From a virus, in the IMG/VR virus record IMGVR_UViG_3300028827_000102, positions 1-64,000 of that record: 64,000 nucleotides of DNA. One strand, 5' to 3'. The notes beneath the pieces were generated by a model. That model did no database searches, was not told where the DNA came from, and saw nothing but the letters and a program-made list of their open reading frames with translations. The position numbers were made by a program, and so were the translations under genes. Below, one piece after another: positions 1 through 64,000 of this stretch (within the stretch, counting starts at the first letter, position 1; each line of letters begins with the position of its first letter).

Positions 1-1
1 T

Positions 2-2566
2 AGATATCGCTCTTAGACTAGATGGATATGGTTCAAAAGGAGTGGCCGAGCTTTTGGTTGTCCAACACGGACTAGTGTAATAATCTAAATATGTGCCGGA
101 AGTTGGTTCCCCGTCTAACATTATACTTGCTGGCATATGTGTTACTATATGCGCACCATTAGGCGCATTAATAGTAAGTGTACCAGTCGCTTCGGTCCAT
201 GTGACCAGTGTACCGGAATAATCTGATCCAGTAGTAAAAGATTCGCAAACAGACATAAATTCTTTGGCGTCGGACCAAATTGTCCTAGTACCATCCGGAG
301 CGGCTAAACTAAAAGCAGCAGATCCTCCAGTTACATCAACCATATCAGATTGTAATATTCTACTACCAGCTACTTCTCCTCCTGTACCAGCTCCGGCCCA
401 TTTTTCTGCCATACGTGTACGTAGCTCACCTCTTAATAATTTGTTTATATCGTTTTCTAGTATATTATGTAAAGTACCTGGATCAACATCAACCATATGC
501 CGCAAATCTACCAAATCATCTGGGTGTATCACAGTAGCATCGGTTCGATCATCAGGACGACTAGATCCACTTCCGTTTGGATTAGTAGCATAATCCCACG
601 CTGTACTATTTCTGCGATGAATTAAAGCTATCGGAATGGCCCATTCGGTTTTTAGAATAGGTATACTTTCGTCATCATCGTAGTTAGTGTATTGTTTAGA
701 CCACAGACCTCCATCTAAGTATCTATCTGCCGTAGAAACACTTAAATCACCTTTGGACCAACCAGCCGATGTCATGGCATCGTGCTCGTCTAATTCGGTA
801 GCTGTAGAGCCCAGGGAATGAGCAACAAGTTCAAATACAGTATACGCTTTTTTTACTCCAAAACCAGCAAAAAAGTTTGTAATAGGTGTATGTACATCAC
901 TTATGTATCTTGTACTATTAGCATTGTCTGGATACAACACTTGTTTCATTTTAAGGTATACTAATATTCGTTCATAACCTGTTGATGGTGGTGTTCCCAA
1001 ATCTATTTCCCATAGACCTACCTTATCTTCTACACCGCGTATACGAACATGCAAGTACGATGAATTACTTAATGATAGTTTATTTGAAGATGTACCGGTT
1101 ATTTGGTAATCTAGACCACTTAAAAATCCACTAGGTTTGGTCTCTTTTGTTCTATTTAGATCTTGCTCGTTTTCTACTATATCTATAATATTTCTAGCAG
1201 TATTTCCAGTATCAGCTACTGGATATATTGGAAATACATATCGTTCGTCGTCTCTGAATTCTTTTATTCCATTACCGGTAGTATAGTCTTCAGTAGATGT
1301 ACGTTTTACCGCTAATATTGGTATTGCCCAGCTGATGCCGTCTTTTGCTGTTGTACTTGATGCGCCCCAAGTACGATACTCATAGCTGCTTGCTCCATAA
1401 GGAGATGTAAATGTATTTCCATCTATATTAGTTGCAGCTGGAGCTGCTACAGTATCATCGTATAATACTTGCGATGGGACATTTTCAATATAACTGAATC
1501 TATATTTTGTTACTACCCATTTATGGTCGTCCACCTGTATTTCATTTAAATCAAAGTTGTCCCCTCCTGTACCATCTTGCCAACCCATGGATTCAATCAG
1601 ATCCGATATTTGACTAATATTATAAGATAAACTTCCATCGGGATTACGTGGATAATTCCAGTTCTCGGGTACAGTTATCTCTTCTCGCCATACTTCCAAG
1701 AAAATAAGATCAAATCTTGTGCCAGAAGATGGAGCAGAAGGAAGTGTTATATTTCTAGCATATGTTTGTACATAATGTCCATTAACGATGGCTGAAAAAG
1801 AATCTATTCCTATTTGATTAGCTACAGTAGGAGTTTCAATTATACCAATTTGTAACGATGACGACAATCCTTTACTGCCTGTGTCCAATGAGCCTGCTAT
1901 TACACCAGAACCATTTTCTCTTCTATCGCGTTCCTCCGTTATAAGAACACGATTCATATTTTCTGTTTCGGTGTTATACGAACCTGTGGTAAATGGAGTC
2001 CAAGACGCACCATCCCACCAGTAAAATGTTTCATCAGCCTGAACAAAATAAATATCGCCCACTCTATTTTGTTTGGGCGTGTTAGGAGGCAAAGATGACG
2101 ATGATGCGATATTTCCGCGTATAAAAGACCTGTCTATTTGATCAATTTCATTACGGTCTAATAAACTAATATCGCTGTTTGATACAGATACAGACCCACT
2201 TGCCAGTGTTACAACACAAAATACTATTAAATAATCTTTTTCAGGGTCTGCATTGTATACGGACTGCTCTAACACTTCCCAGCTGAGCGTTGGTGTAGCA
2301 GGAGATCCGTAAGCATTATATTTTGCTCTTACTACTACATAATTCGTTTGTCCAGCTACTACAGCTAATGTTTGTGTTTCATCGTCTACAACGGTCATAC
2401 CGTCATAGCTTAATGCCATAAACGGAGAAACTGTAACAGTTAGTCCAGTACCAGGACTTACAGTACCACCGTAAAATATACCTTTGTTAGCCAGTCTATA
2501 TAGTCTATTATTAAGGCTAGAAGTACTGTCTGGGTGTTTCCAATAGAACGAAGCAGCGAGAGTCAT
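2..2566 (-). CDS. Large tail fibre / baseplate-associated structural protein, 3' end runs off the window (>855 aa)
   Basis: Absent from the ORF track because there is no stop in the window. Translated by hand from the ATG at 2566 (AGGAG RBS upstream): MTLAASFYWKHPDSTSSLNNRLYRLANKGIFYGGTV... Contains RFDLIFLEVWRE and WAIPIALIHRRNS motifs typical of phage fibre proteins, is S/T/G-rich, and follows the baseplate genes. Confidence 0.75.
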   Translation of the reverse strand, partial: MTLAASFYWKHPDSTSSLNNRLYRLANKGIFYGGTVSPGTGLTVTVSPFMALSYDGMTVVDDETQTLAVVAGQTNYVVVRAKYNAYGSPATPTLSWEVLEQSVYNADPEKDYLIVFCVVTLASGSVSVSNSDISLLDRNEIDQIDRSFIRGNIASSSSLPPNTPKQNRVGDIYFVQADETFYWWDGASWTPFTTGSYNTETENMNRVLITEERDRRENGSGVIAGSLDTGSKGLSSSLQIGIIETPTVANQIGIDSFSAIVNGHYVQTYARNITLPSAPSSGTRFDLIFLEVWREEITVPENWNYPRNPDGSLSYNISQISDLIESMGWQDGTGGDNFDLNEIQVDDHKWVVTKYRFSYIENVPSQVLYDDTVAAPAATNIDGNTFTSPYGASSYEYRTWGASSTTAKDGISWAIPILAVKRTSTEDYTTGNGIKEFRDDERYVFPIYPVADTGNTARNIIDIVENEQDLNRTKETKPSGFLSGLDYQITGTSSNKLSLSNSSYLHVRIRGVEDKVGLWEIDLGTPPSTGYERILVYLKMKQVLYPDNANSTRYISDVHTPITNFFAGFGVKKAYTVFELVAHSLGSTATELDEHDAMTSAGWSKGDLSVSTADRYLDGGLWSKQYTNYDDDESIPILKTEWAIPIALIHRRNSTAWDYATNPNGSGSSRPDDRTDATVIHPDDLVDLRHMVDVDPGTLHNILENDINKLLRGELRTRMAEKWAGAGTGGEVAGSRILQSDMVDVTGGSAAFSLAAPDGTRTIWSDAKEFMSVCESFTTGSDYSGTLVTWTEATGTLTINAPNGAHIVTHMPASIMLDGEPTSGTYLDYYTSPCWTTKSSATPFEPYPSSLRAIS

Positions 2567-2576
2567 GATGCCTCTC

Positions 2577-3035
2577 CTATAGACGCGGAGTCAGTTTAAA
2601 TGTGACCGGACCATCTGTAGCTGTTATTATTAATAAAGGTCTATTATAGATACCAAATAAAAACGTATCTCCAACAGAAGGTGCTGCTGGGGCACCTGAA
2701 GGACGAGATATTCCGGCATCTATTATTTCAGCAACCAGAGCTATTGAGCTTAAGCCGCCAGTATATTCACCTTGGTTTATAGTACACACAAAAGTTGGAC
2801 AGCTAATTGTTTGCCATTCTATATCGTCTATCGGCTCTGGTCCAAAGGTAGGTGGATCTCCTGGCATAACGGTAGCAGCTGGGTCTACTGCTAAAGCTGT
2901 AGTAGGATCGCTAGGATCATGACCTCCGTCTGATATTTGGAACCATTTTACAATAAAAGATGTTCCATACGCCCAACCTTGGGCAGTGTATTGTTTTGCA
3001 ATATTTGTAACTGATATTTGTGCTTCGTATGCCAT
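2577..3035 (-). CDS. Tail-collar / fibre attachment-like baseplate protein
   Basis: VTNIAKQYTAQG...FQISDGG and a C-terminal FLFGIYNRP resemble the tail-collar fibre N-terminal domain; it lies between wedge and fibre genes. Confidence 0.55.
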   Translation of the reverse strand: MAYEAQISVTNIAKQYTAQGWAYGTSFIVKWFQISDGGHDPSDPTTALAVDPAATVMPGDPPTFGPEPIDDIEWQTISCPTFVCTINQGEYTGGLSSIALVAEIIDAGISRPSGAPAAPSVGDTFLFGIYNRPLLIITATDGPVTFKLTPRL

Positions 3036-3044
3036 TTAGCACCT

Positions 3045-4631
3045 TTAAGAATGTAACCACACTTTATAAACATAAATATTAGAGTATGCTATAAACCCAC
3101 CTGTGACCGCTACCCGTATTATATAATAGTCTGGAAGTGTTGTTATTATTCCAGACATCAAATTAACCCTTGTACGGGTTGATATTCCTGAGCTAGTAGC
3201 TGACGCTTTAGCGGCCTGCCATGCGGATGTACTATTATTCCAATAATACATATCACTGGTACGTTGTATTGTTACCTCTACGGTACCAGCGCTTAGTTCT
3301 CCTTTATAGTCTATATCTAAGTTTAATGGTGTAGAGTCAATAGGATTGAAAATTGTTTCTATATAGGATAGTCCTGATACATCGTTTAATACTAATTTGC
3401 AACAATAGTCGCTTTGTCCGACAGTTATTTGTGGGACAGACAGATTAAATAATTTTACTATATCCGGATCGGTTGAATTTGCTTCAATGTTATTCGTCGA
3501 TGTATGTATATTTCTCCATCCACGAAACACTTTATTACGTTTTCGGTATATGTACCAACCAATATAATCTACAAATAATGTACATTCATTACTTGTTAAT
3601 GAACTGTCTCCTGTACCAAACAATAAATTTGAAGATGCACTCGTATCTGTATATTTAGAATAATCAGATTCTATAACAATATTTCCATCTATTGCCACAG
3701 ATACGCCATTGACAAAATTATTAGGATCAGCGTCAACTATTAAATGATAAATAAAATAATCAGACCAATCGTGCTGATATTTAACAATATAATCAGACGG
3801 GTTATTACGATCACCGGAAGAGTCGATAAGACCGATGTATTTATCTCCGCTGTCTAAAAATGCACACAATTTTACAGTATGTGCATTTGTACCTATTTCT
3901 AATAAAGTGGATATAAATGAAGTAGAAGACATTGATGTCTCAATTTTTAATCTACCCACCGCTTCGCGGACATAATCATCGCCAACATTTGGTACGTTTA
4001 TGTTGTAGTTTCTATATTGTGATGTTCCTGTATCACTGATAGTAAGTATGTCCGATGTTATGGTTGCTGAAGATGATCCGCTGGATGTCCACTGCAAGTC
4101 ACCCGATACAGCATCTGGCGTAACGTTCATTTCTAGCGAATCATATCTGTATTCTGAAGGCATCCAAACTGTTTCTAAGTATAATTTGCTTACATGAATG
4201 CCAGGAGATCCAGTATCGTCTCTGACAGAGACTCCTATGTCGCCTAAGCCGGATGGTTTAAATCTAGACGATGTAGATGGATCATAACGTACCCAAAGTT
4301 TAAAGTCTTTCCATATTCTGTTTGTCACGGTAGCAGTGTCTGTAACTATCGCAGAACCGCCTCTATACAAGCCATACGTTACTTGCACCGTACCGGTTGC
4401 TGCAGCCCTCATTCTAAGATGTACATAAAAACCGGCTATAAAATCAGGTATTGGTACCGCTATTGGATGACACACAAAATTGCTTATGTTTCCTGCAGTG
4501 GCTGATGTTATATAAGTGGTATCGTCCGAAGTGGATGCTACAGCTTCGTATGCAGTATTAGCAGATACAGTGGTCCATTGGGAGCTACTACCCGTTTGTA
4601 CAGGATCACTGATATGAAACAAATTTAACAT
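3045..4631 (-). CDS. Virion structural protein (beta-rich, possibly lectin-like receptor-binding domains)
   Basis: 528 aa, S/T/D/Y-rich beta-strand pattern, within the tail operon. Confidence 0.55.
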   Translation of the reverse strand: MLNLFHISDPVQTGSSSQWTTVSANTAYEAVASTSDDTTYITSATAGNISNFVCHPIAVPIPDFIAGFYVHLRMRAAATGTVQVTYGLYRGGSAIVTDTATVTNRIWKDFKLWVRYDPSTSSRFKPSGLGDIGVSVRDDTGSPGIHVSKLYLETVWMPSEYRYDSLEMNVTPDAVSGDLQWTSSGSSSATITSDILTISDTGTSQYRNYNINVPNVGDDYVREAVGRLKIETSMSSTSFISTLLEIGTNAHTVKLCAFLDSGDKYIGLIDSSGDRNNPSDYIVKYQHDWSDYFIYHLIVDADPNNFVNGVSVAIDGNIVIESDYSKYTDTSASSNLLFGTGDSSLTSNECTLFVDYIGWYIYRKRNKVFRGWRNIHTSTNNIEANSTDPDIVKLFNLSVPQITVGQSDYCCKLVLNDVSGLSYIETIFNPIDSTPLNLDIDYKGELSAGTVEVTIQRTSDMYYWNNSTSAWQAAKASATSSGISTRTRVNLMSGIITTLPDYYIIRVAVTGGFIAYSNIYVYKVWLHS

Positions 4632-4825
4632 TTATTATGTGATTTTGTACGCTGTGTGTACAATTTTAATATTGTACCAAGTCTAATTAAATCTTCTCTA
4701 CTAAAAGTTAATGCTATGTTATCTGCTTTGTCCACGTTTGCGGCAAAACCTAGTAAAGCACTTCCAAGTGCTTCTACTTTCTCTCGAAGTTGCTCATTTG
4801 TACTATGTTTTAAACTAAAATCCAT
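4625..4825 (-). CDS. Small hypothetical protein
   Basis: 66 aa, fills the gap in a co-oriented operon, AGGT RBS. Confidence 0.6.
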   Translation of the reverse strand: MDFSLKHSTNEQLREKVEALGSALLGFAANVDKADNIALTFSREDLIRLGTILKLYTQRTKSHNKC

Positions 4826-4831
4826 TTTTAC

Positions 4832-6487
4832 CTACAGAATAGAAAAATATGGGTTAAATAGTAAACCAGGATCGTCTCCCCCGAATACAGGATGATTGGG
4901 TGTAACGGAAGAAGTAATATCCTGGCTATTTACATCAGTACAAAAAGTCTTTGTATCAGGACCTTCTGTACAACAACTTAAATTTTCTGGTGATATAGCT
5001 ATTGGACTGGTATCAAAACAAGAACCCGTGTCCAATGCTTTAGAAGTGGACGCTCCTACCCAATAGTCTGTTAATTTATCAGCGTCGTACAAAGTGTCAA
5101 AACTTGCAAATGTTATGTGATCGTTATATTTTACCAATAATTCATTGCAGAAATTTAACAGCTCGCTTTCTCCTGCAGATGATGATATTGTAATATCTAG
5201 TGTATATGTGTCATCTATAGGATTGTGCATAGAAGAATCGGAAAGATGTTCAGCGTATTTTGTTTGTATTTCTAAACACGCTGTACGCAGAGTGACTATA
5301 TCATACGGAGAGGTGGACGTGATTTGGTGCGACCCGCCTGTACTATGATGCCAAGTAGACGTAGGATCATTATCATGTGCATTATATTTAGTTATGAAAT
5401 CAGATACAAGATCATAAGCAGTCTGTAAATCTATCGCTGGAAGTCTTAACAATCTATTTGTGTCATCGGCTGTGATGTGTCCTGATAAATCGAATGTTCC
5501 TATATCTAGAAATCTTCCACCTATACCCGGGTATTCTACAATGCTGTCTAGATTTCTACTCCAGTAGCAGAAAGATGAGCGGTTGGTAAATTCCATAAAA
5601 CCGCTCATAATCAAGTTATCCATACAACCTATAGATAATATATCATTTAAAGAACATCCATTACCAAATAAATCAAATACATGTTGTGTAGTAAATTCAC
5701 TTGTTATGTCGTGTACTAATACAACTGTTTCTGATAGGTTTTTAAAAGTGAAGTTTTTTAGATTGTTTATAAGTGTAACAAAAGATGCCCATCTAGATAT
5801 ACATAAATTTGGTAGCCATACATGTAAATCATATGTAAAAGTATCGTCAGATTGATTTACTGGTTGATATAAAATCGGTTGCCAGTCTTCTGGATTTCTA
5901 TATTCTTGTATAACAGGAGTAGAACAAGAAAAACCGGAAACGAAATTTATCGTGCCTCGTTCTCTACCAGCTTCGTTATACAACACATTGGTTTGTAGTT
6001 TTACTGCCAATGAACGTAATGTATGTATGTCAGGCAGTAAATCATGCCAAGGCGACAACCATTCAGCAATGAAAGAATTCCACGGAGATTTTAATAGATC
6101 GTAGTATTTTTCTACCGTTTTGCCAGCTACTTCATAGTGTTGAGTAGCTATAGTTTCCATATAAGTGGCTAAATATGTGGAAGCTATGGATAAATGTACA
6201 TCTGGATCTATACCATTCGTAACTTTTATATCATTTTTGTGTGGTGCAACAGCTAGTGGGATCTCTACGGTCTCTCTACCGGTCGGTACAACAGTTTTTA
6301 CAAGAACATTATTTATGTAGATATATACTGGTGCTTGTGTGTCTGTTATGAGGGTAAATTTAGCAGGTAAAGACGACCTTGCCACCATTTCCAGCGTCTT
6401 CAGATAAAAGCCACCGGATGGTATGTAATCTGTCATCTCCTCAAAATAGGGAGTATGCGGTTTTTGTTCTGGATAAAATTGTAGCAT
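4832..6487 (-). CDS. Baseplate wedge-associated protein with an inserted His-rich helical repeat domain
   Basis: 551 aa, directly downstream of baseplate J. Carries a three-fold KY..H.....H repeat also present in the 35253-35909 protein. Confidence 0.55.
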   Translation of the reverse strand: MLQFYPEQKPHTPYFEEMTDYIPSGGFYLKTLEMVARSSLPAKFTLITDTQAPVYIYINNVLVKTVVPTGRETVEIPLAVAPHKNDIKVTNGIDPDVHLSIASTYLATYMETIATQHYEVAGKTVEKYYDLLKSPWNSFIAEWLSPWHDLLPDIHTLRSLAVKLQTNVLYNEAGRERGTINFVSGFSCSTPVIQEYRNPEDWQPILYQPVNQSDDTFTYDLHVWLPNLCISRWASFVTLINNLKNFTFKNLSETVVLVHDITSEFTTQHVFDLFGNGCSLNDILSIGCMDNLIMSGFMEFTNRSSFCYWSRNLDSIVEYPGIGGRFLDIGTFDLSGHITADDTNRLLRLPAIDLQTAYDLVSDFITKYNAHDNDPTSTWHHSTGGSHQITSTSPYDIVTLRTACLEIQTKYAEHLSDSSMHNPIDDTYTLDITISSSAGESELLNFCNELLVKYNDHITFASFDTLYDADKLTDYWVGASTSKALDTGSCFDTSPIAISPENLSCCTEGPDTKTFCTDVNSQDITSSVTPNHPVFGGDDPGLLFNPYFSIL

Positions 6488-7921
6488 TTATTTTACCGAG
6501 AAAATAGAATTGATCGACAATGTAGGGTATTGTGTTACCCCGTCCAATGCGATCTCTTCTATGTCCAACCATGCTCTATCAGTACGCACGAATTTTGTCA
6601 AGCGAAAATGGGACAATCCGTCAATATTGGCTTCTATAGCCTGTTGATAATGATAAGGATCAAGTCTATCCACAAATAGCTGGACAGACGAAGACGGATT
6701 GTCAGGATCTCTTAGATAACCTGCAGTAAATGATTCTATTTCTGCTACAACGTCTTCTGGATTAATAGTCGATATTGCATATGCAGTAGCTTCTATAAAA
6801 ATATCTACTGTTTCTGCTAAACGCAACAATACATCTGCTCCAAATATACTCTCTTTCGCTTCTATTGCTTCCTGTCCTTCTTGAATCAGATCATAATATA
6901 GATATCTTATCTCATATGTTTGTGCTGGTTGCAATGGTGTCGATAAAGTTATTTTGTCTGTTGCTTTTGCGGATTCTTTCCAAGCTTCGTCCGTTTCTTT
7001 TTCTAGAGAAAACGGCACCTGTACCCCATCTACCAATACATATACAACTGACAACACTGGTTGCTTTTCCAGTTGTATATAAGTTTCGCCTCCATTGGCG
7101 ATGCCAGACTGAATAGCGTCTTTAGTAGAATCTGATATGATATATACATCATATCCCATCTTTTTTTCTAGTTTGTGTATACGTTTAAATACATCTAAAT
7201 CCGATGAACTAACAACACTTATATCATCAAACGCTACCGGGTTGATGTCTAAAAATGTTGTTATCATGTTACCTACTGTGCTTTGATTAAGACCCTGTTG
7301 CGCATTCCATATCAAATTTCTAAACTGGTACTTGTCTAAAGGATCTGTCCCCTGACGCATATAATCTTTATTGATTACACCATCCCAATCTTCTTGTGTG
7401 GTTTGTATAGTATTTATCACTCCAGGAGGAAGATTGAAATCATCTCCAACTGCTTCCGCTATAACCGAAACAGGTACCTCGTACCTCTTTTCTGTGGAAT
7501 TATAATAAGCAGAAGCATTATCTGATGACATCTCGGCGCTTTCTACCACCAAAAAATTGTACCTGCTGTCTGATGTACTGACAATATACCCATTCTCTAC
7601 TTTTTTTACTGTGCCCTCTTCGGGTGGTACGGTTGTATAAAAATATACTAGCCCACGCGCCGGAATACCTCTATTTGGATCTAGACCAAAGTTCAGTCCT
7701 AAAGAAAATATATCTTCATCATCGATACCATCAACATCATCCAGTCTATACAGTGTTTGTAAGTATGCTGCTTGTACTTCTGTTTGTGAGCCAACAACAG
7801 CAGCAGCATACATGAGCACGGCTGCTGCGCCTTTAGATATATCTAACGAAGGGTCTATATTGTTTATTGTGTCTGTAAGAGCTGTAAGATAGCTGTCTAC
7901 ATCTCGTGGTTTTGTTGACAT
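6488..7921 (-). CDS. Baseplate J-like wedge protein
   Basis: GIPARGLVYF...GYIVST...VIAEAVGDDFNLPPGVINTI...GTDP matches the Baseplate_J pattern (ARGxVxF, GxxxNxxxGxI, GxDxE). Confidence 0.88.
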   Translation of the reverse strand: MSTKPRDVDSYLTALTDTINNIDPSLDISKGAAAVLMYAAAVVGSQTEVQAAYLQTLYRLDDVDGIDDEDIFSLGLNFGLDPNRGIPARGLVYFYTTVPPEEGTVKKVENGYIVSTSDSRYNFLVVESAEMSSDNASAYYNSTEKRYEVPVSVIAEAVGDDFNLPPGVINTIQTTQEDWDGVINKDYMRQGTDPLDKYQFRNLIWNAQQGLNQSTVGNMITTFLDINPVAFDDISVVSSSDLDVFKRIHKLEKKMGYDVYIISDSTKDAIQSGIANGGETYIQLEKQPVLSVVYVLVDGVQVPFSLEKETDEAWKESAKATDKITLSTPLQPAQTYEIRYLYYDLIQEGQEAIEAKESIFGADVLLRLAETVDIFIEATAYAISTINPEDVVAEIESFTAGYLRDPDNPSSSVQLFVDRLDPYHYQQAIEANIDGLSHFRLTKFVRTDRAWLDIEEIALDGVTQYPTLSINSIFSVK

Positions 7922-7930
7922 TTTTGTCCT

Positions 7931-8416
7931 TTATAGCGGCACACCGATGCCAGTTATATGGTCACCATCAGGACTTAGAGATTGTGGTAGTTGCTGGCTA
8001 AGATCCAATGTGGCTTCTGATTTTACCTGTTCTTCTGATTCTGTTAGTAATGATACGTAAAATGCCCAGCTGAGGTCACCAACAGGAAATGCACGCAATG
8101 TAACTATATCATATATCATTTCGTCATCATCAACATAAGGATCTTCTTCTTGTGATATGATTACTCTTTCTATAGCATCATATACCATTGTTTCTATTTG
8201 TGTGGATATATCTCCTGCAGAATATGTAGATGGAGAACCAACCAGTCGATGAAACTCTGCACCAGTAGGATACCAAGGTGGATCTCCAGAATCGTATTCA
8301 TTCAGTAGTGTTTCAGCTACATCTTGTGTAACTTTTTCCAAACCGACTATCTCTACCGGACGTCCGGTAGAATCCATCAAAATATCACCACCAGCCATTT
8401 TTAGTGTTTTGGACAT
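7931..8416 (-). CDS. gp25/DUF2634-like baseplate wedge (sheath initiator) protein
   Basis: GDILMDSTGRPVEIVGLEKVTQDVAETLL...PTGAEFHRLVG is gp25-like and lies directly upstream of baseplate J. Start moved to the ATG at 8416 to avoid overlap. Confidence 0.72.
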   Translation of the reverse strand: MSKTLKMAGGDILMDSTGRPVEIVGLEKVTQDVAETLLNEYDSGDPPWYPTGAEFHRLVGSPSTYSAGDISTQIETMVYDAIERVIISQEEDPYVDDDEMIYDIVTLRAFPVGDLSWAFYVSLLTESEEQVKSEATLDLSQQLPQSLSPDGDHITGIGVPL

Positions 8417-8418
8417 AT

Positions 8419-8961
8419 TTACACCAGATACGTAGATAGTACACGTTTCCAACTGCGCCACTCTTTTCGTTGCTCATCAGATATTTCTGCTTTATACCTA
8501 TCTTCGGCTTTTTCGTACATTTTAACCGCCAGTACAGTTTCATCGTACCTATTTAGTAACGATTTAAGTCCAGAGGACAGGGACTCAAGAAGCGGAGACA
8601 CTCCTTCAGATAAATCTGAGATATTCGGTTCATCGGTGGTACCTTTAAACGTTGTCAAACCTTGTTTGAAGTCTTCATACATATCTACCATTGTACCCAA
8701 CTCTGTTTTCCGGTTTGCCAGGTTTCCGCGTTGTTTGGTTGCCGCAAGTTTTATCAAAGTATCTCTATCAGTTGTTTCCGGTGAAAATTCTAATAGAGCG
8801 TCTATGTAATCAATAGCCTGCCGTTTGCTATCAGAAGACGCCAAAATTAAAGCATCTTCGGTAGCGGAACCAAGCGGCTCAGAGTTACCGGTTTTTCTGT
8901 TATACAAATTAGGCGGATTTTTTCGTCTATGTTTTGCTAATAAAGCAAGTATATCAGACAT
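8419..8961 (-). CDS. Hypothetical helical protein in the baseplate operon
   Basis: 180-aa ORF with GAGGA RBS, co-oriented. Confidence 0.65.
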   Translation of the reverse strand: MSDILALLAKHRRKNPPNLYNRKTGNSEPLGSATEDALILASSDSKRQAIDYIDALLEFSPETTDRDTLIKLAATKQRGNLANRKTELGTMVDMYEDFKQGLTTFKGTTDEPNISDLSEGVSPLLESLSSGLKSLLNRYDETVLAVKMYEKAEDRYKAEISDEQRKEWRSWKRVLSTYLV

Positions 8962-8985
8962 GTTTCCTCATTAAAGGTTAATGAC

Positions 8986-11337
8986 CTACAGGTTATCAGT
9001 AATGTTATCTGTAAATAATCCTAATACTGGGGGCAAACAAGAATTGGATGAATCTGCGCTTTCATCGATATTAGTTTTTTGTTCGTCTACGTCACTGAAT
9101 AAATCATTTATGGCCTTATTCAGTTTATCGACGATACTCACTTTGGCGTTTATTGTGTCTTGTAATTCTGAAACAACTTCGTTGATTCCTCTAGTTATCT
9201 CTGGTGTTATTGTTGTCGTTTCTGTTGCGACTGTACCTATAAAATCTTTTACCGTTTCTGTTGTTTCTGTTTGTTGTTCTGTTGTAGTAATAAGGGAAGA
9301 GTAGCTTAGACCATTTAATGTCGCTGCCATATCAGTTGATTTATCTATTATTTCCTGTATATCATACGGATCACATTTTTCATTATAGTCTTTGCTGTCT
9401 TTGCATATATTTGCCACTCCCCCTAAATCAAAGCCACTAATAGATGATATTATAGATTCAGCCAAACACATCGGAATCATTAAAAATTCCATTACTGTAG
9501 CTACAGCATCTGTTATCACTTCATCTAGTGTTTTAGCCAACTCGTCTAGAACCGATTTAAATAATGACAATGGAATTCCACCGGTAACGGATTCTATATT
9601 TGGTATACCGTCTACAGAACCTGATGATATCCCAGATGCACTGTTTATTCCGCTAAATTCTGGTTTTCCTGTTGTGGAAGTACCAAAACCCAACAAACAT
9701 TTTGCCAGATCATTATTTCCCATATTAGCAGCTAAGTTAAGAATATCAGAAATTTTATTGAGGAGACCAGATACAGAGTCTACTAATTTTCCTACCATTC
9801 TATCAAACGTAGAACTGGCTTTTTCTATAGCTGCAGATATAGCCGCATAGGCAGATTCTACCTTTTTACTAGTATCTGGAAGCTGTGAAAAAGAAATATT
9901 AGGTATATCGTCATTATAAAATTTATACATATCTGGCACTTTTGTACCTAAACGCGCGCACGCCTTTCCCCTTAATGCCATCTCTCTTGCAATATCATCA
10001 ACATTTAATGTTTTCTCTAAATCCACTGTTTGTATAGCTGCAATCGGCGCTTTTGTTAAATTTTTGGCTCCATTTTCTAGTGTTTCTATTTTATCCGCAA
10101 ATACCCCCAACAAAGCTGTAATTTTATCATTATTGGTCATTTTGTTTGGTATTTTAATACCGTCAATATTTTTTGAAAGTAATTCAATTAATTCTTCATC
10201 AGTGAAAGCAAGTGCTTCTAAGAGTGTGGTGTCTTCTACAGTCCATGTACCTATATTTCCAAATATAGATGTATCCTCCGGCTGATTACCTTCCATAATG
10301 TCATTTATCAAATCATCATTTAATCCTAATAAACTAAGCTTTTGGTATGCAGCCATAGATGCTTTTGGTGATTTTCCCCAAAATATGTAGTAATTAAAAC
10401 TTTCGGCATCTCCACCCCACTTTGCTTTTGCCGTAGATATTGATATATCTATCCCTCTATAAATTTCATTTATTTCGTTAAATGTTTGTACTTCTCCGCA
10501 CACTATTTTAGTGGTTGTTCTTGTTACATTCTGTGTTATTACTGCGGTTGGGGTGTAATCAGAGATTTTTACATTTATGTCTTTAACCTTATTTATATCT
10601 GCTGTAATAGCATATAGCCTATTTAATCCTACTAAATTAGTTCCATCTACTATAAATACTTTCTTTCCAATAATAATGTATTTTCCATCTTCTTCTAAAA
10701 AGGACGCAGCCTCTTCTGGAGAACTTATCGTAGGTATATCTATACTCTGTAGCAAATCTTTCATGCTATTTTTACCGAAAACATTTGCAATGTCATTTCC
10801 GACATCTTGTATATCTTTTAATACTTGCGATGTTCCCCCAGATAAAAAGGTCTGGTTCGTTGTTTCTGGTATATCTGTACCTGAACCAGTAATAGTAGAA
10901 GTTACCAAATCTGCTAGTTCTGGCAGAGAATTGTACCATTTAGTAATGGTATCATTCATATTATACGTTATTGTACCAGTGTTGTCTACTCCTAAATATA
11001 AATGAACGGTTACACCATCAGACATAATCTTTGCGTATGGTTCTTTTGGTACTAGATTACCAGTAGAGTCTACTCCAGGTGATTGATAAATATATTGTAT
11101 ACTTATCTTATTTCCTTCTGTACCGTTTACTACAGCTTCCCATTTTACTTCCCAGTCTCCGTTACCTATGAAAACATAGGCTTTATCGGCTTCATTTTCT
11201 AAAGAAGAGATAATATTGTCAAGGTCGTTTAATGCTGAATCAAATTTTTCTTCTATTTCTTGCAGATGGTTATTAAATGCAGACAAAGCATCATAAGCAG
11301 AATCTTGAATTGTGCATCCATTATATACTGAAGGCAT
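8986..11337 (-). CDS. Virion structural protein (sheath-like N-terminal segment followed by a long helical region)
   Basis: 783 aa. AVVNGTEGNKISIQY...FLSGG resembles tail-sheath domain segments; located in the tail operon. Confidence 0.55.
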   Translation of the reverse strand: MPSVYNGCTIQDSAYDALSAFNNHLQEIEEKFDSALNDLDNIISSLENEADKAYVFIGNGDWEVKWEAVVNGTEGNKISIQYIYQSPGVDSTGNLVPKEPYAKIMSDGVTVHLYLGVDNTGTITYNMNDTITKWYNSLPELADLVTSTITGSGTDIPETTNQTFLSGGTSQVLKDIQDVGNDIANVFGKNSMKDLLQSIDIPTISSPEEAASFLEEDGKYIIIGKKVFIVDGTNLVGLNRLYAITADINKVKDINVKISDYTPTAVITQNVTRTTTKIVCGEVQTFNEINEIYRGIDISISTAKAKWGGDAESFNYYIFWGKSPKASMAAYQKLSLLGLNDDLINDIMEGNQPEDTSIFGNIGTWTVEDTTLLEALAFTDEELIELLSKNIDGIKIPNKMTNNDKITALLGVFADKIETLENGAKNLTKAPIAAIQTVDLEKTLNVDDIAREMALRGKACARLGTKVPDMYKFYNDDIPNISFSQLPDTSKKVESAYAAISAAIEKASSTFDRMVGKLVDSVSGLLNKISDILNLAANMGNNDLAKCLLGFGTSTTGKPEFSGINSASGISSGSVDGIPNIESVTGGIPLSLFKSVLDELAKTLDEVITDAVATVMEFLMIPMCLAESIISSISGFDLGGVANICKDSKDYNEKCDPYDIQEIIDKSTDMAATLNGLSYSSLITTTEQQTETTETVKDFIGTVATETTTITPEITRGINEVVSELQDTINAKVSIVDKLNKAINDLFSDVDEQKTNIDESADSSNSCLPPVLGLFTDNITDNL

Positions 11338-12533
11338 TATTGCACCATTACAGAATTGCTCAATATTCTGTTTGTTAATGCAGAAATAGATTGCAATGTG
11401 GCTACGCTGCCAGCAATGGTCTGTTTGGTTGCAGAAGATAACGCTGGTTCAGCTGCCAGGACATTAAATGTTGCTGACAAACTGATCAACATTGTATCTA
11501 ACATACTTTGTAAAGTATTACCCAATACAGCCGATTCAGTGGCAGTATTACCAAGTTTTATTGTATTTGATTTTATATGGGTGGAAGGTGTTTTAATAGT
11601 CAATGAGTTACCAAAAATTAAATTTCCTTTTTTCTTTGCATTTAAAGTTATATCTTTTATACGTATTTTTAATTTATGTTTATCGCCCATATCTACTAAT
11701 GTATCTCTGTCTCTAGTGTGTGTATTTCTAATAGTTACATTTAATTCTTCGTCAACAAATGTTTCAAGTCTATAAGCACCTGTACTGTCACCAATTTGTT
11801 TAATACATCGTAAAGGCTTTCCTGTTCTTCCGTCCTTTAAAACTTTACCATTTTCGTCATAAATGTTACCTTCATGTGTTACTACCAACAATTTGTCTTC
11901 TTGAGAATATAGCCATCTACCATACTCTAGAAGAAATTTATCTCCATCCATAACATATTTTTCTCTGGTAAATGGCTTATTAGTATCGGGACGTTTAACC
12001 ACACCAAATCTTTCCTCATGTCTTATATTGGGTAATTCATGTAAATGTAATTCTCTTCTGTATGTTGGTGTTCTTTGTCGTATCTCTAATTTATCCATAT
12101 CTAAGTCATGTTCTAGTACTCCACCTAATGTTTTGACGGATCCATCAGAAAGCCAAGCGGTTGTGGCTTTGCCCGAAGACATTACTTCTATTTCACCTGG
12201 ACGCAGTTGCCTGACTATAATATTGTCGTCTTTTGTTGCTTTATATACAACTTCTCCAAATCTTTGTGAGATATAACCAAGAACAACATGCCTTCTGGGT
12301 GTGTTTGCCATCTCTACCATACATTTTGTACCTATTTCTGGCATACACCTAATCCAACTATGAGGACCTAGATATGGATGTCTTACTGGTACAGATGGCC
12401 GCCCTGTAGTTGTAGCTACATCCAGTTTAAGTACTTCGTGTTCTGGTATAACTCTATTAACAATTGCTTTGTTTATACCATTAAGAGTTTTTGCTGTACG
12501 TTCATTGTTGACTATTTCTCTTATAGTAGGCAC
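11337..12533 (-). CDS. Baseplate central spike / puncturing protein (gpV/gp5-like)
   Basis: N-terminal OB-fold signature PYLGPHSWIRCMPEIGTKCMV, C-terminal beta-repeat ending IKLGNTATESAVLGNTL; follows the hub gene. Confidence 0.75.
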   Translation of the reverse strand: MPTIREIVNNERTAKTLNGINKAIVNRVIPEHEVLKLDVATTTGRPSVPVRHPYLGPHSWIRCMPEIGTKCMVEMANTPRRHVVLGYISQRFGEVVYKATKDDNIIVRQLRPGEIEVMSSGKATTAWLSDGSVKTLGGVLEHDLDMDKLEIRQRTPTYRRELHLHELPNIRHEERFGVVKRPDTNKPFTREKYVMDGDKFLLEYGRWLYSQEDKLLVVTHEGNIYDENGKVLKDGRTGKPLRCIKQIGDSTGAYRLETFVDEELNVTIRNTHTRDRDTLVDMGDKHKLKIRIKDITLNAKKKGNLIFGNSLTIKTPSTHIKSNTIKLGNTATESAVLGNTLQSMLDTMLISLSATFNVLAAEPALSSATKQTIAGSVATLQSISALTNRILSNSVMVQ

Positions 12534-15500
12534 TATGATCTCCTAGAAGCTGGCTTACGTGTATATGTATCCATTCTACCTTGTGCAGTATCTTTATCAA
12601 CTTTAGCATCTAGTCTATTAGCAATACGAATGGTAGCATTTTCGTTCCTCCTGGAAGGTATTCCGGAGTAATGCTTTTCCAGCGCTGTTGTAAGTTGTAA
12701 CTTACATTCTTTTACAGCAGAAATTCTATTTCTTCTTCCACGTTTTCGTCTAGCCGCTTTTTTACAGGCATTGTATTTTCTAAAAATGTTTAAACGTTCT
12801 TTTAAAATAACCGTAGACCCGCACAAAGAATATCTTTGAGTTGATCTATCTGGTCTGTATATATAAATATCATTTACATATTTATAGTATTTTCTGTAAT
12901 CGCTGGTAAGTGTTGGAAGTATTTCTTCTGGTTTAAAGAAGAAAAATGGGTTTGTAAATAAAGCATCTCCACGTAGTTTTACTGTTCTATAAAACCTATA
13001 ACGCAGGTTATCTTTTGTTGGCCACGAGGCCGGACGCATTAAATAGTCCAATGCATCGTCAACTGTTTCGATTGGTTTTTTGCCCTGTTTTCTTCTATGT
13101 TCATTTATTCTATTAAAATATCTTTGCCATTTTTCGCTCATTTTGTCTGATTTTATATTATTACCAGTGACCTTCATGGCGAGCATGGTGCGCATATATT
13201 CTCTATTTGCTTTTAATGTTTCTTGGAGTGCGCTTTGATCTGTACGTTTACTGTTGGTGTGTATTAACATTTCTACATGTACATGGTAAGTACTTGAATT
13301 GCCTGTATTACCAACATAAGCTATTTTTTCTCCCGCTTTAGGTAACCGCGAATAACCATGTAAACCAAAATAATAGTTACTTCCAGAAGGCTTTACTACA
13401 TCGTCTAAATGTCCAAAACGAAGTGTAACGTATAAACTTTTAGAGGCATCTCCTGGAAGTGTTACAGATCCGACCACCTCCATAAACATTCCTATTTTTG
13501 TGCTGTATCCTTTTGGATTCAATCTTGGCGTAGCTGCTCCGTTACTATACTTCTTGAATCGTTTTAGCATACCTTCGTCCACTACCACTTCCAAGAAACC
13601 ATCGCCCACATCTTTTGGTTTAGTGCCCTGTATTATAAATGGAAAAAGGGAAGGAAATTTTGTTACATGTACTCTATATTTTTTCTTTTGATTAGTGCGC
13701 CAACCAGCTGGTATACCTAATATACATATTGTGGGTTTTATTGGTGTATGTATAGGTGTGCCTTTAGGAGCTATTAAATCTACACCATTATGCCACGAAA
13801 ATCTGCTTTTGTAGGCATCACCCACACCACGCACAGGACCATAATTTGAAAATACAGACGGATTCCCTTTTACTGTAGCTGGTCCGCCTAACACAAACCC
13901 ATATGGATATGGGTTGTAAAACAACCTTCTAACGTCGTATATTGGTTTGTCTCCTTCGTGTTTTTTGGCGTTACCGTCGTGTAAACCAGTGTCTTTTGTT
14001 GTTATTGCTTCTGCCTTGTCGCCTGGATTAGGAGGTTCCCTGCTTACTCTTGTACCAACAAAACCACCGTGCAATCCATGTAATAGGTATTTTGGTATAT
14101 CTCCAGATTGCCCAGCAGCCCCTGCGGTAGATCCCCCATATGTACTAGCCACCCTAAACTGAGACAATCTGTCAACTGAAAATGCACTCGCTTCTATATA
14201 ACGATCTCGAAGTAATGGGCCGCAAGACCAATTAGTATTACGCATATCTCTTACGCTATGTCCCGACGCATCAGATATGCTTTTTGCTGCAGCTCCCATA
14301 CTTCTACCCAATGTTCTATGTTCTACGGCTTTCCGCGCGCCCCATCTCATATTGTACTTTATATCTCCGGTAAATAGACCAGAGTAATCGATAGGCATTC
14401 TAGATCCACCTGTTATGGTTCTAAATGTTCCATCTCTAAACAACTCTTTCACATACGAAACATTCATGTCTACAGTACAATTACCATCAGGAGGGGACAT
14501 AGAATAACTTACATTTTTTATCATACCGATACGTTGTCTGGGTACTAAGTGAATGGGTCTATTTGGTAACAAATAAGGACGAAACGGTATCTTTATCGAC
14601 ATGGATGACATTTGTCCCATGTCTTTTTGTATTTCAAGGTAGGCATAAGCTAGTAAAGACGCGACACCCGCATTTGCCGAAATTAAACCACCTATTCCTG
14701 GTATTTTCACATTTATCTGTTTTACTTTTGCTCCTATTCTTTGTGCTAATATTGGGGCCACAATTACTTTTTTCTTGAACAGATTTTGTACTAATTGATT
14801 AAATGCGGCTTTTTTAGTTTCGTCGTCTTCTTCTCCAGTCAATACCCAAGCAGTGTACATCGGACCAGTTTCTGGTGTTATTCTGTCTGATATTAATTCC
14901 TTTGCTACTTTATAAGCACCAGAAAATACCTTTCCCCAATCACTAGGAAGACCGTTATACATGGGGAACTCAAATATCATATCCCCCATAGGAGACACAT
15001 AAAACTGATAATCTAATGTATCTGATATCGCATTTAGTAATGACAATCTTGTTTCATATCTGTAACTTCCTTCTGTCCCGGTAGCATGGCCTATATTTTG
15101 ATGTACGATAGTTGCCGCTCCAGTGCCGCTTTTAGGCAATAACATATGTACGAAGCATTGTAGAGGTGAAAATACAGCACTTTCACTCCTGTCTGACACA
15201 GTACCATGCCCAATTGCACTCACTTCACGATAAGTAAACGGTCTGCCTATTATACCAAACAAAACAGTTTTGTTCCATGCCTGCATCTTTCTCGTATCGT
15301 ACTTATCCAAATCTAATTCTATCCCCATAGAAGTAGGCAGATGTGTGAGTGTAAGCCACTTAACGGCTGTTTCATATGACATACCAGCTAGAGGGTGCGA
15401 GTCTCTAGACAAAGCGTTTACCAAATCTTGGTACATTCCTGCATTTTTTTCATTAAATTGTGCGGCTGTATGGACAAAATCGGCCTTTGTTCCTCCAGCT

Positions 15501-17743
15501 TCACTTTGCTTCACTGCGTCTGATTGTCCTTTTGTGTGTGCTTCCCTCAACTGTCTACGTAATTCTTGTATTCTTCGTTGTCTGCGTACATTTGGGTCTC
15601 TTTTTTCTTCTCTGGTTACTTTTGCTTCTGCATCCTTAAATGCTTTTCTTACTGTCTCAAGACGTGAATTTAGTTCTTTAAGCAGATCCGCTTGCTTGTA
15701 TTTTAATGAGCCAAGAGCACCTTTTACGTATTTTTCGTTATATTCAGTAAGAGCTTGAATGAGTCCATTATTCATTTCAGGTGTTATATATCGATATACA
15801 GTATCCTTAAACATTTTATTGGCATTGAATACAATCAATGTACCAGATGTGTCCACATATTTTTTCAGATACTTTTCAAGCTCCCGTCTAGATTTTTCAG
15901 CGAAATCTCTTTTTCCTTTTGCTCTGGGCAGATTTGACTTAAAATTCTCTACCTTTTTTGCTACATATGCACTTAATAACAATGATACATCATTATATTG
16001 TGGCCAATAATAACCTGAGTAGTTTTCTATAAAATTTTGTTCAGACCTAGAATCATTAGGTAAAAAAGCAGTGGCAAAATTACTACTTCCGCCTGCTATT
16101 TTCCGTATTGCGGATTTTGCAGATATGTCTTCTCTTTTATCCCAACTTAGTTGTTTTTCCAAATCATTATCGTTTATATTTTTAAGAAGATCGTCTATTA
16201 TAGTATAAACAGGACCATAATTATTATACAATAGTCCTTCTATTTTCTCTTTATTGCTTGCATTTGGGTTTGCTTTGATCTTTGACTGTGCTGTTTTGTA
16301 TGCAGCGCTCACTGTTTGCGCAGCAGATATTATTTCTCGTCCTTTTGTGTGTAAAAATCCTATTAATTCTGTTATAGATTTGCCGAGGTCTATAGGTTTT
16401 GCATCACCATAACTCAATTCCAGTCTGCCCTTACTTTTGGGCTTCATTACTATCTTTCTCTTTCCACCGTCTACTTTGTTTGCTTTATCAATAACATCTA
16501 CCGCATTTTTATAAGCAGCGTAAAATTCTTTTACTTGAGCTTGTACTTCTCCCTTCGTTTCAGCGTACACTTTTTTAGCACAAGCGATATCGTATTTTCC
16601 GTCTTTTTTACAATTAGCCGCAACAAGTCTATGTTCAAATAAGGAATTAAATAGTCTTATAAATTCTACCGCTATTTCCTGATTGTCTATATTCCTCAAC
16701 CACGCTAAATCTATACCAAGTTTCTTAGCTTCAACAAAAACAGGACTTGTTTCTATCTCCCTTTGTACGGCATCTTGTAATGAATTATCTCCTTTTCCGC
16801 GTTTACCCTGATCATTGGTACTACTTATGGGAGATGCTTGTGTACGTACCCTCATTCTATTAAGTATTCCGCGAATATCGTAACATTTTATATTTATTTG
16901 TCTGTCTCCATTTACAAAATCATCTATTATATCATACTCGTCTATAAATCCAGTAAAAGCCGGTACCCATAGTTCGTTGTATCTTATTATTTTTCCATTT
17001 TTCTTTTTTACTGCACCTGCCATATGTGGCAATCTATAAAACACACGTACACAATCATGTTTATTGAATATACATCCATACGGATTAAGCGGATATAACC
17101 ACATACCCGTTTCATCGATTTGTTCGTCTTTGGTTCCTGGACGAACCTTTAAATATTTTTGACGATAAATTTTATATTTTGCCCATTCATCTGTATGGGA
17201 GCTACTTCTATACGGTGAAGTGATTATTCTTCCTTTTTTATCTCGTGCCAACATCCAACCGTGCGAGTTGAGATCTGCGCACACATTCATCGGTGTTACT
17301 ATAAAAGCGTCTTGGTTATTATTCAGAGTAAATGAACATGTATTCATTCCGCCGGTAGATTCTATAGTCCACCTTACGTCTCCACGTAAATATGGAGTTA
17401 CTTCTGCTCCTTCTATAAATACCCTTATTTCTGCGCTATGTACTTTCCAAACACCTTCTCTGTAGGCAATTTGGCTATCTATGCTACACAGATAAGCATT
17501 ATTACCAAAGCTTTTCCCGCCATATATTGATGCAGAAGGAAAACATTTTGGGGCACTTAATACACTACTTTTTCTTCTTCTTAGAATCGACAGCTTTCGC
17601 TGTAAATCACGCTGTTTAGCCATCAATTGCCGGTACCTAGCGGCACCTTCAGCATCGATACTACGCTGTATCTCCCCCCTTAGATTACCGGCTACTATGG
17701 TATTTTTCTCAGATTGACTTTGTGTGGATTGTCTATCGGCCAT
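12533..17743 (-). CDS. Baseplate hub protein fused to an M23 zinc peptidase (virion-associated peptidoglycan hydrolase)
   Basis: Hub-like segments (RVFIEGAEVT, AFTGFIDE, QFYVSPMGDMIFEFP, PFRPYLLPNRP) plus M23 motifs WHNGVDLIAPKGTPI and IAYVGNTGNSSTYHVHVE. Confidence 0.8.
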   Translation of the reverse strand: MADRQSTQSQSEKNTIVAGNLRGEIQRSIDAEGAARYRQLMAKQRDLQRKLSILRRRKSSVLSAPKCFPSASIYGGKSFGNNAYLCSIDSQIAYREGVWKVHSAEIRVFIEGAEVTPYLRGDVRWTIESTGGMNTCSFTLNNNQDAFIVTPMNVCADLNSHGWMLARDKKGRIITSPYRSSSHTDEWAKYKIYRQKYLKVRPGTKDEQIDETGMWLYPLNPYGCIFNKHDCVRVFYRLPHMAGAVKKKNGKIIRYNELWVPAFTGFIDEYDIIDDFVNGDRQINIKCYDIRGILNRMRVRTQASPISSTNDQGKRGKGDNSLQDAVQREIETSPVFVEAKKLGIDLAWLRNIDNQEIAVEFIRLFNSLFEHRLVAANCKKDGKYDIACAKKVYAETKGEVQAQVKEFYAAYKNAVDVIDKANKVDGGKRKIVMKPKSKGRLELSYGDAKPIDLGKSITELIGFLHTKGREIISAAQTVSAAYKTAQSKIKANPNASNKEKIEGLLYNNYGPVYTIIDDLLKNINDNDLEKQLSWDKREDISAKSAIRKIAGGSSNFATAFLPNDSRSEQNFIENYSGYYWPQYNDVSLLLSAYVAKKVENFKSNLPRAKGKRDFAEKSRRELEKYLKKYVDTSGTLIVFNANKMFKDTVYRYITPEMNNGLIQALTEYNEKYVKGALGSLKYKQADLLKELNSRLETVRKAFKDAEAKVTREEKRDPNVRRQRRIQELRRQLREAHTKGQSDAVKQSEAGGTKADFVHTAAQFNEKNAGMYQDLVNALSRDSHPLAGMSYETAVKWLTLTHLPTSMGIELDLDKYDTRKMQAWNKTVLFGIIGRPFTYREVSAIGHGTVSDRSESAVFSPLQCFVHMLLPKSGTGAATIVHQNIGHATGTEGSYRYETRLSLLNAISDTLDYQFYVSPMGDMIFEFPMYNGLPSDWGKVFSGAYKVAKELISDRITPETGPMYTAWVLTGEEDDETKKAAFNQLVQNLFKKKVIVAPILAQRIGAKVKQINVKIPGIGGLISANAGVASLLAYAYLEIQKDMGQMSSMSIKIPFRPYLLPNRPIHLVPRQRIGMIKNVSYSMSPPDGNCTVDMNVSYVKELFRDGTFRTITGGSRMPIDYSGLFTGDIKYNMRWGARKAVEHRTLGRSMGAAAKSISDASGHSVRDMRNTNWSCGPLLRDRYIEASAFSVDRLSQFRVASTYGGSTAGAAGQSGDIPKYLLHGLHGGFVGTRVSREPPNPGDKAEAITTKDTGLHDGNAKKHEGDKPIYDVRRLFYNPYPYGFVLGGPATVKGNPSVFSNYGPVRGVGDAYKSRFSWHNGVDLIAPKGTPIHTPIKPTICILGIPAGWRTNQKKKYRVHVTKFPSLFPFIIQGTKPKDVGDGFLEVVVDEGMLKRFKKYSNGAATPRLNPKGYSTKIGMFMEVVGSVTLPGDASKSLYVTLRFGHLDDVVKPSGSNYYFGLHGYSRLPKAGEKIAYVGNTGNSSTYHVHVEMLIHTNSKRTDQSALQETLKANREYMRTMLAMKVTGNNIKSDKMSEKWQRYFNRINEHRRKQGKKPIETVDDALDYLMRPASWPTKDNLRYRFYRTVKLRGDALFTNPFFFFKPEEILPTLTSDYRKYYKYVNDIYIYRPDRSTQRYSLCGSTVILKERLNIFRKYNACKKAARRKRGRRNRISAVKECKLQLTTALEKHYSGIPSRRNENATIRIANRLDAKVDKDTAQGRMDTYTRKPASRRS

Positions 17744-17744
17744 T

Positions 17745-18278
17745 TTATCCTGTTAGTACCTTATTTTTAAGGTACATTAATAACTGCGCTTCAGGTTTAC
17801 CAATACGTATTCTTTGTTCTTTTTGTTGTACACTGGCACTAGTATCAACGTCTAATATCTGCATAATGACCCTGCTCATTATTTCATCCTTGTATTCATC
17901 CAATCCTAGTAAATCTATCAGTTCAGCTTCTACCTTCAACTTCATCAACTTTTGAAATGTACTATTAAATTCAGACGAAGAAAACACTCTTCCTATATCA
18001 CCAGCTTCATCTTCAGGCAAACCTGCATGTAGACGTTCGTCTACAATTTTTGTGTGTATGTCTTTTTCAAACCTTGCTGCAGCTTTAGCCGCTGCATCGC
18101 TTTCTTCAAAATTCCTCCACAGTATATCTAAAACTTTCTGCTCTTTTTCAGACGGTGGAGGTATCTCTTTAGCTTTTTTAAGCAGACTTAATTCAGCTTT
18201 GGCCGCTTTTACCCTCTCTCGGCGGCTCGTAAGTTTTGGTGACTTTCCCTGTTTCCCATTCGATCTGGTCTTCATCAT
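17745..18278 (-). CDS. Hypothetical protein (start uncertain, 86-nt overlap with the upstream gene)
   Basis: 177-aa helical ORF ending immediately before the hub start. Confidence 0.6.
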   Translation of the reverse strand: MMKTRSNGKQGKSPKLTSRRERVKAAKAELSLLKKAKEIPPPSEKEQKVLDILWRNFEESDAAAKAAARFEKDIHTKIVDERLHAGLPEDEAGDIGRVFSSSEFNSTFQKLMKLKVEAELIDLLGLDEYKDEIMSRVIMQILDVDTSASVQQKEQRIRIGKPEAQLLMYLKNKVLTG

Positions 18279-18531
18279 CCAATCCGTATTTTTCTTTTAT
18301 TTTCGTTACTATTTCATCTAGAATATTTTTGGCTTTTTGTATTACAATACTATTTTTCCTTTTTTCTTCTGAGAGAATAGCCCTATTTAATTCATGGTAT
18401 TCTATTCTTGCTAAAGAATATCTAAGTTCACTTTCAATATGTTTATCGATTATTAATGTTTTTTCGTATTCTTGATTGGCTACCCGTAGTCTTAGTAAAT
18501 CATGTTCATCTATTATCGTATTTTTACTCAT
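18193..18531 (-). CDS. Hypothetical coiled-coil protein
   Basis: 112 aa, ATGA-coupled to the fibre gene; C-terminal KYGLDDEDQIEWETGKV. Confidence 0.65.
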   Translation of the reverse strand: MSKNTIIDEHDLLRLRVANQEYEKTLIIDKHIESELRYSLARIEYHELNRAILSEEKRKNSIVIQKAKNILDEIVTKIKEKYGLDDEDQIEWETGKVTKTYEPPREGKSGQS

Positions 18532-20231
18532 ATCAACTGTACCTCTATTTTTCCTTCTACTACTTGATCTCCGGATTGTATTAATTGGCCTATTGCTTTA
18601 CCAACCAAAGTGGTATGATCGTATGGTTCAGTGGCCAATACAGCACAACCATCTGGTCCAGCCATGAGCAATTCACCATTACCGTATATATTACCATATG
18701 CTGTACTGCATTTTGTAGGTACTATTCCAGTAACAGCTAATTTTACATAATGTTTATGCTTACGTATATTAGCTAATATTTTACTATTTGCTGTTACCTT
18801 TACTACTCTATCTAACACAATACTATAAATATTGTCAACCATTTTAACGTCAGTAATCTCAGCGTAGTCTGTTCCAATAAGTACATATGTTCCTATTTGT
18901 AATTTTTCTTGCACATATAATCTGTCTGTGTCTCCAAAATTTTTCACGCTTATCTGAAAACTATCCGTTTCATCGTACATTCTATTTTTTCCGAACACTA
19001 CTCCAGGTTGTGTGGCTACTACACCAGCTACACCTTTTGCCTTTATCGTATCAGATTTGGTATAAATACCATTTCTTATTATCATTACTGTACCAGGATC
19101 ATATGTATCGTCAGAAATAACTATTTCCGCTACGTCACCTCCAGTGGCATTAAATGAGGCTGTAGAATCTATATTTACATTACCTTGATTGTCTATATTA
19201 AAAACAGCGTTTGCACCGTACCAAACACGCATAGCATACCAACTAAACGCTGTATTGGAATCTGTGTATATCGTAAATATCTCCCCATTACTATCACGAT
19301 TCGCTCTGTCACGTAAATACAACACCGGAGATAATTTTGCCATAGAGGCAGAAGAATCTTTTCCTATAACAGCCAGTGTAGGATTATTATAATTACTAGG
19401 ATCGCTATAAAAAGGATCATCAGGTTGTACGCCTATCAACATCATCAATGCGTCATAATTAGATGGGTCATCGGCGGCAACATATAAACGAGGGTAGCCC
19501 AAACCGGCTTTGGCTTCTATCACATTATAATATTGCCCGGAGGTACCTGAATCAAAAGCACGTAAAACTAATCCATTACCGTTATCGTAATCACCTACAA
19601 TAAATTTTGCAGTAGACGGATCACTAGTAATATTTCTCCATCCCCCTACAGCTATATCATAACTGGGATGTCGAATCCATATATCTGTGGTTTTTATATC
19701 GAGCCCAGATTTTGCTGTTATTCGCGCCCCAGACGAAGATCCCCCTACAGCTCCATACCCACCATATAATGTGAGCAGATAATCAGATCCATCAGACCCA
19801 CAGGCTACTTCAGAGTTTACAGCACCACCCAGAACCGTTCTGGGTCCAACGGACATACGTACAACGGATTTAGGCGGAAGCACAGAAAACAGCTCTTCTC
19901 CTACAGTCAGAAGCTCTTTGTCTGGGTCTGTGACGTTTCCACTGCTCTGGTCTTGCGCTACACGGAAGTATCTTGGTTGTGTGGCATATCCATCATCATC
20001 ATTAGCATCAATAAATACAGTAAAATCTGTATCACTAGATATACTGTCTCCATTTGAAAATGATCCATACGATAAAGACGACAACAAATTATCTATGTCT
20101 GTTTCTGTAGCATCATTTTCAATGTTGAAAATCTTTTCTACATCGGCTGTTGAGCTAAGCAAGCCGCCAAATCTTAATGCTTTTACAGTGGCTTGTAATA
20201 TCTTTTCTGATGCTAATGGAATGGTGGACAC
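18528..20231 (-). CDS. Tail fibre/spike with a C-terminal intramolecular chaperone (Peptidase_G2-like autocleavage domain)
   Basis: GGDVAE...PGTVM...VAGVVATQPG...LAVTGIVPTK...GELLM pattern. Probable GTG start at 20231 after a GGAGGT RBS (the track starts at TTG 20249). Confidence 0.72.
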   Translation of the reverse strand: MSTIPLASEKILQATVKALRFGGLLSSTADVEKIFNIENDATETDIDNLLSSLSYGSFSNGDSISSDTDFTVFIDANDDDGYATQPRYFRVAQDQSSGNVTDPDKELLTVGEELFSVLPPKSVVRMSVGPRTVLGGAVNSEVACGSDGSDYLLTLYGGYGAVGGSSSGARITAKSGLDIKTTDIWIRHPSYDIAVGGWRNITSDPSTAKFIVGDYDNGNGLVLRAFDSGTSGQYYNVIEAKAGLGYPRLYVAADDPSNYDALMMLIGVQPDDPFYSDPSNYNNPTLAVIGKDSSASMAKLSPVLYLRDRANRDSNGEIFTIYTDSNTAFSWYAMRVWYGANAVFNIDNQGNVNIDSTASFNATGGDVAEIVISDDTYDPGTVMIIRNGIYTKSDTIKAKGVAGVVATQPGVVFGKNRMYDETDSFQISVKNFGDTDRLYVQEKLQIGTYVLIGTDYAEITDVKMVDNIYSIVLDRVVKVTANSKILANIRKHKHYVKLAVTGIVPTKCSTAYGNIYGNGELLMAGPDGCAVLATEPYDHTTLVGKAIGQLIQSGDQVVEGKIEVQLI

Positions 20232-20270
20232 AACTATACCTCCATACAAACTTGTTTCTAAACATTAATG

Positions 20271-20768
20271 TTAGTTAGGTGGTCTATGCTGTGCCCAGCG
20301 TAGGTTGCTTTCTAAATCGATTTGAAATTTCAATGACTTAAGAGCTGATCCTAATCTGCTTTGCGCTTGTTGACAGAGATCTATTATAACTGCCCACTCA
20401 TTTTTCACTACCATTAAATTGCGTACATATGTTGTAAGTATACGCTGCTGTGTTGGACCTGAAGCATTTTTCGCCAATTCTCCCGCATCCACTAGGGCAG
20501 ATACTACTATCGATTCTACCTTTGATATGCCCTGTAATGCTATTTTTGCGTCGTGGTGAATGGCTATTATTCTGTCTAATATACTTTCTATTTTTGCTAC
20601 AGATTCTTGTGCCTTTCTTACTGCATCGACGTCATCTGATGCTATAACTGTAGGTATGAGATGACCCACCTGCGTAGCTTCTTTTATACTGGAAGCCAAA
20701 GAAGTAAAATCAGCCCTAAATTTTTTTGCCTGCGCGTTTGCTTTTCTGATTATCTCATTTTGTTCCAT
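20271..20768 (-). CDS. Hypothetical helical protein
   Basis: 165-aa ORF overlapping the end of the helicase gene, GGAG RBS. Confidence 0.65.
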   Translation of the reverse strand: MEQNEIIRKANAQAKKFRADFTSLASSIKEATQVGHLIPTVIASDDVDAVRKAQESVAKIESILDRIIAIHHDAKIALQGISKVESIVVSALVDAGELAKNASGPTQQRILTTYVRNLMVVKNEWAVIIDLCQQAQSRLGSALKSLKFQIDLESNLRWAQHRPPN

Positions 20769-22705
20769 CTTACTGTGTCTCCCATTTCTAATAAATATCT
20801 GCTAGGTTCACACGAAAGTGTGTTTTTTCCCACCAACCTTATTCTTGGGTATGTTATTGTAAGATTTGTTTCCGCTCTCGTAATGGCTACAAAAAATACT
20901 CTTCTTTCTTCTTCTAGTAACGAAGTTATGTTTTCTGGTGCCATCATATCTGTTCCACGCAAAATAGGCATTATACCTTCTACAGCCCCCACCAAATACA
21001 CGGAGTCGAATTCTAGACCTTTAGCAGCATGTACGGTCATCATCATCACTTTGTTGTGTTCGTCTTCTCCTTTAGGTCTGGTTTGCATCATAGACGCATA
21101 TTCCAAAAAACCTAATACTCCTCTACCTATTTCTTTGTCGTAATCGTGTGCTGCTTGTATCATTTCGTGCATATCGTCTAGTTGTCTATTTTTTACATCA
21201 GGTTTATTTTTATCGAAACTAGCCTCCATGTCGGTAAGTTTTACTATCATTTCCACTATATCACCAACTTTTCGTTTATCTGCTTTTATAAGCTTGGTGA
21301 ATAGCACCTTCATATATTTTACAGCATTAAATGCATTGGATGACAAAATGTCTTCACATATATCCATATGCCTGAACATGTACAATAATGGTATATTTTT
21401 ATCGTTCGCCACTTTACTAAATTTGGCAAAACTGGCGGCACCAAAACCACGTCTTGGCTTGTTATATATACGAGTGAAACTTATGTCATCTCTTGGATTA
21501 ATGGATAAAGACAAATACGCTAATATATCTTTTACGACGGCTCTATGAAAAAATCCCTTTGCTCCTATTATTATATACGGTACATTACGTTTTATGCATG
21601 CTTCTTCTAACCATCTGTGTTGGTTACGTGTACGAAATAAAATAGCATGGTCTCTCCATTTTTTTCCATTTCGCACAGCAGCACAAATATCAGTGATTAC
21701 AAGATTAGCTTCATCTCTTTGTGTTTCACATTCATATATTATCGGTTTTTTGCCTCCGGTTTTATTAGCCTTACTTGTTTTTTCTATACGTCTTGCGTTA
21801 TGTTGTATTACCGCATTGGCCGCTTCTACTATTGGGGGCGTAGATCTGAAATTTGTTTGCAACAAGTAAATTTTTGCTTCAGGAAAAGACGTAAAAAAGT
21901 TGTCTTCGTTTTCTCTAGATTCTGCGCCTCTCCAACCATAAATAGATTGATCCAAATCACCTACTACAAAAATATTACGTCTTATATGTGATAACCAATA
22001 AATTAGCTCAAACTGCGCATGGTTGGTATCCTGAAATTCGTCTACCAATAGATAATGAATAGCCTTTGCAAAGCTATTCTGCATGCGTTTATCATTTCTA
22101 ATACGAAGCGTAAATAACATGATCATATCATCAAAATCGACCATGTTATTTGCACCCAGTAATCTTTGGTATTCTCTGTAATAAAGATATGCTTTCTCGC
22201 TATATTCTTCGTGGTCTTTTATTTCATCAGGAAGTAGCAGTCTATTCTTTGCTTTTGATATTTCTGCTTTTAGTATATCTAGATTAAGGTCGCTCTTTTT
22301 TATGTCTTTATCGGTGGTTCCTTCTACTATGGCTACAGCATGTATGAATATAGTATCAGAATCAGATTCATCAGCAATTGTGAAATTCTTCGATAATCCG
22401 AAGAATTTATGATATTTGCGTAATAGTCTACAACAGTAGCTATGGAATGTAGATAGAGTAATATCTTTTCCCTTTTTACCTACCAAAGATATCACTCTAT
22501 CTTTCATTTCTTTAGCCGCTTTATTGGTAAACGTTATTCCTACTATTTTTGTCGGATCGGTCCCATTTTGTATCAACCAGGCAATACGCCTAGTTATAGT
22601 CATAGTTTTTCCGCTTCCGGGGGCAGCGGATACAATAGCTGGCCCATTAGCATGCAAAATAGCTGCACGCTGTTCTTCTGTTGTCCCAGCTAAAAGATTT
22701 GACAT
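20750..22705 (-). CDS. uvrD: UvrD/PcrA/Rep family SF1 DNA helicase
   Basis: AAPGSGKT, TFTNKAA, VDEFQDTN, VGDLDQSIYGWRGA, NFRST, TVHAAKGLEF, EERRVFFVAITRA. Confidence 0.96.
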   Translation of the reverse strand: MSNLLAGTTEEQRAAILHANGPAIVSAAPGSGKTMTITRRIAWLIQNGTDPTKIVGITFTNKAAKEMKDRVISLVGKKGKDITLSTFHSYCCRLLRKYHKFFGLSKNFTIADESDSDTIFIHAVAIVEGTTDKDIKKSDLNLDILKAEISKAKNRLLLPDEIKDHEEYSEKAYLYYREYQRLLGANNMVDFDDMIMLFTLRIRNDKRMQNSFAKAIHYLLVDEFQDTNHAQFELIYWLSHIRRNIFVVGDLDQSIYGWRGAESRENEDNFFTSFPEAKIYLLQTNFRSTPPIVEAANAVIQHNARRIEKTSKANKTGGKKPIIYECETQRDEANLVITDICAAVRNGKKWRDHAILFRTRNQHRWLEEACIKRNVPYIIIGAKGFFHRAVVKDILAYLSLSINPRDDISFTRIYNKPRRGFGAASFAKFSKVANDKNIPLLYMFRHMDICEDILSSNAFNAVKYMKVLFTKLIKADKRKVGDIVEMIVKLTDMEASFDKNKPDVKNRQLDDMHEMIQAAHDYDKEIGRGVLGFLEYASMMQTRPKGEDEHNKVMMMTVHAAKGLEFDSVYLVGAVEGIMPILRGTDMMAPENITSLLEEERRVFFVAITRAETNLTITYPRIRLVGKNTLSCEPSRYLLEMGDTVRWNKMR

Positions 22706-22712
22706 GTATCTA

Positions 22713-23060
22713 TTACCTTATGCCCATACTAATCTCTATGCGACGTATAGCATCACGTAGATCATCAATGTTCATACCTGTGGGCTTATACCCACGCAAC
22801 TCCTTAAATCGTCGCTTTAGTTTACGCATTTCTATCTCTGTATCAGAAAGATCTTTTGGCCTTACTCTGGGTTTATTATTATCATCGAGCAAAATAAATG
22901 TATTTTCTTTTGCTACCTTTGCTCTGTGCCTTTCTTCGATATCATCTGAAATAATATCATCTTCATCGAAGTCGATTCGTACCTTTTTTTCTGATTTCAC
23001 CATCATCTTAGGTACATCATTATCAAATTCATCATTGTGTCTACGTCGCTTTGCTGCCAC
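22713..23060 (-). CDS. Hypothetical charged protein
   Basis: Probable GTG start at 23060 after GGAGG; co-oriented. Confidence 0.6.
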   Translation of the reverse strand: MAAKRRRHNDEFDNDVPKMMVKSEKKVRIDFDEDDIISDDIEERHRAKVAKENTFILLDDNNKPRVRPKDLSDTEIEMRKLKRRFKELRGYKPTGMNIDDLRDAIRRIEISMGIR

Positions 23061-23072
23061 TTTTTCCTCCAA

Positions 23073-23600
23073 TCATGTTCCATCTTTCCACACGCCTTTG
23101 AAGTGTATGTACGTACTAGCGTCTGGAAATTTGTCGTTAAAGTGTGCTTCTACATGTTTTCTGCACACAACCAAAAAATCATCACCAAATTTCAAAACTC
23201 TAATGTTTGCGTCATTGTATTCTATTGTTGGTATAATTTTTTCTATACCATTACTGTAAATAAGCGCTATATAAGCAGGAAACCATTTTATTACGGGATT
23301 ATCGGCATATAATATAACGTACCCTATTATTCTTCTTTTTATTCTTTTTGCGTATATACCTATCAGCCATATATATCTTGACTGAACTAGTGTAGTAAAT
23401 TCTATACTCTCTGCACTGGTAAATTCACCTATTTTTATAGCATATGTATGCGATGTTACTTTTGCTATTACATATGGAAATAAACCATCCCATTGTTGTT
23501 TTATCGCTTCATGTAATTTATCTAATTTTGTGTCACCACCATATAATCCACCATACCCGCCTCCGTTTTCATTATCAGATACAGGTACATTCCGTTCCAT
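23073..23600 (-). CDS. Hypothetical protein (start uncertain)
   Basis: ORF fills the space between the clamp gene and the downstream gene. Confidence 0.55.
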   Translation of the reverse strand: MERNVPVSDNENGGGYGGLYGGDTKLDKLHEAIKQQWDGLFPYVIAKVTSHTYAIKIGEFTSAESIEFTTLVQSRYIWLIGIYAKRIKRRIIGYVILYADNPVIKWFPAYIALIYSNGIEKIIPTIEYNDANIRVLKFGDDFLVVCRKHVEAHFNDKFPDASTYIHFKGVWKDGT

Positions 23601-24625
23601 ACTTCTATCCTTGTCTCCAACCCGCCTGGAGCGGCTTTTACAAATTCATTTACGTATTCTATATTAAATGTCACAGGTGACGTGGTATGTGCATCTATTT
23701 CTGATGCATCTATTTTATGGTTAACAGAATGATTGTTTCCTACCGCAGACATATACATATTTCCATTTCTCGCTACTAGCGCAACTTCAGCTTCGTTTTT
23801 GTAAATAGGCATAATAGCTGCAATAGCCTTTTGTATTTCCGCAGGAGACACCACAAATGAAAAGGTTTTTTCTCCTGCTTTACACTTTTTAATTACTTCG
23901 TCGTCTATATTTACAACATTACCTGTAGTACACGGACAAAGAACATACATATCTTTGGTTTTAAATGATACCAAAGATGCATCTTTGTTTGTCCCTACCG
24001 TAATTGAACCGTCACCAGCGTCTTTTAGTAATAACCTCAGCACAGAATTAGCAATTAATACAGTAAGACTTGTTTTTGCTTGTATAGCATCATCGTTTAG
24101 TATATATCTACCGTAACTGATATAGTCTCTGCTAACATATTCAATATTTCCGTTGTGTATCGTTATTTGTGTTATTTGGTCGCCAGTTTGTGTTCTAAAT
24201 TCGGTGGTTTTTGTTGCCGCCTGAAACAACGATACAGGCATCTTTGCCAGTGTTTTAACCTTTTTTCTATCTTCCTTGTGTGCTTCAATAGACGATTCAG
24301 CAGAAACATCTACAGAAAATGACCATTTAGAGCTACCACAAGAAATAAGCATTTTGTCATCGTTGGTATCTATAATCACGTTTCCTTTTAGTGGAAGTGA
24401 CTCTATGTCTTTCATATTACAAAATATTCTTCCTGGACGTAATACGGTAACTGGAATTGTTCTATGTACAAACATGCCAGCAAATGCTGCTGCTATATGT
24501 AGCGAAGTATTTTTCTCCGTTACTATAAGCTCACAAGCCCGTTGGTCTGTCTTATCTATGGTAAATATAGCATTAATAGACTTCAATGCTTTTTTTATAT
24601 CTTTCGCTTTGACTTTGCACTTCAT
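23522..24625 (-). CDS. dnaN: DNA polymerase III beta-type sliding clamp
   Basis: 367 aa with three repeated clamp-like alpha/beta domains; C-terminal VTFNIEYVNEFVKAA and terminal YMVV resemble FNxxYLxD..L and the last strand of beta clamps; replication context. Confidence 0.78.
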   Translation of the reverse strand: MKCKVKAKDIKKALKSINAIFTIDKTDQRACELIVTEKNTSLHIAAAFAGMFVHRTIPVTVLRPGRIFCNMKDIESLPLKGNVIIDTNDDKMLISCGSSKWSFSVDVSAESSIEAHKEDRKKVKTLAKMPVSLFQAATKTTEFRTQTGDQITQITIHNGNIEYVSRDYISYGRYILNDDAIQAKTSLTVLIANSVLRLLLKDAGDGSITVGTNKDASLVSFKTKDMYVLCPCTTGNVVNIDDEVIKKCKAGEKTFSFVVSPAEIQKAIAAIMPIYKNEAEVALVARNGNMYMSAVGNNHSVNHKIDASEIDAHTTSPVTFNIEYVNEFVKAAPGGLETRIEVWNGMYLYLIMKTEAGMVDYMVVTQN

Positions 24626-24631
24626 AGCTAT

Positions 24632-25465
24632 CTATCCAGATATTGTTCTGGCCTCTATTTCTGAAATGTTGGCAATAGACATAAGTTTATTTGGATCACC
24701 AGTAAATCTCTTTTTTTGGACTTTTATGTGCTTCCAAGCTGATATTATTGCAGCATTTTGTTTAATGGTATTTAAGTTATCGAGTATAGCTTTTTGCTGT
24801 TTATGAGTAAGCCAAGATGAGCCTTGTACTGTTTCTTCTAATTTATCTACATTGCCAGATTCATTTACCAGCTTCAGTATCACCTTTTTACTCATTCTAG
24901 GTACAGCTTTAGGTATATCATCAGACACGTCTCCTGTCAATGCTTTTAATAGTACTACTTGGTCAGGCCATACACCTAATATTCGTTTGCATGTATATGA
25001 ATCTACCATAATCTGTTTTCCTTTTATGGTAGCATAAACACGCACCCCATTTGTTATATTTTGCCATATGTCACGGTCATTTGATACCACTATTATATCT
25101 TTTTCCTCATTGTTTTTAACATAGATAGCAATGGCATCATCCGCTTCTCCTTTAGGGGCCATTATAATGGTACAATTGCAACAAGAAATAATCTTTTTCG
25201 CTTTGCTTCTAGCCCAAGCAAATTCTTTAGTAGGACGAATTCTTCTTATCTTGTACCTATCAAATATTTTTCTTCTTTCTAACGTACCAGAACCTTCCAA
25301 TGCAAAGACAAAGTACCTGCCCGGAAACTTTTTTCTATAATTTAGCAACATTTGAATGAATAAAGGAGTGAACTTATCTATATTTCCAGCAACGGATAAA
25401 GCTCTGGCCACGACATTAGCCAAGTCGTATACAACGACCCCTTCTTGTGTAAATAATCCAACCAT
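24632..25465 (-). CDS. 5'-3' exonuclease / flap endonuclease (Pol I N-terminal domain-like)
   Basis: YDLANV, RRKIFDRYK, GEADDAIA, VSNDRDIWQ, KALTGDVSDDIP motifs. Confidence 0.92.
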   Translation of the reverse strand: MVGLFTQEGVVVYDLANVVARALSVAGNIDKFTPLFIQMLLNYRKKFPGRYFVFALEGSGTLERRKIFDRYKIRRIRPTKEFAWARSKAKKIISCCNCTIIMAPKGEADDAIAIYVKNNEEKDIIVVSNDRDIWQNITNGVRVYATIKGKQIMVDSYTCKRILGVWPDQVVLLKALTGDVSDDIPKAVPRMSKKVILKLVNESGNVDKLEETVQGSSWLTHKQQKAILDNLNTIKQNAAIISAWKHIKVQKKRFTGDPNKLMSIANISEIEARTISG

Positions 25466-26844
25466 TATATATCTATATCATCTATTTGTTTGTTTGTTTT
25501 TTGTTTCATTCTACTCATAGTAGAAGTGTCAAATCTACTAACAGGGCTGATGGAATCACCAAAACGTACACTCATGGTAGGCATATCAAACGTGGCCTGT
25601 ATATAACCACGCGCTGCGTTGCGTGCTTTGGCTAGTTTGATCTCTGTCTGTCCACCACGCGCCACTTCTTCGTCACCATATTTCCACCATAACCACCAGT
25701 CTGCATCTTCTTCTGGCCCGCGTCCGTATTTCACACGTTCATTGTCTGATAGCTGTGTAAGCAACACTATGACGGTATTCAATTCTTTGGCTAGCTGTTT
25801 AAAGAACCTGCTGTATTCTTTTTGCGCCAACCATAAGTCCCTTCCACCAGAAGAAAATAGTGTGAGATAATCTATCCATATACAATCATACCCAAACGGT
25901 AACACGGTTTTCTTCAAATCTGTCGGCTTACAGGCAGCATCCGATACATCCCATATAGTTAACTTCCCGCCCTTTTTAGCGTTATTTATAAATTCATACC
26001 ATTTATTCGTTAGACTTTTAATATATTCAATATTGTTCTTTTTTCTTACACGCACATCAACGAACAACTCACCAGTTGCGGAAGCCAACATACGTTCTAT
26101 AAGCTGATCTCTGGACATTTCTAACGACCACAGCGCCACATTCAACCCATGTGTAGCAAACTGCTTGGTGGCTGCTTGTAGCATCATTGCGGTCTTCCCG
26201 CCACCACGAGGAGCTGATACCAGCACCAGATCTCCGCGCACAGCTCCACGTACTTCTTCATCCAAAGCATCTATACCAAACTCAACGAAGCGTTTTTCTT
26301 CTACCTCCATGATTTTTCTAACCAGCTTATCAGCTGATTTTTCGCTCATTTTTGATACTATTGTTATTGATCTTACCGCTTCACTTTGTTTAGTTGTTTG
26401 TGCCAAATCATCCAATAAAGCATTTACTTGAGCGAATTCCTCTTCACCATAAGTACCTTCTTTTAATATACTTATAACTGACTGTAAAGATTCGTATACT
26501 TTTCTGGCTTTTTTGTACTGTTTCAGCTGGCTTATCATCAACTTCAGCTTATTTATATCGACAGCACGACAATAATTTAATTCTCTACTTTTTACAGATG
26601 TTAACAGTAAACGGGCTTTTTGCGACAAACCAGGGTCATCGGTCATATCTTCCAAAGCAGAAGGAAGTTTGCCAATCTCCAGTCTTTTTTCTAGCCTTCT
26701 TCTTATCTCATTGCATACTTTATTTGCAAAGTCGTTCGTTTCCGTTAGTGATAACGCAGCTATACGAATTTTTTTATCTTTATTTGCTATAGCTGTTACC
26801 AGAACTCTACGTTCTACCCCTATATTTATTAAAGAATTTCCCAT
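25465..26844 (-). CDS. dnaB: Replicative DnaB-like helicase
   Basis: GDLVLVSAPRGGGKT (Walker A), WSLEMS, IWIDYL, KQLAKELN, LTQLS, EEDAD, AKARN. Confidence 0.93.
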   Translation of the reverse strand: MGNSLINIGVERRVLVTAIANKDKKIRIAALSLTETNDFANKVCNEIRRRLEKRLEIGKLPSALEDMTDDPGLSQKARLLLTSVKSRELNYCRAVDINKLKLMISQLKQYKKARKVYESLQSVISILKEGTYGEEEFAQVNALLDDLAQTTKQSEAVRSITIVSKMSEKSADKLVRKIMEVEEKRFVEFGIDALDEEVRGAVRGDLVLVSAPRGGGKTAMMLQAATKQFATHGLNVALWSLEMSRDQLIERMLASATGELFVDVRVRKKNNIEYIKSLTNKWYEFINNAKKGGKLTIWDVSDAACKPTDLKKTVLPFGYDCIWIDYLTLFSSGGRDLWLAQKEYSRFFKQLAKELNTVIVLLTQLSDNERVKYGRGPEEDADWWLWWKYGDEEVARGGQTEIKLAKARNAARGYIQATFDMPTMSVRFGDSISPVSRFDTSTMSRMKQKTNKQIDDIDI

Positions 26845-27380
26845 TATTTACAGTCTACTAGAAAGTGCATATCAACAGACATGCACAATTTTTGAGTGGA
26901 AAATTTTACTGGATTTGGACATCCAGATACAGCCAATATACACATACTATATCTAAATCTAAATATGGCGTCTCTGATAGCCTGTAATCTTTCGGTGGTA
27001 GCATTATCAATAATATTATAAATAATTACCAATGATGGTGCTTTTTTCCAGGCGTGTAAATTCTGTGAATCTAACCATAAGAACGAATTGCCTGTCTGAC
27101 GGACACGCTCTTGTACTATAGCCGAAGAAAGTAATAAAGCTGCTGTATCTGTGCGTTTGCTAGCTATTATCGATACACCCCGTTTGTGTGCCGTTGCTAT
27201 ACTGCGGGCATCTGTACGTTGTTTGGCTACTGTTATAATAGATCTTCCATGTTTTATAGCGCTAAAACGTACGGATGAAAAAGAAGCTCCCCAATACTGT
27301 GGAGGAATATTATGTTTTGCCAACATCACTTCAAAAGAAGTGCGTGCCTTAAATTTGTCTTCTATTTCTTGAGAGAACAT
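26844..27380 (-). CDS. DnaC/IstB-like helicase-loader homologue with degenerate ATPase motifs
   Basis: NIPPQYWGASF resembles IPxRYxxASF; LLLSSAIVQE sits where HLAxAI follows Walker A; coupled to dnaB; no GKT. Confidence 0.5.
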   Translation of the reverse strand: MFSQEIEDKFKARTSFEVMLAKHNIPPQYWGASFSSVRFSAIKHGRSIITVAKQRTDARSIATAHKRGVSIIASKRTDTAALLLSSAIVQERVRQTGNSFLWLDSQNLHAWKKAPSLVIIYNIIDNATTERLQAIRDAIFRFRYSMCILAVSGCPNPVKFSTQKLCMSVDMHFLVDCK

Positions 27381-27401
27381 AATGTATTTGTCAATAATGT
27401 T

Positions 27402-28916
27402 TTACTTTTTTCTTTTCTTTCTCCACAAACCTGTTTTCATGGCCATTCTTCGGGAGTCTTCCTCTTCTATGTCCCATCCTTCTTTATTACAGTATCTTTT
27501 TAGATTTTTTGCTGCTCCTGACAATTGTCCTCCTTCGCTAACATATACACGTATCAATGGAAATGGTTTTCCTTCTTGAGGTCGTCTAGTACGACCAAAA
27601 AACTGCTGCATAGTTATTTCATCGTTTACAGGAGTAACCAAATGCATACAGTCAAGAGGATCGATTGATACCATAGCTTTTAGCACTTTTCCTGCACAAA
27701 TACAACGGTACTTTTTTCCTTTTGCCACTTCTTTGTATATCTCATCTCTTTTAGCTTTTTTTACTTTTCCGTCCACATAAGCGACTTTATATCCTTCTTG
27801 TCTAAGCCTGTCACGTATTTTTTTAACTATAGATAATCTTAACCCAACCACCGCAACCAGTCTACCATTGTCGATATCTTCCATCACTTTTTTTACAATC
27901 AGATCGTTTCTGTATTCGTCCTGTTCCAATAGTTGGTGTAATTTATTCCATTTCCACTGCCTACTGTATGGAGTACGACCATCTAACCACGATGGAACTA
28001 CAAATCCGTCCTTTATAAAAGTAACCTGTGGCCGCATTTGGTCCACTTCTGCTTCAGCAACAATACCTCCAAGATGCCAAAGAGCAAGTTGTTCGCGTCT
28101 GTCGTTTCTCTTTATTGTAGCTGTCAACCCCAACCACGATAAAGGGTTCCATAAAGACAATACTCTAAAAAATTCTTGTGACACTAATTCATGTATCTCA
28201 TCACATATGATAAAACCAAAGTGGTTCTGGTGTCTTATCAATGATTCATAACCAGATTTATGTAAAAATGTTTGTATGGTAGATACAGCTATATCAGGCT
28301 GTTTGTCTTTGTTTGGATCGTATTTTCCAATAATCTTTCTGTTAAGCTTTTTTTCTATTTTATCTATATTTGTATGCTTACGGAATTCTGGTACCCAATG
28401 CGGTTCTACATCTTTTCTAGCTGCTAATACTAAAGTGCGAAGTCCTAAACGAACCGCTGTGGCTATACCCATAACAGTTTTACCTGATCCGGTTTTTGCT
28501 ATTATTATGCCTGATCCTTTTTTCAGAAATTTGTCAACACATTGTTTTTGGTATGTATTCCATCTATCATCTGCCAGCGTAGCCTTGTTCATCTTAAAAC
28601 GAAAAGACAGTGGACATACAGACCTTACATCTATCGCTTTTCTTACAAATTCATACAAATTTGTACAGTTTCCACGAGGAAAACCAATGTAATCTTGTCC
28701 TATGCCTGATAATATACTTCTAGTGCCTACAATGGTATGCTGTATTTCTTTTCTTTCTAGTTTTGGCTTGCCTGCGTTGTCCAGTACAACTAAACCATCA
28801 TCACCTATTTTACTGTCTGTATAGTATTGTGTCCAATTGATTGTGTATCTAGACAACATATCCGCAGTAACATCATGTCTTGGTATAAATAATCTATTTC
28901 CAAGTAGTACATTCAT
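27402..28916 (-). CDS. Superfamily 2 helicase (UvsW/XPB-like)
   Basis: YQKQ, AKTGSGKT, ICDEIH, LGLTAT, QFFGRTRR. Confidence 0.9.
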   Translation of the reverse strand: MNVLLGNRLFIPRHDVTADMLSRYTINWTQYYTDSKIGDDGLVVLDNAGKPKLERKEIQHTIVGTRSILSGIGQDYIGFPRGNCTNLYEFVRKAIDVRSVCPLSFRFKMNKATLADDRWNTYQKQCVDKFLKKGSGIIIAKTGSGKTVMGIATAVRLGLRTLVLAARKDVEPHWVPEFRKHTNIDKIEKKLNRKIIGKYDPNKDKQPDIAVSTIQTFLHKSGYESLIRHQNHFGFIICDEIHELVSQEFFRVLSLWNPLSWLGLTATIKRNDRREQLALWHLGGIVAEAEVDQMRPQVTFIKDGFVVPSWLDGRTPYSRQWKWNKLHQLLEQDEYRNDLIVKKVMEDIDNGRLVAVVGLRLSIVKKIRDRLRQEGYKVAYVDGKVKKAKRDEIYKEVAKGKKYRCICAGKVLKAMVSIDPLDCMHLVTPVNDEITMQQFFGRTRRPQEGKPFPLIRVYVSEGGQLSGAAKNLKRYCNKEGWDIEEEDSRRMAMKTGLWRKKRKK

Positions 28917-29419
28917 TTTATACTTGCCATAATATCATTATACTTTATACAACCAGCATCTAAGAAAAATACTGGTATATTGTTATCCTTTGCTATACGT
29001 ATACCTTGTTCTGTACCTCCCTTTTTATCGTGTCTACGAAAAGCTAAAACAAAATCAGTGTCCTTGATTATATTGTAATTTCTGGCATGTAATCGCAACG
29101 CTCCTTTACTCAAGGCTTTAGGTTTCGGGTGGTATTTAGTCACAGAAGAAAATGCCTCAAAGTCCGTATCATTCAATATATTTATATGAACATCTCCGTG
29201 TAAAGATGCCACCCAAGTCCTTTCGTATGATGCCCACGGTAAAAACAATACCACCTTTCCACCGGCCTGTAAAGCACCCTCAACAAAAGCCTGGTCTGCT
29301 CCTACAGCAGCTCCGGTATGAAGTACCATACCTTTTCTGGCCAGTTTTCTCCCTATATTAATCAGTCTAGATCTGTCTTTGATGGACAGCTTTCTAGTAC
29401 CAATGCCAGCGTATATCAT
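28913..29419 (-). CDS. SLOG-superfamily (DprA/Smf-like) nucleotide-binding protein
   Basis: YAGIGTR, TGAAVGADQAF, HARN, GGTEQGIRIA. Confidence 0.85.
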   Translation of the reverse strand: MIYAGIGTRKLSIKDRSRLINIGRKLARKGMVLHTGAAVGADQAFVEGALQAGGKVVLFLPWASYERTWVASLHGDVHINILNDTDFEAFSSVTKYHPKPKALSKGALRLHARNYNIIKDTDFVLAFRRHDKKGGTEQGIRIAKDNNIPVFFLDAGCIKYNDIMASIK

Positions 29420-29977
29420 TTATATTTTTTCTATGCTTATATATTTTGGTAAGATATATTTTGGCAATACAAACGGATCTTTCAGTCTTCCAGCTTTCGG
29501 GTCTATTACTATTTCATAGCGTTTTGTTATATTAGACCATAACAAAGCTTTCGGCCATACATGTTTATTATTAGATAAATCCACATGAAATTCGATCATT
29601 ACTATCAATCTTTTTGCGGCTACGACTACAATAGGGAACCATCCCCAAATACCAGGCTTTATTTGCATCATATTAGATCTGGTACATACAACCGATAATA
29701 ATGACTTCTTCTCTGCTTCAGAGCCGCCAGAATACAGTGTATCATTTAACAATGATACGCCAAAAACATTCGCTACACTGTTCCCAAGAGGTATTATATA
29801 TTGTTGTTCGTATGCATCAGCCCAACCGTATTTTTGTGGCTCTTGTTGTGGTTCAAACAAACGCACATCTTTGTACGGATCGAGCTGAAGTACGCCGATT
29901 GGCATATTTTGGTTTTCATCCTCCGGCATGGGAGAACTTAAATCCGTTATTATACTCTTTTTATGTAGATTATCCAT
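29420..29977 (-). CDS. Hypothetical protein
   Basis: 185-aa co-oriented ORF, coupled to its neighbours. Confidence 0.65.
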   Translation of the reverse strand: MDNLHKKSIITDLSSPMPEDENQNMPIGVLQLDPYKDVRLFEPQQEPQKYGWADAYEQQYIIPLGNSVANVFGVSLLNDTLYSGGSEAEKKSLLSVVCTRSNMMQIKPGIWGWFPIVVVAAKRLIVMIEFHVDLSNNKHVWPKALLWSNITKRYEIVIDPKAGRLKDPFVLPKYILPKYISIEKI

Positions 29978-30407
29978 TTTTGGCTCTGTTTATTATGGCT
30001 TCAGCCTTTTTCCTAATATCACCAAAAAAGTCCAAGTCACCTAGCATTTTTTCATAATCATCTACTTGTATCCAAGCTCTATACATTTGAGAATTGATTA
30101 GACCTTCAGAGGAAGATAAGGCTTGTACATAATAGCGGCCGGTATTAGACATACGTATAGCTATTATTGGTTTTATTTTGATCCTATCCGTAGCCGGGTT
30201 TACTGGACCAATGGGAGCATCTGTTCCGCCTATTTCTGCCCAAAAACCTTTATAATTTTTTATATCTATTCCAAGCTTTTTATTGAAAAGCGATGGGTCT
30301 GGAGTATAAAACATCCTATTAGCATACTGTCTAAAATCTTCTTCATTCTGTAGTTGAATTAACTCAACCCACGGTGGTCGTATAAGTCTTTCCATAAAAG
30401 GATCCAT
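29970..30407 (-). CDS. Hypothetical protein
   Basis: 145-aa ORF with GGAG RBS. Confidence 0.65.
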   Translation of the reverse strand: MDPFMERLIRPPWVELIQLQNEEDFRQYANRMFYTPDPSLFNKKLGIDIKNYKGFWAEIGGTDAPIGPVNPATDRIKIKPIIAIRMSNTGRYYVQALSSSEGLINSQMYRAWIQVDDYEKMLGDLDFFGDIRKKAEAIINRAKNG

Positions 30408-30410
30408 TTT

Positions 30411-31163
30411 TTACTCCTGTTGTATCTTTGCTTCTGTCATTTTATCTAAAACATCCGATAATTCGTCATGTATCCAATCTTCTTCTGTTTCTTCTATTTC
30501 TTCTGTTTCGAGTAAAGACGTTCTTATTTCATCAGCTATCTCTTCTTCGTCTTTTGATGGTATAAATGCTTCTATATCATTTCCATCGATATCTTTCAGT
30601 GCGCCACTATACAAATGCAGTTGATCTACTTCAGTAAAAACAATTCGTTCTTCATCATCTTTTACACGTACAGATATCAACACATCCTGAATTTCTATTT
30701 GTTGTTCTCCATCTTTAGGAGGATTTTCTTTTGCATTTAACATTATGCTGTAATGGCCGTTGGGCCATTCATGCATTTTTAAGATAGATGCTATTTGGGC
30801 AAAAGGCACAGCTGGTGCTGTAAGCGGTGGTAAATATGAACTTGATATAATTTCCCTTATACCATCATCGTTTTTTTCAATACCATAAGCCAACAGAAAT
30901 CTATTGTCAGAGAAAAAAGGAACCAATGTACCATATTCGGGCGGAAGTAGACCAACTACAAATTTATCATCTTTTGTAACTGTACCATCAACATAACCCA
31001 CTTTTTTGACAATTGGATCTACATCATCACTATTTTCTAACACAAATGTTATATAATCGTCTATTCTTACTTCTGTTTTAAGTACAACAAATGTTTTAAC
31101 GCCAGCTGATATGGCATTTAATTCTTCTTCGTTTACTTCTACACGTATATTTTGCGGTATCAT
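30411..31163 (-). CDS. Protein with an N-terminal ASCH/DUF3850-like domain and an acidic C-terminus
   Basis: EELNAISAGVKTFVVLKTEVRIDDYITF resembles the ASCH/PUA pattern FxAVxxGxKTFExR..D. Confidence 0.55.
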   Translation of the reverse strand: MIPQNIRVEVNEEELNAISAGVKTFVVLKTEVRIDDYITFVLENSDDVDPIVKKVGYVDGTVTKDDKFVVGLLPPEYGTLVPFFSDNRFLLAYGIEKNDDGIREIISSSYLPPLTAPAVPFAQIASILKMHEWPNGHYSIMLNAKENPPKDGEQQIEIQDVLISVRVKDDEERIVFTEVDQLHLYSGALKDIDGNDIEAFIPSKDEEEIADEIRTSLLETEEIEETEEDWIHDELSDVLDKMTEAKIQQE

Positions 31164-31172
31164 TAATTACCT

Positions 31173-33821
31173 CTAACACCTTGTATAGCCGCAAGTTTCG
31201 CAATAATCACACTTATTTGGTATTACGACTAGTGTGTGGTTGGAACATTTAGGACAATAATCATACGGTATAGATATATTGTGTGTTGCGGTTTTATCGT
31301 TGTTTTTAGTTCCAAGTAACAATATGTCTTTTACGGTTTCATGTAATGCTGGGTCCTTCAGTACGGCAAGTAAATCTTCTACCTGTCTGGTACCAAATGG
31401 AAGGGCAGCTAAAGGAAAGTCCCCGGAAAGGTATTGATCTAATATTTTAGCCAGTGTGTCTGGCATAGATCTCTTAGCATGAGGACCGAAACCAACTTGG
31501 CCTCTACCCAAAATATCCACCAACTGGTCACGTACCATTTCTAGTCTAGTGTGTTGATTTATTGTTTTCCCGTTTGGCCATCTCAGTATGATTGAAATTA
31601 GTCTGCCTATCGCTTCCGCGTCTGCAGAAGCATCTCCTTTACCGAGAGTAACAAATAGGTCTATCGGGTCTCCACTTTCTGGATCATGTCTAATGGTAGC
31701 ATGTACCGTTCCTATAGGAGATTCTTCTGAAAAAGTTACGCTTATACCGGCATCAGGACGTGGGCGAATGAAATTTGTATCAGTTATGTAATCTTCTTTT
31801 TTGTCGTCATTTTTGTCTTTGTTGGTATATAATACTTGCTCATCCCTCGATCCGTCTCTATATACTGTACCACCTTTGCAGCCTAATTTCCACATCAGTG
31901 TATATGCTCGCGCCACATCATCCACCGTAGCATTATTTGGCATATTTACTGTTTTTGATATAGAAGCATCAATATGTTTTTGTATTACCGACATTGTATG
32001 TATGTGGTCGTCTGTAGATATACCATTTTGTGCAGTAACCACATAACTGGGCCATTTTGACTCATCTTTTCCAAATTTGTCTAATAAAATATCGGTCACA
32101 CTGGCTGTTTCATCAACTAATCCTATTCTTGTGTTACTGGTATAACTAAGAGCAAAAAATGGCTCACAACCGCTAGATGTATTTAATAAAGCCGCTACAG
32201 AACCTGTAGGAGCTACGGTATTAACGGTTACATTTCTTATTCCGTATTTTCTTATTAGTGCCCTAATCTCTTCATCCTGTTTACGCAAAAAACCAGAATT
32301 TACGTATTTTCTTGGTTTAAATAGCGGGAACGGTCCACGCAATTTCGCTAAGTTAATACTGGCTTTGTAACTTTCTTGCTTAAAGAATGATACAAGTTTT
32401 TCTGTAAATTGTAAAGCAGCTTCTGAGCCATACCTAAGACCTAATCGCATGAGCGCATCGCCATAACCAAGAAAACCCAAACCTATACGTCTTTCGTTAG
32501 TCTGTTGGTCTTCTACCACTTTTTCGTGGTATTTATTTAGATCTATAACATCGTCTAGAAAACGTATGCCATTATGAATACATGACTTAAAATCATCCCA
32601 GTTAAATTCTAGATCAGCACTTTCAAATGTTCTTTCGTAGTTAGGGAACTGTCCTACAGGTTTTATGAATTTTGCTAGATTTAAATGACTGAGATTGCAT
32701 ACCCCATTAGCAGGTAGCATTTGCTCTCCGCACGGATTACTAGCTATTAGTCTAGCATAATAATATGAATTTGACATATTATTAGCATGGTCCATAAATA
32801 TAATACCAGGCTCGCCAGACTCCCATGCATTTTGTATTATCTCTTTCCACAAAAATCTTGCTTGTATAGTGTCGTATACTTTTACCGTTTTACCAGCAGA
32901 CAACCAATCTTCTAATGAACCATTCCACAGATCATCGTATTCAGGATCATCCAAATCTGGAAATACCAGATCCCAGGTATCGTCGTTTTCTACAGCACGC
33001 ATAAATGAATCGCTTAATAATACTGATATATTTGTATTACTCAATAAATTTTCATTTACATATACGTTACCGTTTGGTGTTGATATACTTTTTCTTTTTG
33101 CTTTTACGGTAACAAAATCAAGTATGTCTGGATGCCAGCACCACATAGCCTGCAAGCCTGCTCCACGTCTACTTCCACCTTGTTCTACAGCTCCAGCTAT
33201 CTGAGAAAATTGTTCTGCCCACGACACTGCTCCACTAGATCTTCCATTTACTTTTTTTACTGTGGCGCCTTTAGGACGTAGGATAGACAAGTTCCACCCA
33301 ACCCCACCTCCTCTGGAATATGTTTCAAACAACCTCGCCCAATGATTTGAAATCCCAGATCTACTGTCAGATGATATAGGAAATACGTAACAATTGAATA
33401 ATGTCAAATCTTGGTCCAGTCCCATACCTGCTTGTATTCTTCCGGCAGGTATAAATTTCTCGTTTATCATATCCGCTATTATTTCTTCTTTAAATATCTC
33501 CGTATCATCATGATATTGTTCGCTTTCCGCCTTTACTACAGCTTCACCTACTCTGCGGCATATGTCATCGTACGTTTTTTCCACCACCACATCTACTGAT
33601 GAGTGTGGTAATGTAATTGTTTCGTCTGAATTCGCTATTTTTACCGTAGCGTTTTTTGAAGACGCTTTTTCTACAACACCTATTTCTCTAGAAATATATC
33701 TGCGCCCTCCAGACTCTCTTTCTACCGAAACCACAACTAAATCGCCTTGTTTAGGCGCAGAACTGTAATCTTTTTTTGCATAGCGGTCCAAGCGAATACG
33801 ATCTCTATATCGCATAAGCAT
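31173..33821 (-). CDS. nrdJ: Class II (adenosylcobalamin-dependent) ribonucleotide reductase with a C-terminal TSCPD-like domain and Zn ribbon
   Basis: PAGRI, LFNCYV, SRGGGVG, VEQGGSRRGA, SNPCGEQ, VAPTGS, SISKTVN, GCKGGTVYRDGSR, and terminal CPKC...CETCGYTRC; no adjacent NrdB. Confidence 0.93.
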   Translation of the reverse strand: MLMRYRDRIRLDRYAKKDYSSAPKQGDLVVVSVERESGGRRYISREIGVVEKASSKNATVKIANSDETITLPHSSVDVVVEKTYDDICRRVGEAVVKAESEQYHDDTEIFKEEIIADMINEKFIPAGRIQAGMGLDQDLTLFNCYVFPISSDSRSGISNHWARLFETYSRGGGVGWNLSILRPKGATVKKVNGRSSGAVSWAEQFSQIAGAVEQGGSRRGAGLQAMWCWHPDILDFVTVKAKRKSISTPNGNVYVNENLLSNTNISVLLSDSFMRAVENDDTWDLVFPDLDDPEYDDLWNGSLEDWLSAGKTVKVYDTIQARFLWKEIIQNAWESGEPGIIFMDHANNMSNSYYYARLIASNPCGEQMLPANGVCNLSHLNLAKFIKPVGQFPNYERTFESADLEFNWDDFKSCIHNGIRFLDDVIDLNKYHEKVVEDQQTNERRIGLGFLGYGDALMRLGLRYGSEAALQFTEKLVSFFKQESYKASINLAKLRGPFPLFKPRKYVNSGFLRKQDEEIRALIRKYGIRNVTVNTVAPTGSVAALLNTSSGCEPFFALSYTSNTRIGLVDETASVTDILLDKFGKDESKWPSYVVTAQNGISTDDHIHTMSVIQKHIDASISKTVNMPNNATVDDVARAYTLMWKLGCKGGTVYRDGSRDEQVLYTNKDKNDDKKEDYITDTNFIRPRPDAGISVTFSEESPIGTVHATIRHDPESGDPIDLFVTLGKGDASADAEAIGRLISIILRWPNGKTINQHTRLEMVRDQLVDILGRGQVGFGPHAKRSMPDTLAKILDQYLSGDFPLAALPFGTRQVEDLLAVLKDPALHETVKDILLLGTKNNDKTATHNISIPYDYCPKCSNHTLVVIPNKCDYCETCGYTRC

Positions 33822-33845
33822 TTACTCCTGTCCAGATTGTAAAAA

Positions 33846-34028
33846 TTATTTATTTACGTCATTATTAGGTACTTTAGGAGAGTCTTGCATGTAATTACAT
33901 ACATTACAAGCTAGTACCGTTTTTGTTGGTTGGGAAAGAGTATTGGTCCTAAAACTGGCTATGCGTAAAGCAGAGCCACATTTGGGGCATTTATTGCCCA
34001 TTTCATTTTTATGATTCATTTTTTCCAT
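33846..34028 (-). CDS. Small zinc-ribbon protein
   Basis: CPKCG...CNVC. Confidence 0.6.
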   Translation of the reverse strand: MEKMNHKNEMGNKCPKCGSALRIASFRTNTLSQPTKTVLACNVCNYMQDSPKVPNNDVNK

Positions 34029-34437
34029 TTTTTGCAGATTTTATTACTTGTACAAGATGATCTATTGTTAGCAATATTGCTAAATCTTGTACTTTTCCGT
34101 CTATGTCACAACAACATAATATTCTTGCTTGTTTTCCGCGTGTCTGCACCTTATCAACAGACAATACCTCAAATCGCTTGACCTGTCCACCCTTTTTTGC
34201 AGCCTGCATATATGATTTCACGGTAGAGGTCAGTGTTTCAACTTCCGCTTCTAACGCAGCGGTTTTTCTTTTCCACTCGTTACATTCGGCTTTTAGTGAA
34301 TCTATTATATCTTCTTTTTCGTCATGTTTTCCGTTCACTGTTACCTGTTTCTCTACAGCCACTCCATTTCTAATTTTGTATACAATTTTTTCGTGTTTGT
34401 TTTCAGTTGGTTTATCTACAACACGCACTGCCATCAC
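34009..34437 (-). CDS. Hypothetical coiled-coil protein
   Basis: 142 aa, AGGAG RBS, coupled to the resolvase gene. Confidence 0.65.
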   Translation of the reverse strand: MMAVRVVDKPTENKHEKIVYKIRNGVAVEKQVTVNGKHDEKEDIIDSLKAECNEWKRKTAALEAEVETLTSTVKSYMQAAKKGGQVKRFEVLSVDKVQTRGKQARILCCCDIDGKVQDLAILLTIDHLVQVIKSAKNGKNES

Positions 34438-34910
34438 TTTTCTCCTTCTTGTTTTATTGCCGCATATTTAGCAATGTTTGCCGCATCAGCTTCGTGTTCT
34501 GTTGATAAATGACACCATTGTTTACAAGTAAGTGTAGATATTTTTCCGTTTTTTCCTTTTATTGCTCCAAAATGTCTTTTAGCGTATGTTTTATGTACTG
34601 ATGGTGTGATCAATGATACTTGTATATTTCTATTATAACACTCTCCGGCCAAGATTCCAATCATTATATTCACTTTTTCCATATTTCCAATAAAACCTTT
34701 TCCTCTACGTAATTGATACCGCTCTATCGCACACACATCAGGAGAAAATGTATTCAGTATATTTGAGACTCTATAGGAAAAATAAAACAATCTGGTTACA
34801 TCTTTTCCAATGCCTTCAGTCACACCTGTAGCTTCTAGGCAATCTTCTTCAAAATTATAGACCGCCCAGGCACAGTTTACAATACCAGGATCCCAGCCGA
34901 TTACCAACAT
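34434..34910 (-). CDS. ruvC: RuvC-like Holliday junction resolvase
   Basis: VIGWDPG, CAIERY, ITPS..K, HEADAA catalytic motifs. Confidence 0.88.
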   Translation of the reverse strand: MLVIGWDPGIVNCAWAVYNFEEDCLEATGVTEGIGKDVTRLFYFSYRVSNILNTFSPDVCAIERYQLRRGKGFIGNMEKVNIMIGILAGECYNRNIQVSLITPSVHKTYAKRHFGAIKGKNGKISTLTCKQWCHLSTEHEADAANIAKYAAIKQEGEK

Positions 34911-34922
34911 ATATTAGTGTTT

Positions 34923-35243
34923 TTAGCCTTTCTTTTTATCAGGCTTTTTCTTTTTATCAGCTTTTTTCGCAGCCTTCGCAAGCTTGGCTTCTAATGTTTT
35001 TATAATGTCAGACATTTTATTGATTTCGTCTTCCTGCTCTTTTATTTTCTTTTGCAAGTCTGCGTTTATTTTACGTGTGTCTTTTAGTTCTTTATTTAAC
35101 TTATCCAATTTATCCTGCAAATCAGACTTGGCAGAGGCAATCAAGGCAGATATATCAGGCGCATAATCTTTATTTTCTCTTTCCTTAGCACTGCGTTGTA
35201 CAACCTGTTTTCCAGCTTTTGTTACTAAAAGTACTTTACCCAT
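34923..35243 (-). CDS. Coiled-coil protein with a Lys-rich C-terminus
   Basis: 106 aa, heptad pattern, AGGAG RBS. Confidence 0.65.
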   Translation of the reverse strand: MGKVLLVTKAGKQVVQRSAKERENKDYAPDISALIASAKSDLQDKLDKLNKELKDTRKINADLQKKIKEQEDEINKMSDIIKTLEAKLAKAAKKADKKKKPDKKKG

Positions 35244-35252
35244 GGTTTACTC

Positions 35253-35909
35253 CTAATAGGTTAAAATTCCAGGTATGTCTACAGACACAGAACTTACTAT
35301 CCATGTAATATGGTTACTAAAAGCTCTGTGTAGTTCTTGCATGGCACTTACCGCTTGTAAAAGTGTAGATGGGGCTCCTGATGATAAAGTATTTTCTGAA
35401 TCTATATACGGATGAGCCGTCGCATCAGGACGATGTGCAGTATAGGCTGTTTGAGCAGAAGCGACCCAAGACAATAAAGTTGCTTCATCTGTAGGAGCAG
35501 ATCCAGATATTGCTGCTGTCGTTGCGTTATGCACTCCCATATTTCCGTAATGAAAATTCATAGCACTATGCATATCTTCAGCTACATCTAAAGCATGACT
35601 CAATATAAGACTATCGCTTCCTGTGTTTATCAAATAATCATAATCGTACTGTAAACTACTACCAGTATCTACATATTTATGAGTAGAATTTAATTCTTGC
35701 ACAGACAAGATTCCAGAAGAAACGTATTCAGCAACATGATCTTTTACGCTTGAATGCATATTACTGAAAGTATGTCTCGGCATATCTATATAATCCCCCG
35801 GACCGAGATTAAAAACCAGTTTGCTGCTAGAAGCACGCCCAAATTTACTTGTTATGCCTACTCTTGTTTCAGTGGATTTACCCTTTGAAATGTTTATTAT
35901 TCTAAGCAT
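35253..35909 (-). CDS. Putative virion protein with a His-rich helical repeat domain
   Basis: C-terminal domain aligns with the insert in 4832-6487; the N-terminus (IINIS...LGPGDYIDM...YVSSGILSV) resembles that of 42706-43122. Confidence 0.6.
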   Translation of the reverse strand: MLRIINISKGKSTETRVGITSKFGRASSSKLVFNLGPGDYIDMPRHTFSNMHSSVKDHVAEYVSSGILSVQELNSTHKYVDTGSSLQYDYDYLINTGSDSLILSHALDVAEDMHSAMNFHYGNMGVHNATTAAISGSAPTDEATLLSWVASAQTAYTAHRPDATAHPYIDSENTLSSGAPSTLLQAVSAMQELHRAFSNHITWIVSSVSVDIPGILTY

Positions 35910-35918
35910 TGTATGCTC

Positions 35919-36851
35919 CTACAATGGAAAATAAGCCATACTTTCATATGGCTGTATTATTCTTGCCGTTATGTCCCAGGACAATAATTTTCCCTCTGGT
36001 GCCATATCTTTTACAGATATAGCTTTCCATCTATTTGAATCATCAGTAGCAGCAAACCAGTCTTCTGTAGTAATTCTGCGGAGAGTGTTATCTAACCACA
36101 AGTCTTGGGAACTAAAGTCATCGGATACACCGAAATCTTGTAAAATTTCTGCTTCGTCTTTTCTCGGTATATTTGCGTATACCACCATGTTAGATTTTCG
36201 TATATATCTTACATATACCATCCCAAAACGGGGACTTTCTCCTATCGGAGACGACCTTTTCATGGCTATTTTAACGTAGATATAAGAATTATGTAACCGC
36301 TGCTCTAAATTTTCTTTCGAGAAGGAAACCCAATCTAAATCAGATGGGGCTTTAATGTAAGCATCTATTTCGCCGCCTTCTGGTACGTCGGCTAAAGAAT
36401 AAATGGTATCTATTTTACCTATATTTGTCTGTATTTGTATTTTAGTGATTAAATATCCTTCGCGTGCGCCAGGTATTAGTACAAATCTACGTGGACGTTC
36501 TCGTTCGGAATAGTCAGGTATAATATTTACTGTTGTTATATTTGGATGCGTTACGTCCAGTGAGAAAAAATTTGTTCCATACTTATCAAAGCCACCCACT
36601 ACGCCTGTGCCATAACAACACCTGCATTTTGTATTAGGCGATACTTCGATATCAGCACAACTGCACCGTCTTCCTGCTATTATTCTGGAATAAAAATATA
36701 ACGATATCCGTACCGTTTCTACTGCTACATGGTTTAGTTGCGCTATACGCGGCAGCAATTGGTCTATAGCCACACTTCTAGCTTTATGGCGTAAAGCGTC
36801 AGTACCCGCAGAAACACGTAAAGTTTGTGGTCTATATATCTTTGCCATCAT
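35919..36851 (-). CDS. Putative head-closure / neck protein with a Cys cluster
   Basis: GRRCSC...CRCCYGTGVVGGF, as seen in neck/head-completion proteins of large myoviruses; divergent from the adaptor gene. Confidence 0.5.
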   Translation of the reverse strand: MMAKIYRPQTLRVSAGTDALRHKARSVAIDQLLPRIAQLNHVAVETVRISLYFYSRIIAGRRCSCADIEVSPNTKCRCCYGTGVVGGFDKYGTNFFSLDVTHPNITTVNIIPDYSERERPRRFVLIPGAREGYLITKIQIQTNIGKIDTIYSLADVPEGGEIDAYIKAPSDLDWVSFSKENLEQRLHNSYIYVKIAMKRSSPIGESPRFGMVYVRYIRKSNMVVYANIPRKDEAEILQDFGVSDDFSSQDLWLDNTLRRITTEDWFAATDDSNRWKAISVKDMAPEGKLLSWDITARIIQPYESMAYFPL

Positions 36852-36856
36852 TCCAC

Positions 36857-36894
36857 CTACTAAAAACTAAGCCTAGTTGCTTAGTTTTTAGTAG
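36857..36894. promoter_or_regulatory. Perfect 16-bp inverted repeat (CTACTAAAAACTAAGC-6 nt-GCTTAGTTTTTAGTAG), candidate back-to-back late promoters or operator
   Basis: Arms at 36857-36872 and 36879-36894 lie between divergent structural genes; each arm presents TTTTTAGTAG facing one gene. Confidence 0.6.
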
Positions 36895-36931
36895 AGATTA
36901 AATTTCGGACCGATGTTGCCAAAAGTGATAC

Positions 36932-38098
36932 ATGGAAGTAGTAAGAGGAACACATACAAATTTTGAAGCTGAATTTGTCGATATAAATGGTACACCACTT
37001 GTACCGGCAAATCCCGAGACTTACCCAATAGTAACCGTTCGAGATCCTGATGGTGATATTATTTCTACAGGCACAGGAACGGTTCTGGGAGACGGTTTAT
37101 ATAGATTTGCTTGGTTTGTGCCAGAAGACGCAGAAATAAATACTAACGACACACATTGGTCTGTATCTTGGGTATTTGTTACATCCTCTGGACATACCAA
37201 ACAAGTTGAACAAGCATTCGATGTAGTCGATAGAATTGAAGATTCGCCAGAAGATCTGGAACAGACCGTTATAGTTGACAGTGGTGAGTCTGCTAGAGTA
37301 TCTGTCCGGTGGCCAATAAAACCATATAGTATATCTTTGGATTTTCGCGATTCCTCTGGTGCGGTCTTATGGTCTGTGGATGGTGTTTCTACTAACTCGA
37401 TGGAATCCGATCCAGAAAACCCAAATCGTCTTATTACAGAAGTCGTTATAAATGGCGAATATGTATATTATTATGACACAGGCCCATTAAATTATGGCGA
37501 ATATCAAGCAGCATGGAATATACGCGAATCAATAGTATCAAATGCCACAAAATACATTCAAATAATTAGAGCAGTTCCTGGTGTGTTTTGGCACTATGCG
37601 ACCGAGTTGCGTATTTTTATCGACAAAATGCAAAAAAGAAGCGGAGTCGTACAGGCATATACTGATTCCGATCTATATAGCCATGTAATGGGAGGATTGG
37701 ACATAATAAATTTTTATGCCCCTACTACTACCTGGACGCTTACAGATATTCCTTTACAGGGTTCGCGTGGTGTTCGCACAGCATTATTATATGCTTCGGC
37801 AGTAAAAGCAATACAAGCACAGCAAATTTTGGATGTTGACTTGGATTTCAATCATTCCGGACAGACTGTAACACTTACATATAGTCACGACTGGAGTAAT
37901 GTATTATCCGCCCTGCAAGGACAATTAGATAAATTTGCAGAGGCTAAACCACAACTATTCCGCTTGGCAAACGGTGCAGCATTTTCAGGTGGACGACCAA
38001 AGAACTACAGATTCACCGAAAGAGTGTTCCGTATGTCGCATAATATGCGCGGAGTAGCTTTACCGTTAGGAGGTCCATGGCAAGCAATAGGATTATAA
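36932..38098 (+). CDS. Head-tail adaptor / neck protein with N-terminal Ig-like domains
   Basis: N-terminal Ig-like strands (GDGLYRFAWFVP); C-terminal AYTDSDL...LDIINFYAPTT...DFNHSGQTV matches the adaptor pattern. Confidence 0.6.
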   Translation: MEVVRGTHTNFEAEFVDINGTPLVPANPETYPIVTVRDPDGDIISTGTGTVLGDGLYRFAWFVPEDAEINTNDTHWSVSWVFVTSSGHTKQVEQAFDVVDRIEDSPEDLEQTVIVDSGESARVSVRWPIKPYSISLDFRDSSGAVLWSVDGVSTNSMESDPENPNRLITEVVINGEYVYYYDTGPLNYGEYQAAWNIRESIVSNATKYIQIIRAVPGVFWHYATELRIFIDKMQKRSGVVQAYTDSDLYSHVMGGLDIINFYAPTTTWTLTDIPLQGSRGVRTALLYASAVKAIQAQQILDVDLDFNHSGQTVTLTYSHDWSNVLSALQGQLDKFAEAKPQLFRLANGAAFSGGRPKNYRFTERVFRMSHNMRGVALPLGGPWQAIGL

Positions 38099-38165
38099 AC
38101 CAAACAACAAGTAACCAAACAACAAGTAACCAAACAACAAGTAACCAAACAACCAAACAACCAAC
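38098..38165 (+). repeat. A/C-rich tandem repeat: 3 x AACCAAACAACAAGT followed by about 3 x AACCAAAC
   Basis: Exact 15-mers at 38098, 38113 and 38128; 8-mers at 38143 and 38151, partial at 38159; ends just before the GAGGT RBS of the 38181 gene. Confidence 0.95.
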
Positions 38166-38180
38166 TATGAGAGGTGTAAC

Positions 38181-38921
38181 ATGTTAGACATCAACAGACT
38201 GATTGAAGAAGGGAAACCCGTATTTGTGTATAATAGAACAAATAGGATTCTTGACCATTATAGTCCATTTGTTCTTATACTAAAAGACGCACACGGTAAG
38301 CCGTTCCCAGTTCCAATCCCTGCTACAAAGTTTCCGTTTTTACTGTCAGGAACCGTCCCGCCTGATATTTTGGCAAATTCCATGGAATTACATGATGCCA
38401 TAAGAAAGGGCATACTAGAATTAGTAGACCCAGAAGAAGGCGAGCGAATCATGAATGATCCCATGGCACAGAAAGCCATGGAAAGAGCCATGCGCAGATT
38501 CCAATCCAGGCGTAAGCCTGATGGTAACGATAACGATACCAGCAGCAAACGTTCTGAATACGCAGAAAGATATATACCACCATATGTAGAGACAAGTACC
38601 GACTTTTCTCAGTCTGATGAAATAAACGCGGTTTTGGGTGAAAAGGCTAAAGAAGCTCCATTAAAAGTGGCAGGAAGCAAAACACCCGAGACTCTAAGTA
38701 CTGAAGCAGAAATTCGTCCCAAGATTTCCCAGATTATATGGGATGTAAATAAAGATCCTGATCTTGCCGGTGATGCTATTGTGGATCTTGCTGCCATGGA
38801 TCTAACAGTAGATGACCTTGGTTATATAATAAACGAAGCTGAAGTAAAATCAGTAGTCTCTTGGGCTAAAGCGGAGTTAGCAAAAATAACGCCCAAGAAA
38901 AAGCGTCGAGGACGTAAGTAG
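38181..38921 (+). CDS. Hypothetical protein, probably virion-associated
   Basis: 246 aa, GAGGT RBS, within the neck/tube operon. Confidence 0.65.
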   Translation: MLDINRLIEEGKPVFVYNRTNRILDHYSPFVLILKDAHGKPFPVPIPATKFPFLLSGTVPPDILANSMELHDAIRKGILELVDPEEGERIMNDPMAQKAMERAMRRFQSRRKPDGNDNDTSSKRSEYAERYIPPYVETSTDFSQSDEINAVLGEKAKEAPLKVAGSKTPETLSTEAEIRPKISQIIWDVNKDPDLAGDAIVDLAAMDLTVDDLGYIINEAEVKSVVSWAKAELAKITPKKKRRGRK

Positions 38922-38927
38922 GTTAAT

Positions 38928-39983
38928 ATGGCCGTTGTAAAAAGCCTCTTTGCCGAAAGCACTGACTCCTTTGGCGGAATGCCTTCTACAGGTTCTTATG
39001 TACAAGGAGGAGCAGGACAAGTACTAACCAAAACTGGTGTGCCTCCAAGCAAAGGGGCTTCTTCTAATCGTGCTACTATAGAAGAAGTGGCACGTAAAGC
39101 CACTCAGAGAATAAGAGAAGCTGGTAATAATTCCAATGTAGAGGGTGGACGTCCGTTTATCTTTCCAAGGTCATCTACTGTGGTTACGTGCAGTGCTTGG
39201 GAATACAGAAAATTAAGTGGTATAAGGCTTTATGTAAATCCTTCAGAAGTTACTTGGAATATAAAACGTAGAGGAACTATAACAAAAACTGCTGCAGGTC
39301 ATGTAAGGAATACATGGAGAAATAGATTTAGGTACTACGGTAGACCGACATATTACGACGAGTTGGAGGTTTCTTTCACCTTTCAATCTGGAAATATAAT
39401 GCCATATGCTGGTATAGATATGTACGATCCTAACGCATCCCCAGCGCAAATGGCTGAATACTTAGCCAACATTCAACCGCCCCCAGGACTCCAGAATTTT
39501 TACGAATTTTTAAGCTTATTGGACCAGCCACAAGTTTTAGGTGCTTATGAAAATAGGCATATAGTAATTCATCATTCTAGAGTATTTCCAACTATAAGGC
39601 TAGAGGGATTTTTTATCGATTCTTCTCCGGTGACTTTTACCGAAAGCGCTGAAAATGGTAATGAAGTTATTTGGCGAGCAACTATGTTGGTTTATCGTAC
39701 ATATCCAATGTTACAATCTGCAACGCAATTGATTGATATGTACAATAAATGGGCATCTACAGAAGGAGCTGGCGAAGCTATTGGAGAGGATAATACTATT
39801 AAATACAAAGAATGGATAGCGGCTCAGCAGAAACGTACGGAAGTACCAACAGTATCGGTAGCGCCTAAAAGTACACCCAATGATTCACTTATAGATAGTG
39901 TTATTTATAAAGATGGAAAAGCGCCGAATTACAATAATCCTGTAGAATTGAGAAATGCTTTGAAGAAACTTGGTTTGCTTTGA
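38928..39983 (+). CDS. Tail tube initiator / contractile-injection tube-like baseplate protein
   Basis: LYVNPSEVTWNIKRRGTITKTAAG and LEGFF...VTFTESAEN...WRATM follow the tube-initiator pattern. Confidence 0.6.
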   Translation: MAVVKSLFAESTDSFGGMPSTGSYVQGGAGQVLTKTGVPPSKGASSNRATIEEVARKATQRIREAGNNSNVEGGRPFIFPRSSTVVTCSAWEYRKLSGIRLYVNPSEVTWNIKRRGTITKTAAGHVRNTWRNRFRYYGRPTYYDELEVSFTFQSGNIMPYAGIDMYDPNASPAQMAEYLANIQPPPGLQNFYEFLSLLDQPQVLGAYENRHIVIHHSRVFPTIRLEGFFIDSSPVTFTESAENGNEVIWRATMLVYRTYPMLQSATQLIDMYNKWASTEGAGEAIGEDNTIKYKEWIAAQQKRTEVPTVSVAPKSTPNDSLIDSVIYKDGKAPNYNNPVELRNALKKLGLL

Positions 39984-40699
39984 TAAAACTTTTCTATCTC
40001 TGATATACTTTTAACCTTCCTGCAGTTTTTTAGTGGCTTCTCACCTGTAACTGCTCCATACATAAAACACATAACTCTCTTCCAATAATTGGCATAATAA
40101 AAACAACGTCCTCTTTTTCTATAACATTTACGTATACACTGTGATCTTTCTCTATACAAACGTTCGTCGGTGGGGCATTTTATAGTACACCGCCAACCGT
40201 ATCTATAATTACAAATTTCTCTGGTACGGTACTTTGGTCCTGCGTTGTACCTGTTCAACACACACCGTATAGTTGGTCTGTATTTTTTCAGGTGTGCGTG
40301 TTTTCCGCACCACTCAAAATGACGCATAAGTTCTTTTGCCGAAATAGTAGCTGTTTTACTAGGATGGCGCACCAGACGCCTGCAAGTACGCAAAACCCAT
40401 TTTGTGGGTCCAACTATATGATGTTGTGTTATACCACAATCAGCCCTACATCGCCTTGAATTAATATCTTTACATTCAGGCCATAAACGAAATGCCGGTA
40501 CAAAGTCAGATTCTACCCTCATTACAGCAACAAGTAAATATGGATCTATTCCTGTTATCTTGCTTGCGATTTTAACGGATTTCGTTATTTTTGACACATA
40601 ACGCACAGAAAACGTTGTTGGCGCTATAGATTGTATGGCCGTTTCTATGCTTGGTGTATTAGCCAATAGCACTGCTATAAATGCAGAAAGTACTTGCAT
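39929..40699 (-). CDS. Soluble lytic transglycosylase (SLT) family protein with an N-terminal hydrophobic signal; putative endolysin
   Basis: GIDPYLLVAVMRVESDF (catalytic ES), DCGITQ, RYNAGP; MQVLSAFIAVLLA leader; AAGGAGG RBS. Confidence 0.8.
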   Translation of the reverse strand: MQVLSAFIAVLLANTPSIETAIQSIAPTTFSVRYVSKITKSVKIASKITGIDPYLLVAVMRVESDFVPAFRLWPECKDINSRRCRADCGITQHHIVGPTKWVLRTCRRLVRHPSKTATISAKELMRHFEWCGKHAHLKKYRPTIRCVLNRYNAGPKYRTREICNYRYGWRCTIKCPTDERLYRERSQCIRKCYRKRGRCFYYANYWKRVMCFMYGAVTGEKPLKNCRKVKSISEIEKFYQSKPSFFKAFLNSTGLL

Positions 40700-40757
40700 T
40701 TATACCCTCCTTAATCAATTATTTCGGATTATTTTACATACCAGAAAAGCTCGACTA

Positions 40758-41375
40758 TTAATTTGACGAGGTGATAACCTGTTCTACTTTTTCTGTAATA
40801 CCTTCATATGACTCGTCTTTGAGTCTTTCGGCAAAACGCGATAACATGTTATCAATCGCTGTTTTTATTCTACGTTGTAGTACTTCATCTCCACTTGTAA
40901 TAGTAAACAAATCATCACGCATTCTACTGGCTTCTTCTATTGCCATTATAGTGACTTGCTTTACAAGTGGATCTATTACTACTTCACGCAAACTGTCGAG
41001 CAACGCTTTGCTGGACTTGAGCTTACCGAGAGTGATAACACTTTCTCTCAGCTCTCTTTGGGTGGTGATAAAATTTGACAGGAGACTTCTTCCATCTATT
41101 CCGTCATCTTCATTTACTTCTAAATGTTTTCCCTCCTCTATATCACGTACAAGCATTCTAGCTATGTACGATAAATGTTGAACAGATCTATCTAATATAG
41201 CATAACCGTCAGAACTGTCTATCAGACAGTTATCTGCATGCCACAGCATATCTTCTTCTGATACTTTTACTTTTTTTGCTAGTTTAATAGGATCCGCACC
41301 ACGACGAAGAACAGAATCTATCTTACGGATCTGTTTATAAGTAAAAGTATCACATATTATACATGTTGTTGTCAT
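40758..41375 (-). CDS. Zn-binding HTH protein, possibly terminase small subunit
   Basis: CIIC...IDSVLRRG....LAKKVKVSEEDMLWH..NC followed by helices; start moved to the ATG at 41375. Confidence 0.45.
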   Translation of the reverse strand: MTTTCIICDTFTYKQIRKIDSVLRRGADPIKLAKKVKVSEEDMLWHADNCLIDSSDGYAILDRSVQHLSYIARMLVRDIEEGKHLEVNEDDGIDGRSLLSNFITTQRELRESVITLGKLKSSKALLDSLREVVIDPLVKQVTIMAIEEASRMRDDLFTITSGDEVLQRRIKTAIDNMLSRFAERLKDESYEGITEKVEQVITSSN

Positions 41376-41388
41376 GTATATATCTATA

Positions 41389-42705
41389 CTACATATGAGG
41401 TGAGATGTCAATACCGTGTGGAGGGATCATACCAATCGCAGAAAAATCCTCTGAATTTGCTAATTTGGGGGACAAGTCGGCAAGCATGTGGGCAGGCAAA
41501 GTCACTGGCATCTCTTTTCCGCCAGGACGGTGTAGAGACACATCATATAAACTGTTTCCTTCTTCGTCATGCCATATACGTTCAACAATCAGTACCGGAA
41601 ACACATCATCATTTATCGCGTACCACTTACCAGGAACAACATCTATATTGACATCATCATTGTTTTTATCACTTTTACTTTCTTCGCCTGTTTCGGCGTG
41701 AATGCGCATACTCCACTCTGGATTATATGTTATATTTAACCTATTATCATGTTCACTCACCAAAGACTTTAAATATTCAATATCACCGTCATATACATCA
41801 TACACCAACAATGAATTGGTGGAATTCTGTGTAGTATCGAAGCCAGCCGCTCTTAATTTAGAATTAAGAGTGTGTATAGATTTTTTTCCTCCTTCCACCA
41901 ACACTGCCGCAAACAAAGACACGGGTCTTTCTTCATTATCTAACATCATATTATGAATGTCCTCCAAATCCTCAAGTATAAGTATATACCTGATTTTATG
42001 TACTAACAGAGTGGCTATGCTAGTCGGTAGATTTTTCTCGTCTGGTACCTCTTCGTCCGAATACAACTTTTCTTCAAATATCTCTGCATACTGCATCACT
42101 TCTTTAGGTTGTTTAACTATTTTGCGGTGTATGCTTGCTTCCAGCACTGCTATTCTATTTTTAAATGCGTCTATTATATTCTGCCTTTCTCCGTCTTTCA
42201 GCTTTATAAAGGCTTCTTTAACGATTCTCCAATCCAAAAAATCCAGATTAGTGGTATATCTTTCTCTATATATTCTCCAGTGTATGTATTTTAAAAGTTC
42301 TTCAGGTTGTATTAACTCGGTCTGGTCAGATATAAATTTTCCGTACCATCTCTGTTTTACAACGGAAAACATTGCACCAAAATGACGTGACATTACATCC
42401 GGATTCAATGTAGATCTTATAACAAATATATGTATGGTATTTTCATACCCAGGTATAGAAGATACACCTTCTTCCGCTTTTCTCCTATAAGCACATAAAC
42501 ATTTTTCTGGTGCAAAGACAACTATATCAATCGGTGAGTCATGTTGCCAATAATGCGACACAGCATCACCGATGATACACAAATCCGTTAGCAAAGGAAA
42601 TTTGTTTATTATTTCCTTTACTTTTTCGGAGAATCTTTTTGTGAGGGTACCATCTTCCGACCAAACGGCCGGAAGAAGGTACTTAGCATGATAATCTAGT
42701 AGCAT
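41389..42705 (-). CDS. Pol-beta-like nucleotidyltransferase-fold protein, probably catalytically degenerate
   Basis: LLPAVWSEDGTL...IIGDAVSHYWQHDSPIDIVV aligns with the large-phage NTase pattern LxPxIW..L...GSxxxYxW...SDIDxH. Confidence 0.6.
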   Translation of the reverse strand: MLLDYHAKYLLPAVWSEDGTLTKRFSEKVKEIINKFPLLTDLCIIGDAVSHYWQHDSPIDIVVFAPEKCLCAYRRKAEEGVSSIPGYENTIHIFVIRSTLNPDVMSRHFGAMFSVVKQRWYGKFISDQTELIQPEELLKYIHWRIYRERYTTNLDFLDWRIVKEAFIKLKDGERQNIIDAFKNRIAVLEASIHRKIVKQPKEVMQYAEIFEEKLYSDEEVPDEKNLPTSIATLLVHKIRYILILEDLEDIHNMMLDNEERPVSLFAAVLVEGGKKSIHTLNSKLRAAGFDTTQNSTNSLLVYDVYDGDIEYLKSLVSEHDNRLNITYNPEWSMRIHAETGEESKSDKNNDDVNIDVVPGKWYAINDDVFPVLIVERIWHDEEGNSLYDVSLHRPGGKEMPVTLPAHMLADLSPKLANSEDFSAIGMIPPHGIDISPHM

Positions 42706-43122
42706 TTATGCGGCATATGCTACCAGGCTAACAACAGTGCTGGCTCCTGGATCCGCCGAGAAGCTGATGGTAACTGTATTAGCGGCTGTTCTCTTCACAC
42801 CGGTGAGATATACCGCATTGGTCGATGACATTAGTGTAGCTACTAGAATGTCGTCTGCTTCGACCCCATACACTGTAACAGTGGTAGAAGTACCCCCACC
42901 CGCATAGCTGACTGTACCAACAAAATAAGGATCTGGAGTTTGCTGACGAATACGAATGTATCCATTGTTAATCAGATCCTGTATACCAGAGCTTTCGATG
43001 AAAGCATCTACGTTTTCGACAGTCACCTCAACAGTTTCACCCGGCTTGACCGCTTTGACGTAGTAACCCCCTGGTAGTGTTATTGTTTTGCTCGAAAGGT
43101 TAGTGATAGGAATAACAGCCAT
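42706..43122 (-). CDS. Putative head decoration / virion protein
   Basis: T/V/A-rich beta protein (ITNLS...VKPGETVEV; TVTISFSADP), GGAGG RBS. Confidence 0.55.
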   Translation of the reverse strand: MAVIPITNLSSKTITLPGGYYVKAVKPGETVEVTVENVDAFIESSGIQDLINNGYIRIRQQTPDPYFVGTVSYAGGGTSTTVTVYGVEADDILVATLMSSTNAVYLTGVKRTAANTVTISFSADPGASTVVSLVAYAA

Positions 43123-43131
43123 TTTTTCCTC

Positions 43132-44208
43132 CTAAACTGCTGCCCTTATGGCAGAAATCAATTTATTATAATCTCCTGAGTTTTTATACTCAACTACACG
43201 TCCATTAAGGACGTCATTAATATTATATTTCCAATTATATTTTGCACTTCTGATGCATCCGAAATGTTTGTGATCAGACAGATGTACCGCTCTGTGTTCT
43301 GCTATACCGATCATACTTATCACACTCAATCTTATATCGCTATAGCCACCCAACTTTTTGAAATTTGCTGCCAACGAACAAATTTCATATGTAGCAAACT
43401 CTTCTTTTTCGTCTAATATGGCAAAACCATGGTATTGTACATAATCATCATCGTAGTTCACATAAAATACCCCACCGTTGTGGTTTTTCAGCCAATTTTC
43501 TATTGCTTGGGTATAGTACGATTCATTTTTTTCCGCTTGCCACCAAACACCAACAAACATACTCGTGGCAAAACGTTTACCTCTTACAATTGCAGGTTCT
43601 CTTGTATTTTTCCTCCCTACTCTAGCCAACACTCTTTTACCTGTTTCATCTACTCGCCAACGGTAACCAGGAGGAGGTTTATCAAGAGCATCATCAACAG
43701 CCGACATAAAAGCAACAAAATCCAAAGATTGTTCGCTTAATAAACCTATCACTTTTGACGCTAAATCGGCTGGTATTTTTAGGTTCTCGGTTTCCAATAT
43801 TGGTGTCGGGTCGTTCGATACTGCCGCATCCAACAATAAAATAAATTCTCCAAGCTCAATCTTTGCTTTAGATAGAAACTGTAAAATCGGTATAATTATA
43901 TCTTCTGGAAGTGTGTCCGCTTCCTTAGACCATCTGTTTTTCGCGAAGTTAGATATGGCGCGTTTTATTACGTTTAATGTTTCTGTGCGCCCTATCTTAT
44001 CAATCAGACCTTTTACTGCATTTAGTAAACTTTTCGGTATACGTGCTATTTTTTGTCCGATAGTAAACAAGCGGCTAAGTAATGATTCCACTTGTTCCCT
44101 AGATATACCTGATCGATATATCCAGTCCCACAGAAAAGATACTATCTGCTGAGCTATGTCTGAGGTAGATGCTTCGCGATACAAAAATCTCTTGTATCGT
44201 ACAAACAT
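43132..44208 (-). CDS. Hypothetical protein
   Basis: 358-aa ORF coupled to the upstream gene. Confidence 0.65.
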   Translation of the reverse strand: MFVRYKRFLYREASTSDIAQQIVSFLWDWIYRSGISREQVESLLSRLFTIGQKIARIPKSLLNAVKGLIDKIGRTETLNVIKRAISNFAKNRWSKEADTLPEDIIIPILQFLSKAKIELGEFILLLDAAVSNDPTPILETENLKIPADLASKVIGLLSEQSLDFVAFMSAVDDALDKPPPGYRWRVDETGKRVLARVGRKNTREPAIVRGKRFATSMFVGVWWQAEKNESYYTQAIENWLKNHNGGVFYVNYDDDYVQYHGFAILDEKEEFATYEICSLAANFKKLGGYSDIRLSVISMIGIAEHRAVHLSDHKHFGCIRSAKYNWKYNINDVLNGRVVEYKNSGDYNKLISAIRAAV

Positions 44209-44996
44209 TACTGTCCGGGTTTAACAGTCAAATCCTTACCTGGCCCCGTACCGGAAAATAGGTATTTGTCGAAAAATTCACTAAGGAATTTATTGTGCTT
44301 TTCCACAGCAGCAGGATTCTTTTCAAGAATATCAACAATATAGTCTTTTGGTATCGGATTACTTTGTCCTTTTATCTTTACAGAATCGCCGCTAATGCTA
44401 GAAACAACGCCATGCTTCTGCAGCATACCACCACCAGGAACGACATATATCACTTTATCTCCAACTTCTACATTCAACGTTCCTGCTGTACGTACCATTC
44501 CAAGATGTACACGAGCGTAACGTCCGTTTCTATTTCTATCTATACGCGATTCAAGTATCTCTTCCATTTCTTCTTGTCGTTCGCGTACCAGCACTTTTTC
44601 GCCGCCAATAGTCTGCATAGACCATGTGCTTCCATCGGTAGAAGCAAACCTACCGGCACCTACAGGAAGCATACTATTAGCCTTATATGCCGGAAGAGGA
44701 AGACGTACTTCTTCGCATATAGCTGTTATAGCATTTAGGTCCTTGTGGCTTCTAAAGGAGGCCACAAGTGGACGTAGGTTACCATTGAACGTGGTAGTAA
44801 CCCACTCCATCATTTGTGTTTGTGTGGGTGTGCCGCGCTCGGGAGAGTACTCCACCATGATACGGTATTCCGTGTCACCAATGCGTTCGTAGTCTGCCAA
44901 GCGCATATCAAGACGACCGCATCTAGTAAGCCTCTCATCACGCTCGATTTTTTCTTTGAGCTTTTTAGCTATTTTAGTTGCAATGATCTTATTCAT
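44208..44996 (-). CDS. Hypothetical protein, probably virion-associated (C-terminal KOW/SH3-like segment)
   Basis: 262 aa, strong AAGGAGAGGT RBS; VEVGDKVIY...GVVSSISGDSVKI. Confidence 0.65.
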   Translation of the reverse strand: MNKIIATKIAKKLKEKIERDERLTRCGRLDMRLADYERIGDTEYRIMVEYSPERGTPTQTQMMEWVTTTFNGNLRPLVASFRSHKDLNAITAICEEVRLPLPAYKANSMLPVGAGRFASTDGSTWSMQTIGGEKVLVRERQEEMEEILESRIDRNRNGRYARVHLGMVRTAGTLNVEVGDKVIYVVPGGGMLQKHGVVSSISGDSVKIKGQSNPIPKDYIVDILEKNPAAVEKHNKFLSEFFDKYLFSGTGPGKDLTVKPGQ

Positions 44997-45033
44997 AACA
45001 CCTCTCCTTCTGCGGAGTAAAGAATAATCTGTC

Positions 45034-45041
45034 CTACTAAA
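45034..45041 (-). promoter_or_regulatory. TTTAGTAG candidate late-promoter motif upstream of the 44996 operon
   Basis: Same octamer as in the 36857-36894 arms, intergenic and oriented toward the putative structural genes. Confidence 0.4.
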
Positions 45042-45043
45042 TG

Positions 45044-45853
45044 TTAAGATGTAGAGCTAATAAAATCTGGAGGTGTTATGTTATGTTTTTCTAATAATGC
45101 GCGTAATTCTGCCGAATTCAGTCCTAAAGCATTATTCAGCTTTCGTTTCCCATGAAAGCTAGTTATTGCAATTTCAAGTAATTTCTTTGTAGGGATGCCG
45201 AATTCAGATTCTAATCTAAGCTCACTGGGACGTTTGTGTTTGAAACACGACTGACTGCAATAAACAAATCCGTCAGTAAGTTTATAGATATTACCTGTAT
45301 TTCCACAAACCGAACAACCTGTATCGTATATTTTTACCGTATCTGCAGCAGCATCTGAAGCGGCTTTGCGAAGAGCCAATTTTTGTAATTTTGTTATAGC
45401 GGAGTTTGTTATTCTTCTAAATTGCGCTTGTGTGATACCTAACAAAAAACGTATCTCATTTACATCTAAATCCTGTTTGTTTTGGCTATATATGTAACGT
45501 ATTATACAGTTTCCTGTCCATCTATTCATTGTATGAAACATGCACGACGAAACTGTACATGGTACATATATATCTAAATCTATTTCGGTACATTTAAATG
45601 GTTTTACATCTTCTAGACTGTAAACACCTGGGTCTGGGAGATATGCGCCTATGTATTCTAATACAGTTTCTACCGAAGCCGGGCTAATGGCTTCTCCTAT
45701 ATACTGCAATCTAGACAGCAACTCGAAGCACGGACCAGATTTTGTACACGTTTGAATAGTGTCATTTCTTTTGGATAGCTTTTCAACAAGTTTACTTACA
45801 CTTGTACATATGTCGGTAAACTCACAGCGCATATCTCCCAGACCACCTGACAT
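45044..45853 (-). CDS. Transcription factor with a sigma70 region-4-like HTH and Cys (Zn) clusters
   Basis: LDVNEIRFLLGITQAQFRRITNSAITKLQK parallels TLEEIG..LGITRERVRQIE..AL.KL; also CTVSSC...NC and CSVCG...YCSQSC. Confidence 0.65.
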   Translation of the reverse strand: MSGGLGDMRCEFTDICTSVSKLVEKLSKRNDTIQTCTKSGPCFELLSRLQYIGEAISPASVETVLEYIGAYLPDPGVYSLEDVKPFKCTEIDLDIYVPCTVSSCMFHTMNRWTGNCIIRYIYSQNKQDLDVNEIRFLLGITQAQFRRITNSAITKLQKLALRKAASDAAADTVKIYDTGCSVCGNTGNIYKLTDGFVYCSQSCFKHKRPSELRLESEFGIPTKKLLEIAITSFHGKRKLNNALGLNSAELRALLEKHNITPPDFISSTS

Positions 45854-45860
45854 GGTTTAA

Positions 45861-46580
45861 CTATAGATCATCAAGATCTAGATCGTCGTCAGACCACGGT
45901 AAATCGTCCAGGTCGTCATCATTCTCGTCAGCATCATCAAGATCAAAGTCATCCAGGTCATTCAAATCGTCGTCATCTTCTGTATTATTGTCATCGGCAT
46001 CATCGAGATCAAGTTCATCTAGATCATCATTGTCTTCATCTAAGCCAAAATCGTCCGAGTCAGCAGCATCGCTTTCGTCTGCCTTGGTTTTTGCGTCCGA
46101 ATTACTACCCTGATCAGACACATCATTAAAATCCAAATCGTCCAAATCATCCAGATCATCTATGCCCAAACCATCATCGTCGTCCAATACCAAATTTGTC
46201 TGACTGTCCTTTTTGTTTACATTCTTTTCGTCGTCTTTCTTCTTTGCCTCTTCATCGTCCTTCTTCGCCTTACGCTTACGTCCACGCTTACCCTTGGTCT
46301 TCTTCTCCTGCTCTTCCTCATCCTTCTTCGCTTTACGCTTACGTCCACGCTTACCCTTGGTCTTCTTTTCGGTTTTCTCAGCCCTTTCTTCCTTTTTCTC
46401 TGTTTCTACCCTAACATTCTCCTCTACCAACGCAGGAGCAGGCGAAATAGGAAAAGTATATATCTTTACACCTTCTCCAATGTCACCAGAAATGGTAAAC
46501 ATTGCGTCTTTTACTGCTACTACCTTGCCTTTTGTAAGTAGTGTTTCTACCTGACTAGAAGACAAAACAATCATAGACAT
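45861..46580 (-). CDS. Low-complexity protein: small N-terminal domain, duplicated K/R tract and ~110-aa Asp/Leu-rich tail
   Basis: KKTKGKRGRKRKAKKD occurs twice, followed by DDLDDLDDLDF-type repeats to the C-terminus; GGAGGT RBS. Confidence 0.8.
   Translation of the reverse strand: MSMIVLSSSQVETLLTKGKVVAVKDAMFTISGDIGEGVKIYTFPISPAPALVEENVRVETEKKEERAEKTEKKTKGKRGRKRKAKKDEEEQEKKTKGKRGRKRKAKKDDEEAKKKDDEKNVNKKDSQTNLVLDDDDGLGIDDLDDLDDLDFNDVSDQGSNSDAKTKADESDAADSDDFGLDEDNDDLDELDLDDADDNNTEDDDDLNDLDDFDLDDADENDDDLDDLPWSDDDLDLDDL
46258..46367 (-). repeat. 47-bp direct repeat (63-nt period) encoding the duplicated basic tract
   Basis: 46258-46304 and 46321-46367 differ at one position. Confidence 0.9.
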
Positions 46581-46592
46581 GAAATACCTCCA

Positions 46593-48119
46593 CTATAGAT
46601 CGTCTCGCAGACGAACAAATCTGTTGAAACGCCCAACAGCAACTTTATTTGGATCACTTTGACTTATGTAATCAATTTTCTTTCCCACTAATTTGGACCT
46701 GTTTTTCCATAATTGTTCCCTTTCTTTATCCTTTATCCCTCCTCCTATACGTATTTTGTCTCCATTAGAAGTTACAGCCATAAAATAACCTAGACGAGGA
46801 CCATATCTAAAATATATACGATTGTTTTTAACCGTTAGTCTCCTATCTGTGCTGTCACCAATAATTTTGCGTAGTTTCTTTGCCACTTGGACGCACTTAG
46901 AAGAGTCATTAAATTCGCATATTAAATATATATCTGTTTTCTTTACTTTGCCATACTTTTTAAGCGTTTGCAGTACGGTTTGTACCGTCTCCTTGTCTGC
47001 TTCTGCGTGCTTTCCTTTCCCGCATACAACTTCTACTATAGTAGCAGTGTCTTCGTCTTCTGGTTTTACTTTTAGTATATCTTTTGTCCTTTTTACTTCA
47101 TAACCTGCTTCCATGCTTTTTAGCATTATACCTTCAAAGCCATTATCAACCATCTTCTCATAATATAGCATCGCAGTTTTTTCGTCACGTAAGATACGAT
47201 GTCCTATTATTGCTATATTATCTGAAAACTTGATTGTTTTTGTGTGCTTATCAGCACCTATAGCTTTGAACAAAGACGTTTTCCTGTCTTTCCATGGTTT
47301 AGCGGATGAATTTACATAATCTTCATAAGGCAACCAATCCCACACATATAAACACACATCAGACAAAAATTTGTCTTCGTCGAAGTTTTTTGTTCTACGT
47401 ATTATTTTTGAAGTAGAATTCCAGTCTTTAGCTAAAAACTCTCCGTCTAAAAACACTTCGTTTTCCGGCAAAACACTAGCCAGTTGCAAAATTTGCTGTA
47501 CAAATCGTTTTGATTGTTCAATCGGATCTCTTCTTTTTCCGCTCCGAGTAAAAACATAAACATTATCACCAGAAACAAAAATTAATGCCCGTTCTCCGTC
47601 CAGTTTTGGTTCTCCAGCCATTGGCCAAGTTAATTTACTCGACTCTATGTCTGAATACTTCTTTGCTAAAGCACAACCACGAAATACTATATCACCCTCT
47701 GATCTTTTAAAAACATCAGGCCATATATTAGATATTGTTTGTGCTGCTACACCTACTCTAAGATCGTGTAGCATGATACGTACAAACCATTTTGCCATCT
47801 TCGGCTTTGTCACCGACAATAGCTTAGAGGTTTCTTCTTTTGCTTTTTTACCTGTTATTGTTCTAGTACGTAGTCTATCCAACAGCATTAAAAAAGCATT
47901 CCAAGCTTCTTGTGCTGTTAAAGACGGGGTAAAAGTTTCTGGTAATTTCGGTCGCACGTAATAACGAGTATCACCAAAAGATAATGAGAATATATCCTTT
48001 AAAACGTCATTATCCTTAAATTTATGTAATAATGCTTCTTTTTCTTTTCTTTTATCCAATGTTTCTAGCTTATTAAGTACTGCTATTGCTATGATTATTT
48101 TATCATCCATATCAATCAT
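46593..48119 (-). CDS. lig: ATP-dependent DNA ligase with a 70-aa insertion in the OB domain
   Basis: EPKLDGER (motif I), FLDGEF, YVWD, EGIMLK, LKVK, FVRLRDD. Confidence 0.93.
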   Translation of the reverse strand: MIDMDDKIIIAIAVLNKLETLDKRKEKEALLHKFKDNDVLKDIFSLSFGDTRYYVRPKLPETFTPSLTAQEAWNAFLMLLDRLRTRTITGKKAKEETSKLLSVTKPKMAKWFVRIMLHDLRVGVAAQTISNIWPDVFKRSEGDIVFRGCALAKKYSDIESSKLTWPMAGEPKLDGERALIFVSGDNVYVFTRSGKRRDPIEQSKRFVQQILQLASVLPENEVFLDGEFLAKDWNSTSKIIRRTKNFDEDKFLSDVCLYVWDWLPYEDYVNSSAKPWKDRKTSLFKAIGADKHTKTIKFSDNIAIIGHRILRDEKTAMLYYEKMVDNGFEGIMLKSMEAGYEVKRTKDILKVKPEDEDTATIVEVVCGKGKHAEADKETVQTVLQTLKKYGKVKKTDIYLICEFNDSSKCVQVAKKLRKIIGDSTDRRLTVKNNRIYFRYGPRLGYFMAVTSNGDKIRIGGGIKDKEREQLWKNRSKLVGKKIDYISQSDPNKVAVGRFNRFVRLRDDL

Positions 48120-48858
48120 CCCTTGCTATAAGCTTAACGTTCATCTTATACAAATCCCTAAACCTGAACTTCTTTATCATCTTTGGGGTTGAATCGGGCG
48201 ATGCTTTTACAGCCTTATAATAGTAGTCTGGATCGAAAAATTCTAAGTCTTTGCCAACAATAAGCACTTTGATCCAGTGTGAATTTTTTGCCGTCTTTTT
48301 TACAATACCAGATATATATCTATCACCTTTTCTCCATTCTATCTCATCTCCAATACGTAGTCGTACCATATCTTTTTTCTTTAGTAATAGCAATCTATTT
48401 ATTATCGGGGTCAAAGATGCAGCAAGAAACCTCGCATCAGTTTTACTCATTTTTAGTGCTAACAGCAAAGCGTGCCGCATTTCGGTTTGCATGCGTACTC
48501 CACCCTGTCTTGTTCCCCAATTCCGAAGAACATCTAATGTATTTACTATCATCATCCATTTCCGTGACATAAACCTTATAGCGGTTAAAATTGGCACGGA
48601 TTCGTATTTTCCAGAAGGTAAAATTTCATTTATATCAAAATAATATGGAATATAACACTTCTTACAGCTCCATGTATTTTTATCCATAGGCTCATCTAGC
48701 TTAGACCCTAAAAATGTTTGCGCGCCTTGACAACATAACAACTTGCCATGTATTATTTTTTCCCACATGGCACAGGTGCTACATATTATAGGTATATCTT
48801 CTCCGGTTTTGGGGTGAGTGTAATATTTATTTTTAATACGAGGCAGCTGAGGCATCAT
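48112..48858 (-). CDS. Hypothetical basic protein with a Cys cluster and KOW-like segment
   Basis: CSTC...CC...C..C; LRIGDEIEW; GGAGG RBS. Confidence 0.65.
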   Translation of the reverse strand: MMPQLPRIKNKYYTHPKTGEDIPIICSTCAMWEKIIHGKLLCCQGAQTFLGSKLDEPMDKNTWSCKKCYIPYYFDINEILPSGKYESVPILTAIRFMSRKWMMIVNTLDVLRNWGTRQGGVRMQTEMRHALLLALKMSKTDARFLAASLTPIINRLLLLKKKDMVRLRIGDEIEWRKGDRYISGIVKKTAKNSHWIKVLIVGKDLEFFDPDYYYKAVKASPDSTPKMIKKFRFRDLYKMNVKLIARDD

Positions 48859-49619
48859 TCTACCTCCTTAGCTGTCGAATACAAAAGGATAAGATCATCT
48901 GGCTCTACATCGTATTTCTCTGCTATATCATAAATATCAGCTTCTGTATCAGCCATAAAAGATAAATAAGCTTTCGACAAGGACTTGCCATCATCACCTA
49001 TCAACCACTTAAAGAAATAAGTAGCAGCTTTTTTCGTTTTTTCGTTGTTTATGATGCGTTTTATATCTGCTTTTAAAGACTCTTTATCCGACAAAGCGGC
49101 TAAAAACATAAATGTAGGTATTTCAACAGTTTCTTGAAAATCTACATCTTTTGATACAAGTTTTTCCAACAATGACAACCAAGCATCATATGTTTCAGGC
49201 CATCCTTTGTTAGGAGATTTGACAGCGGAGTGTGTTTTTTCTCTGTCTACAAGCGTTAGATCAGATGACTTCTTTTCTATTAATTCTATATATTCTGCTG
49301 GGGTACGACTGTCCTTTAATTGTAATCTACCATCAACAATATCGGCATCTAATATTGGAATACCTAGTGTGCGCGCTTCTGATGCTTTTCCGTCTACATA
49401 CAACAATAAATACTTTATTTTGTCAGCATATTTATATAAACTATCTTTCTTCGACATATTTGGCAGTATAACTACATTATTCCCATCCGACACCAACATC
49501 AATGTTTTAGGATCACCGCTGTAGATAGATACACGGTATCCTCTGTTTGCCAATACAATGCGCAGCGCATCTGGACCTAAAAAAGCAAAGGCTGCCGCTT
49601 TAACCGTTTTCGTGTTCAT
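48855..49619 (-). CDS. Hypothetical protein
   Basis: 254-aa coupled ORF in the replication operon. Confidence 0.65.
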   Translation of the reverse strand: MNTKTVKAAAFAFLGPDALRIVLANRGYRVSIYSGDPKTLMLVSDGNNVVILPNMSKKDSLYKYADKIKYLLLYVDGKASEARTLGIPILDADIVDGRLQLKDSRTPAEYIELIEKKSSDLTLVDREKTHSAVKSPNKGWPETYDAWLSLLEKLVSKDVDFQETVEIPTFMFLAALSDKESLKADIKRIINNEKTKKAATYFFKWLIGDDGKSLSKAYLSFMADTEADIYDIAEKYDVEPDDLILLYSTAKEVE

Positions 49620-50115
49620 ACTCTACCTCTTTTTTTAACCGACGATACAGTATTGTATGTAGCCATTTACAAGGAGGCAATGCTACTAAAACATTGTCTC
49701 CTTTATCTACGAATTTTAGATTCTTTATCTTAATTCTATTAGGAAAGCTGTCCCATACCGATATAAATTTGTTTATCGAGCTATCGTAGAAAAACCTATT
49801 TACATACTTTGTCGGTATTTTTAATTTATTTGCCAGCATTGTGGCTACATAGTAGCCAGTATCATCATGTATGTCATAATCACAACATAAACACCACAAC
49901 AACACGCAAGACAGTCTTAAATGCTTTCCTTCAGTATGCTGCTTTAGTTTTTTCATAAACAATCCGGCACTCAAATACACTCGTTCATCGTGAATGTCAA
50001 GGACAATATTACCGTCTTTTATATGATATGAACGTACATCTCCATATGTATTTATCACCCAATCTTTAAGTGGTGTGTCTTCCATTCTATGATATAATCT
50101 ATGTATTAGCATCAC
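49600..50115 (-). CDS. Hypothetical protein
   Basis: 171-aa ORF coupled to the sbcC stop. Confidence 0.62.
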   Translation of the reverse strand: MMLIHRLYHRMEDTPLKDWVINTYGDVRSYHIKDGNIVLDIHDERVYLSAGLFMKKLKQHTEGKHLRLSCVLLWCLCCDYDIHDDTGYYVATMLANKLKIPTKYVNRFFYDSSINKFISVWDSFPNRIKIKNLKFVDKGDNVLVALPPCKWLHTILYRRLKKEVEYEHENG

Positions 50116-52562
50116 ACCAACATTGACTTGTCCAGATACGGTTTAAATTTTTCTGGTAGTCCTGTTTTGTACAATTCCGCTACATGTTCGTTTCGTACAG
50201 CCCACCATACCTGATCAAACATATCTTCGTGAACAAACACATCGCGTTGATTGCCAATAACTATTATTGTACCAATTCTTTTGCGTAGATCATGCAGTAT
50301 ACGTAAAAGACTACTGGTACCCTGCGGATCAAGGTTAGAGAACGGTTCATCTACGACTAATAGATTGGTACTTGTTCCTGTATATATTTCTTTTAAATCT
50401 CTGATACCAAATAGTAAAGCTAAACCGGCCTTGTTCCTTTCGCCACCACTAAACAACCTGCTTACTACTTCAGGACCACCGTCTTTTCGTCTAAGAGCCA
50501 CCTTTACGTCTGTACCCGACGCCACTAAATCAAGCACCACATTGCGCTTTGGCCACATTAATTCACTATAGCGAGGGACGGTTTTAGTCACAGCATCTGT
50601 AAGTATTCGCTCAAATCGTATACGTTTAAGACCTTTCGCACCAAAAGCCTTTTTTAGTGCTTCTAAACATTTATAACGTTTGCGCACCTCTGTCATTTTA
50701 GCAAGACCTGATACAATCTTTTCTTTACGCTTCATCATAGCATCGTATCTATCTACACTAGCACCTAAATTACCTACCATACGGTCAGCTTCTGTTTTGC
50801 TTTCACGTATACGGTCCAGCTTCAGTTTTGTGTTATGTATAACTTCTCTTAGCTGTTCTATATCACCTGAAGGTAAATCTTTAATCCTATTCCTTTTGGA
50901 AATCATTTCTGTGGCAGCTTCTATCAATGTTTTCTTTTCTTTTATTACTTTTTCATACCGTTTCTTATCTTTTGTTATTTTATGCTGATCGTTTCCAGAC
51001 GGAAGTTCTGCCAATTTTGCTTGTATAGTCATCCTAGAAGCCGCAGCTTCTAATTCTTCCACCAAATTTTGCTCTTTTACCATAAGAGAATTAAGCATTG
51101 TACGAAGAGCTGGCGCATTTTTAGGTGGTTTTGGTATATTCTGAAGTTTTTCTTTTAGCTTGGAATGCTTGTCTGCTGTTTTCAGCGCTTTTGATATTTC
51201 ATTTTCCTGGCGAACAAGCTTTTCTAAATATGCACGACGTTTAGCAAGCCTATGTTTCTTTACTGAAACTTCTTTGTCAGACATATTAAATGGACGATGA
51301 CACGTCGGGCACACATCACTCTTTAGGGCTCTATTAAGATCATCTATCTCTTTTTCAGTCTTTGCTATTTCGCCTGTTAAATCTTTCCATTGTGCCCTTA
51401 GTGCCGTTATATCCATGTCAGGAATAGGACCAAGAGCTTTAATTTCTTCAGCAATCTCTATTCTACGCTCTGCGTTGGGTATATAAACATCTTCTATTTT
51501 TTGTATTTTCTTTCTAACGCTTTTTAAATCATCTTCTATTTCGTCTTTATCTCTTGAATCGGGCAATGCTTCTAATCTTGTCTTCAGTGTAGCAACTCTT
51601 CCTATGGCATCTAAAGCAGCTTTGCATTGTTCTACTTGCTTTATTGCATTTTCATAGCTGACCGACAATTTTTCAACATATTCGTCATCTATATCATCTA
51701 CAGAACCTACACCAAAATCAACACTGCTCCATATTTCTTCTATTTCTTTTTGTATTTGATTATATTCTTTTACTTCACGTAATCTATGCTGTAAACGATT
51801 CAACCGTTTTGTTCCGACAGAAAATTCTTTATCTAGACGTTCTGCTTCTTTTCTATAGTAAGCCAGATCCTCTACCAGATCGTACATAGACTTCCCAAAG
51901 CTATCCAAGGCTGCATTAACATCTTCCAACTCTCGTTCGAGTTTTTCGGCATCCCTGAGTACTATTTTGTCGGTAACTAACATAGATTTAGTCTTCTCTA
52001 GTAAATCATCATATACATCTAGAGAAAACATTCTCATCAGACTTTGTTGTCTTTCACTATCTGTTCCTGACAGCAAAACATTATTATAATCTTGCGGTAA
52101 ATAAACAAGACTGAACAAAGATCTGTCATCTAATTTTGTAATGTTATCTACCAACCATTTGGTAGGGTGTTTTCTTGCAGAAGAAGGTAGTATATTATCG
52201 CCTGTGGCAAGATCTATTATACGAAAGGAATTTCCATATTTTCCGTGGTTTCTGTACTGAACAATTTCGTATTTATGTCCATCTACAGATAAATGTAAAT
52301 GTGCCTCATAGTTTCCGCCAGATTGTACATTTATCACATCAGATACAAATGTGCGTTCGCTTCTACCAGTACCTTTTCCGCTTTTTCCTACTAGTAAATG
52401 AGAAAAAATTTCAAATGGGCTGGTTTTACCGGCTCCTAGAAACCCACCATCATCTACATTCAATCCACGTAAAAGCACCAACCCCTGATTCTGCAGCGGA
52501 ATATCACATGTTTTGTACGCATAACCATTATTAAACCAAAGCTTTGTGTATTCTACTCTCAT
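50112..52562 (-). CDS. sbcC: SbcC/Rad50-like SMC ATPase
   Basis: GAGKT, YLPQ, long coiled coils with a CPTC zinc hook, FSGGE signature, VVDEPF. Confidence 0.93.
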   Translation of the reverse strand: MRVEYTKLWFNNGYAYKTCDIPLQNQGLVLLRGLNVDDGGFLGAGKTSPFEIFSHLLVGKSGKGTGRSERTFVSDVINVQSGGNYEAHLHLSVDGHKYEIVQYRNHGKYGNSFRIIDLATGDNILPSSARKHPTKWLVDNITKLDDRSLFSLVYLPQDYNNVLLSGTDSERQQSLMRMFSLDVYDDLLEKTKSMLVTDKIVLRDAEKLERELEDVNAALDSFGKSMYDLVEDLAYYRKEAERLDKEFSVGTKRLNRLQHRLREVKEYNQIQKEIEEIWSSVDFGVGSVDDIDDEYVEKLSVSYENAIKQVEQCKAALDAIGRVATLKTRLEALPDSRDKDEIEDDLKSVRKKIQKIEDVYIPNAERRIEIAEEIKALGPIPDMDITALRAQWKDLTGEIAKTEKEIDDLNRALKSDVCPTCHRPFNMSDKEVSVKKHRLAKRRAYLEKLVRQENEISKALKTADKHSKLKEKLQNIPKPPKNAPALRTMLNSLMVKEQNLVEELEAAASRMTIQAKLAELPSGNDQHKITKDKKRYEKVIKEKKTLIEAATEMISKRNRIKDLPSGDIEQLREVIHNTKLKLDRIRESKTEADRMVGNLGASVDRYDAMMKRKEKIVSGLAKMTEVRKRYKCLEALKKAFGAKGLKRIRFERILTDAVTKTVPRYSELMWPKRNVVLDLVASGTDVKVALRRKDGGPEVVSRLFSGGERNKAGLALLFGIRDLKEIYTGTSTNLLVVDEPFSNLDPQGTSSLLRILHDLRKRIGTIIVIGNQRDVFVHEDMFDQVWWAVRNEHVAELYKTGLPEKFKPYLDKSMLV

Positions 52563-53671
52563 AGGTCTTTTGCCAAATTCGCCAGTTTAACCGCTAACAC
52601 TTCCAATATAACTTTATTGTTTGTGTAATATGTCTTTATTCTTTCCTGCTCTCTGGTACAAAGATCAAGCATTTCTGCTATTATACTGGCCTTAGTAGTA
52701 ATATTTCCGGATTTGCGGTCAGGTAGTGGGACATTTTTTAACATGAATTTCTTTGTCTCGTCCATTAAATTTGGTGAAATCAAATATAATAACAATTGTT
52801 CCAACACTACTATAATTTGTCCGATAAAGTAATCATGTGCAGTTACTTCAGTGCTATAAGCTATAGCTTTACCGAACTTTCCAGACAACACTGAAGCAAC
52901 ATAATGCTGTACAGCTACATAGGTTTTTGTAGCGTCAGATTGCTTGATTATAGCAGGTAGAGCCTTGACTAGATCTTCCCCTGTCTTACCTGCTGAAGCA
53001 ACCTGTGATAGCAAATTTAGAGCGTCTCTAGGATGTCCGTCAACAGCCCGGGCAATCTGTAAAGTTGCTTTAGGAGGTATAGCTATACCTTCCTTTTTTG
53101 CTACAGGCAACAGTAATTTTTTGGCCAAAACTTCTGGCTTAACTGTTTTCAGATAGTATATTAAAGCCCTACTACGTATTGTGGTGGGAAGTACCTCCGG
53201 ATTGGTGGTACATAATATAAATCTGGCTTGACTATGAGGTTTCTCAAAAAGACGCAAAGCTGCATCAAACGCCTGCCTGGTTAGATTATGTGCTTCATCG
53301 ATTATAAAAAACCGATATTTATGTGGAGATCGGTACTTGGCTTGTTGTTCTAAAGCCCGTATAGCATCTATCCCTCTTTCGGATACCTGTTTTTCTACTA
53401 CAGAAGTAGTATCACCACCATAACGAATAGCTTTTATGGTTTGTTTGCAAGAATCACACTTGCCACAAATTTCTCCGTCTGTCCTATTTGTACAGTTAGC
53501 ATATAACGCTATCAACCACGCCAATGTGGTTTTCCCTACACCATGAGGACCACACAACAAAATAGTTGGATTGATTTCATCTTCCAAAGACCCACGAAGA
53601 GACGATACTACGGCATCTTGCCCAACTACTTGAGAAAATTTTATAGGTCTATACTTTGCTGTAAAATTCAT
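52559..53671 (-). CDS. dnaX: DNA polymerase III gamma/tau-like clamp-loader subunit
   Basis: KYRPIKFSQVVGQ, GPHGVGKTT, CGKCDSC, IIDEAHNL, TIRSRA, GHPRDALNLL. Confidence 0.94.
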   Translation of the reverse strand: MNFTAKYRPIKFSQVVGQDAVVSSLRGSLEDEINPTILLCGPHGVGKTTLAWLIALYANCTNRTDGEICGKCDSCKQTIKAIRYGGDTTSVVEKQVSERGIDAIRALEQQAKYRSPHKYRFFIIDEAHNLTRQAFDAALRLFEKPHSQARFILCTTNPEVLPTTIRSRALIYYLKTVKPEVLAKKLLLPVAKKEGIAIPPKATLQIARAVDGHPRDALNLLSQVASAGKTGEDLVKALPAIIKQSDATKTYVAVQHYVASVLSGKFGKAIAYSTEVTAHDYFIGQIIVVLEQLLLYLISPNLMDETKKFMLKNVPLPDRKSGNITTKASIIAEMLDLCTREQERIKTYYTNNKVILEVLAVKLANLAKDL

Positions 53672-54669
53672 TCATTCACCTCTATCAACATTTTTCTGGC
53701 TATTTTTTCTGCCATAATAATCATATCTTGTTGTAGGTTTTCTTTTTCTAAGAACTCGTGGAGGTGCATAAGCGGATCTTCAAAAGACGATTCATACTTG
53801 CCATGCACCTTAACTGGAGGTTCATAGATTATATTGTCAGGCAAGACTACATTAGGATCAAGCTCTTTTTGTGGCTTTAATTTTAAGAATTCAGGTAAAT
53901 CATCACCTTTAAATTCATCCCAAACAACTAGAGGATATGGATGGTTGATGCGAACAAATTTTGGTTTTGCTTTGCCTGTGTCTACGATAAGAACGCCTTT
54001 ATTTTCATCCTCACCAAAATTTACCTGATGTGGCGATCCTGGATAATAAGCGTTGTCAGATATCTTCTGCCTTTTGTGTATATCACCAAGAGCCCAGTAT
54101 ACTATATCTGGCACATGGGGTATTTTGATTTGATTTGATTTTATTACCTTTGTACCATTATCCGTCACGGCTCCTGTAACAGCTTCGTGCATAACCGCAA
54201 TTATAGGTTTATTGCTTCTTGTCCTTATCTTTTCCACCATAGATTTTACTACTATATCAAAGTCATATCCAGACCAACCATGAAAAGGTAACAATAAAAA
54301 CACAACATCATTTATTTCGACAAAATCAGGCAGACCGTCACATATAACATGTTTACCAATAGGTAAATGAGACAGATAATTAAGAGCCGTATCACCAAAC
54401 TTATGTGATACTCTTTGATCATGATTGCCAGAAATAGCTATAACCGGTATAGGACAAGAATGCAACCAACCAGAAAATAACAATCTTTCGCTGTTTGTTA
54501 AATCCGGTCTATCCCAAATATCGCCAGATATAACTATAGCTTCTGCTTTGTATCTATTTGCTATGGCTGTTATTTTGTTTAGTGTAAATTTGTGTCTTAT
54601 AAGGTATTTACCAGGAAACTTTGCCCTTAGACAGTTTAAATGTAAATCTGCAGTGTGTAAAAATCTCAT
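53668..54669 (-). CDS. sbcD: SbcD/Mre11-like metallophosphoesterase nuclease
   Basis: HTADLHL, SGDIWD, SGNHD, MHE, ALGDIH, YPGSP. Confidence 0.93.
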   Translation of the reverse strand: MRFLHTADLHLNCLRAKFPGKYLIRHKFTLNKITAIANRYKAEAIVISGDIWDRPDLTNSERLLFSGWLHSCPIPVIAISGNHDQRVSHKFGDTALNYLSHLPIGKHVICDGLPDFVEINDVVFLLLPFHGWSGYDFDIVVKSMVEKIRTRSNKPIIAVMHEAVTGAVTDNGTKVIKSNQIKIPHVPDIVYWALGDIHKRQKISDNAYYPGSPHQVNFGEDENKGVLIVDTGKAKPKFVRINHPYPLVVWDEFKGDDLPEFLKLKPQKELDPNVVLPDNIIYEPPVKVHGKYESSFEDPLMHLHEFLEKENLQQDMIIMAEKIARKMLIEVNE

Positions 54670-54923
54670 AGGTCATTTTTACGTATGGCTGTACGGTAGT
54701 TGTCAATACTACGCAAGGCCGCTTTTGTTATCAGTTTGTGTACTATTCTAGCCAATTCATCATAAAATTCGTCATCTAGTACCCTCATGCCCATACTATG
54801 CAACAAAGAGTTAACTTTACTTTTATTAATTAAACGTGATACATTTCCATCTTTGGCCCATTTTTTAGAATGGCGTTTTACGGTTACTCTGTCTTTTATT
54901 TTTTTCTGTTCTGAACCATTCAT
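54666..54923 (-). CDS. Histone-fold protein (bacterial alpha3-truncated type) with a basic N-terminal extension
   Basis: LINKSKVNSLL-HSMGMRV-LDDEFYDELARIVHKLITKAALRSIDN-YRTAIRKNDL gives alpha1, L1 (MRV), a long alpha2 and the L2 R-x6-D clamp, as in HMf RKTIKAED and Bd0055 RKTVMARD. Confidence 0.8.
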   Translation of the reverse strand: MNGSEQKKIKDRVTVKRHSKKWAKDGNVSRLINKSKVNSLLHSMGMRVLDDEFYDELARIVHKLITKAALRSIDNYRTAIRKNDL

Positions 54924-55126
54924 TGTATTTTTTGCTTGAATTCTCTATACGTAGTTATAAGACTACGTATTTCATTTTCTTTAGATAAGACAAATGCTAG
55001 TGTTAATACCGAAGCGGCTACGGACATCAAACCAGTACGTACCTTATCAAACAACTCAAACGGAGATGGATTGTGGTACATATTTATTGCATAAGATGGA
55101 AATGTATGCGATTGTTTATCAGACAT
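54920..55126 (-). CDS. Small hypothetical protein with a hydrophobic helix
   Basis: 68 aa; GLMSVAASVLTLAFVL; ATGA-coupled to the histone-fold gene. Confidence 0.55.
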   Translation of the reverse strand: MSDKQSHTFPSYAINMYHNPSPFELFDKVRTGLMSVAASVLTLAFVLSKENEIRSLITTYREFKQKIQ

Positions 55127-55127
55127 G

Positions 55128-56282
55128 CTATTCTCCCTCTACTTCTACAGAATCATCTGTGCCGTCTAAAGCGTAGTTTTTATATCCTAGTAGCTTAAAA
55201 TGTCGTCTATATACAGCATCCTTTTTTAGTAGAGAAAAACAATAATTTCGGAATTCGTCGCTCTCAGCTACTTTTCTAAATGCATCCCAAGCTAGATATT
55301 TGTCTGTAAAAAACTTTTTAAGCAGTATTTTATTTTTTCCCTGTTTTCTTTCCACCATTCCTATTGCTTCTAGGAAATCTAGACCGTCTTGAGCTTTATC
55401 TATGCCCTTGCCCATTATAATGTCTAATTCAAACTCTTGAAAAGCGGGGAAAGTCTTGTTTTTTATTGTCCTTACCCATACATGTTGGCGATACATACCA
55501 ACTTTATCTTCTTCGGCTTTCTTTCTACCGTGTACTCTAATTGCATAATCAGGATAATACTTCCAAGCCTGCCCTCCTGTAGGTGCTTCCGGATTAGCAC
55601 CAGGCATACGCATATTTATATTCATACGTATCTGATTAGAAGCTATCATTATGGCGCCTTTGTGTGCCAGTAATGATTTAGTTACGCCAAGAAAACGAGA
55701 ATGCATTCTAGCTTCTAATCCAGCTGCACCTTCTCCCGTTTCCACATCTCTACTCTTAGAAAACATGGCAGCGACACTATCCAACAAAATCAAACAACTT
55801 GGTTTATTTATATCATGCAAATTCACATCCGGTAGACGTCTAAGAAATCTATGTAGATGTTTATATACCCCTTCACCTGTTTCTGGTTGAGCATAAAAAT
55901 ACGCAGGAACATTCTTTCCGTTTATTTCTATTGTTTTGTGTATATCTAATCCTTGTGTACGCATATAAACAGGATCGGCTGAATGTTCTGTATCATAATG
56001 AACAATCGGAATATCTAACTTTTGTCCAGATATCGCACAAGCTTGTAAAAATGTACTTTTTCCGGAAGCTTCTGGACCGTATATATGCACTAGCCTGCCA
56101 CACTGAAAACCTCCACCTAACTTCAGATCTGCTATGAGAGATCCAGTAGACAGGGCTTTATCTACACGATGTGCTTCTCCCAACGAAACGCAACGTATTT
56201 CATCTTTTGTATCATTAAATGCATCTACTATAGCTGTTACCGGATCGGTAAATTCTATATCAGACTTTTTCTTTCTCGGCAT
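55128..56282 (-). CDS. recA: RecA/UvsX recombinase
   Basis: STGSLIADLKLGGG, IYGPEASGKST, DTEHSAD, AQPETGE, LDSVAA, NQIR, TGG. Confidence 0.95.
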   Translation of the reverse strand: MPRKKKSDIEFTDPVTAIVDAFNDTKDEIRCVSLGEAHRVDKALSTGSLIADLKLGGGFQCGRLVHIYGPEASGKSTFLQACAISGQKLDIPIVHYDTEHSADPVYMRTQGLDIHKTIEINGKNVPAYFYAQPETGEGVYKHLHRFLRRLPDVNLHDINKPSCLILLDSVAAMFSKSRDVETGEGAAGLEARMHSRFLGVTKSLLAHKGAIMIASNQIRMNINMRMPGANPEAPTGGQAWKYYPDYAIRVHGRKKAEEDKVGMYRQHVWVRTIKNKTFPAFQEFELDIIMGKGIDKAQDGLDFLEAIGMVERKQGKNKILLKKFFTDKYLAWDAFRKVAESDEFRNYCFSLLKKDAVYRRHFKLLGYKNYALDGTDDSVEVEGE

Positions 56283-56386
56283 TACACTACCTTATCATTT
56301 TCTAGATCTATGCACATCGGTAGCCAGAAGCAATTGGCGCATACTTCTTCTTCTCTATACCTGCCATAACAAGCAGGTTTACCCCT

Positions 56387-57469
56387 TCAATCAAAAGTTA
56401 GATCGTCATCGTCATCGAAAGAAAAATCATCAAGGTCGTCAGAAGAATCGGAAGAATCATCGTCATCATCATCGAAAGAAAGGTCATCGTCATCATCATC
56501 GAAAGAAAGGTCATCGTCATCATTCTTATTTTTTGCCTTCTTTTTATTGCCCTTATTGCTTTTATTGCTCTTATTGCCTCTTTTTCTGCTGCTATTTTTC
56601 TTAGTATTTGTCTTCTCTTCGTCTACAGTATCTTCGTCATCAAAAGAAATGTCATCAAGATCATCATCATTGTCAGTATCAAATTCAATATCGTCAGAAG
56701 ACGTGCCAGACACAGATACAGACACAGGAGCCCCAGTAGCTTTAGCTAAAGCAGCGTAACACCCCAACGAGTGTAACTTCTGTTCCAACACATCTGAATC
56801 TATGGTTTCTATTGAATCAAGCAAATCTACTAGTACGCCTTTATGTACCTTCCCCCCTAGCTTACATACATAAGCATCCTTATTTTCAATGTATTTCACG
56901 GGGAGACGTTTTCCTGTGGATACGAATTTGTATTCTACTCCACTCATATATGGATTGCTGCTCTTTTGTGCTAGCCATGTGAGCACTACACCACGCTTGT
57001 CGTCGTCAACAGAAGAACCTATTGCTTCTGCTATTCCCTTAAGTTCCTTCCACTCCAATACGTTCATATTTACCAGGCCCCACTGCTCGTCCGCGTTTTT
57101 CTTTATATTTGTGATGTGGAAAGCATGAGCCAAGTATCTGAAACTCTGAGGCATACGCAACCACTCAAAATCATTTCTCACGTCTATATACTTGTGGAAA
57201 TTGGCGCATATGGGGCAACCATTATCGACACTGGTAGCCTCAGCTATATCCCAATTTGGACATAAAGTATAGAATCCCTTTAGATCGTTTGATCCCTTTG
57301 GAACAAACTTGACGTAGTGTGTAACTATGGTAGCAAATCCACCTACCAGCCTAATCTGTACCGGCTTTCCAATAGACGGTCTAGAAAGCAGAGGAAGCAT
57401 TTCATCCCAACGTGAATCCGACTGCTGCCCAGGAACCTCTCCCATAGAACGGAAACCCTTTTTTCTCAT
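56387..57469 (-). CDS. ssb: T4 gp32-like single-stranded DNA-binding protein with a long acidic/basic/acidic tail
   Basis: QIRLV...THY...LCP...GCPIC (gp32-type Zn ligands), acidic tail ending DDDDDLTFD, upstream of recA. Confidence 0.75.
   Translation of the reverse strand: MRKKGFRSMGEVPGQQSDSRWDEMLPLLSRPSIGKPVQIRLVGGFATIVTHYVKFVPKGSNDLKGFYTLCPNWDIAEATSVDNGCPICANFHKYIDVRNDFEWLRMPQSFRYLAHAFHITNIKKNADEQWGLVNMNVLEWKELKGIAEAIGSSVDDDKRGVVLTWLAQKSSNPYMSGVEYKFVSTGKRLPVKYIENKDAYVCKLGGKVHKGVLVDLLDSIETIDSDVLEQKLHSLGCYAALAKATGAPVSVSVSGTSSDDIEFDTDNDDDLDDISFDDEDTVDEEKTNTKKNSSRKRGNKSNKSNKGNKKKAKNKNDDDDLSFDDDDDDLSFDDDDDDSSDSSDDLDDFSFDDDDDLTFD
56457..56523 (-). repeat. 27-bp tandem repeat (about 2.5 copies) encoding DDDDDDLSF
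   Basis: TCATCGTCATCATCATCGAAAGAAAGG at 56457 and 56484, partial at 56511. Confidence 0.9.
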
Positions 57470-57487
57470 GTCTGACTCCTTGTTTGT

Positions 57488-58849
57488 TTAAATATTGTCG
57501 ATACGATTGGCCATTTCTTTTGCCACTTGTACCTTACACGCTAACTGTCGAAGTGTTTCTGAATATACTTCAGCCATATCTAATCCAGAATTATCTATGC
57601 CATCTAGAAGACCATTACGTAAACATAATACCCTACACTCATCTTTTGTCAAGTGCTTTAACATCTTTAGAATGAAATCCTTCGTTTCATCATTTACAGT
57701 AAAAGTATGCTCTTCATCTGGGACATATACAAGCTTATCTTTATCATATACAGAAACTTCTTTCCATTCTGCATCTTCCTTTTGATCTTGGTCATAACTT
57801 ACCACCTGCGAAGCTTGTACTTCTCTTAATGTATCTTCTATTTTCTGTACACTACACCCTACTTCCTCTGCCAGCATATCATTAGTTGGTTCAAAGATAT
57901 TTAGTTCTGAAGCTAACTTACCAGCAGCTGATTGAATCTTTTGGTACATTCTCCATGTAGATGATGGTATTTTTATTAGTGGACCTCCACTAGATTTTCT
58001 GTATGCTTGTATTCTCTGTACTACCCACTGACGGGCAAAAGTGGGAAAAGACATGCGTTGTCTATAATCATAGTCAGAAACAGCTCTCCATAAGCCAAAA
58101 GAACCAGCTTGTAGCATATCACTGGCATGTAGGTCAGAATAAGCATATTTACGTACTTCTACTACCACTAATTTCATGTATGATTGCACAATGCGATTCT
58201 GTATTGTAGAAATACGTTTCACTATATTATTCACTATGCCGACAACTCCGTATAAATAGTTTGGGTACATTATTCCAGCTCTCTGTTCAATAAGCCTTTT
58301 TTTATCCGTAAGTTTGCTTATTCTCTTCATTATTGACACAATCTCATCGTTGTCAGTAGACAACGAAACCTTTGTCTTTAAGGTTGCCAGTTCTAATTCT
58401 ATTTGCTGGTAGTTAGAAGTAATGGCATCAAATGTACGCAATATTGCTTCATATCTGCTATTACGTAAACGTAGCCTTTCTAAAACAGCCTTAGTTTCTT
58501 TTTCTGCTACATCTCTCGGAGATGCTGCTAGCCTGAATAGACTATAACCGGTACTTAGTATCTGCAAATTTCCTGTACCGATTTGTACATCGTTGATAGT
58601 AGTAAAACCTTTGCACGATTCATCGTATATACTATATTTTTCGTTTTTGACAGCACCTCCAGCAATCCTGTAAAGAATATAACATATATTGTCTTCCACA
58701 AATGTGGTGTATTTTACCAATTCTTGTATGCCGATACTTGTGTATATTTCTATATCTTTAAACAAGGAATCCAATGTATGGTAATCTATATCCGGGGCAG
58801 ATAATATTTGCTTTGCAATGCTATTGAACATTTCAAATTTATCGGACAT
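57488..58849 (-). CDS. Phage sigma70-family (RpoD-like) RNA polymerase sigma factor
   Basis: Region 2 KLVVVEVRKY...DMLQAGSFGLWRAVSDYDYRQRMSFPTFARQWVVQRI; region 3 EPTNDMLAEEVG; region 4.1 LTKDECRVLCLRNGL. Confidence 0.9.
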   Translation of the reverse strand: MSDKFEMFNSIAKQILSAPDIDYHTLDSLFKDIEIYTSIGIQELVKYTTFVEDNICYILYRIAGGAVKNEKYSIYDESCKGFTTINDVQIGTGNLQILSTGYSLFRLAASPRDVAEKETKAVLERLRLRNSRYEAILRTFDAITSNYQQIELELATLKTKVSLSTDNDEIVSIMKRISKLTDKKRLIEQRAGIMYPNYLYGVVGIVNNIVKRISTIQNRIVQSYMKLVVVEVRKYAYSDLHASDMLQAGSFGLWRAVSDYDYRQRMSFPTFARQWVVQRIQAYRKSSGGPLIKIPSSTWRMYQKIQSAAGKLASELNIFEPTNDMLAEEVGCSVQKIEDTLREVQASQVVSYDQDQKEDAEWKEVSVYDKDKLVYVPDEEHTFTVNDETKDFILKMLKHLTKDECRVLCLRNGLLDGIDNSGLDMAEVYSETLRQLACKVQVAKEMANRIDNI

Positions 58850-58866
58850 ACCAATGATCCTTATTT

Positions 58867-58874
58867 TTTAGTAG
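58867..58874 (+). promoter_or_regulatory. TTTAGTAG candidate promoter motif upstream of the SWIM gene
   Basis: Intergenic, 15 nt before the ATG at 58890; same motif as at 36887 and 45034. Confidence 0.4.
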
Positions 58875-58889
58875 AATAGGATATATAAC

Positions 58890-59495
58890 ATGCCAATAAC
58901 AAAAAAATTTGATATACCGCAACTCACACTAAAACATATACTAAAATATTCAAATGTGAGTCCTGTTAAAAGTACAAGCGGACAGCGACTTAAATCGCCC
59001 GCGTCTAGAGTGTCTGAATGTACCTTGATATCTCATCAATATAGTACAGGTTCGCGCGATGGTTTCAGACGAACTAGACATAAATATCCTACCATGTACA
59101 ACGAATTTCGCGGTCTTGTACGTTGCAGCGGAAGCGGTAAGAAACGTTACACATATATCCGTTTCTATGGGCCTCCATCTCTAGACACTCCTGTTTGGGT
59201 GTGGTGTAGCTGTGAACATTTTGCTTACACCTATGAATGGGTTTTAGCAAAATATAAATCCAGTACTATTAGTGCGGGATACAATTCTGTAGGTGTGTCG
59301 ATACGCCCAGAACCGCCACAAATACGTAACCCAAATAAGTACCCAGGAGCGTGCAAGCATATATTGCTAAGTGCCAAATATGCTTTGACCAAAAAGGACC
59401 TTATAGAGCAAAGGGAAGCATATGTGGCGGATCTGAAGCGGGCACGCCGCAATAAGATTTTACAGCGTGCCCGCCCCATCAAGCTTATCCGTTAA
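58890..59495 (+). CDS. SWIM zinc-finger protein
   Basis: VWVWCSCEHF...GACKHIL (CxC...CxH). Confidence 0.8.
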   Translation: MPITKKFDIPQLTLKHILKYSNVSPVKSTSGQRLKSPASRVSECTLISHQYSTGSRDGFRRTRHKYPTMYNEFRGLVRCSGSGKKRYTYIRFYGPPSLDTPVWVWCSCEHFAYTYEWVLAKYKSSTISAGYNSVGVSIRPEPPQIRNPNKYPGACKHILLSAKYALTKKDLIEQREAYVADLKRARRNKILQRARPIKLIR

Positions 59496-59817
59496 CCGAC
59501 GTCATATCATCATTTGCCAAATCGATACGAATGGAGTGCGAACGGACAAGAGGACCGAGCATAGCCTTCACCACTGTTCGCAAAGAACGAATGGTTCTAC
59601 CGTCGCCACCAAGAAACGGACCCCTATCCTTTGGATGCAAATCAAACTCCAGAACCGTCACTCTGCTAGTGCGCATGATACGCACGGTAGCGTCCTCTGG
59701 ATGCTTGGCGATATGATATGCTAGCAACATTACGATCTTTGCAAGGCTAAGGTTGCGCATATCTTCAGTAACCATGTCCTCAAGTCGGTAAACACCATCA
59801 GTAATAGTATCAGTCAT
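59485..59817 (-). CDS. khpA: KhpA (YlqC/UPF0109)-like KH-domain RNA-binding protein
   Basis: IAKHPEDATV...VLEFDLHPKDRGPFLGGDGRTIRSLRTVV versus the KhpA consensus LVDHPEDVxV...LxVxPxDxGKVIGKxGRTxxAIRT. Confidence 0.85.
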   Translation of the reverse strand: MTDTITDGVYRLEDMVTEDMRNLSLAKIVMLLAYHIAKHPEDATVRIMRTSRVTVLEFDLHPKDRGPFLGGDGRTIRSLRTVVKAMLGPLVRSHSIRIDLANDDMTSVNG

Positions 59818-60770
59818 TGTACCTCTCCTTCGTCTATTTTCTGAGAAGTTTCGATTTTCCGTTCCGCTGTCCTATCTTGCGGTCTCTTGTCTTCTGGATA
59901 CACCTCGTCGTGCAAAAGGGTTTCAAGCAAAGGGGAAAAGCACATCTGATTAACTTCACAATATCTCGCTGTTGGGTCTCCCTGACTAGTACATACACCT
60001 ATCGGAGCGTTTGGTTGTTTCAAACTGTCTTCCGCTGTTTTTATCAGGGCCATTGTCTCTCTGTAAACCCTACGAGATACCGGCATCTGTATCGGTACCC
60101 ACCCTTTCCAATTCCAAGGTGTACCTCTGTCAATATACACTATCACAACACTGTTTATTTTTTCTACTTTTCCTAGATCTTGACCTCCTATGTTTATTGC
60201 ATTGGCATAGCAATTAACTTGCACATAGTGCTTTGGGTACGCACTTCTACTATTACGTATCTCGGCTAGCTTGTCAAGGGAAGATCCCTTAAAATCGACC
60301 AGCACATTGTGTCGATAGCTGTCAAAACTAAGAATCATATCTATGTGTCCGGTGAAAGGAACTTTACGATTTTTTGTGATTGCATATTCATGGTACATCA
60401 TTTCTTTTCCACACACCGAACATTTTTGTATACCTAGTTTATGCTTTTTTATCTTCTTACATTTTCGACAGACCCAACAACCATAAGCATTGTTAGGCAA
60501 CATTATTCCGAACCATCGTTGTAGAGCTATGTGTAAAGCCGTGCCTTCTAATGTGGCTGCGTCGCTTATAAACGTATCCTCTGTTTTCGGTCTTTTACTT
60601 AATGGCAAATGTCTATAAATATAGTATTTACGCGGACAGATTGGTAAACTACTTGCTCTCTTTTCCACCCTAAAGGGTACATCGCTTTGCCGTCTTCCCT
60701 TTCTTACACGCTCTAGGGCTTGCGCTACCCTACCATCCAATGCTATACTACCCGGTAGTTGGATTTCCAT
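59814..60770 (-). CDS. Cas4-like PD-(D/E)xK exonuclease with Fe-S cysteines and an inserted Zn ribbon
   Basis: ASSLPICPRK, GTALH, GHIDMIL, VDFKG, QVNCY, C-terminal C...YCEVNQMC; CRKC...CSVCG insert. Confidence 0.8.
   Translation of the reverse strand: MEIQLPGSIALDGRVAQALERVRKGRRQSDVPFRVEKRASSLPICPRKYYIYRHLPLSKRPKTEDTFISDAATLEGTALHIALQRWFGIMLPNNAYGCWVCRKCKKIKKHKLGIQKCSVCGKEMMYHEYAITKNRKVPFTGHIDMILSFDSYRHNVLVDFKGSSLDKLAEIRNSRSAYPKHYVQVNCYANAINIGGQDLGKVEKINSVVIVYIDRGTPWNWKGWVPIQMPVSRRVYRETMALIKTAEDSLKQPNAPIGVCTSQGDPTARYCEVNQMCFSPLLETLLHDEVYPEDKRPQDRTAERKIETSQKIDEGEVQ
60720..60749 (+). promoter_or_regulatory. Host sigma70-like promoter for the primase gene: TTGCGC-18 bp-TATACT with extended TGn
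   Basis: -35 at 60720-60725, TG at 60741-60742, -10 at 60744-60749; lies antisense inside the Cas4-like gene, about 46 nt before the primase ATG. Confidence 0.5.
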
Positions 60771-60795
60771 TTCTCACCTTTCAGGCAAAAATACA

Positions 60796-61677
60796 ATGAA
60801 CGATCTTACTACTATAATCCTTGCGGAACTGGCAAAACACGGAATAAAAGTAGCAAATATAAATGACAATTCTAGAAATATTCAAGCTTTCTGTTTCAAC
60901 GGACATGATCATGATACACCATCCCTATCAATACGCAAGAGCGATGGTGCTTTTTTCTGCTTTGGCTGTGGCACAAAAGGACCAAATTGGAATGTACTAG
61001 CTGAAAAAATAGGGGCAAAAACCATCGACGACGGTGAAATGCCAAATCCTTTTGGCATCATGTATGAATATATAGAAAAAGCTATGACTGACTCTGGTGA
61101 TGTTACCCTACCTATGGGAGCCATTCCTTGGGCGAAGGGAGCATGGCGATCATTACCAGAAAAATTTTTGAAAATGTTAGGTGCGTACTTTTGGTATGAT
61201 TCTGGAGTACATGCAGATAGAATTCTTTTTCCCATTATACAGCTAGGTTCATTAGCCGGTTGGGTAGCTAGACGGCTAGATGACGGGCGCATGAAATACA
61301 GGAATTCATCCGATCTAAGAAGCAGGGAAATATTGTATCCATATGACTTTGTGTATGATAGAGACCCGCGTACAATAGTATTGGTGGAAGGACCATTCGA
61401 TGCTTTACGATTATTACGTTTTCGTATACCGGCTTTAGCTTTTATGGGAACCAATAATTTTACAGAAGAAAATGCCATCATGCTTTCGTCTTTTGTATCG
61501 GAAGTTATAGTGTGTACGGATAATGATGATGCTGGCAACAAATGTAGAAAAAATATAGTAACACCAATATGCAAAGACTATGGATTAAAAGTAAGCCATT
61601 TCTTTCCCCCTAAAGGTTCTGACCCAGGAGACATGCCATTGCGTTATATACGAAAGCTAAAAGAGATTTGTTCTTAG
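60796..61677 (+). CDS. dnaG: DnaG-type DNA primase (CHC2 zinc finger plus TOPRIM)
   Basis: FCFNGHDHDTPSL...FFCFGCG, RILFPI, KYRNS, VLVEGPFDAL, CTDNDDAG, DPGD. Confidence 0.93.
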   Translation: MNDLTTIILAELAKHGIKVANINDNSRNIQAFCFNGHDHDTPSLSIRKSDGAFFCFGCGTKGPNWNVLAEKIGAKTIDDGEMPNPFGIMYEYIEKAMTDSGDVTLPMGAIPWAKGAWRSLPEKFLKMLGAYFWYDSGVHADRILFPIIQLGSLAGWVARRLDDGRMKYRNSSDLRSREILYPYDFVYDRDPRTIVLVEGPFDALRLLRFRIPALAFMGTNNFTEENAIMLSSFVSEVIVCTDNDDAGNKCRKNIVTPICKDYGLKVSHFFPPKGSDPGDMPLRYIRKLKEICS

Positions 61678-62468
61678 TTTGTATATTTTTCTTCCACGCC
61701 TTTTGACATAAACTGAAACATTTTTTCTACAGATGCCTGCGTCGTTTCAATATCAAAACCTTCCAAAATATCCAGCAACATCATTATTATACTAGATATA
61801 CGAATTATATCTTTACATGCCTGTTCCATGTAAAACAGTCGAATAGTAGTATTCGACGTTTCATAGGCTATCACGTTGGACTGTAAAGAATCCAATGCGT
61901 CATCAATACGTAAAATACTGAGTGAAGGTCTGAATAAACTTTGATATTCTTTTATGTCATCAAAGTTTTTATATCGAAAATCTTTGTCATCTAAAACAGC
62001 TTTATACAAAAAACGCACGAATTCGTCAACATACGTAGATATACTCTTCTTGTTACCGTTTATTGTAATATCAGAATAAATATACAACCAAAATAGACCT
62101 GACAAAGCCATATCTAAAACGGCCAATGCGGATAAACGTTCATGCTCTATAATTACATCCGTTGTTCTTTTACTATTTCCGTTTACTCCGAAAGATGGGT
62201 AATCTGTAGATAAAATTATACACGATTTACGCAAATCTTCTGCACGTAACAACGATGCTACAGATACATATAAAGTTGAAAAAGATCCTGTTGTTTTGTT
62301 TATATTGAAATCCTTATCTATTTTTTCTGCATACTTACCCATGTATGTATGCAGTTTTTTGGTTACTTCTTCCGCCCATCTCTGCATTGACACATTTTCT
62401 GGTCTACTTAGAAAGGCGTTCAACCGCGATACCAAAGTCTTTACCAAAATCAATTGTACACTCCACAC
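61674..62468 (-). CDS. Hypothetical protein (true start probably near 62387-62393)
   Basis: Long helical ORF; the annotated start overlaps the upstream gene. Confidence 0.6.
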   Translation of the reverse strand: MWSVQLILVKTLVSRLNAFLSRPENVSMQRWAEEVTKKLHTYMGKYAEKIDKDFNINKTTGSFSTLYVSVASLLRAEDLRKSCIILSTDYPSFGVNGNSKRTTDVIIEHERLSALAVLDMALSGLFWLYIYSDITINGNKKSISTYVDEFVRFLYKAVLDDKDFRYKNFDDIKEYQSLFRPSLSILRIDDALDSLQSNVIAYETSNTTIRLFYMEQACKDIIRISSIIMMLLDILEGFDIETTQASVEKMFQFMSKGVEEKYTN

Positions 62469-62871
62469 TGATATTAAGGTTTCCTATATTAGCTGGAAGA
62501 TCAAACAATAAATCGAATCCTTCCAATTGCCTGCTAGATTTAGACGGTATCTTAGTCTTGGCTACATAAGGCGTACCTAGAACACCATCATCTACGGTGT
62601 ATATACATTTTATCGCTACATTTAATGATGATGTAGTTGGGTTATGTATTACTACCGTTGTTCCCGCCCAATAACTGCATAGATTATTGGTACACCCTCT
62701 ATCTCTAAGTGTCATGTCTTTTACTACCATATAAGGCTTATTGACATCAGGTTTACCTGTATAGGATGTAGGAGCCCGCGCGACAGTATCACACGAAGCT
62801 AAAGAACAACCATTGTCCCCACAAGAAATGGCAAATAGCAGACTTACTACCACAAACACAATTTTTCTCAT
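62404..62871 (-). CDS. Putative lipoprotein
   Basis: MRKIVFVVVSLLFAISC: basic N-terminus, hydrophobic core and lipobox-like Cys; GAGGT RBS. Confidence 0.7.
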   Translation of the reverse strand: MRKIVFVVVSLLFAISCGDNGCSLASCDTVARAPTSYTGKPDVNKPYMVVKDMTLRDRGCTNNLCSYWAGTTVVIHNPTTSSLNVAIKCIYTVDDGVLGTPYVAKTKIPSKSSRQLEGFDLLFDLPANIGNLNISVECTIDFGKDFGIAVERLSK

Positions 62872-62878
62872 TTTTACC

Positions 62879-63544
62879 TCACTTTGATACCCTTGGCAAC
62901 ATCATTTCGGGTACCCATTGACGTTTCTTTGCCTCCATATCTAAAATCGGATCGTAGTTACCTGACAAATTTTGATATAATTCAGATTTGCTTGTAAGCA
63001 TAAAACTTATTTGAGCTATTCTTGCTCCTACCAACAATACAACTACATGATATTTACTAGTATTTGTTATCTCCATGGTCCATCTGTTGCAATATCCATG
63101 ATCTCCCCAACCACCGGAACCACACACATCCAAAAAATTACGTACAGTGGTAGACCTACTATGCATTTCTGGAATAATGGTATTACAAGCAGATCCGATG
63201 AATTCTTCGGTATGGGCAAGAATCATAGATCTAGGAGGAATAAAAATAACTTTATCTTCACCATCTAATCCATCTAAATATCTTTCATCAACTGTTGATA
63301 AAGATATTAGATCTTTTACTTTTGCTGCTTTTCCTTTGCGCCATACACTACCAATCGATTTAGCACTGTAAGGATTGTATATGTTCATCATCTTAGAATC
63401 TTTATCGGGTATTTGTTCATACCAAAAATGTTCTCCCAGGCGCACATCATAGCTAGCGCTGGTGACACAACTTTGGTCATAAGGTTCTATTATAATCATA
63501 CCCGCTTTATATGCTTCTATGATCTGATCATGTACTAATAGCAT
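62879..63544 (-). CDS. dcd: dCTP deaminase (trimeric dUTPase superfamily)
   Basis: SASYDVRLG, LAHTEE, RSTTVR, GDHGY...TMEITN, RIAQISF. Confidence 0.92.
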   Translation of the reverse strand: MLLVHDQIIEAYKAGMIIIEPYDQSCVTSASYDVRLGEHFWYEQIPDKDSKMMNIYNPYSAKSIGSVWRKGKAAKVKDLISLSTVDERYLDGLDGEDKVIFIPPRSMILAHTEEFIGSACNTIIPEMHSRSTTVRNFLDVCGSGGWGDHGYCNRWTMEITNTSKYHVVVLLVGARIAQISFMLTSKSELYQNLSGNYDPILDMEAKKRQWVPEMMLPRVSK

Positions 63545-63998
63545 AATATACTTTTACTTCCTTTCTTTTTATTGCTGAGATTGTATCTGATAAGCTTAAT
63601 ACTTTTCTTTTTCCATCTAAAAATACCACAAAATTCTTATTTCCTGCGACTGACAAATTCTTTCTTGTGGTTATTGATAACTGTTCGACCCTTCTACCAT
63701 TATCGGATAATAACACATTTCCAGGAGAAAGTACAAGCACTTTCTTTACATCGGATCTACCGATCCTTTTAGGAAGAACATTTGGTCTCGTTACTTTTAG
63801 ATTAGAGACTTCCGTTTTTATTATTCTTCCATTCTTACATATTATTAATATAGTGTCTTCATCGTTTACACCCACAGCAAACAAAGGATTATCGTCTTTT
63901 TTGAACGCCTTAAATATTTTTCGTCGTTGGTCTGAAGGAAACAAAACATAATTGCGCGTTGACAACACTAAGCAATATTTTTTTGTACTAATACCAAC
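63528..63998 (-). CDS. C-terminal part of a probable type IIA topoisomerase subunit A (GyrA/ParC beta-pinwheel-like), 5' end outside the window
   Basis: The frame stays open to the window edge (VGISTKKYCLVLSTRN...). EDTILIICKNGRIIKTEVSNLKVTRPNV resembles a GyrA C-terminal-domain blade. Confidence 0.5.
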   Translation of the reverse strand, partial: VGISTKKYCLVLSTRNYVLFPSDQRRKIFKAFKKDDNPLFAVGVNDEDTILIICKNGRIIKTEVSNLKVTRPNVLPKRIGRSDVKKVLVLSPGNVLLSDNGRRVEQLSITTRKNLSVAGNKNFVVFLDGKRKVLSLSDTISAIKRKEVKVYYAIST

Positions 63999-64000
63999 TA

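Follow-up and report, generated by a model that had tools for sequence, protein, structure and literature searches.

Gene content of the minus-strand operon

The DNA analysed here (the window) comprises 64,000 nucleotides of a 108.6-kb phage record that CheckV estimates to be about 31% complete; its source is a large uncultivated tailed phage. A run of minus-strand genes (Table 1) is opened by a sigma-70-like gene, listed for context only, and proceeds in the order ssb, recA, orf68, histone, sbcD, dnaX, sbcC, three ORFs, ligase and the 239-residue ORF. The profile matches place RecA/UvsX, SbcD, the DnaX/gp44-type clamp loader and SbcC firmly in their families; for SbcC, the SMC_N, AAA_23 and SbcC_Walker_B matches all lie under the Pfam cut-offs. 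Searches of Pfam and PHROG, together with further homology searches, gave no family for orf68. The three ORFs that follow sbcC had neither a family nor a PDB match, and the ESM Atlas gave no informative match for the 254-residue product. Other genes near the operon encode DnaB, helicases, RNR, topoisomerase II and a DNA polymerase.

Table 1. Features of the minus-strand run, in order of transcription, with positions in the window.
Feature	Length (aa)	Position	Strand	Evidence
Sigma-70-like factor	453	57488..58849	-	PF04542 region 2 6.2e-10; PF04539 region 3 4.9e-6; phrog_351 1e-25
Probable gp32-type ssDNA-binding protein	360	56387..57469	-	ESM Atlas and by-eye motif
RecA/UvsX-like recombinase	384	55128..56282	-	PF00154 1.8e-35; phrog_97 UvsX-like 9.6e-50
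orf68, small protein with one hydrophobic segment	68	54920..55126	-	No family match
Face-to-face (FtF) alpha3-truncated histone-fold protein, pI 10.2 (P0001)	85	54666..54923	-	Profile A1 against PDB
SbcD/Mre11-like nuclease	333	53668..54669	-	PF00149 Metallophos 6.3e-11; phrog_100 9.3e-25
Clamp-loader ATPase (DnaX/gp44-like)	370	52559..53671	-	PF13177 9.8e-26; PF22608 lid 1.5e-5; phrog_5846 1.9e-55
SbcC/Rad50-like ATPase	816	50112..52562	-	phrog_77 3e-60
Three ORFs without family	171, 254, 248	48112..50115	-	Extend overlap chain
ATP-dependent DNA ligase	508	46593..48119	-	PF01068 1.2e-19; phrog_114 3.7e-71
Low-complexity protein, pI 4.1	239	45861..46580	-	No family match

Overlapping genes and probable translational coupling

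The gene coordinates proposed by an earlier reading of the sequence alone, and with them the four minus-strand ATGA overlaps that chain orf68, histone, sbcD, dnaX and sbcC (54920-23, 54666-69, 53668-71 and 52559-62), were all exact on re-checking. A fifth 4-nt overlap, GTGA at 50112-15, directly follows sbcC, and the three ORFs extend the chain through this GTGA, a 20-nt overlap, a further ATGA at 48855-58 and, at the ligase gene, an overlap of 8 nt. In a rough gene prediction for the 108.6-kb record, 4-nt overlaps make up 12 of the 101 same-strand junctions, and six of the 12 fall within this chain. Runs of four and five such overlaps are expected by chance about 0.02 and 0.002 times per genome, respectively; the chain is more than chance.

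The start of orf68 lies 1 nt past the recA stop and has its own Shine-Dalgarno (SD) site (GAGGGAG), as do the clamp-loader gene (GAGGT) and the probable SSB gene (AGGAG), but histone, sbcD and sbcC have none. The histone gene has ATGA overlaps on both sides, sbcD being ATGA-coupled to it and sbcC to the clamp-loader gene, and from this arrangement histone and sbcD look translationally coupled to orf68. Terminator-like signals on the coding strand of the block are not above background. Since histone and sbcD have no SD of their own, and the block is tight with no excess of terminators, it is reasonable to infer that the histone is produced together with the end-processing, strand-invasion and clamp-loading enzymes, as had been suggested. 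The missing SD of the histone gene also speaks against a protein made in the very large amounts that coating a genome would take.

The placing of the clamp-loader gene between sbcD and sbcC, to which the sequence-only reading had drawn attention, was confirmed. It is less unusual than was then thought, because the T4 genes 47 (SbcD-like) and 46 (SbcC-like) are also split, by 46.2 and 46.1, with the clamp and clamp-loader genes directly after. T4 recombination-dependent replication draws on the same enzyme set as is found in the window (gp32, UvsX, gp46/gp47, gp44/62 and gp45), but T4 has no histone, and in the window it is the clamp loader that separates the pair and recA is adjacent, whereas in T4 the recombinase gene is 10 kb away. 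Neither P0001 nor orf68 resembles any of the small T4 ORFs 46.1, 46.2 and 45.2.

A face-to-face histone

P0001 consists of a basic extension (residues 1-28, including 9 K/R) followed by a histone fold (residues ~29-85). On its own it had no Pfam or PHROG match. When the four-sequence profile A1 was searched against the PDB, it matched Leptospira HLp (9qt0, E 2.8e-9), archaeal HTkC (9f2c, 5.8e-7) and HBb (0.02). Residues R71, N75, R77 and D84 of P0001 align with R49, N53, R55 and D62 of HLp (HLp residues from PMC12701072) and are invariant across 24 sequences; as judged by alignment, the RD clamp and the tetramer-interface residues are conserved. K34-S35-K36 falls opposite the HLp DNA-contact motif A13-S14-K15 in the alignment, and at the L1 DNA contacts of HLp, T27 and G29, P0001 has V48 and D50, beside an acidic D50-D51-E52 patch. 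An AF2 single-sequence model with pLDDT 73 gave rmsd 2.2-2.6 over 49-50 residues (Z ~5) when superposed on HTkC, HLp and HBb; taken by itself, this match does not exceed the background for helical models. Profile matches and conserved residues together uphold the original call of a histone: the ORF encodes a real alpha3-truncated FtF histone of the Bd0055-HLp kind.

The best profile match, HLp, is a bacterial FtF histone from Leptospira perolatii (PDB 9QT0-2) that shares with P0001 the RD clamp, the R49/N53/R55 tetramer residues and a chain that stops one residue past the clamp Asp. HLp has 63 residues and is tail-less and chromosomal, whereas P0001 is phage-encoded and has the 28-residue basic extension; HLp is an essential protein, present in large amounts, in L. 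interrogans, and its gene adjoins smc. HTkC (PDB 9F2C) and the 54-56-residue FtF histones of Woesearchaeota and Nanoarchaeota belong to the same alpha3 FtF family but, unlike P0001, are cellular, mostly archaeal and tail-less. Only six tail-bearing relatives of P0001 were detectable among billions of proteins, and a K-[W/F]...D element is conserved in their N-terminal extension. None of the six was in IMG/VR in the scans run here; the window itself is an IMG/VR record.

Viral FtF histone-fold proteins with lysine-rich N-tails were described in Caudoviricetes in 2025 (PMC13681535), and the protein class of P0001 is thus not new. Its published members share with P0001 the alpha3-truncated fold, the predicted tetramer signature and a lysine-rich N-tail of 5-40 residues, and their genes too come from tailed phages for which metagenomes are the only source. 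That paper, unlike the present work, contains no analysis of recombination-gene context, and the terms RecA, SbcC and recombination occur nowhere in it. The sequence-only reading knew of no described system with this gene arrangement, and PMC13681535 does not describe one.

The probable SSB and an acidic protein

The protein encoded upstream of recA has a ~245-residue core and a ~115-residue tail with a K-rich patch and Asp-rich repeats, and a perfect 27-nt tandem repeat (x2.5, 56457-56523) lies in the tail-coding DNA. Comparison with gp32-family clusters in the ESM Atlas gave 0.93 for features (201/256) and a structure TM of 0.68, and by eye its H51/C70/C85-P-I-C88 resembles H64/C77/C87/C90 of T4 gp32 (an H...C...CPxC motif). 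There was no match in Pfam, PHROG or the PDB or by tblastn, an hhalign comparison was not significant and the AF2 single-sequence model reached a pLDDT of only 33. We keep the name ssb as probable only, the gp32-like features and motif speaking for it and the missing family match by sequence against it.

The 239-residue protein has a small N-terminal domain, a twice-repeated K/R-rich 21-residue unit and a long Asp/Leu-rich tail. Its gene contains a 63-nt tandem repeat (x1.9, 46248-46367), and no homologue or family was found in Pfam, PHROG or further homology searches.

Histone genes in other phage records

The complete 82-kb phage behind locus L064 carries, in order, PolA, a gp32-like SSB, an FtF histone, proteins of 103 and 107 residues, RecA and an ATP ligase. 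This phage is unrelated to the window phage: the two RecA proteins are only 27% identical and the L064 histone gave no BLASTP alignment with P0001. In both, the histone lies within 1.5 kb of the gp32-like SSB and within 0.7 kb of the sole RecA, and they are the two histone-bearing phage records that have any RecA. A strong SD (AGGAGG, 6 nt, GTG) directly precedes the L064 histone gene, and the L064 SSB has only a short acidic end; the 20-kb locus around this histone holds no SbcD or SbcC homologue by tblastn (E <= 1), and no acidic protein comparable to the 239-residue one.

Linkage of histone and recombination genes is thus found in two of the four histone-bearing phage records. In L063 the histone neighbours are ParB, Tmk, UvrD and ThyX, and L062 has a histone doublet and no RecA in a complete genome. 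At 114 further loci, mostly archaeal or presumed archaeal, no recA, sbcCD or clamp-loader gene lies within 6-10 kb of the histone, so the synteny survey proposed as a check found linkage in the window and L064 but not in general. The linkage was noticed post hoc, and both linked histones belong to large modules of DNA-metabolism genes, in which whatever lies next to a gene will probably be concerned with replication or recombination. No such histone was found in GenBank phages; those closest to L064 have the SSB without the histone, so that the phage histone is an optional add-on.

Possible roles of the histone

The position of P0001 in a recombination operon, recurring in one unrelated phage, is a testable lead to phage histone function. 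The explanation we prefer, although we hold the case for it to be evenly balanced, is that the histone is made together with the recombination enzymes and organises duplex phage DNA during recombination-dependent replication. The operon encodes the components of such replication in the style of T4, namely the probable gp32-type SSB, UvsX/RecA, SbcD/SbcC (gp47/gp46-like), the clamp loader and the ATP-dependent ligase, and coupled translation from orf68 through histone to sbcD would produce P0001 when and where the recombination enzymes are made. As HLp and HTkC do, P0001 would assemble into a tetramer, and this would bind duplex DNA whatever its sequence, helped by the basic extension. Its substrate would be intracellular phage DNA, the duplex parts of replicating, recombining concatemers being organised or bridged by P0001 while SSB and RecA would handle the single-stranded parts. 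SPO1 TF1, a small, basic, architectural protein of the HU type made by a large lytic phage, binds duplex DNA and acts on phage DNA in replication and transcription. P0001 may fill the role of such proteins by way of the histone fold, to which the HU/IHF fold of TF1 is unrelated; a preference for phage DNA would be assigned to P0001 by analogy.

The linkage may instead be incidental, a possibility to which we give distinctly less weight. P0001 would then be an optional, horizontally acquired nucleoid-associated protein encoded in a tightly packed operon, with a generic job and no specific tie to recombination, such as compaction or silencing of the host nucleoid at takeover or an aid to packaging. 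This would suit the sporadic distribution of the histone, missing from GenBank phages including the closest relatives of L064, the two records without linkage and the frequency of overlapping starts and stops in the genome (12% of junctions). It would also suit HLp, which on expression in E. coli reorganises the nucleoid, according to PMC12701072. What it leaves unexplained is that two very divergent phages both place the histone so close to their only RecA (<0.7 kb) and to a gp32-like SSB (<1.5 kb), and that the histone gene, without its own SD, is set between coupled enzyme genes and not among small early genes.

We think it improbable that the histone serves the recombination machinery as a dedicated accessory subunit for binding duplex DNA (a partner of SbcCD, UvsX or the SSB tail) and not as a bulk chromatin protein. 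Analogues would be the well-established eukaryotic cofactors with a histone fold, namely MHF1-MHF2, the partner of FANCM, and Dpb3-Dpb4, the partner of DNA polymerase epsilon. Coupling to sbcD and the missing SD suggest enzyme-like stoichiometry, the adjacency of SSB, histone and RecA recurs in L064, and the K-[W/F]...D element hints at a structured interaction surface instead of a floppy tail. Yet the L064 histone gene has its strong SD and no detected SbcD or SbcC at its locus, and the tetramer and RD-clamp residues of P0001 match those of free-standing FtF histones.

The full model of the sequence-only reading, a histone coat shielding phage DNA from host, restriction and Cas nucleases, with the Asp-rich SSB tail and the 239-residue protein as deposition or eviction chaperones, appears very improbable: nothing here points to shielding, the missing SD argues against coat-level abundance, and nothing supports the chaperone roles. 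The two acidic proteins are products of one minus-strand run, in each of them a basic patch precedes long Asp-rich repeats, and eukaryotic histone chaperones typically contain acidic stretches. However, an acidic tail is also found at the end of T4 gp32, and because tails of this type bind replisome and recombination partners, that of the SSB needs no histone-related explanation. The 239-residue protein, without detectable relatives, is encoded 8 kb away beyond the ligase gene, and L064 has neither a long acidic SSB end nor a counterpart of this protein. The tails themselves hold recent tandem duplications typical of low-complexity drift.

Organisation of the operon

The histone gene lies in a run of minus-strand genes that encode, in order, a 360-residue probable single-stranded DNA-binding protein (SSB), RecA/UvsX, orf68, the histone, SbcD, the clamp loader (dnaX) and SbcC, followed by several unknown ORFs and a DNA ligase. 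Every ORF listed in the sequence-only reading was confirmed in place, and ATGA is present on the minus strand at each of the four junctions said to chain orf68 to sbcC. The genes are packed more tightly than that reading noted: a GTGA overlap joins sbcC to the next ORF, and the junctions beyond it are a 20-nt overlap, a further ATGA and, at the ligase gene, an overlap of 8 nt. A crude gene call across the full record gave 101 same-strand junctions, of which 12 are 4-nt overlaps and six of these fall within this 6-kb stretch; at that frequency, a genome of this size should contain a run of five only about 0.002 times. The clustering of overlaps is real, if not dramatic. No Shine-Dalgarno sequence precedes the histone, sbcD or sbcC starts, while orf68, directly upstream of the histone gene, has GAGGGAG and the clamp loader gene has GAGGT. 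This pattern fits a predicted termination-reinitiation coupling in two units, orf68-histone-sbcD and clamp loader-sbcC-orf171. Counts of promoter and terminator signals were the same as in shuffled sequence.

Positions of the features discussed
Sequence	Feature	Positions	Strand
Window	1736-residue protein	12533-17743	
Window	269-residue ORF	45044-45853	
Window	239-residue acidic protein	45861-46580	
Window	Repeat in 239-residue protein gene	46248-46367	
Window	Ligase	46593-48119	
Window	sbcD	53668-54669	minus
Window	Histone (P0001)	54666-54923	minus
Window	orf68	54920-55126	minus
Window	Repeat in SSB tail	56457-56523	
Window	Sigma-70-like gene	57488-58849	
Window	KH-domain protein and Cas4-like nuclease	59485-60770	
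IMGVR_UViG_3300023444_000001	SSB-histone-RecA locus (L064)	9386-13921	
IMGVR_UViG_3300019755_000003	Histone doublet (L062)	9821-10174	

The separation of sbcD from sbcC by the clamp loader gene, noted in the sequence-only reading, is present in the window but has a partial precedent in T4, where two small ORFs lie between genes 47 and 46 and genes 45, 44 and 62 follow. The T4 ORFs 46.1, 46.2 and 45.2 were considered as hidden relatives of the histone or orf68 and were rejected as unrelated.

Enzymes of the module and the probable SSB

The assignments of RecA/UvsX, SbcD, the clamp loader and SbcC proved to be secure family matches. SbcD is a calcineurin-like phosphoesterase (PF00149, 6.3e-11; phrog_100, 9.3e-25). 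SbcC matches phrog_77 (3e-60) across residues 4-770 and has the form of an SMC-type ATPase, in which a long coiled-coil stretch keeps the N- and C-terminal ATPase halves 480 residues apart. The clamp loader is an AAA+ protein of the DnaX/gp44 kind, with a Pol III delta-prime/gamma-type domain (PF13177, 9.8e-26; phrog_5846, 1.9e-55) and a lid whose match (PF22608, 1.5e-5) is under the cut-off. The 171-, 254- and 248-residue ORFs were searched as candidates for a sliding clamp or a small clamp-loader subunit, and nothing was found.

The 360-residue protein, named as an SSB in the sequence-only reading, is less easily placed. It had no match in Pfam, PHROGs or the PDB, even at E values of 5-10, and no homologue among the 5.8 billion clusters searched; its AF2 single-sequence model was unusable. 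In the ESM Atlas it resembles gp32-family clusters (features 0.93, TM 0.68), 18-49% of whose members carry the gp32 family profile PF08804. Residues H51, C70, C85 and C88 (..CPIC..) resemble the zinc-binding His/Cys3 motif of T4 gp32 (H64, C77, C87, C90; ..CPVC..), with similar flanking strands, in a comparison made by eye and without statistics. As in gp32 the C-terminus is acidic, the Asp-rich tail occupying the last ~115 residues, and the gene adjoins recA, just upstream. Against this, an hhalign comparison with T4 gp32 and three gp32-like SSBs aligned the CPxC segment alone, at a probability of ~2%, and neither BLASTP nor hhalign gave a significant match to T4 gp32 or to the SSB family of L064, a second histone-bearing phage described below. 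The protein is quite probably a gp32-type SSB.

The SSB tail is encoded in part by a perfect 27-nt tandem repeat (2.5 copies) that specifies LSFDDDDDD units. In the gene for the 239-residue protein, a 63-nt repeat (1.9 copies, 94% identical) corresponds to a duplicated K/R-rich unit of 21 residues. The tails of both proteins have a common design, with a basic patch followed by Asp/Leu-rich repeats, and look recently expanded.

The 85-residue protein is a face-to-face histone

The 85-residue protein (P0001) had no match in Pfam or PHROGs by itself, and a single-sequence search of the PDB gave weak matches (E values of 0.33 and 0.53). Three short relatives came out of an exhaustive search among 1.8 billion representatives, and a further three out of a profile search. 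Profile A1, built from four sequences, matched the solved bacterial histone HLp (9qt0) with an E value of 2.8e-9, positions 25-79 aligning with chain residues 10-64. It also matched the archaeal face-to-face (FtF) histone HTkC (9f2c, 5.8e-7) and Bdellovibrio HBb (8fvx/8cmp, 0.02), so that significant similarity extends over the whole fold.

Specific residues agree with this assignment. In HLp, R49, N53 and R55 form the tetramer interface and R55 and D62 form the RD clamp (PMC12701072); the interface residues, whose role is given in PMC12701072 and PMC11390915, are absent from bacterial-dimer histones. In P0001, R71, N75 and R77 align with the three interface residues and are invariant in 24 aligned sequences, and R77 and D84 align with the clamp pair, being invariant in both A1 and a second alignment, A2. 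The C-terminus of P0001 reads R77-T-A-I-R-K-N-D84-L85-stop, compared with R55...D62-F63 in HLp. Helix α3 is truncated, since the chain ends one residue past the Asp of the RD clamp, and this truncation is the defining trait of the superfamily (PMC11390915). At the start of α1, K34-S35-K36 matches DNA contacts of HLp, while at the L1 contacts, T27 and G29 in HLp, P0001 has V48 and D50.

An AF2 single-sequence model of P0001 (pLDDT 73) has helices at residues 34-43 and 51-82. Its best low-rmsd superposition was on HTkC (Z 5.3, rmsd 2.2 Å, 50 residues), followed by HLp (Z 5.0, 2.6 Å) and HBb (Z 5.0, 2.2 Å); a Z of ~5 is the background level for helical models, and these superpositions are consistent with a histone fold rather than proof of it. 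Foldseek placed HLp on top at an E value of 2.2. The ORF called a histone by the sequence-only reading thus stands as an FtF member by profile, RD clamp, tetramer residues and truncation. Judged from its sequence, P0001 most likely forms a homotetramer that binds duplex DNA independently of sequence.

Residues 1-28 form a basic extension with nine Lys/Arg. Within it, residues 16-25 contain a K-[W/F]-x(2-4)-D element that is common to all six tail-bearing relatives and missing from the tail-less archaeal family; a helix is predicted here at low confidence. The extension may be structured, given the conservation of this element among the six relatives.

The α3 histones were defined by Schwab et al. 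2024 (PMC11390915), who noted phage members. The class of viral FtF histone-fold proteins (VFFHFP, PMC13681535) comprises Caudoviricetes-encoded proteins with an FtF fold and an N-terminal tail that is rich in lysine and 5-40 residues long; the Caudoviricetes histone-fold proteins of that paper number 289 after removal of redundancy. Both surveys rested on structure predictions. P0001, with its FtF fold and 28-residue extension encoded in a tailed-phage IMG/VR record, has the same architecture, and its protein class is therefore known. PMC13681535 never mentions RecA, SbcC or recombination, and its co-occurrence analysis concerns chromatin-type domains. The H1/Hc1-like 'moraphage' histone proteins (PMC12619734) belong to a different family, to which the 239-residue protein has no match. 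P0001 is a further member of a described class; what is new is its position in a coupled recombination operon and one recurrence of that linkage. To our knowledge, no function has been demonstrated for any phage histone-fold protein.

Relatives and linkage to RecA

A protein identical to P0001 is encoded on a 163-kb contig. The tail-bearing relatives P0005, P0007, P0009, P0013 and P0014 lie on contigs of 2-11.5 kb, that of P0013 being the 11.5-kb one, and were not found in scans of IMG/VR viral contigs. A metagenome scan with P0005 and a genome-contig scan with P0013 gave no match. With P0007, the metagenome scan returned the tail-less family alone among the matches listed, and the genome-contig scan only Woesearchaeota/Nanoarchaeota histones. 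A survey of viral contigs with A2, using an NVSGDFAD-type pattern, gave no match, and neither did tblastn searches of GenBank phages with P0001, P0005, P0007 and P0015.

The tail-less FtF family, of 54-56 residues, comes from metagenomes and genomes, mainly of Woesearchaeota and Nanoarchaeota. It is abundant and highly conserved, carries the motif NVSGDFAD and was found largely in groundwater and sediment MAGs (loci L002-L061 and L074-L127); one match (L081) is labelled Planctomycetota. Some Woesearchaeota loci (L034, L125, L127) encode histone doublets.

FtF histones were found in three further viral records. The first, L064, represents a phage whose 82-kb genome is complete and has terminal repeats; the gene order there is DnaB, primase, PolA, gp32-like SSB (Pfam gp32, 6.7e-4), histone, ORFs of 103 and 107 residues, RecA and ATP ligase. 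Its histone has 63 residues, a GTG start and a strong Shine-Dalgarno sequence, and its gene is separated from the SSB gene by 12 nt and from the only RecA of the genome by 0.66 kb. The RecA proteins of L064 and of the window's phage are 27% identical and the two histones give no BLASTP alignment; the phages are very distant from each other. The closest GenBank relatives of L064, Bacteroides phage BS162P1 and a human-gut phage scaffold, have the SSB and lack the histone. In the second record (L063), a fragment without RecA, the neighbours are ParB-like, nucleotidase, thymidylate kinase, UvrD and ThyX genes. The third (L062) is a complete 48-kb phage with terminal repeats and no RecA; its histone is a doublet, or pseudodimer, with two tandem FtF folds in a single frame of ~119 residues.

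The linkage expected in relatives is thus seen in L064, where SSB, histone and RecA occur together, but not in L062, in L063 or in the mostly archaeal tail-less family, where recA, sbcCD or a clamp loader is near the histone at none of 114 loci among the matches listed. The histone adjoins RecA in both of the phages that possess RecA. We estimate the joint chance of this adjacency, under a null of placement within the replication module, at a few in a thousand, for two cases noticed post hoc.

Possible roles of the histone

The sequence-only reading suggested that the histone coats or organises replicating phage DNA, with acidic proteins as its deposition or eviction factors. The histone fold and its setting in an enzyme operon are upheld by this analysis, and the proposal of histone chaperones is not: T4 gp32 is acidic-tailed too, the tails of the SSB and the 239-residue protein contain tandem duplications, and the latter has no relatives. 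In the part that survives, which is the most likely reading, an FtF tetramer with no preference for sequence would bind duplex DNA, be produced along with the enzymes of recombination-dependent replication, and act on intracellular phage DNA, either as a bulk coat or locally. Very high abundance in the window's phage is less likely because the gene has no ribosome-binding site, yet the L064 histone has a strong one. Alternatively, the histone may act in takeover of the host nucleoid; HLp rearranges the E. coli nucleoid (PMC12701072).

A bolder proposal, which we think rather unlikely to hold, is that phage FtF histones are recurrent, dedicated partners of SSB/RecA-type recombination-dependent replication, each a duplex-binding cofactor that is produced with the enzymes, by translational coupling in the window's case, and acts on recombination intermediates. 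Such a cofactor would, for instance, hold or bridge duplex arms so that SbcCD can process them, UvsX can carry out strand invasion or they can be ligated, with the K-[W/F]...D element of the extension as a docking surface. In bacterial or archaeal viruses it would parallel MHF1-MHF2 and Dpb3-Dpb4, the histone-fold cofactors of eukaryotic repair.

The locus is a good, cheap lead for follow-up and does not so far amount to evidence for a new system. It yields a concrete hypothesis, that the histone is produced alongside the enzymes of recombination-dependent replication and may also work with them, and a second, independent phage has SSB, histone and RecA consecutively. If true, histone-fold proteins would serve repair and replication machines in bacterial viruses and not in eukaryotes alone; if the link fails, P0001 would be one more phage nucleoid-associated protein.

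Phage and genome setting

The record is 108,580 bp long, with a completeness of ~31% by CheckV, which at that length implies a very large phage; it is a tailed one, from the presence of a baseplate wedge protein and a head-tail connector. The GC content of the window is 35-41%. No DNA-level relative of the region was found in the GenBank phage collection, where the clamp loader, SbcC and RecA are ~30% identical to those of any deposited phage and revealed no close relative; close kin of the clamp loader were not found in IMG/VR viral contigs. Most genes from ~20 kb to 71 kb are on the minus strand and concern DNA metabolism. They include helicases, DnaB, ribonucleotide reductase, the ATP-dependent ligase, a KH-domain protein, a Cas4-like PD-(D/E)XK nuclease, dCTP deaminase, two topoisomerase II subunits and a 963-residue DNA polymerase.

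The host is indicated to be a bacterium by a sigma-70-like factor, RecA and a clamp loader of the bacterial type. The sigma-70-like gene heads the SSB-recA-histone run, and in its product ~220 N-terminal residues of unassigned sequence precede region 2. Just upstream lie the genes for the small KH-domain protein (KhpA/B-type) and the Cas4-like nuclease (phrog_1706, 2e-19). The 269-residue ORF has a faint sigma-like PHROG match (E value 0.067). Residues 350-442 of the ligase gave sub-threshold Pfam matches to AID/APOBEC-like 'NAD1/NAD2' families (E values of 0.005-0.008), which are probably spurious. The 1736-residue protein is probably a giant virion- or tail-associated protein; nothing was detected in it beyond a short metallopeptidase motif around residue 1470.

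Follow-up and report, generated by a model that had tools for sequence, protein, structure and literature searches.

The DNA analysed here is a 64,000-nucleotide window of a 108,580-bp virus record in IMG/VR, and all positions refer to this window. On the minus strand, a small gene encoding a histone-fold protein, P0001, sits among genes for recombination and replication proteins (listed from upstream to downstream):

55128-56282, minus strand: RecA/UvsX-like recombinase, directly upstream of orf68 (RecA E 1.8e-35; phrog_97 E 9.6e-50)
54920-55126, minus strand: orf68, 68 aa, not assigned to any known family; contains a single hydrophobic stretch
54666-54923, minus strand: histone-fold gene P0001, 85 aa, stop codon included in the coordinates
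53668-54669, minus strand: SbcD/Mre11-like nuclease (Metallophos E 6.3e-11; phrog_100, SbcD-like, E 9.3e-25)
52559-53671, minus strand: clamp-loader-like AAA+ gene (DNA_pol3_delta2 E 9.8e-26; phrog_5846 E 1.9e-55)
50112-52562, minus strand: SbcC/Rad50-like ATPase (phrog_77 E 3e-60)

The P0001 product has a mass of 9.9 kDa, a pI of 10.2 and a net charge of +10. An original prediction, made from the sequence, had proposed a phage-encoded histone with a lysine-rich N-terminal tail at 54666-54923, and the 85-residue sequence it quoted was found unchanged in the list of open reading frames and their translations. It had also taken an ATGA overlap as support for the start codon. Two such overlaps are real: the orf68 stop and the P0001 start share ATGA at 54920-54923, and the P0001 stop and the sbcD start share ATGA at 54666-54669. 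The first ATG of P0001 is preceded by an in-frame stop 8 codons further upstream, and no other ATG, GTG or TTG codon follows it before L40, M44 and M46. Any later start would therefore delete helix alpha1. Judged by the reading frame, the start is firm and residues 1-28 must be translated.

Four successive 4-base overlaps link orf68, the histone gene, sbcD, the clamp-loader gene and sbcC, the clamp-loader gene overlapping its neighbour on each side. The Shine-Dalgarno-like site GAGGGAG at orf68 is the only such site for the orf68-histone pair. We found no convincing minus-strand terminator that would split the recA-orf68-histone-sbcD-clamp loader-sbcC operon, and the matches in a sigma-70 promoter scan equalled the expectation from shuffled sequence. 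Given the translational coupling in this block, the histone is most likely co-produced with the proteins for replication and recombination. For orf68, searches of Pfam, PHROGs and NCBIfam gave no match. Elsewhere, the record encodes a baseplate wedge protein (phrog_6), helicases, ribonucleotide reductase, ligase and primase, and P0001 is encoded by a large tailed phage (Caudoviricetes). The record contains one histone gene, and the 64,000-nt window contains no tRNA genes that would give a clue to the host. One sequencing study accounted for 0.22-0.27 of the words sampled, and none of the listed datasets was RNA.

Gene position alone is insufficient to establish a biological role. It does invite a reading in which P0001 is an accessory to the phage Mre11/Rad50 and RecA proteins that binds DNA ends or branched intermediates and steers recombination-dependent replication: the gene has recA on one side and sbcD-sbcC on the other, with direct translational coupling to sbcD, and a single histone gene in the record suggests an enzyme-like dosage rather than that of a bulk chromatin protein. 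Eukaryotic histone-fold tetramers do serve DNA repair, for example MHF (CENP-S/X) for FANCM. However, we detected no specific likeness to MHF, the best matches of P0001 being the HLp, HTkC and HBb histones described below, and unrelated small genes are common in phage replication modules. We therefore regard such an accessory role as unlikely.

Relationship to known histones

P0001 had no match in Pfam, PHROGs or NCBIfam. The histone families PF00808 and PF09123 did not detect it, and a PF00808 search of the record returned nothing. A phmmer search of 1.84 billion proteins identified small homologues of 82 aa (E 1.4e-16) and of 84 and 78 aa (both E below 2e-4). A profile built from the P0001 family, whose alignment is shallow (7 sequences), matched among solved structures HLp (9QT0, E 2.8e-9), HTkC (9F2C, E 5.8e-7) and Bd0055/HBb (E 0.02). 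Using hhalign, residues 30-85 aligned to 50 tail-less alpha3 histones with a probability of 99.15% and an E value of 3.9e-19. By these sequence comparisons, the likeness of P0001 to histones is far beyond chance.

Five other tailed homologues were collected (P0002, P0004, P0006, P0010 and P0011), and phage-borne status is established for P0001 alone. Three longer proteins with phmmer matches in multiple stretches (P0003, P0005 and P0007; 407-640 aa) were rejected as chance matches; they are repeat proteins that have only a KKW..G-like motif in common. Further searches for relatives gave only noise at E=8 with tblastn against 50,697 phage records, and no relatives in pattern scans of IMG/VR with the family alignment, RecA, P0011 or P0002 as queries. 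A metagenome scan with P0010 returned nothing, and one with P0004 was dominated by tail-less histones of 55-57 aa with NVSGDFAD in common. Species-representative genomes yielded only tail-less or short-extension forms.

Predicted fold

AlphaFold2 (AF2) modelled P0001 with a pLDDT of 91.8, and the ESM Atlas model had a mean pLDDT of 0.66. ESM Atlas feature scores for the protein were below 0.9 and serve as leads only. The predicted elements are as follows:

54840-54923, minus strand: basic N-terminal extension, residues 1-28, containing 9 K/R, net charge +6
54852-54917, minus strand: predicted helix alpha0, residues 3-24 (AF2, block pLDDT 83-94)
54795-54824, minus strand: alpha1, residues 34-43, including K34-S35-K36-V37 (AF2 secondary structure; aligned to HLp alpha1)
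54771-54794, minus strand: loop L1, residues 44-51, with M44-G45-M46-R47-V48 (AF2 model)
54702-54770, minus strand: alpha2, residues 52-74 (23 residues), with R71 and D74 at its C-terminal end (AF2 model)
54669-54701, minus strand: loop L2 and one-turn alpha3 stub, residues 75-85, with N75, the R77...D84 clamp, A79 and R81

The landmarks named in the original prediction were all placed by the model: SKV opens alpha1, MRV lies in L1, R77 and D84 form the clamp and the chain ends in DL. In the model, alpha3 consists of the single turn 82-84, after which the chain stops at D84-L85. Gaps in the hhalign alignment indicate that L1 has four more residues than its counterpart in the metagenomic alpha3 histones without tails.

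Searching structures with the model by Foldseek returned histones in the top rows, the eight best all being HLp, HTkC or HBb chains. The best match was HLp, the FtF (face-to-face) alpha3 histone of Leptospira perolatii (9QT0/9QT1/9QT2), whose tetramers wrap about 60 bp of DNA (PMC12701072). The Foldseek superposition had an rmsd of 0.8 A and a TM score of 0.92 by target length; in VIA-align all 57 of the 57 HLp residues were matched (Z 7.0, 1.1 A, identity about 32%), and the alignment of the two proteins contains at most one gap. HTkC (9F2C), a tail-less archaeal FtF histone from Thermococcus kodakarensis, was the second-best match with an rmsd of 1.0-1.2 A in Foldseek and VIA-align. Bd0055/HBb of Bdellovibrio bacteriovorus (8FVX, 8CMP, 9EZZ) shares the alpha3-truncated fold and was matched by VIA-align with Z 6.2-6.6 at 1.3-1.5 A, whereas the fit to HMfA/B was worse (Z 4.7-5.1 at 2.0-2.2 A).

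The alpha2 helix of HLp is one turn shorter than that of HMfB (PMC12701072). Given the near gap-free fit of P0001 to HLp, its alpha2 would likewise fall short of that of nucleosomal histones by about one turn (4-5 aa). P0001 thus shows the features of alpha3-truncated histones, with alpha3 cut to 3-4 residues, a shortened alpha2 and detectable homology. In nucleosomal HMf-type histones, by contrast, alpha3 has about 10 residues, compared with the single turn in P0001, which has no PF00808 match.

Face-to-face signature and predicted tetramer

R71, N75, R77 and D84 are invariant in 7/7 aligned proteins and align to R49, N53, R55 and D62 of HLp. In HLp, R49, N53 and R55 are tetramer residues, and R55 and D62 form the RD clamp (PMC12701072); the corresponding R77 and D84 of P0001 are seven residues apart. 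The alignment also identifies R81 of P0001 as the equivalent of R59 of HLp, which contacts DNA (PMC12701072). HLp therefore resembles P0001 in its tetramer residues, RD clamp, one-turn alpha3 and shortened alpha2 as well as being its best match in both sequence and structure, but it is a cellular protein without an N-terminal helix and differs at two positions: K54 of HLp is Tyr76 in P0001, and the Thr of its RxT motif is Ala79.

The R/N dimer-dimer residues are absent from bacterial dimer histones (PMC11390915). Accordingly, Bd0055/HBb lacks the FtF R/N residues and assembles as a dimer, while P0001 keeps both residues and is predicted to form a tetramer. The invariance of R71, N75 and R77 and the profile match to HLp at E 2.8e-9, against 0.02 for Bd0055, indicate that P0001 is of the FtF type. 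On its sequence and models, then, P0001 is a histone of the HLp/HTkC tetramer type and not of the Bd0055/HBb dimer type. The kinship to Bd0055 suggested in the original prediction holds for the truncation of alpha3 and fails for the predicted mode of assembly.

Modelling four copies of P0001 gave a score of 0.87, whereas the best control scored 0.00; the partner pLDDT was at least 89. This pass may reflect nothing more than the model's memory of the similar HLp and HTkC tetramers, which have been solved. Runs of the four-copy model shared 100% of their contacts, counted on the smaller set. In the calibration of the oligomer tool, the mark was reached by 20 of 30 structures with same-chain pairs and by 1 of 23 single-chain structures. 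The model contains handshake dimers in which the alpha2 helices cross, the contacts with the lowest error being 57-65 and 61-61, and the two dimers touch each other at residues 70-71, 74-75, 81 and 83-84. Foldseek and profile searches and dimer or tetramer modelling had been proposed as checks of the original prediction; the searches matched histones and the modelling predicted both the handshake dimer and the tetramer.

The original prediction had also pointed to RTA in place of the usual RKT. We indeed found R77-T78-A79 only in P0001 and its closest relative, P0002, and RKT or RTT in the other five aligned proteins. Ala79 replaces the conserved DNA-contact Thr of RxT, a residue that does not define the FtF type. 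Its loss could mean that the histone fold of P0001 is purely a protein-protein module without DNA binding, like the DUF1931 pseudodimers, from which DNA-binding residues are absent (PMC12701072), or TAF-like folds. We consider this very improbable, as P0001 is still basic at the positions that canonically contact DNA (K34, K36, R47, R77, R81 and K82), carries a net charge of +10, and has HLp and HBb, both solved bound to DNA, as its closest relatives with structures.

The N-terminal extension

Residues 1-28 are basic, as the original prediction stated, but its description as a lysine-rich tail holds only in part, since residues 3-24 are predicted to be helical and several positions are conserved. 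Position 15 is hydrophobic, position 17 is basic, position 22 is W or F and position 25 is D; K21 is conserved in the six long-extension proteins, which form a monophyletic clade. The model of a relative contains an N-terminal helix at residues 2-25 with less confidence (pLDDT 62-75), and confidence in alpha0 is also lower in the ESM Atlas model of P0001. In the four-copy model, residues 11, 14-15, 18-19 and 21-22 of alpha0 contact the dimer partner. With a hydrophobic moment of 0.18, below the mean of 0.22 for shuffled sequences, alpha0 shows no significant amphipathic character. The models thus predict that the extension is a conserved helix packing on the dimer partner and not a floppy or low-complexity disordered tail.

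Histone H3 chains overlay residues 9-85 of the P0001 model, including the N-terminal helix, only at about 5 A. One might speculate that alpha0 grips DNA at the entry and exit points as the alphaN helix of H3 does, and that a closed FtF "mini-nucleosome" acts as a cofactor of Mre11-Rad50-RecA that marks or protects ends and intermediates instead of serving bulk packaging; we hold this to be doubtful.

Discussion

Profiles, predicted fold and predicted oligomer support the central claim of the original prediction, namely that the phage encodes a histone with a truncated alpha3 and a basic extension at its N-terminus. This class of proteins is already known and not new: a computational study has described histone-fold proteins of the FtF type in viruses, with N-terminal extensions rich in lysine (Liu et al. 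2025). Those proteins share with P0001 the origin from a tailed phage, the FtF-like alpha3 fold, the predicted tetramer and the Lys/Arg-rich extension, and the 28 residues of the P0001 extension fall within their range of 5-40 Lys-enriched residues. Liu et al. 2025 called the extension a tail; in P0001 it is a predicted helix with K21, W/F22 and D25 conserved. Another group, the "phage histones" of Schwab et al. 2024 (A0A2E7QIQ9 type), likewise has an alpha3 histone fold and comes from tailed-phage metagenomes. These proteins have a C-terminal tetramerisation helix and lack RxTxxxD (PMC11390915), whereas in P0001 the R...D clamp is retained, the chain stops one residue past its Asp and the extension is N-terminal instead.

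We favour the interpretation, with a probability of about 0.75, that P0001 is an alpha3-truncated FtF-type histone of a large tailed phage that would organise intracellular phage DNA. From the homology, predicted fold, predicted oligomer and gene context computed here, we infer DNA binding, wrapping and a biological role along the following lines. Two P0001 chains would form a classic histone handshake dimer, and two dimers would meet via L2, the alpha3 stub and the C-terminal end of alpha2, with R71, N75 and R77 at the interface, as in HLp and HTkC. The tetramer would bind DNA without sequence preference through K34 and K36 at the N-terminus of alpha1, R47 in L1, and R77, R81 and K82 in L2, and, if it behaves like HLp, would wrap or bend about 60 bp. 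HLp is the only FtF histone for which non-specific binding or wrapping of DNA has been demonstrated (PMC12701072). Helix alpha0 (residues 3-24) would pack on the dimer partner and add positive charge for more DNA contact. The histone would in this way coat or organise intracellular phage DNA during replication and recombination.

Alternatively, the DNA bound could be that of the host, with the phage histone coating or condensing the host nucleoid and so shutting down transcription or replication in the host, or mixing with a host FtF histone if one is present. The original prediction had likewise named silencing of the host nucleoid and poisoning of a host histone, next to compaction or protection of phage DNA, as roles that the protein could have. 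HLp reorganises the E. coli nucleoid on heterologous expression (PMC12701072), and P0001 is strongly basic, with the pI of 10.2 and net charge of +10 given above. However, its gene lies in a replication and recombination block and not among typical early host-shutoff genes, and non-specific binding would also strike phage DNA, which makes a function in host takeover quite improbable in our view.

It was not until 2024-2025 that histones were recognised in tailed phages, and by computation only, and none of the phage alpha3 histones has yet been purified, solved or placed in the infection cycle. P0001 is a clean candidate for a first test, being small, having a confident model and an intact FtF signature, and being encoded by a gene in an unusually telling position, translationally coupled to the phage Mre11/Rad50/RecA genes. 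Its conserved N-terminal helix is absent from cellular FtF histones. If P0001 wraps or bends DNA, it would show that phages assemble chromatin-like structures of their own on DNA undergoing replication, and the protein would offer a simple system for learning how an N-terminal extension changes what a minimal histone can do.

Identity of the 85-aa protein as a phage histone

The gene under study is an 85-codon open reading frame taken from the ORF list, and its translation reproduced that of the original prediction exactly.

54666-54923, minus strand: 85-codon histone-fold ORF, single copy in the record

The protein matched nothing in the curated libraries Pfam, PHROGs and NCBIfam, and PF00808 gave no match when run over the whole record. 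An exhaustive phmmer search against 1.84 billion representative proteins returned three small homologues of 82 (E 1.4e-16), 84 and 78 aa. A profile search extended the set by two further tailed proteins and one of 73 aa that is called 'histone H3/H4' in one source. Long repeat proteins among the phmmer matches were rejected as chance. Against solved histones, a four-sequence profile matched HLp of Leptospira perolatii (9QT0) at E 2.8e-9, HTkC of Thermococcus kodakarensis (9F2C) at E 5.8e-7 and Bd0055/HBb (8FVX, 8CMP) at E 0.02. Using hhalign, the seven-sequence family aligned over residues 30-85 with 50 distinct tail-less alpha3 histones of 55-57 aa from metagenome loci (probability 99.15%, E 3.9e-19).

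AlphaFold2, run with the seven-sequence alignment, gave a model with a mean pLDDT of 91.8.

Secondary structure in the AlphaFold2 model
Residues 3-24: alpha0 helix
Residues 28-31: short turn
Residues 34-43: alpha1
Residues 52-74: alpha2
Residues 82-84: alpha3, one turn

Foldseek against the PDB retrieved mostly histones, and every one of the best eight rows was a chain of HLp, HTkC or HBb. HLp came first (rmsd 0.8 A, target-normalised TM 0.92), ahead of HTkC and HBb; the E-values were weak solely because the domain is very short. VIA-align superposed 57 of 57 HLp residues (Z 7.0, 1.1 A) and scored HMfA/B lower (Z 4.7-5.1). Sequence profile, hhalign and fold comparisons thus all agree on the phage-encoded histone that had been proposed, and the protein agrees with published definitions of alpha3 histones (PMC11390915, PMC12701072), families defined by Schwab et al. 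2024 (PMC11390915).

Face-to-face tetramer type versus Bd0055 type

Schwab et al. and Hu et al. keep the formers of face-to-face (FtF) tetramers apart from Bd0055-type dimers (PMC11390915, PMC12701072). The hallmark of the FtF type is a conserved arginine and asparagine at the dimer-dimer contact, R49 and N53 in HLp, with R55, while the R-D clamp (HLp R55-D62) is common to HLp, HBb and HMfB (PMC12701072). HMMER alignments placed HLp positions at an offset of +22, so that R49, N53, R55, R59, D62 and F63 correspond to R71, N75, R77, R81, D84 and L85. None of the seven aligned proteins deviates at R71, N75, R77 or D84.

Modelled as a complex of four copies, the protein scored 0.87 and the best control 0.00; the mark was calibrated on two copies, not four, and without the family alignment (reached by 20 of 30 proteins solved as pairs of one chain versus 1 of 23 solved single chains). 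For the partner, pLDDT was 89 or higher, and contacts were 100% consistent between runs (of the smaller set). The model predicts the expected handshake dimer, with a large alpha2-alpha2 interface (lowest-error contacts 57-65 and 61-61), and a second, small interface to another copy through the FtF positions (residues 70-71, 74-75, 81 and 83-84). This pass may simply mirror likeness to HLp and HTkC, because their tetramers are solved. The protein had been likened to Bd0055; the invariant R71, N75 and R77 and the profile match, much stronger to HLp than to Bd0055/HBb, speak against this. We conclude that it is of the FtF type and not of the Bd0055 type.

Scans of metagenomes and genomes also revealed two tandem fused alpha3 histone doublets, in a metagenome contig (L034:2352-2690, a 119-aa ORF) and a bacterial MAG (L068:8001-8360, a frame of ~120 aa). 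Carrying two FtF-like folds per chain, they are FtF-type single-chain pseudodimers, distinct from DUF1931.

Among the residues for DNA binding, the threonine of RxT is Ala79 in our protein and its closest relative, and the remaining family members have RKT or RTT; the family alignment thereby bears out the RTA noted earlier. HLp K54 is replaced by Tyr76. Both changes may matter for DNA binding. The other canonical basic sites are retained: K34 and K36 (alpha1 N-terminus), R47 (L1), and R77, R81 and K82 (L2).

The N-terminal extension

54920-55126, minus strand: orf68, 68 codons, directly upstream, with one hydrophobic stretch GLMSVAASVLTLAFVL
54920-54923, minus strand: ATGA overlap of the orf68 TGA and the histone ATG

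The proposed start, supported by a real ATGA overlap, holds. The first ATG is the sole ATG, GTG or TTG codon ahead of L40, L41, M44 and M46; 8 codons before it the frame is closed by a stop. Residues 1-28 must be translated for folding, because any later start (L40 onward) would delete alpha1.

These residues contain 9 K/R (net +6) in a protein of pI 10.2 and net charge +10. Five homologues have an extension of like length, and a well-supported branch (UFboot 99, SH-aLRT 94) separates the six tailed proteins from the rest; the tree rests almost wholly on core columns, and its tail-less rows were sampled with a bias to a single sequence pattern. Rather than being of low complexity, the extension has conserved hydrophobic 15, basic 17, K21, W/F22 and D25. 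Two independent models make it helical, that of our protein (block pLDDT 83-94) and that of another extended homologue (pLDDT 62-75), and in the tetramer model one alpha0 face (11, 14-15, 18-19, 21-22) contacts the dimer partner. Amphipathicity of alpha0 was not significant and the ESM Atlas single-sequence model was poor (mean pLDDT 0.66), so the helix is a prediction of moderate confidence. Eukaryotic H3 chains, alphaN helix included, superpose on model residues 9-85 at only about 5 A, which offers a lead and not evidence. The lysine-rich tail is therefore basic and translated as proposed, but its conserved positions and predicted helix argue against a disordered tail; it is probably a helix.

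Genomic context

54666-54669, minus strand: ATGA overlap of the histone TGA and the sbcD-like ATG
53668-53671 and 52559-52562, minus strand: further 4-base overlaps of the same kind
52559-53671, minus strand: clamp-loader-like AAA+ gene (DNA_pol3_delta2, phrog_5846)

Because of these successive overlaps, orf68, the histone gene, sbcD, the AAA+ gene and sbcC are linked into a single chain by translational coupling, directly downstream of recA. The histone gene lacks a Shine-Dalgarno-like sequence of its own and orf68 is preceded by GAGGGAG, a pattern that fits translational coupling of the histone to orf68. The AAA+ gene, overlapping by 4 bases on both sides, separates sbcD from sbcC, which are usually neighbours. 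orf68 has no family match in Pfam, PHROGs or NCBIfam; it may encode a small membrane protein or a histone partner. Within its 3' end lies a perfect inverted repeat of 9-10 bp (ATACGTAGT...ACTACGTAT, 54947-54970), 24 nt before the histone start, which folds as minus-strand RNA (z = -2.2 versus shuffles) and could modulate coupled translation or be due to chance.

Phage genes in the window (G+C 37.7%) encode a baseplate wedge protein, UvrD-type and DEAD/ResIII helicases, ribonucleotide reductase, ATP-dependent ligase, a Cas4-like exonuclease, primase, a sigma-70 family factor, RecA/UvsX, SbcC, SbcD and the clamp loader. Given these neighbours, the histone belongs to the replication/recombination module and not to the structural genes.

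57488-58849: sigma-70 family factor, 453 aa (phrog_351; E 9.5e-25 to the RpoD C-terminal region, well below the curated cut-off)

This factor heads the same-strand gene block that includes the histone. Between it and recA, a 360-aa protein (56387-57469) has a very long Asp-/Lys-rich C-terminal tail with DDDDDLSFD repeats and no Pfam or PHROG match; judging by where it lies and by the acidic tail, it may be SSB-like.

At 108,580 bp and an estimated 31% completeness (CheckV), the IMG/VR virus record represents a large phage. Searches of phage records and IMG/VR found no close relatives. The family match of a 1736-aa ORF (12533-17743) is limited to a short peptidase-like stretch, and several more large ORFs, of 528, 551, 783 and 573 aa, had no PHROG match, which marks this phage as divergent.

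Relation to known histones and possible role

The 'phage histones' of Schwab et al. 2024 have a C-terminal tetramerisation helix and no RxTxxxD (PMC11390915), so our protein is not one of them. Liu et al. (bioRxiv December 2024; hLife 2025) mined IMG/VR, and every stated feature of their viral class is present here. No experimental studies of phage proteins of this kind turned up in a literature search. What we have rediscovered is thus a class already published on purely computational grounds, to which we add a conserved extension modelled as helical, an explicit mapping of FtF residues, and coupling with Mre11, Rad50 and RecA.

We put the probability of the molecular identity and of assembly as an HLp-like FtF tetramer at about three in four. 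The favoured mechanism is that such a tetramer would bind DNA non-specifically and bend or wrap it, with the basic alpha0 helix contributing extra contacts. It might act on intracellular phage DNA together with replication and recombination proteins, a role in which our confidence is much lower. The protein is no longer a surprise, yet it offers a good experimental entry point.
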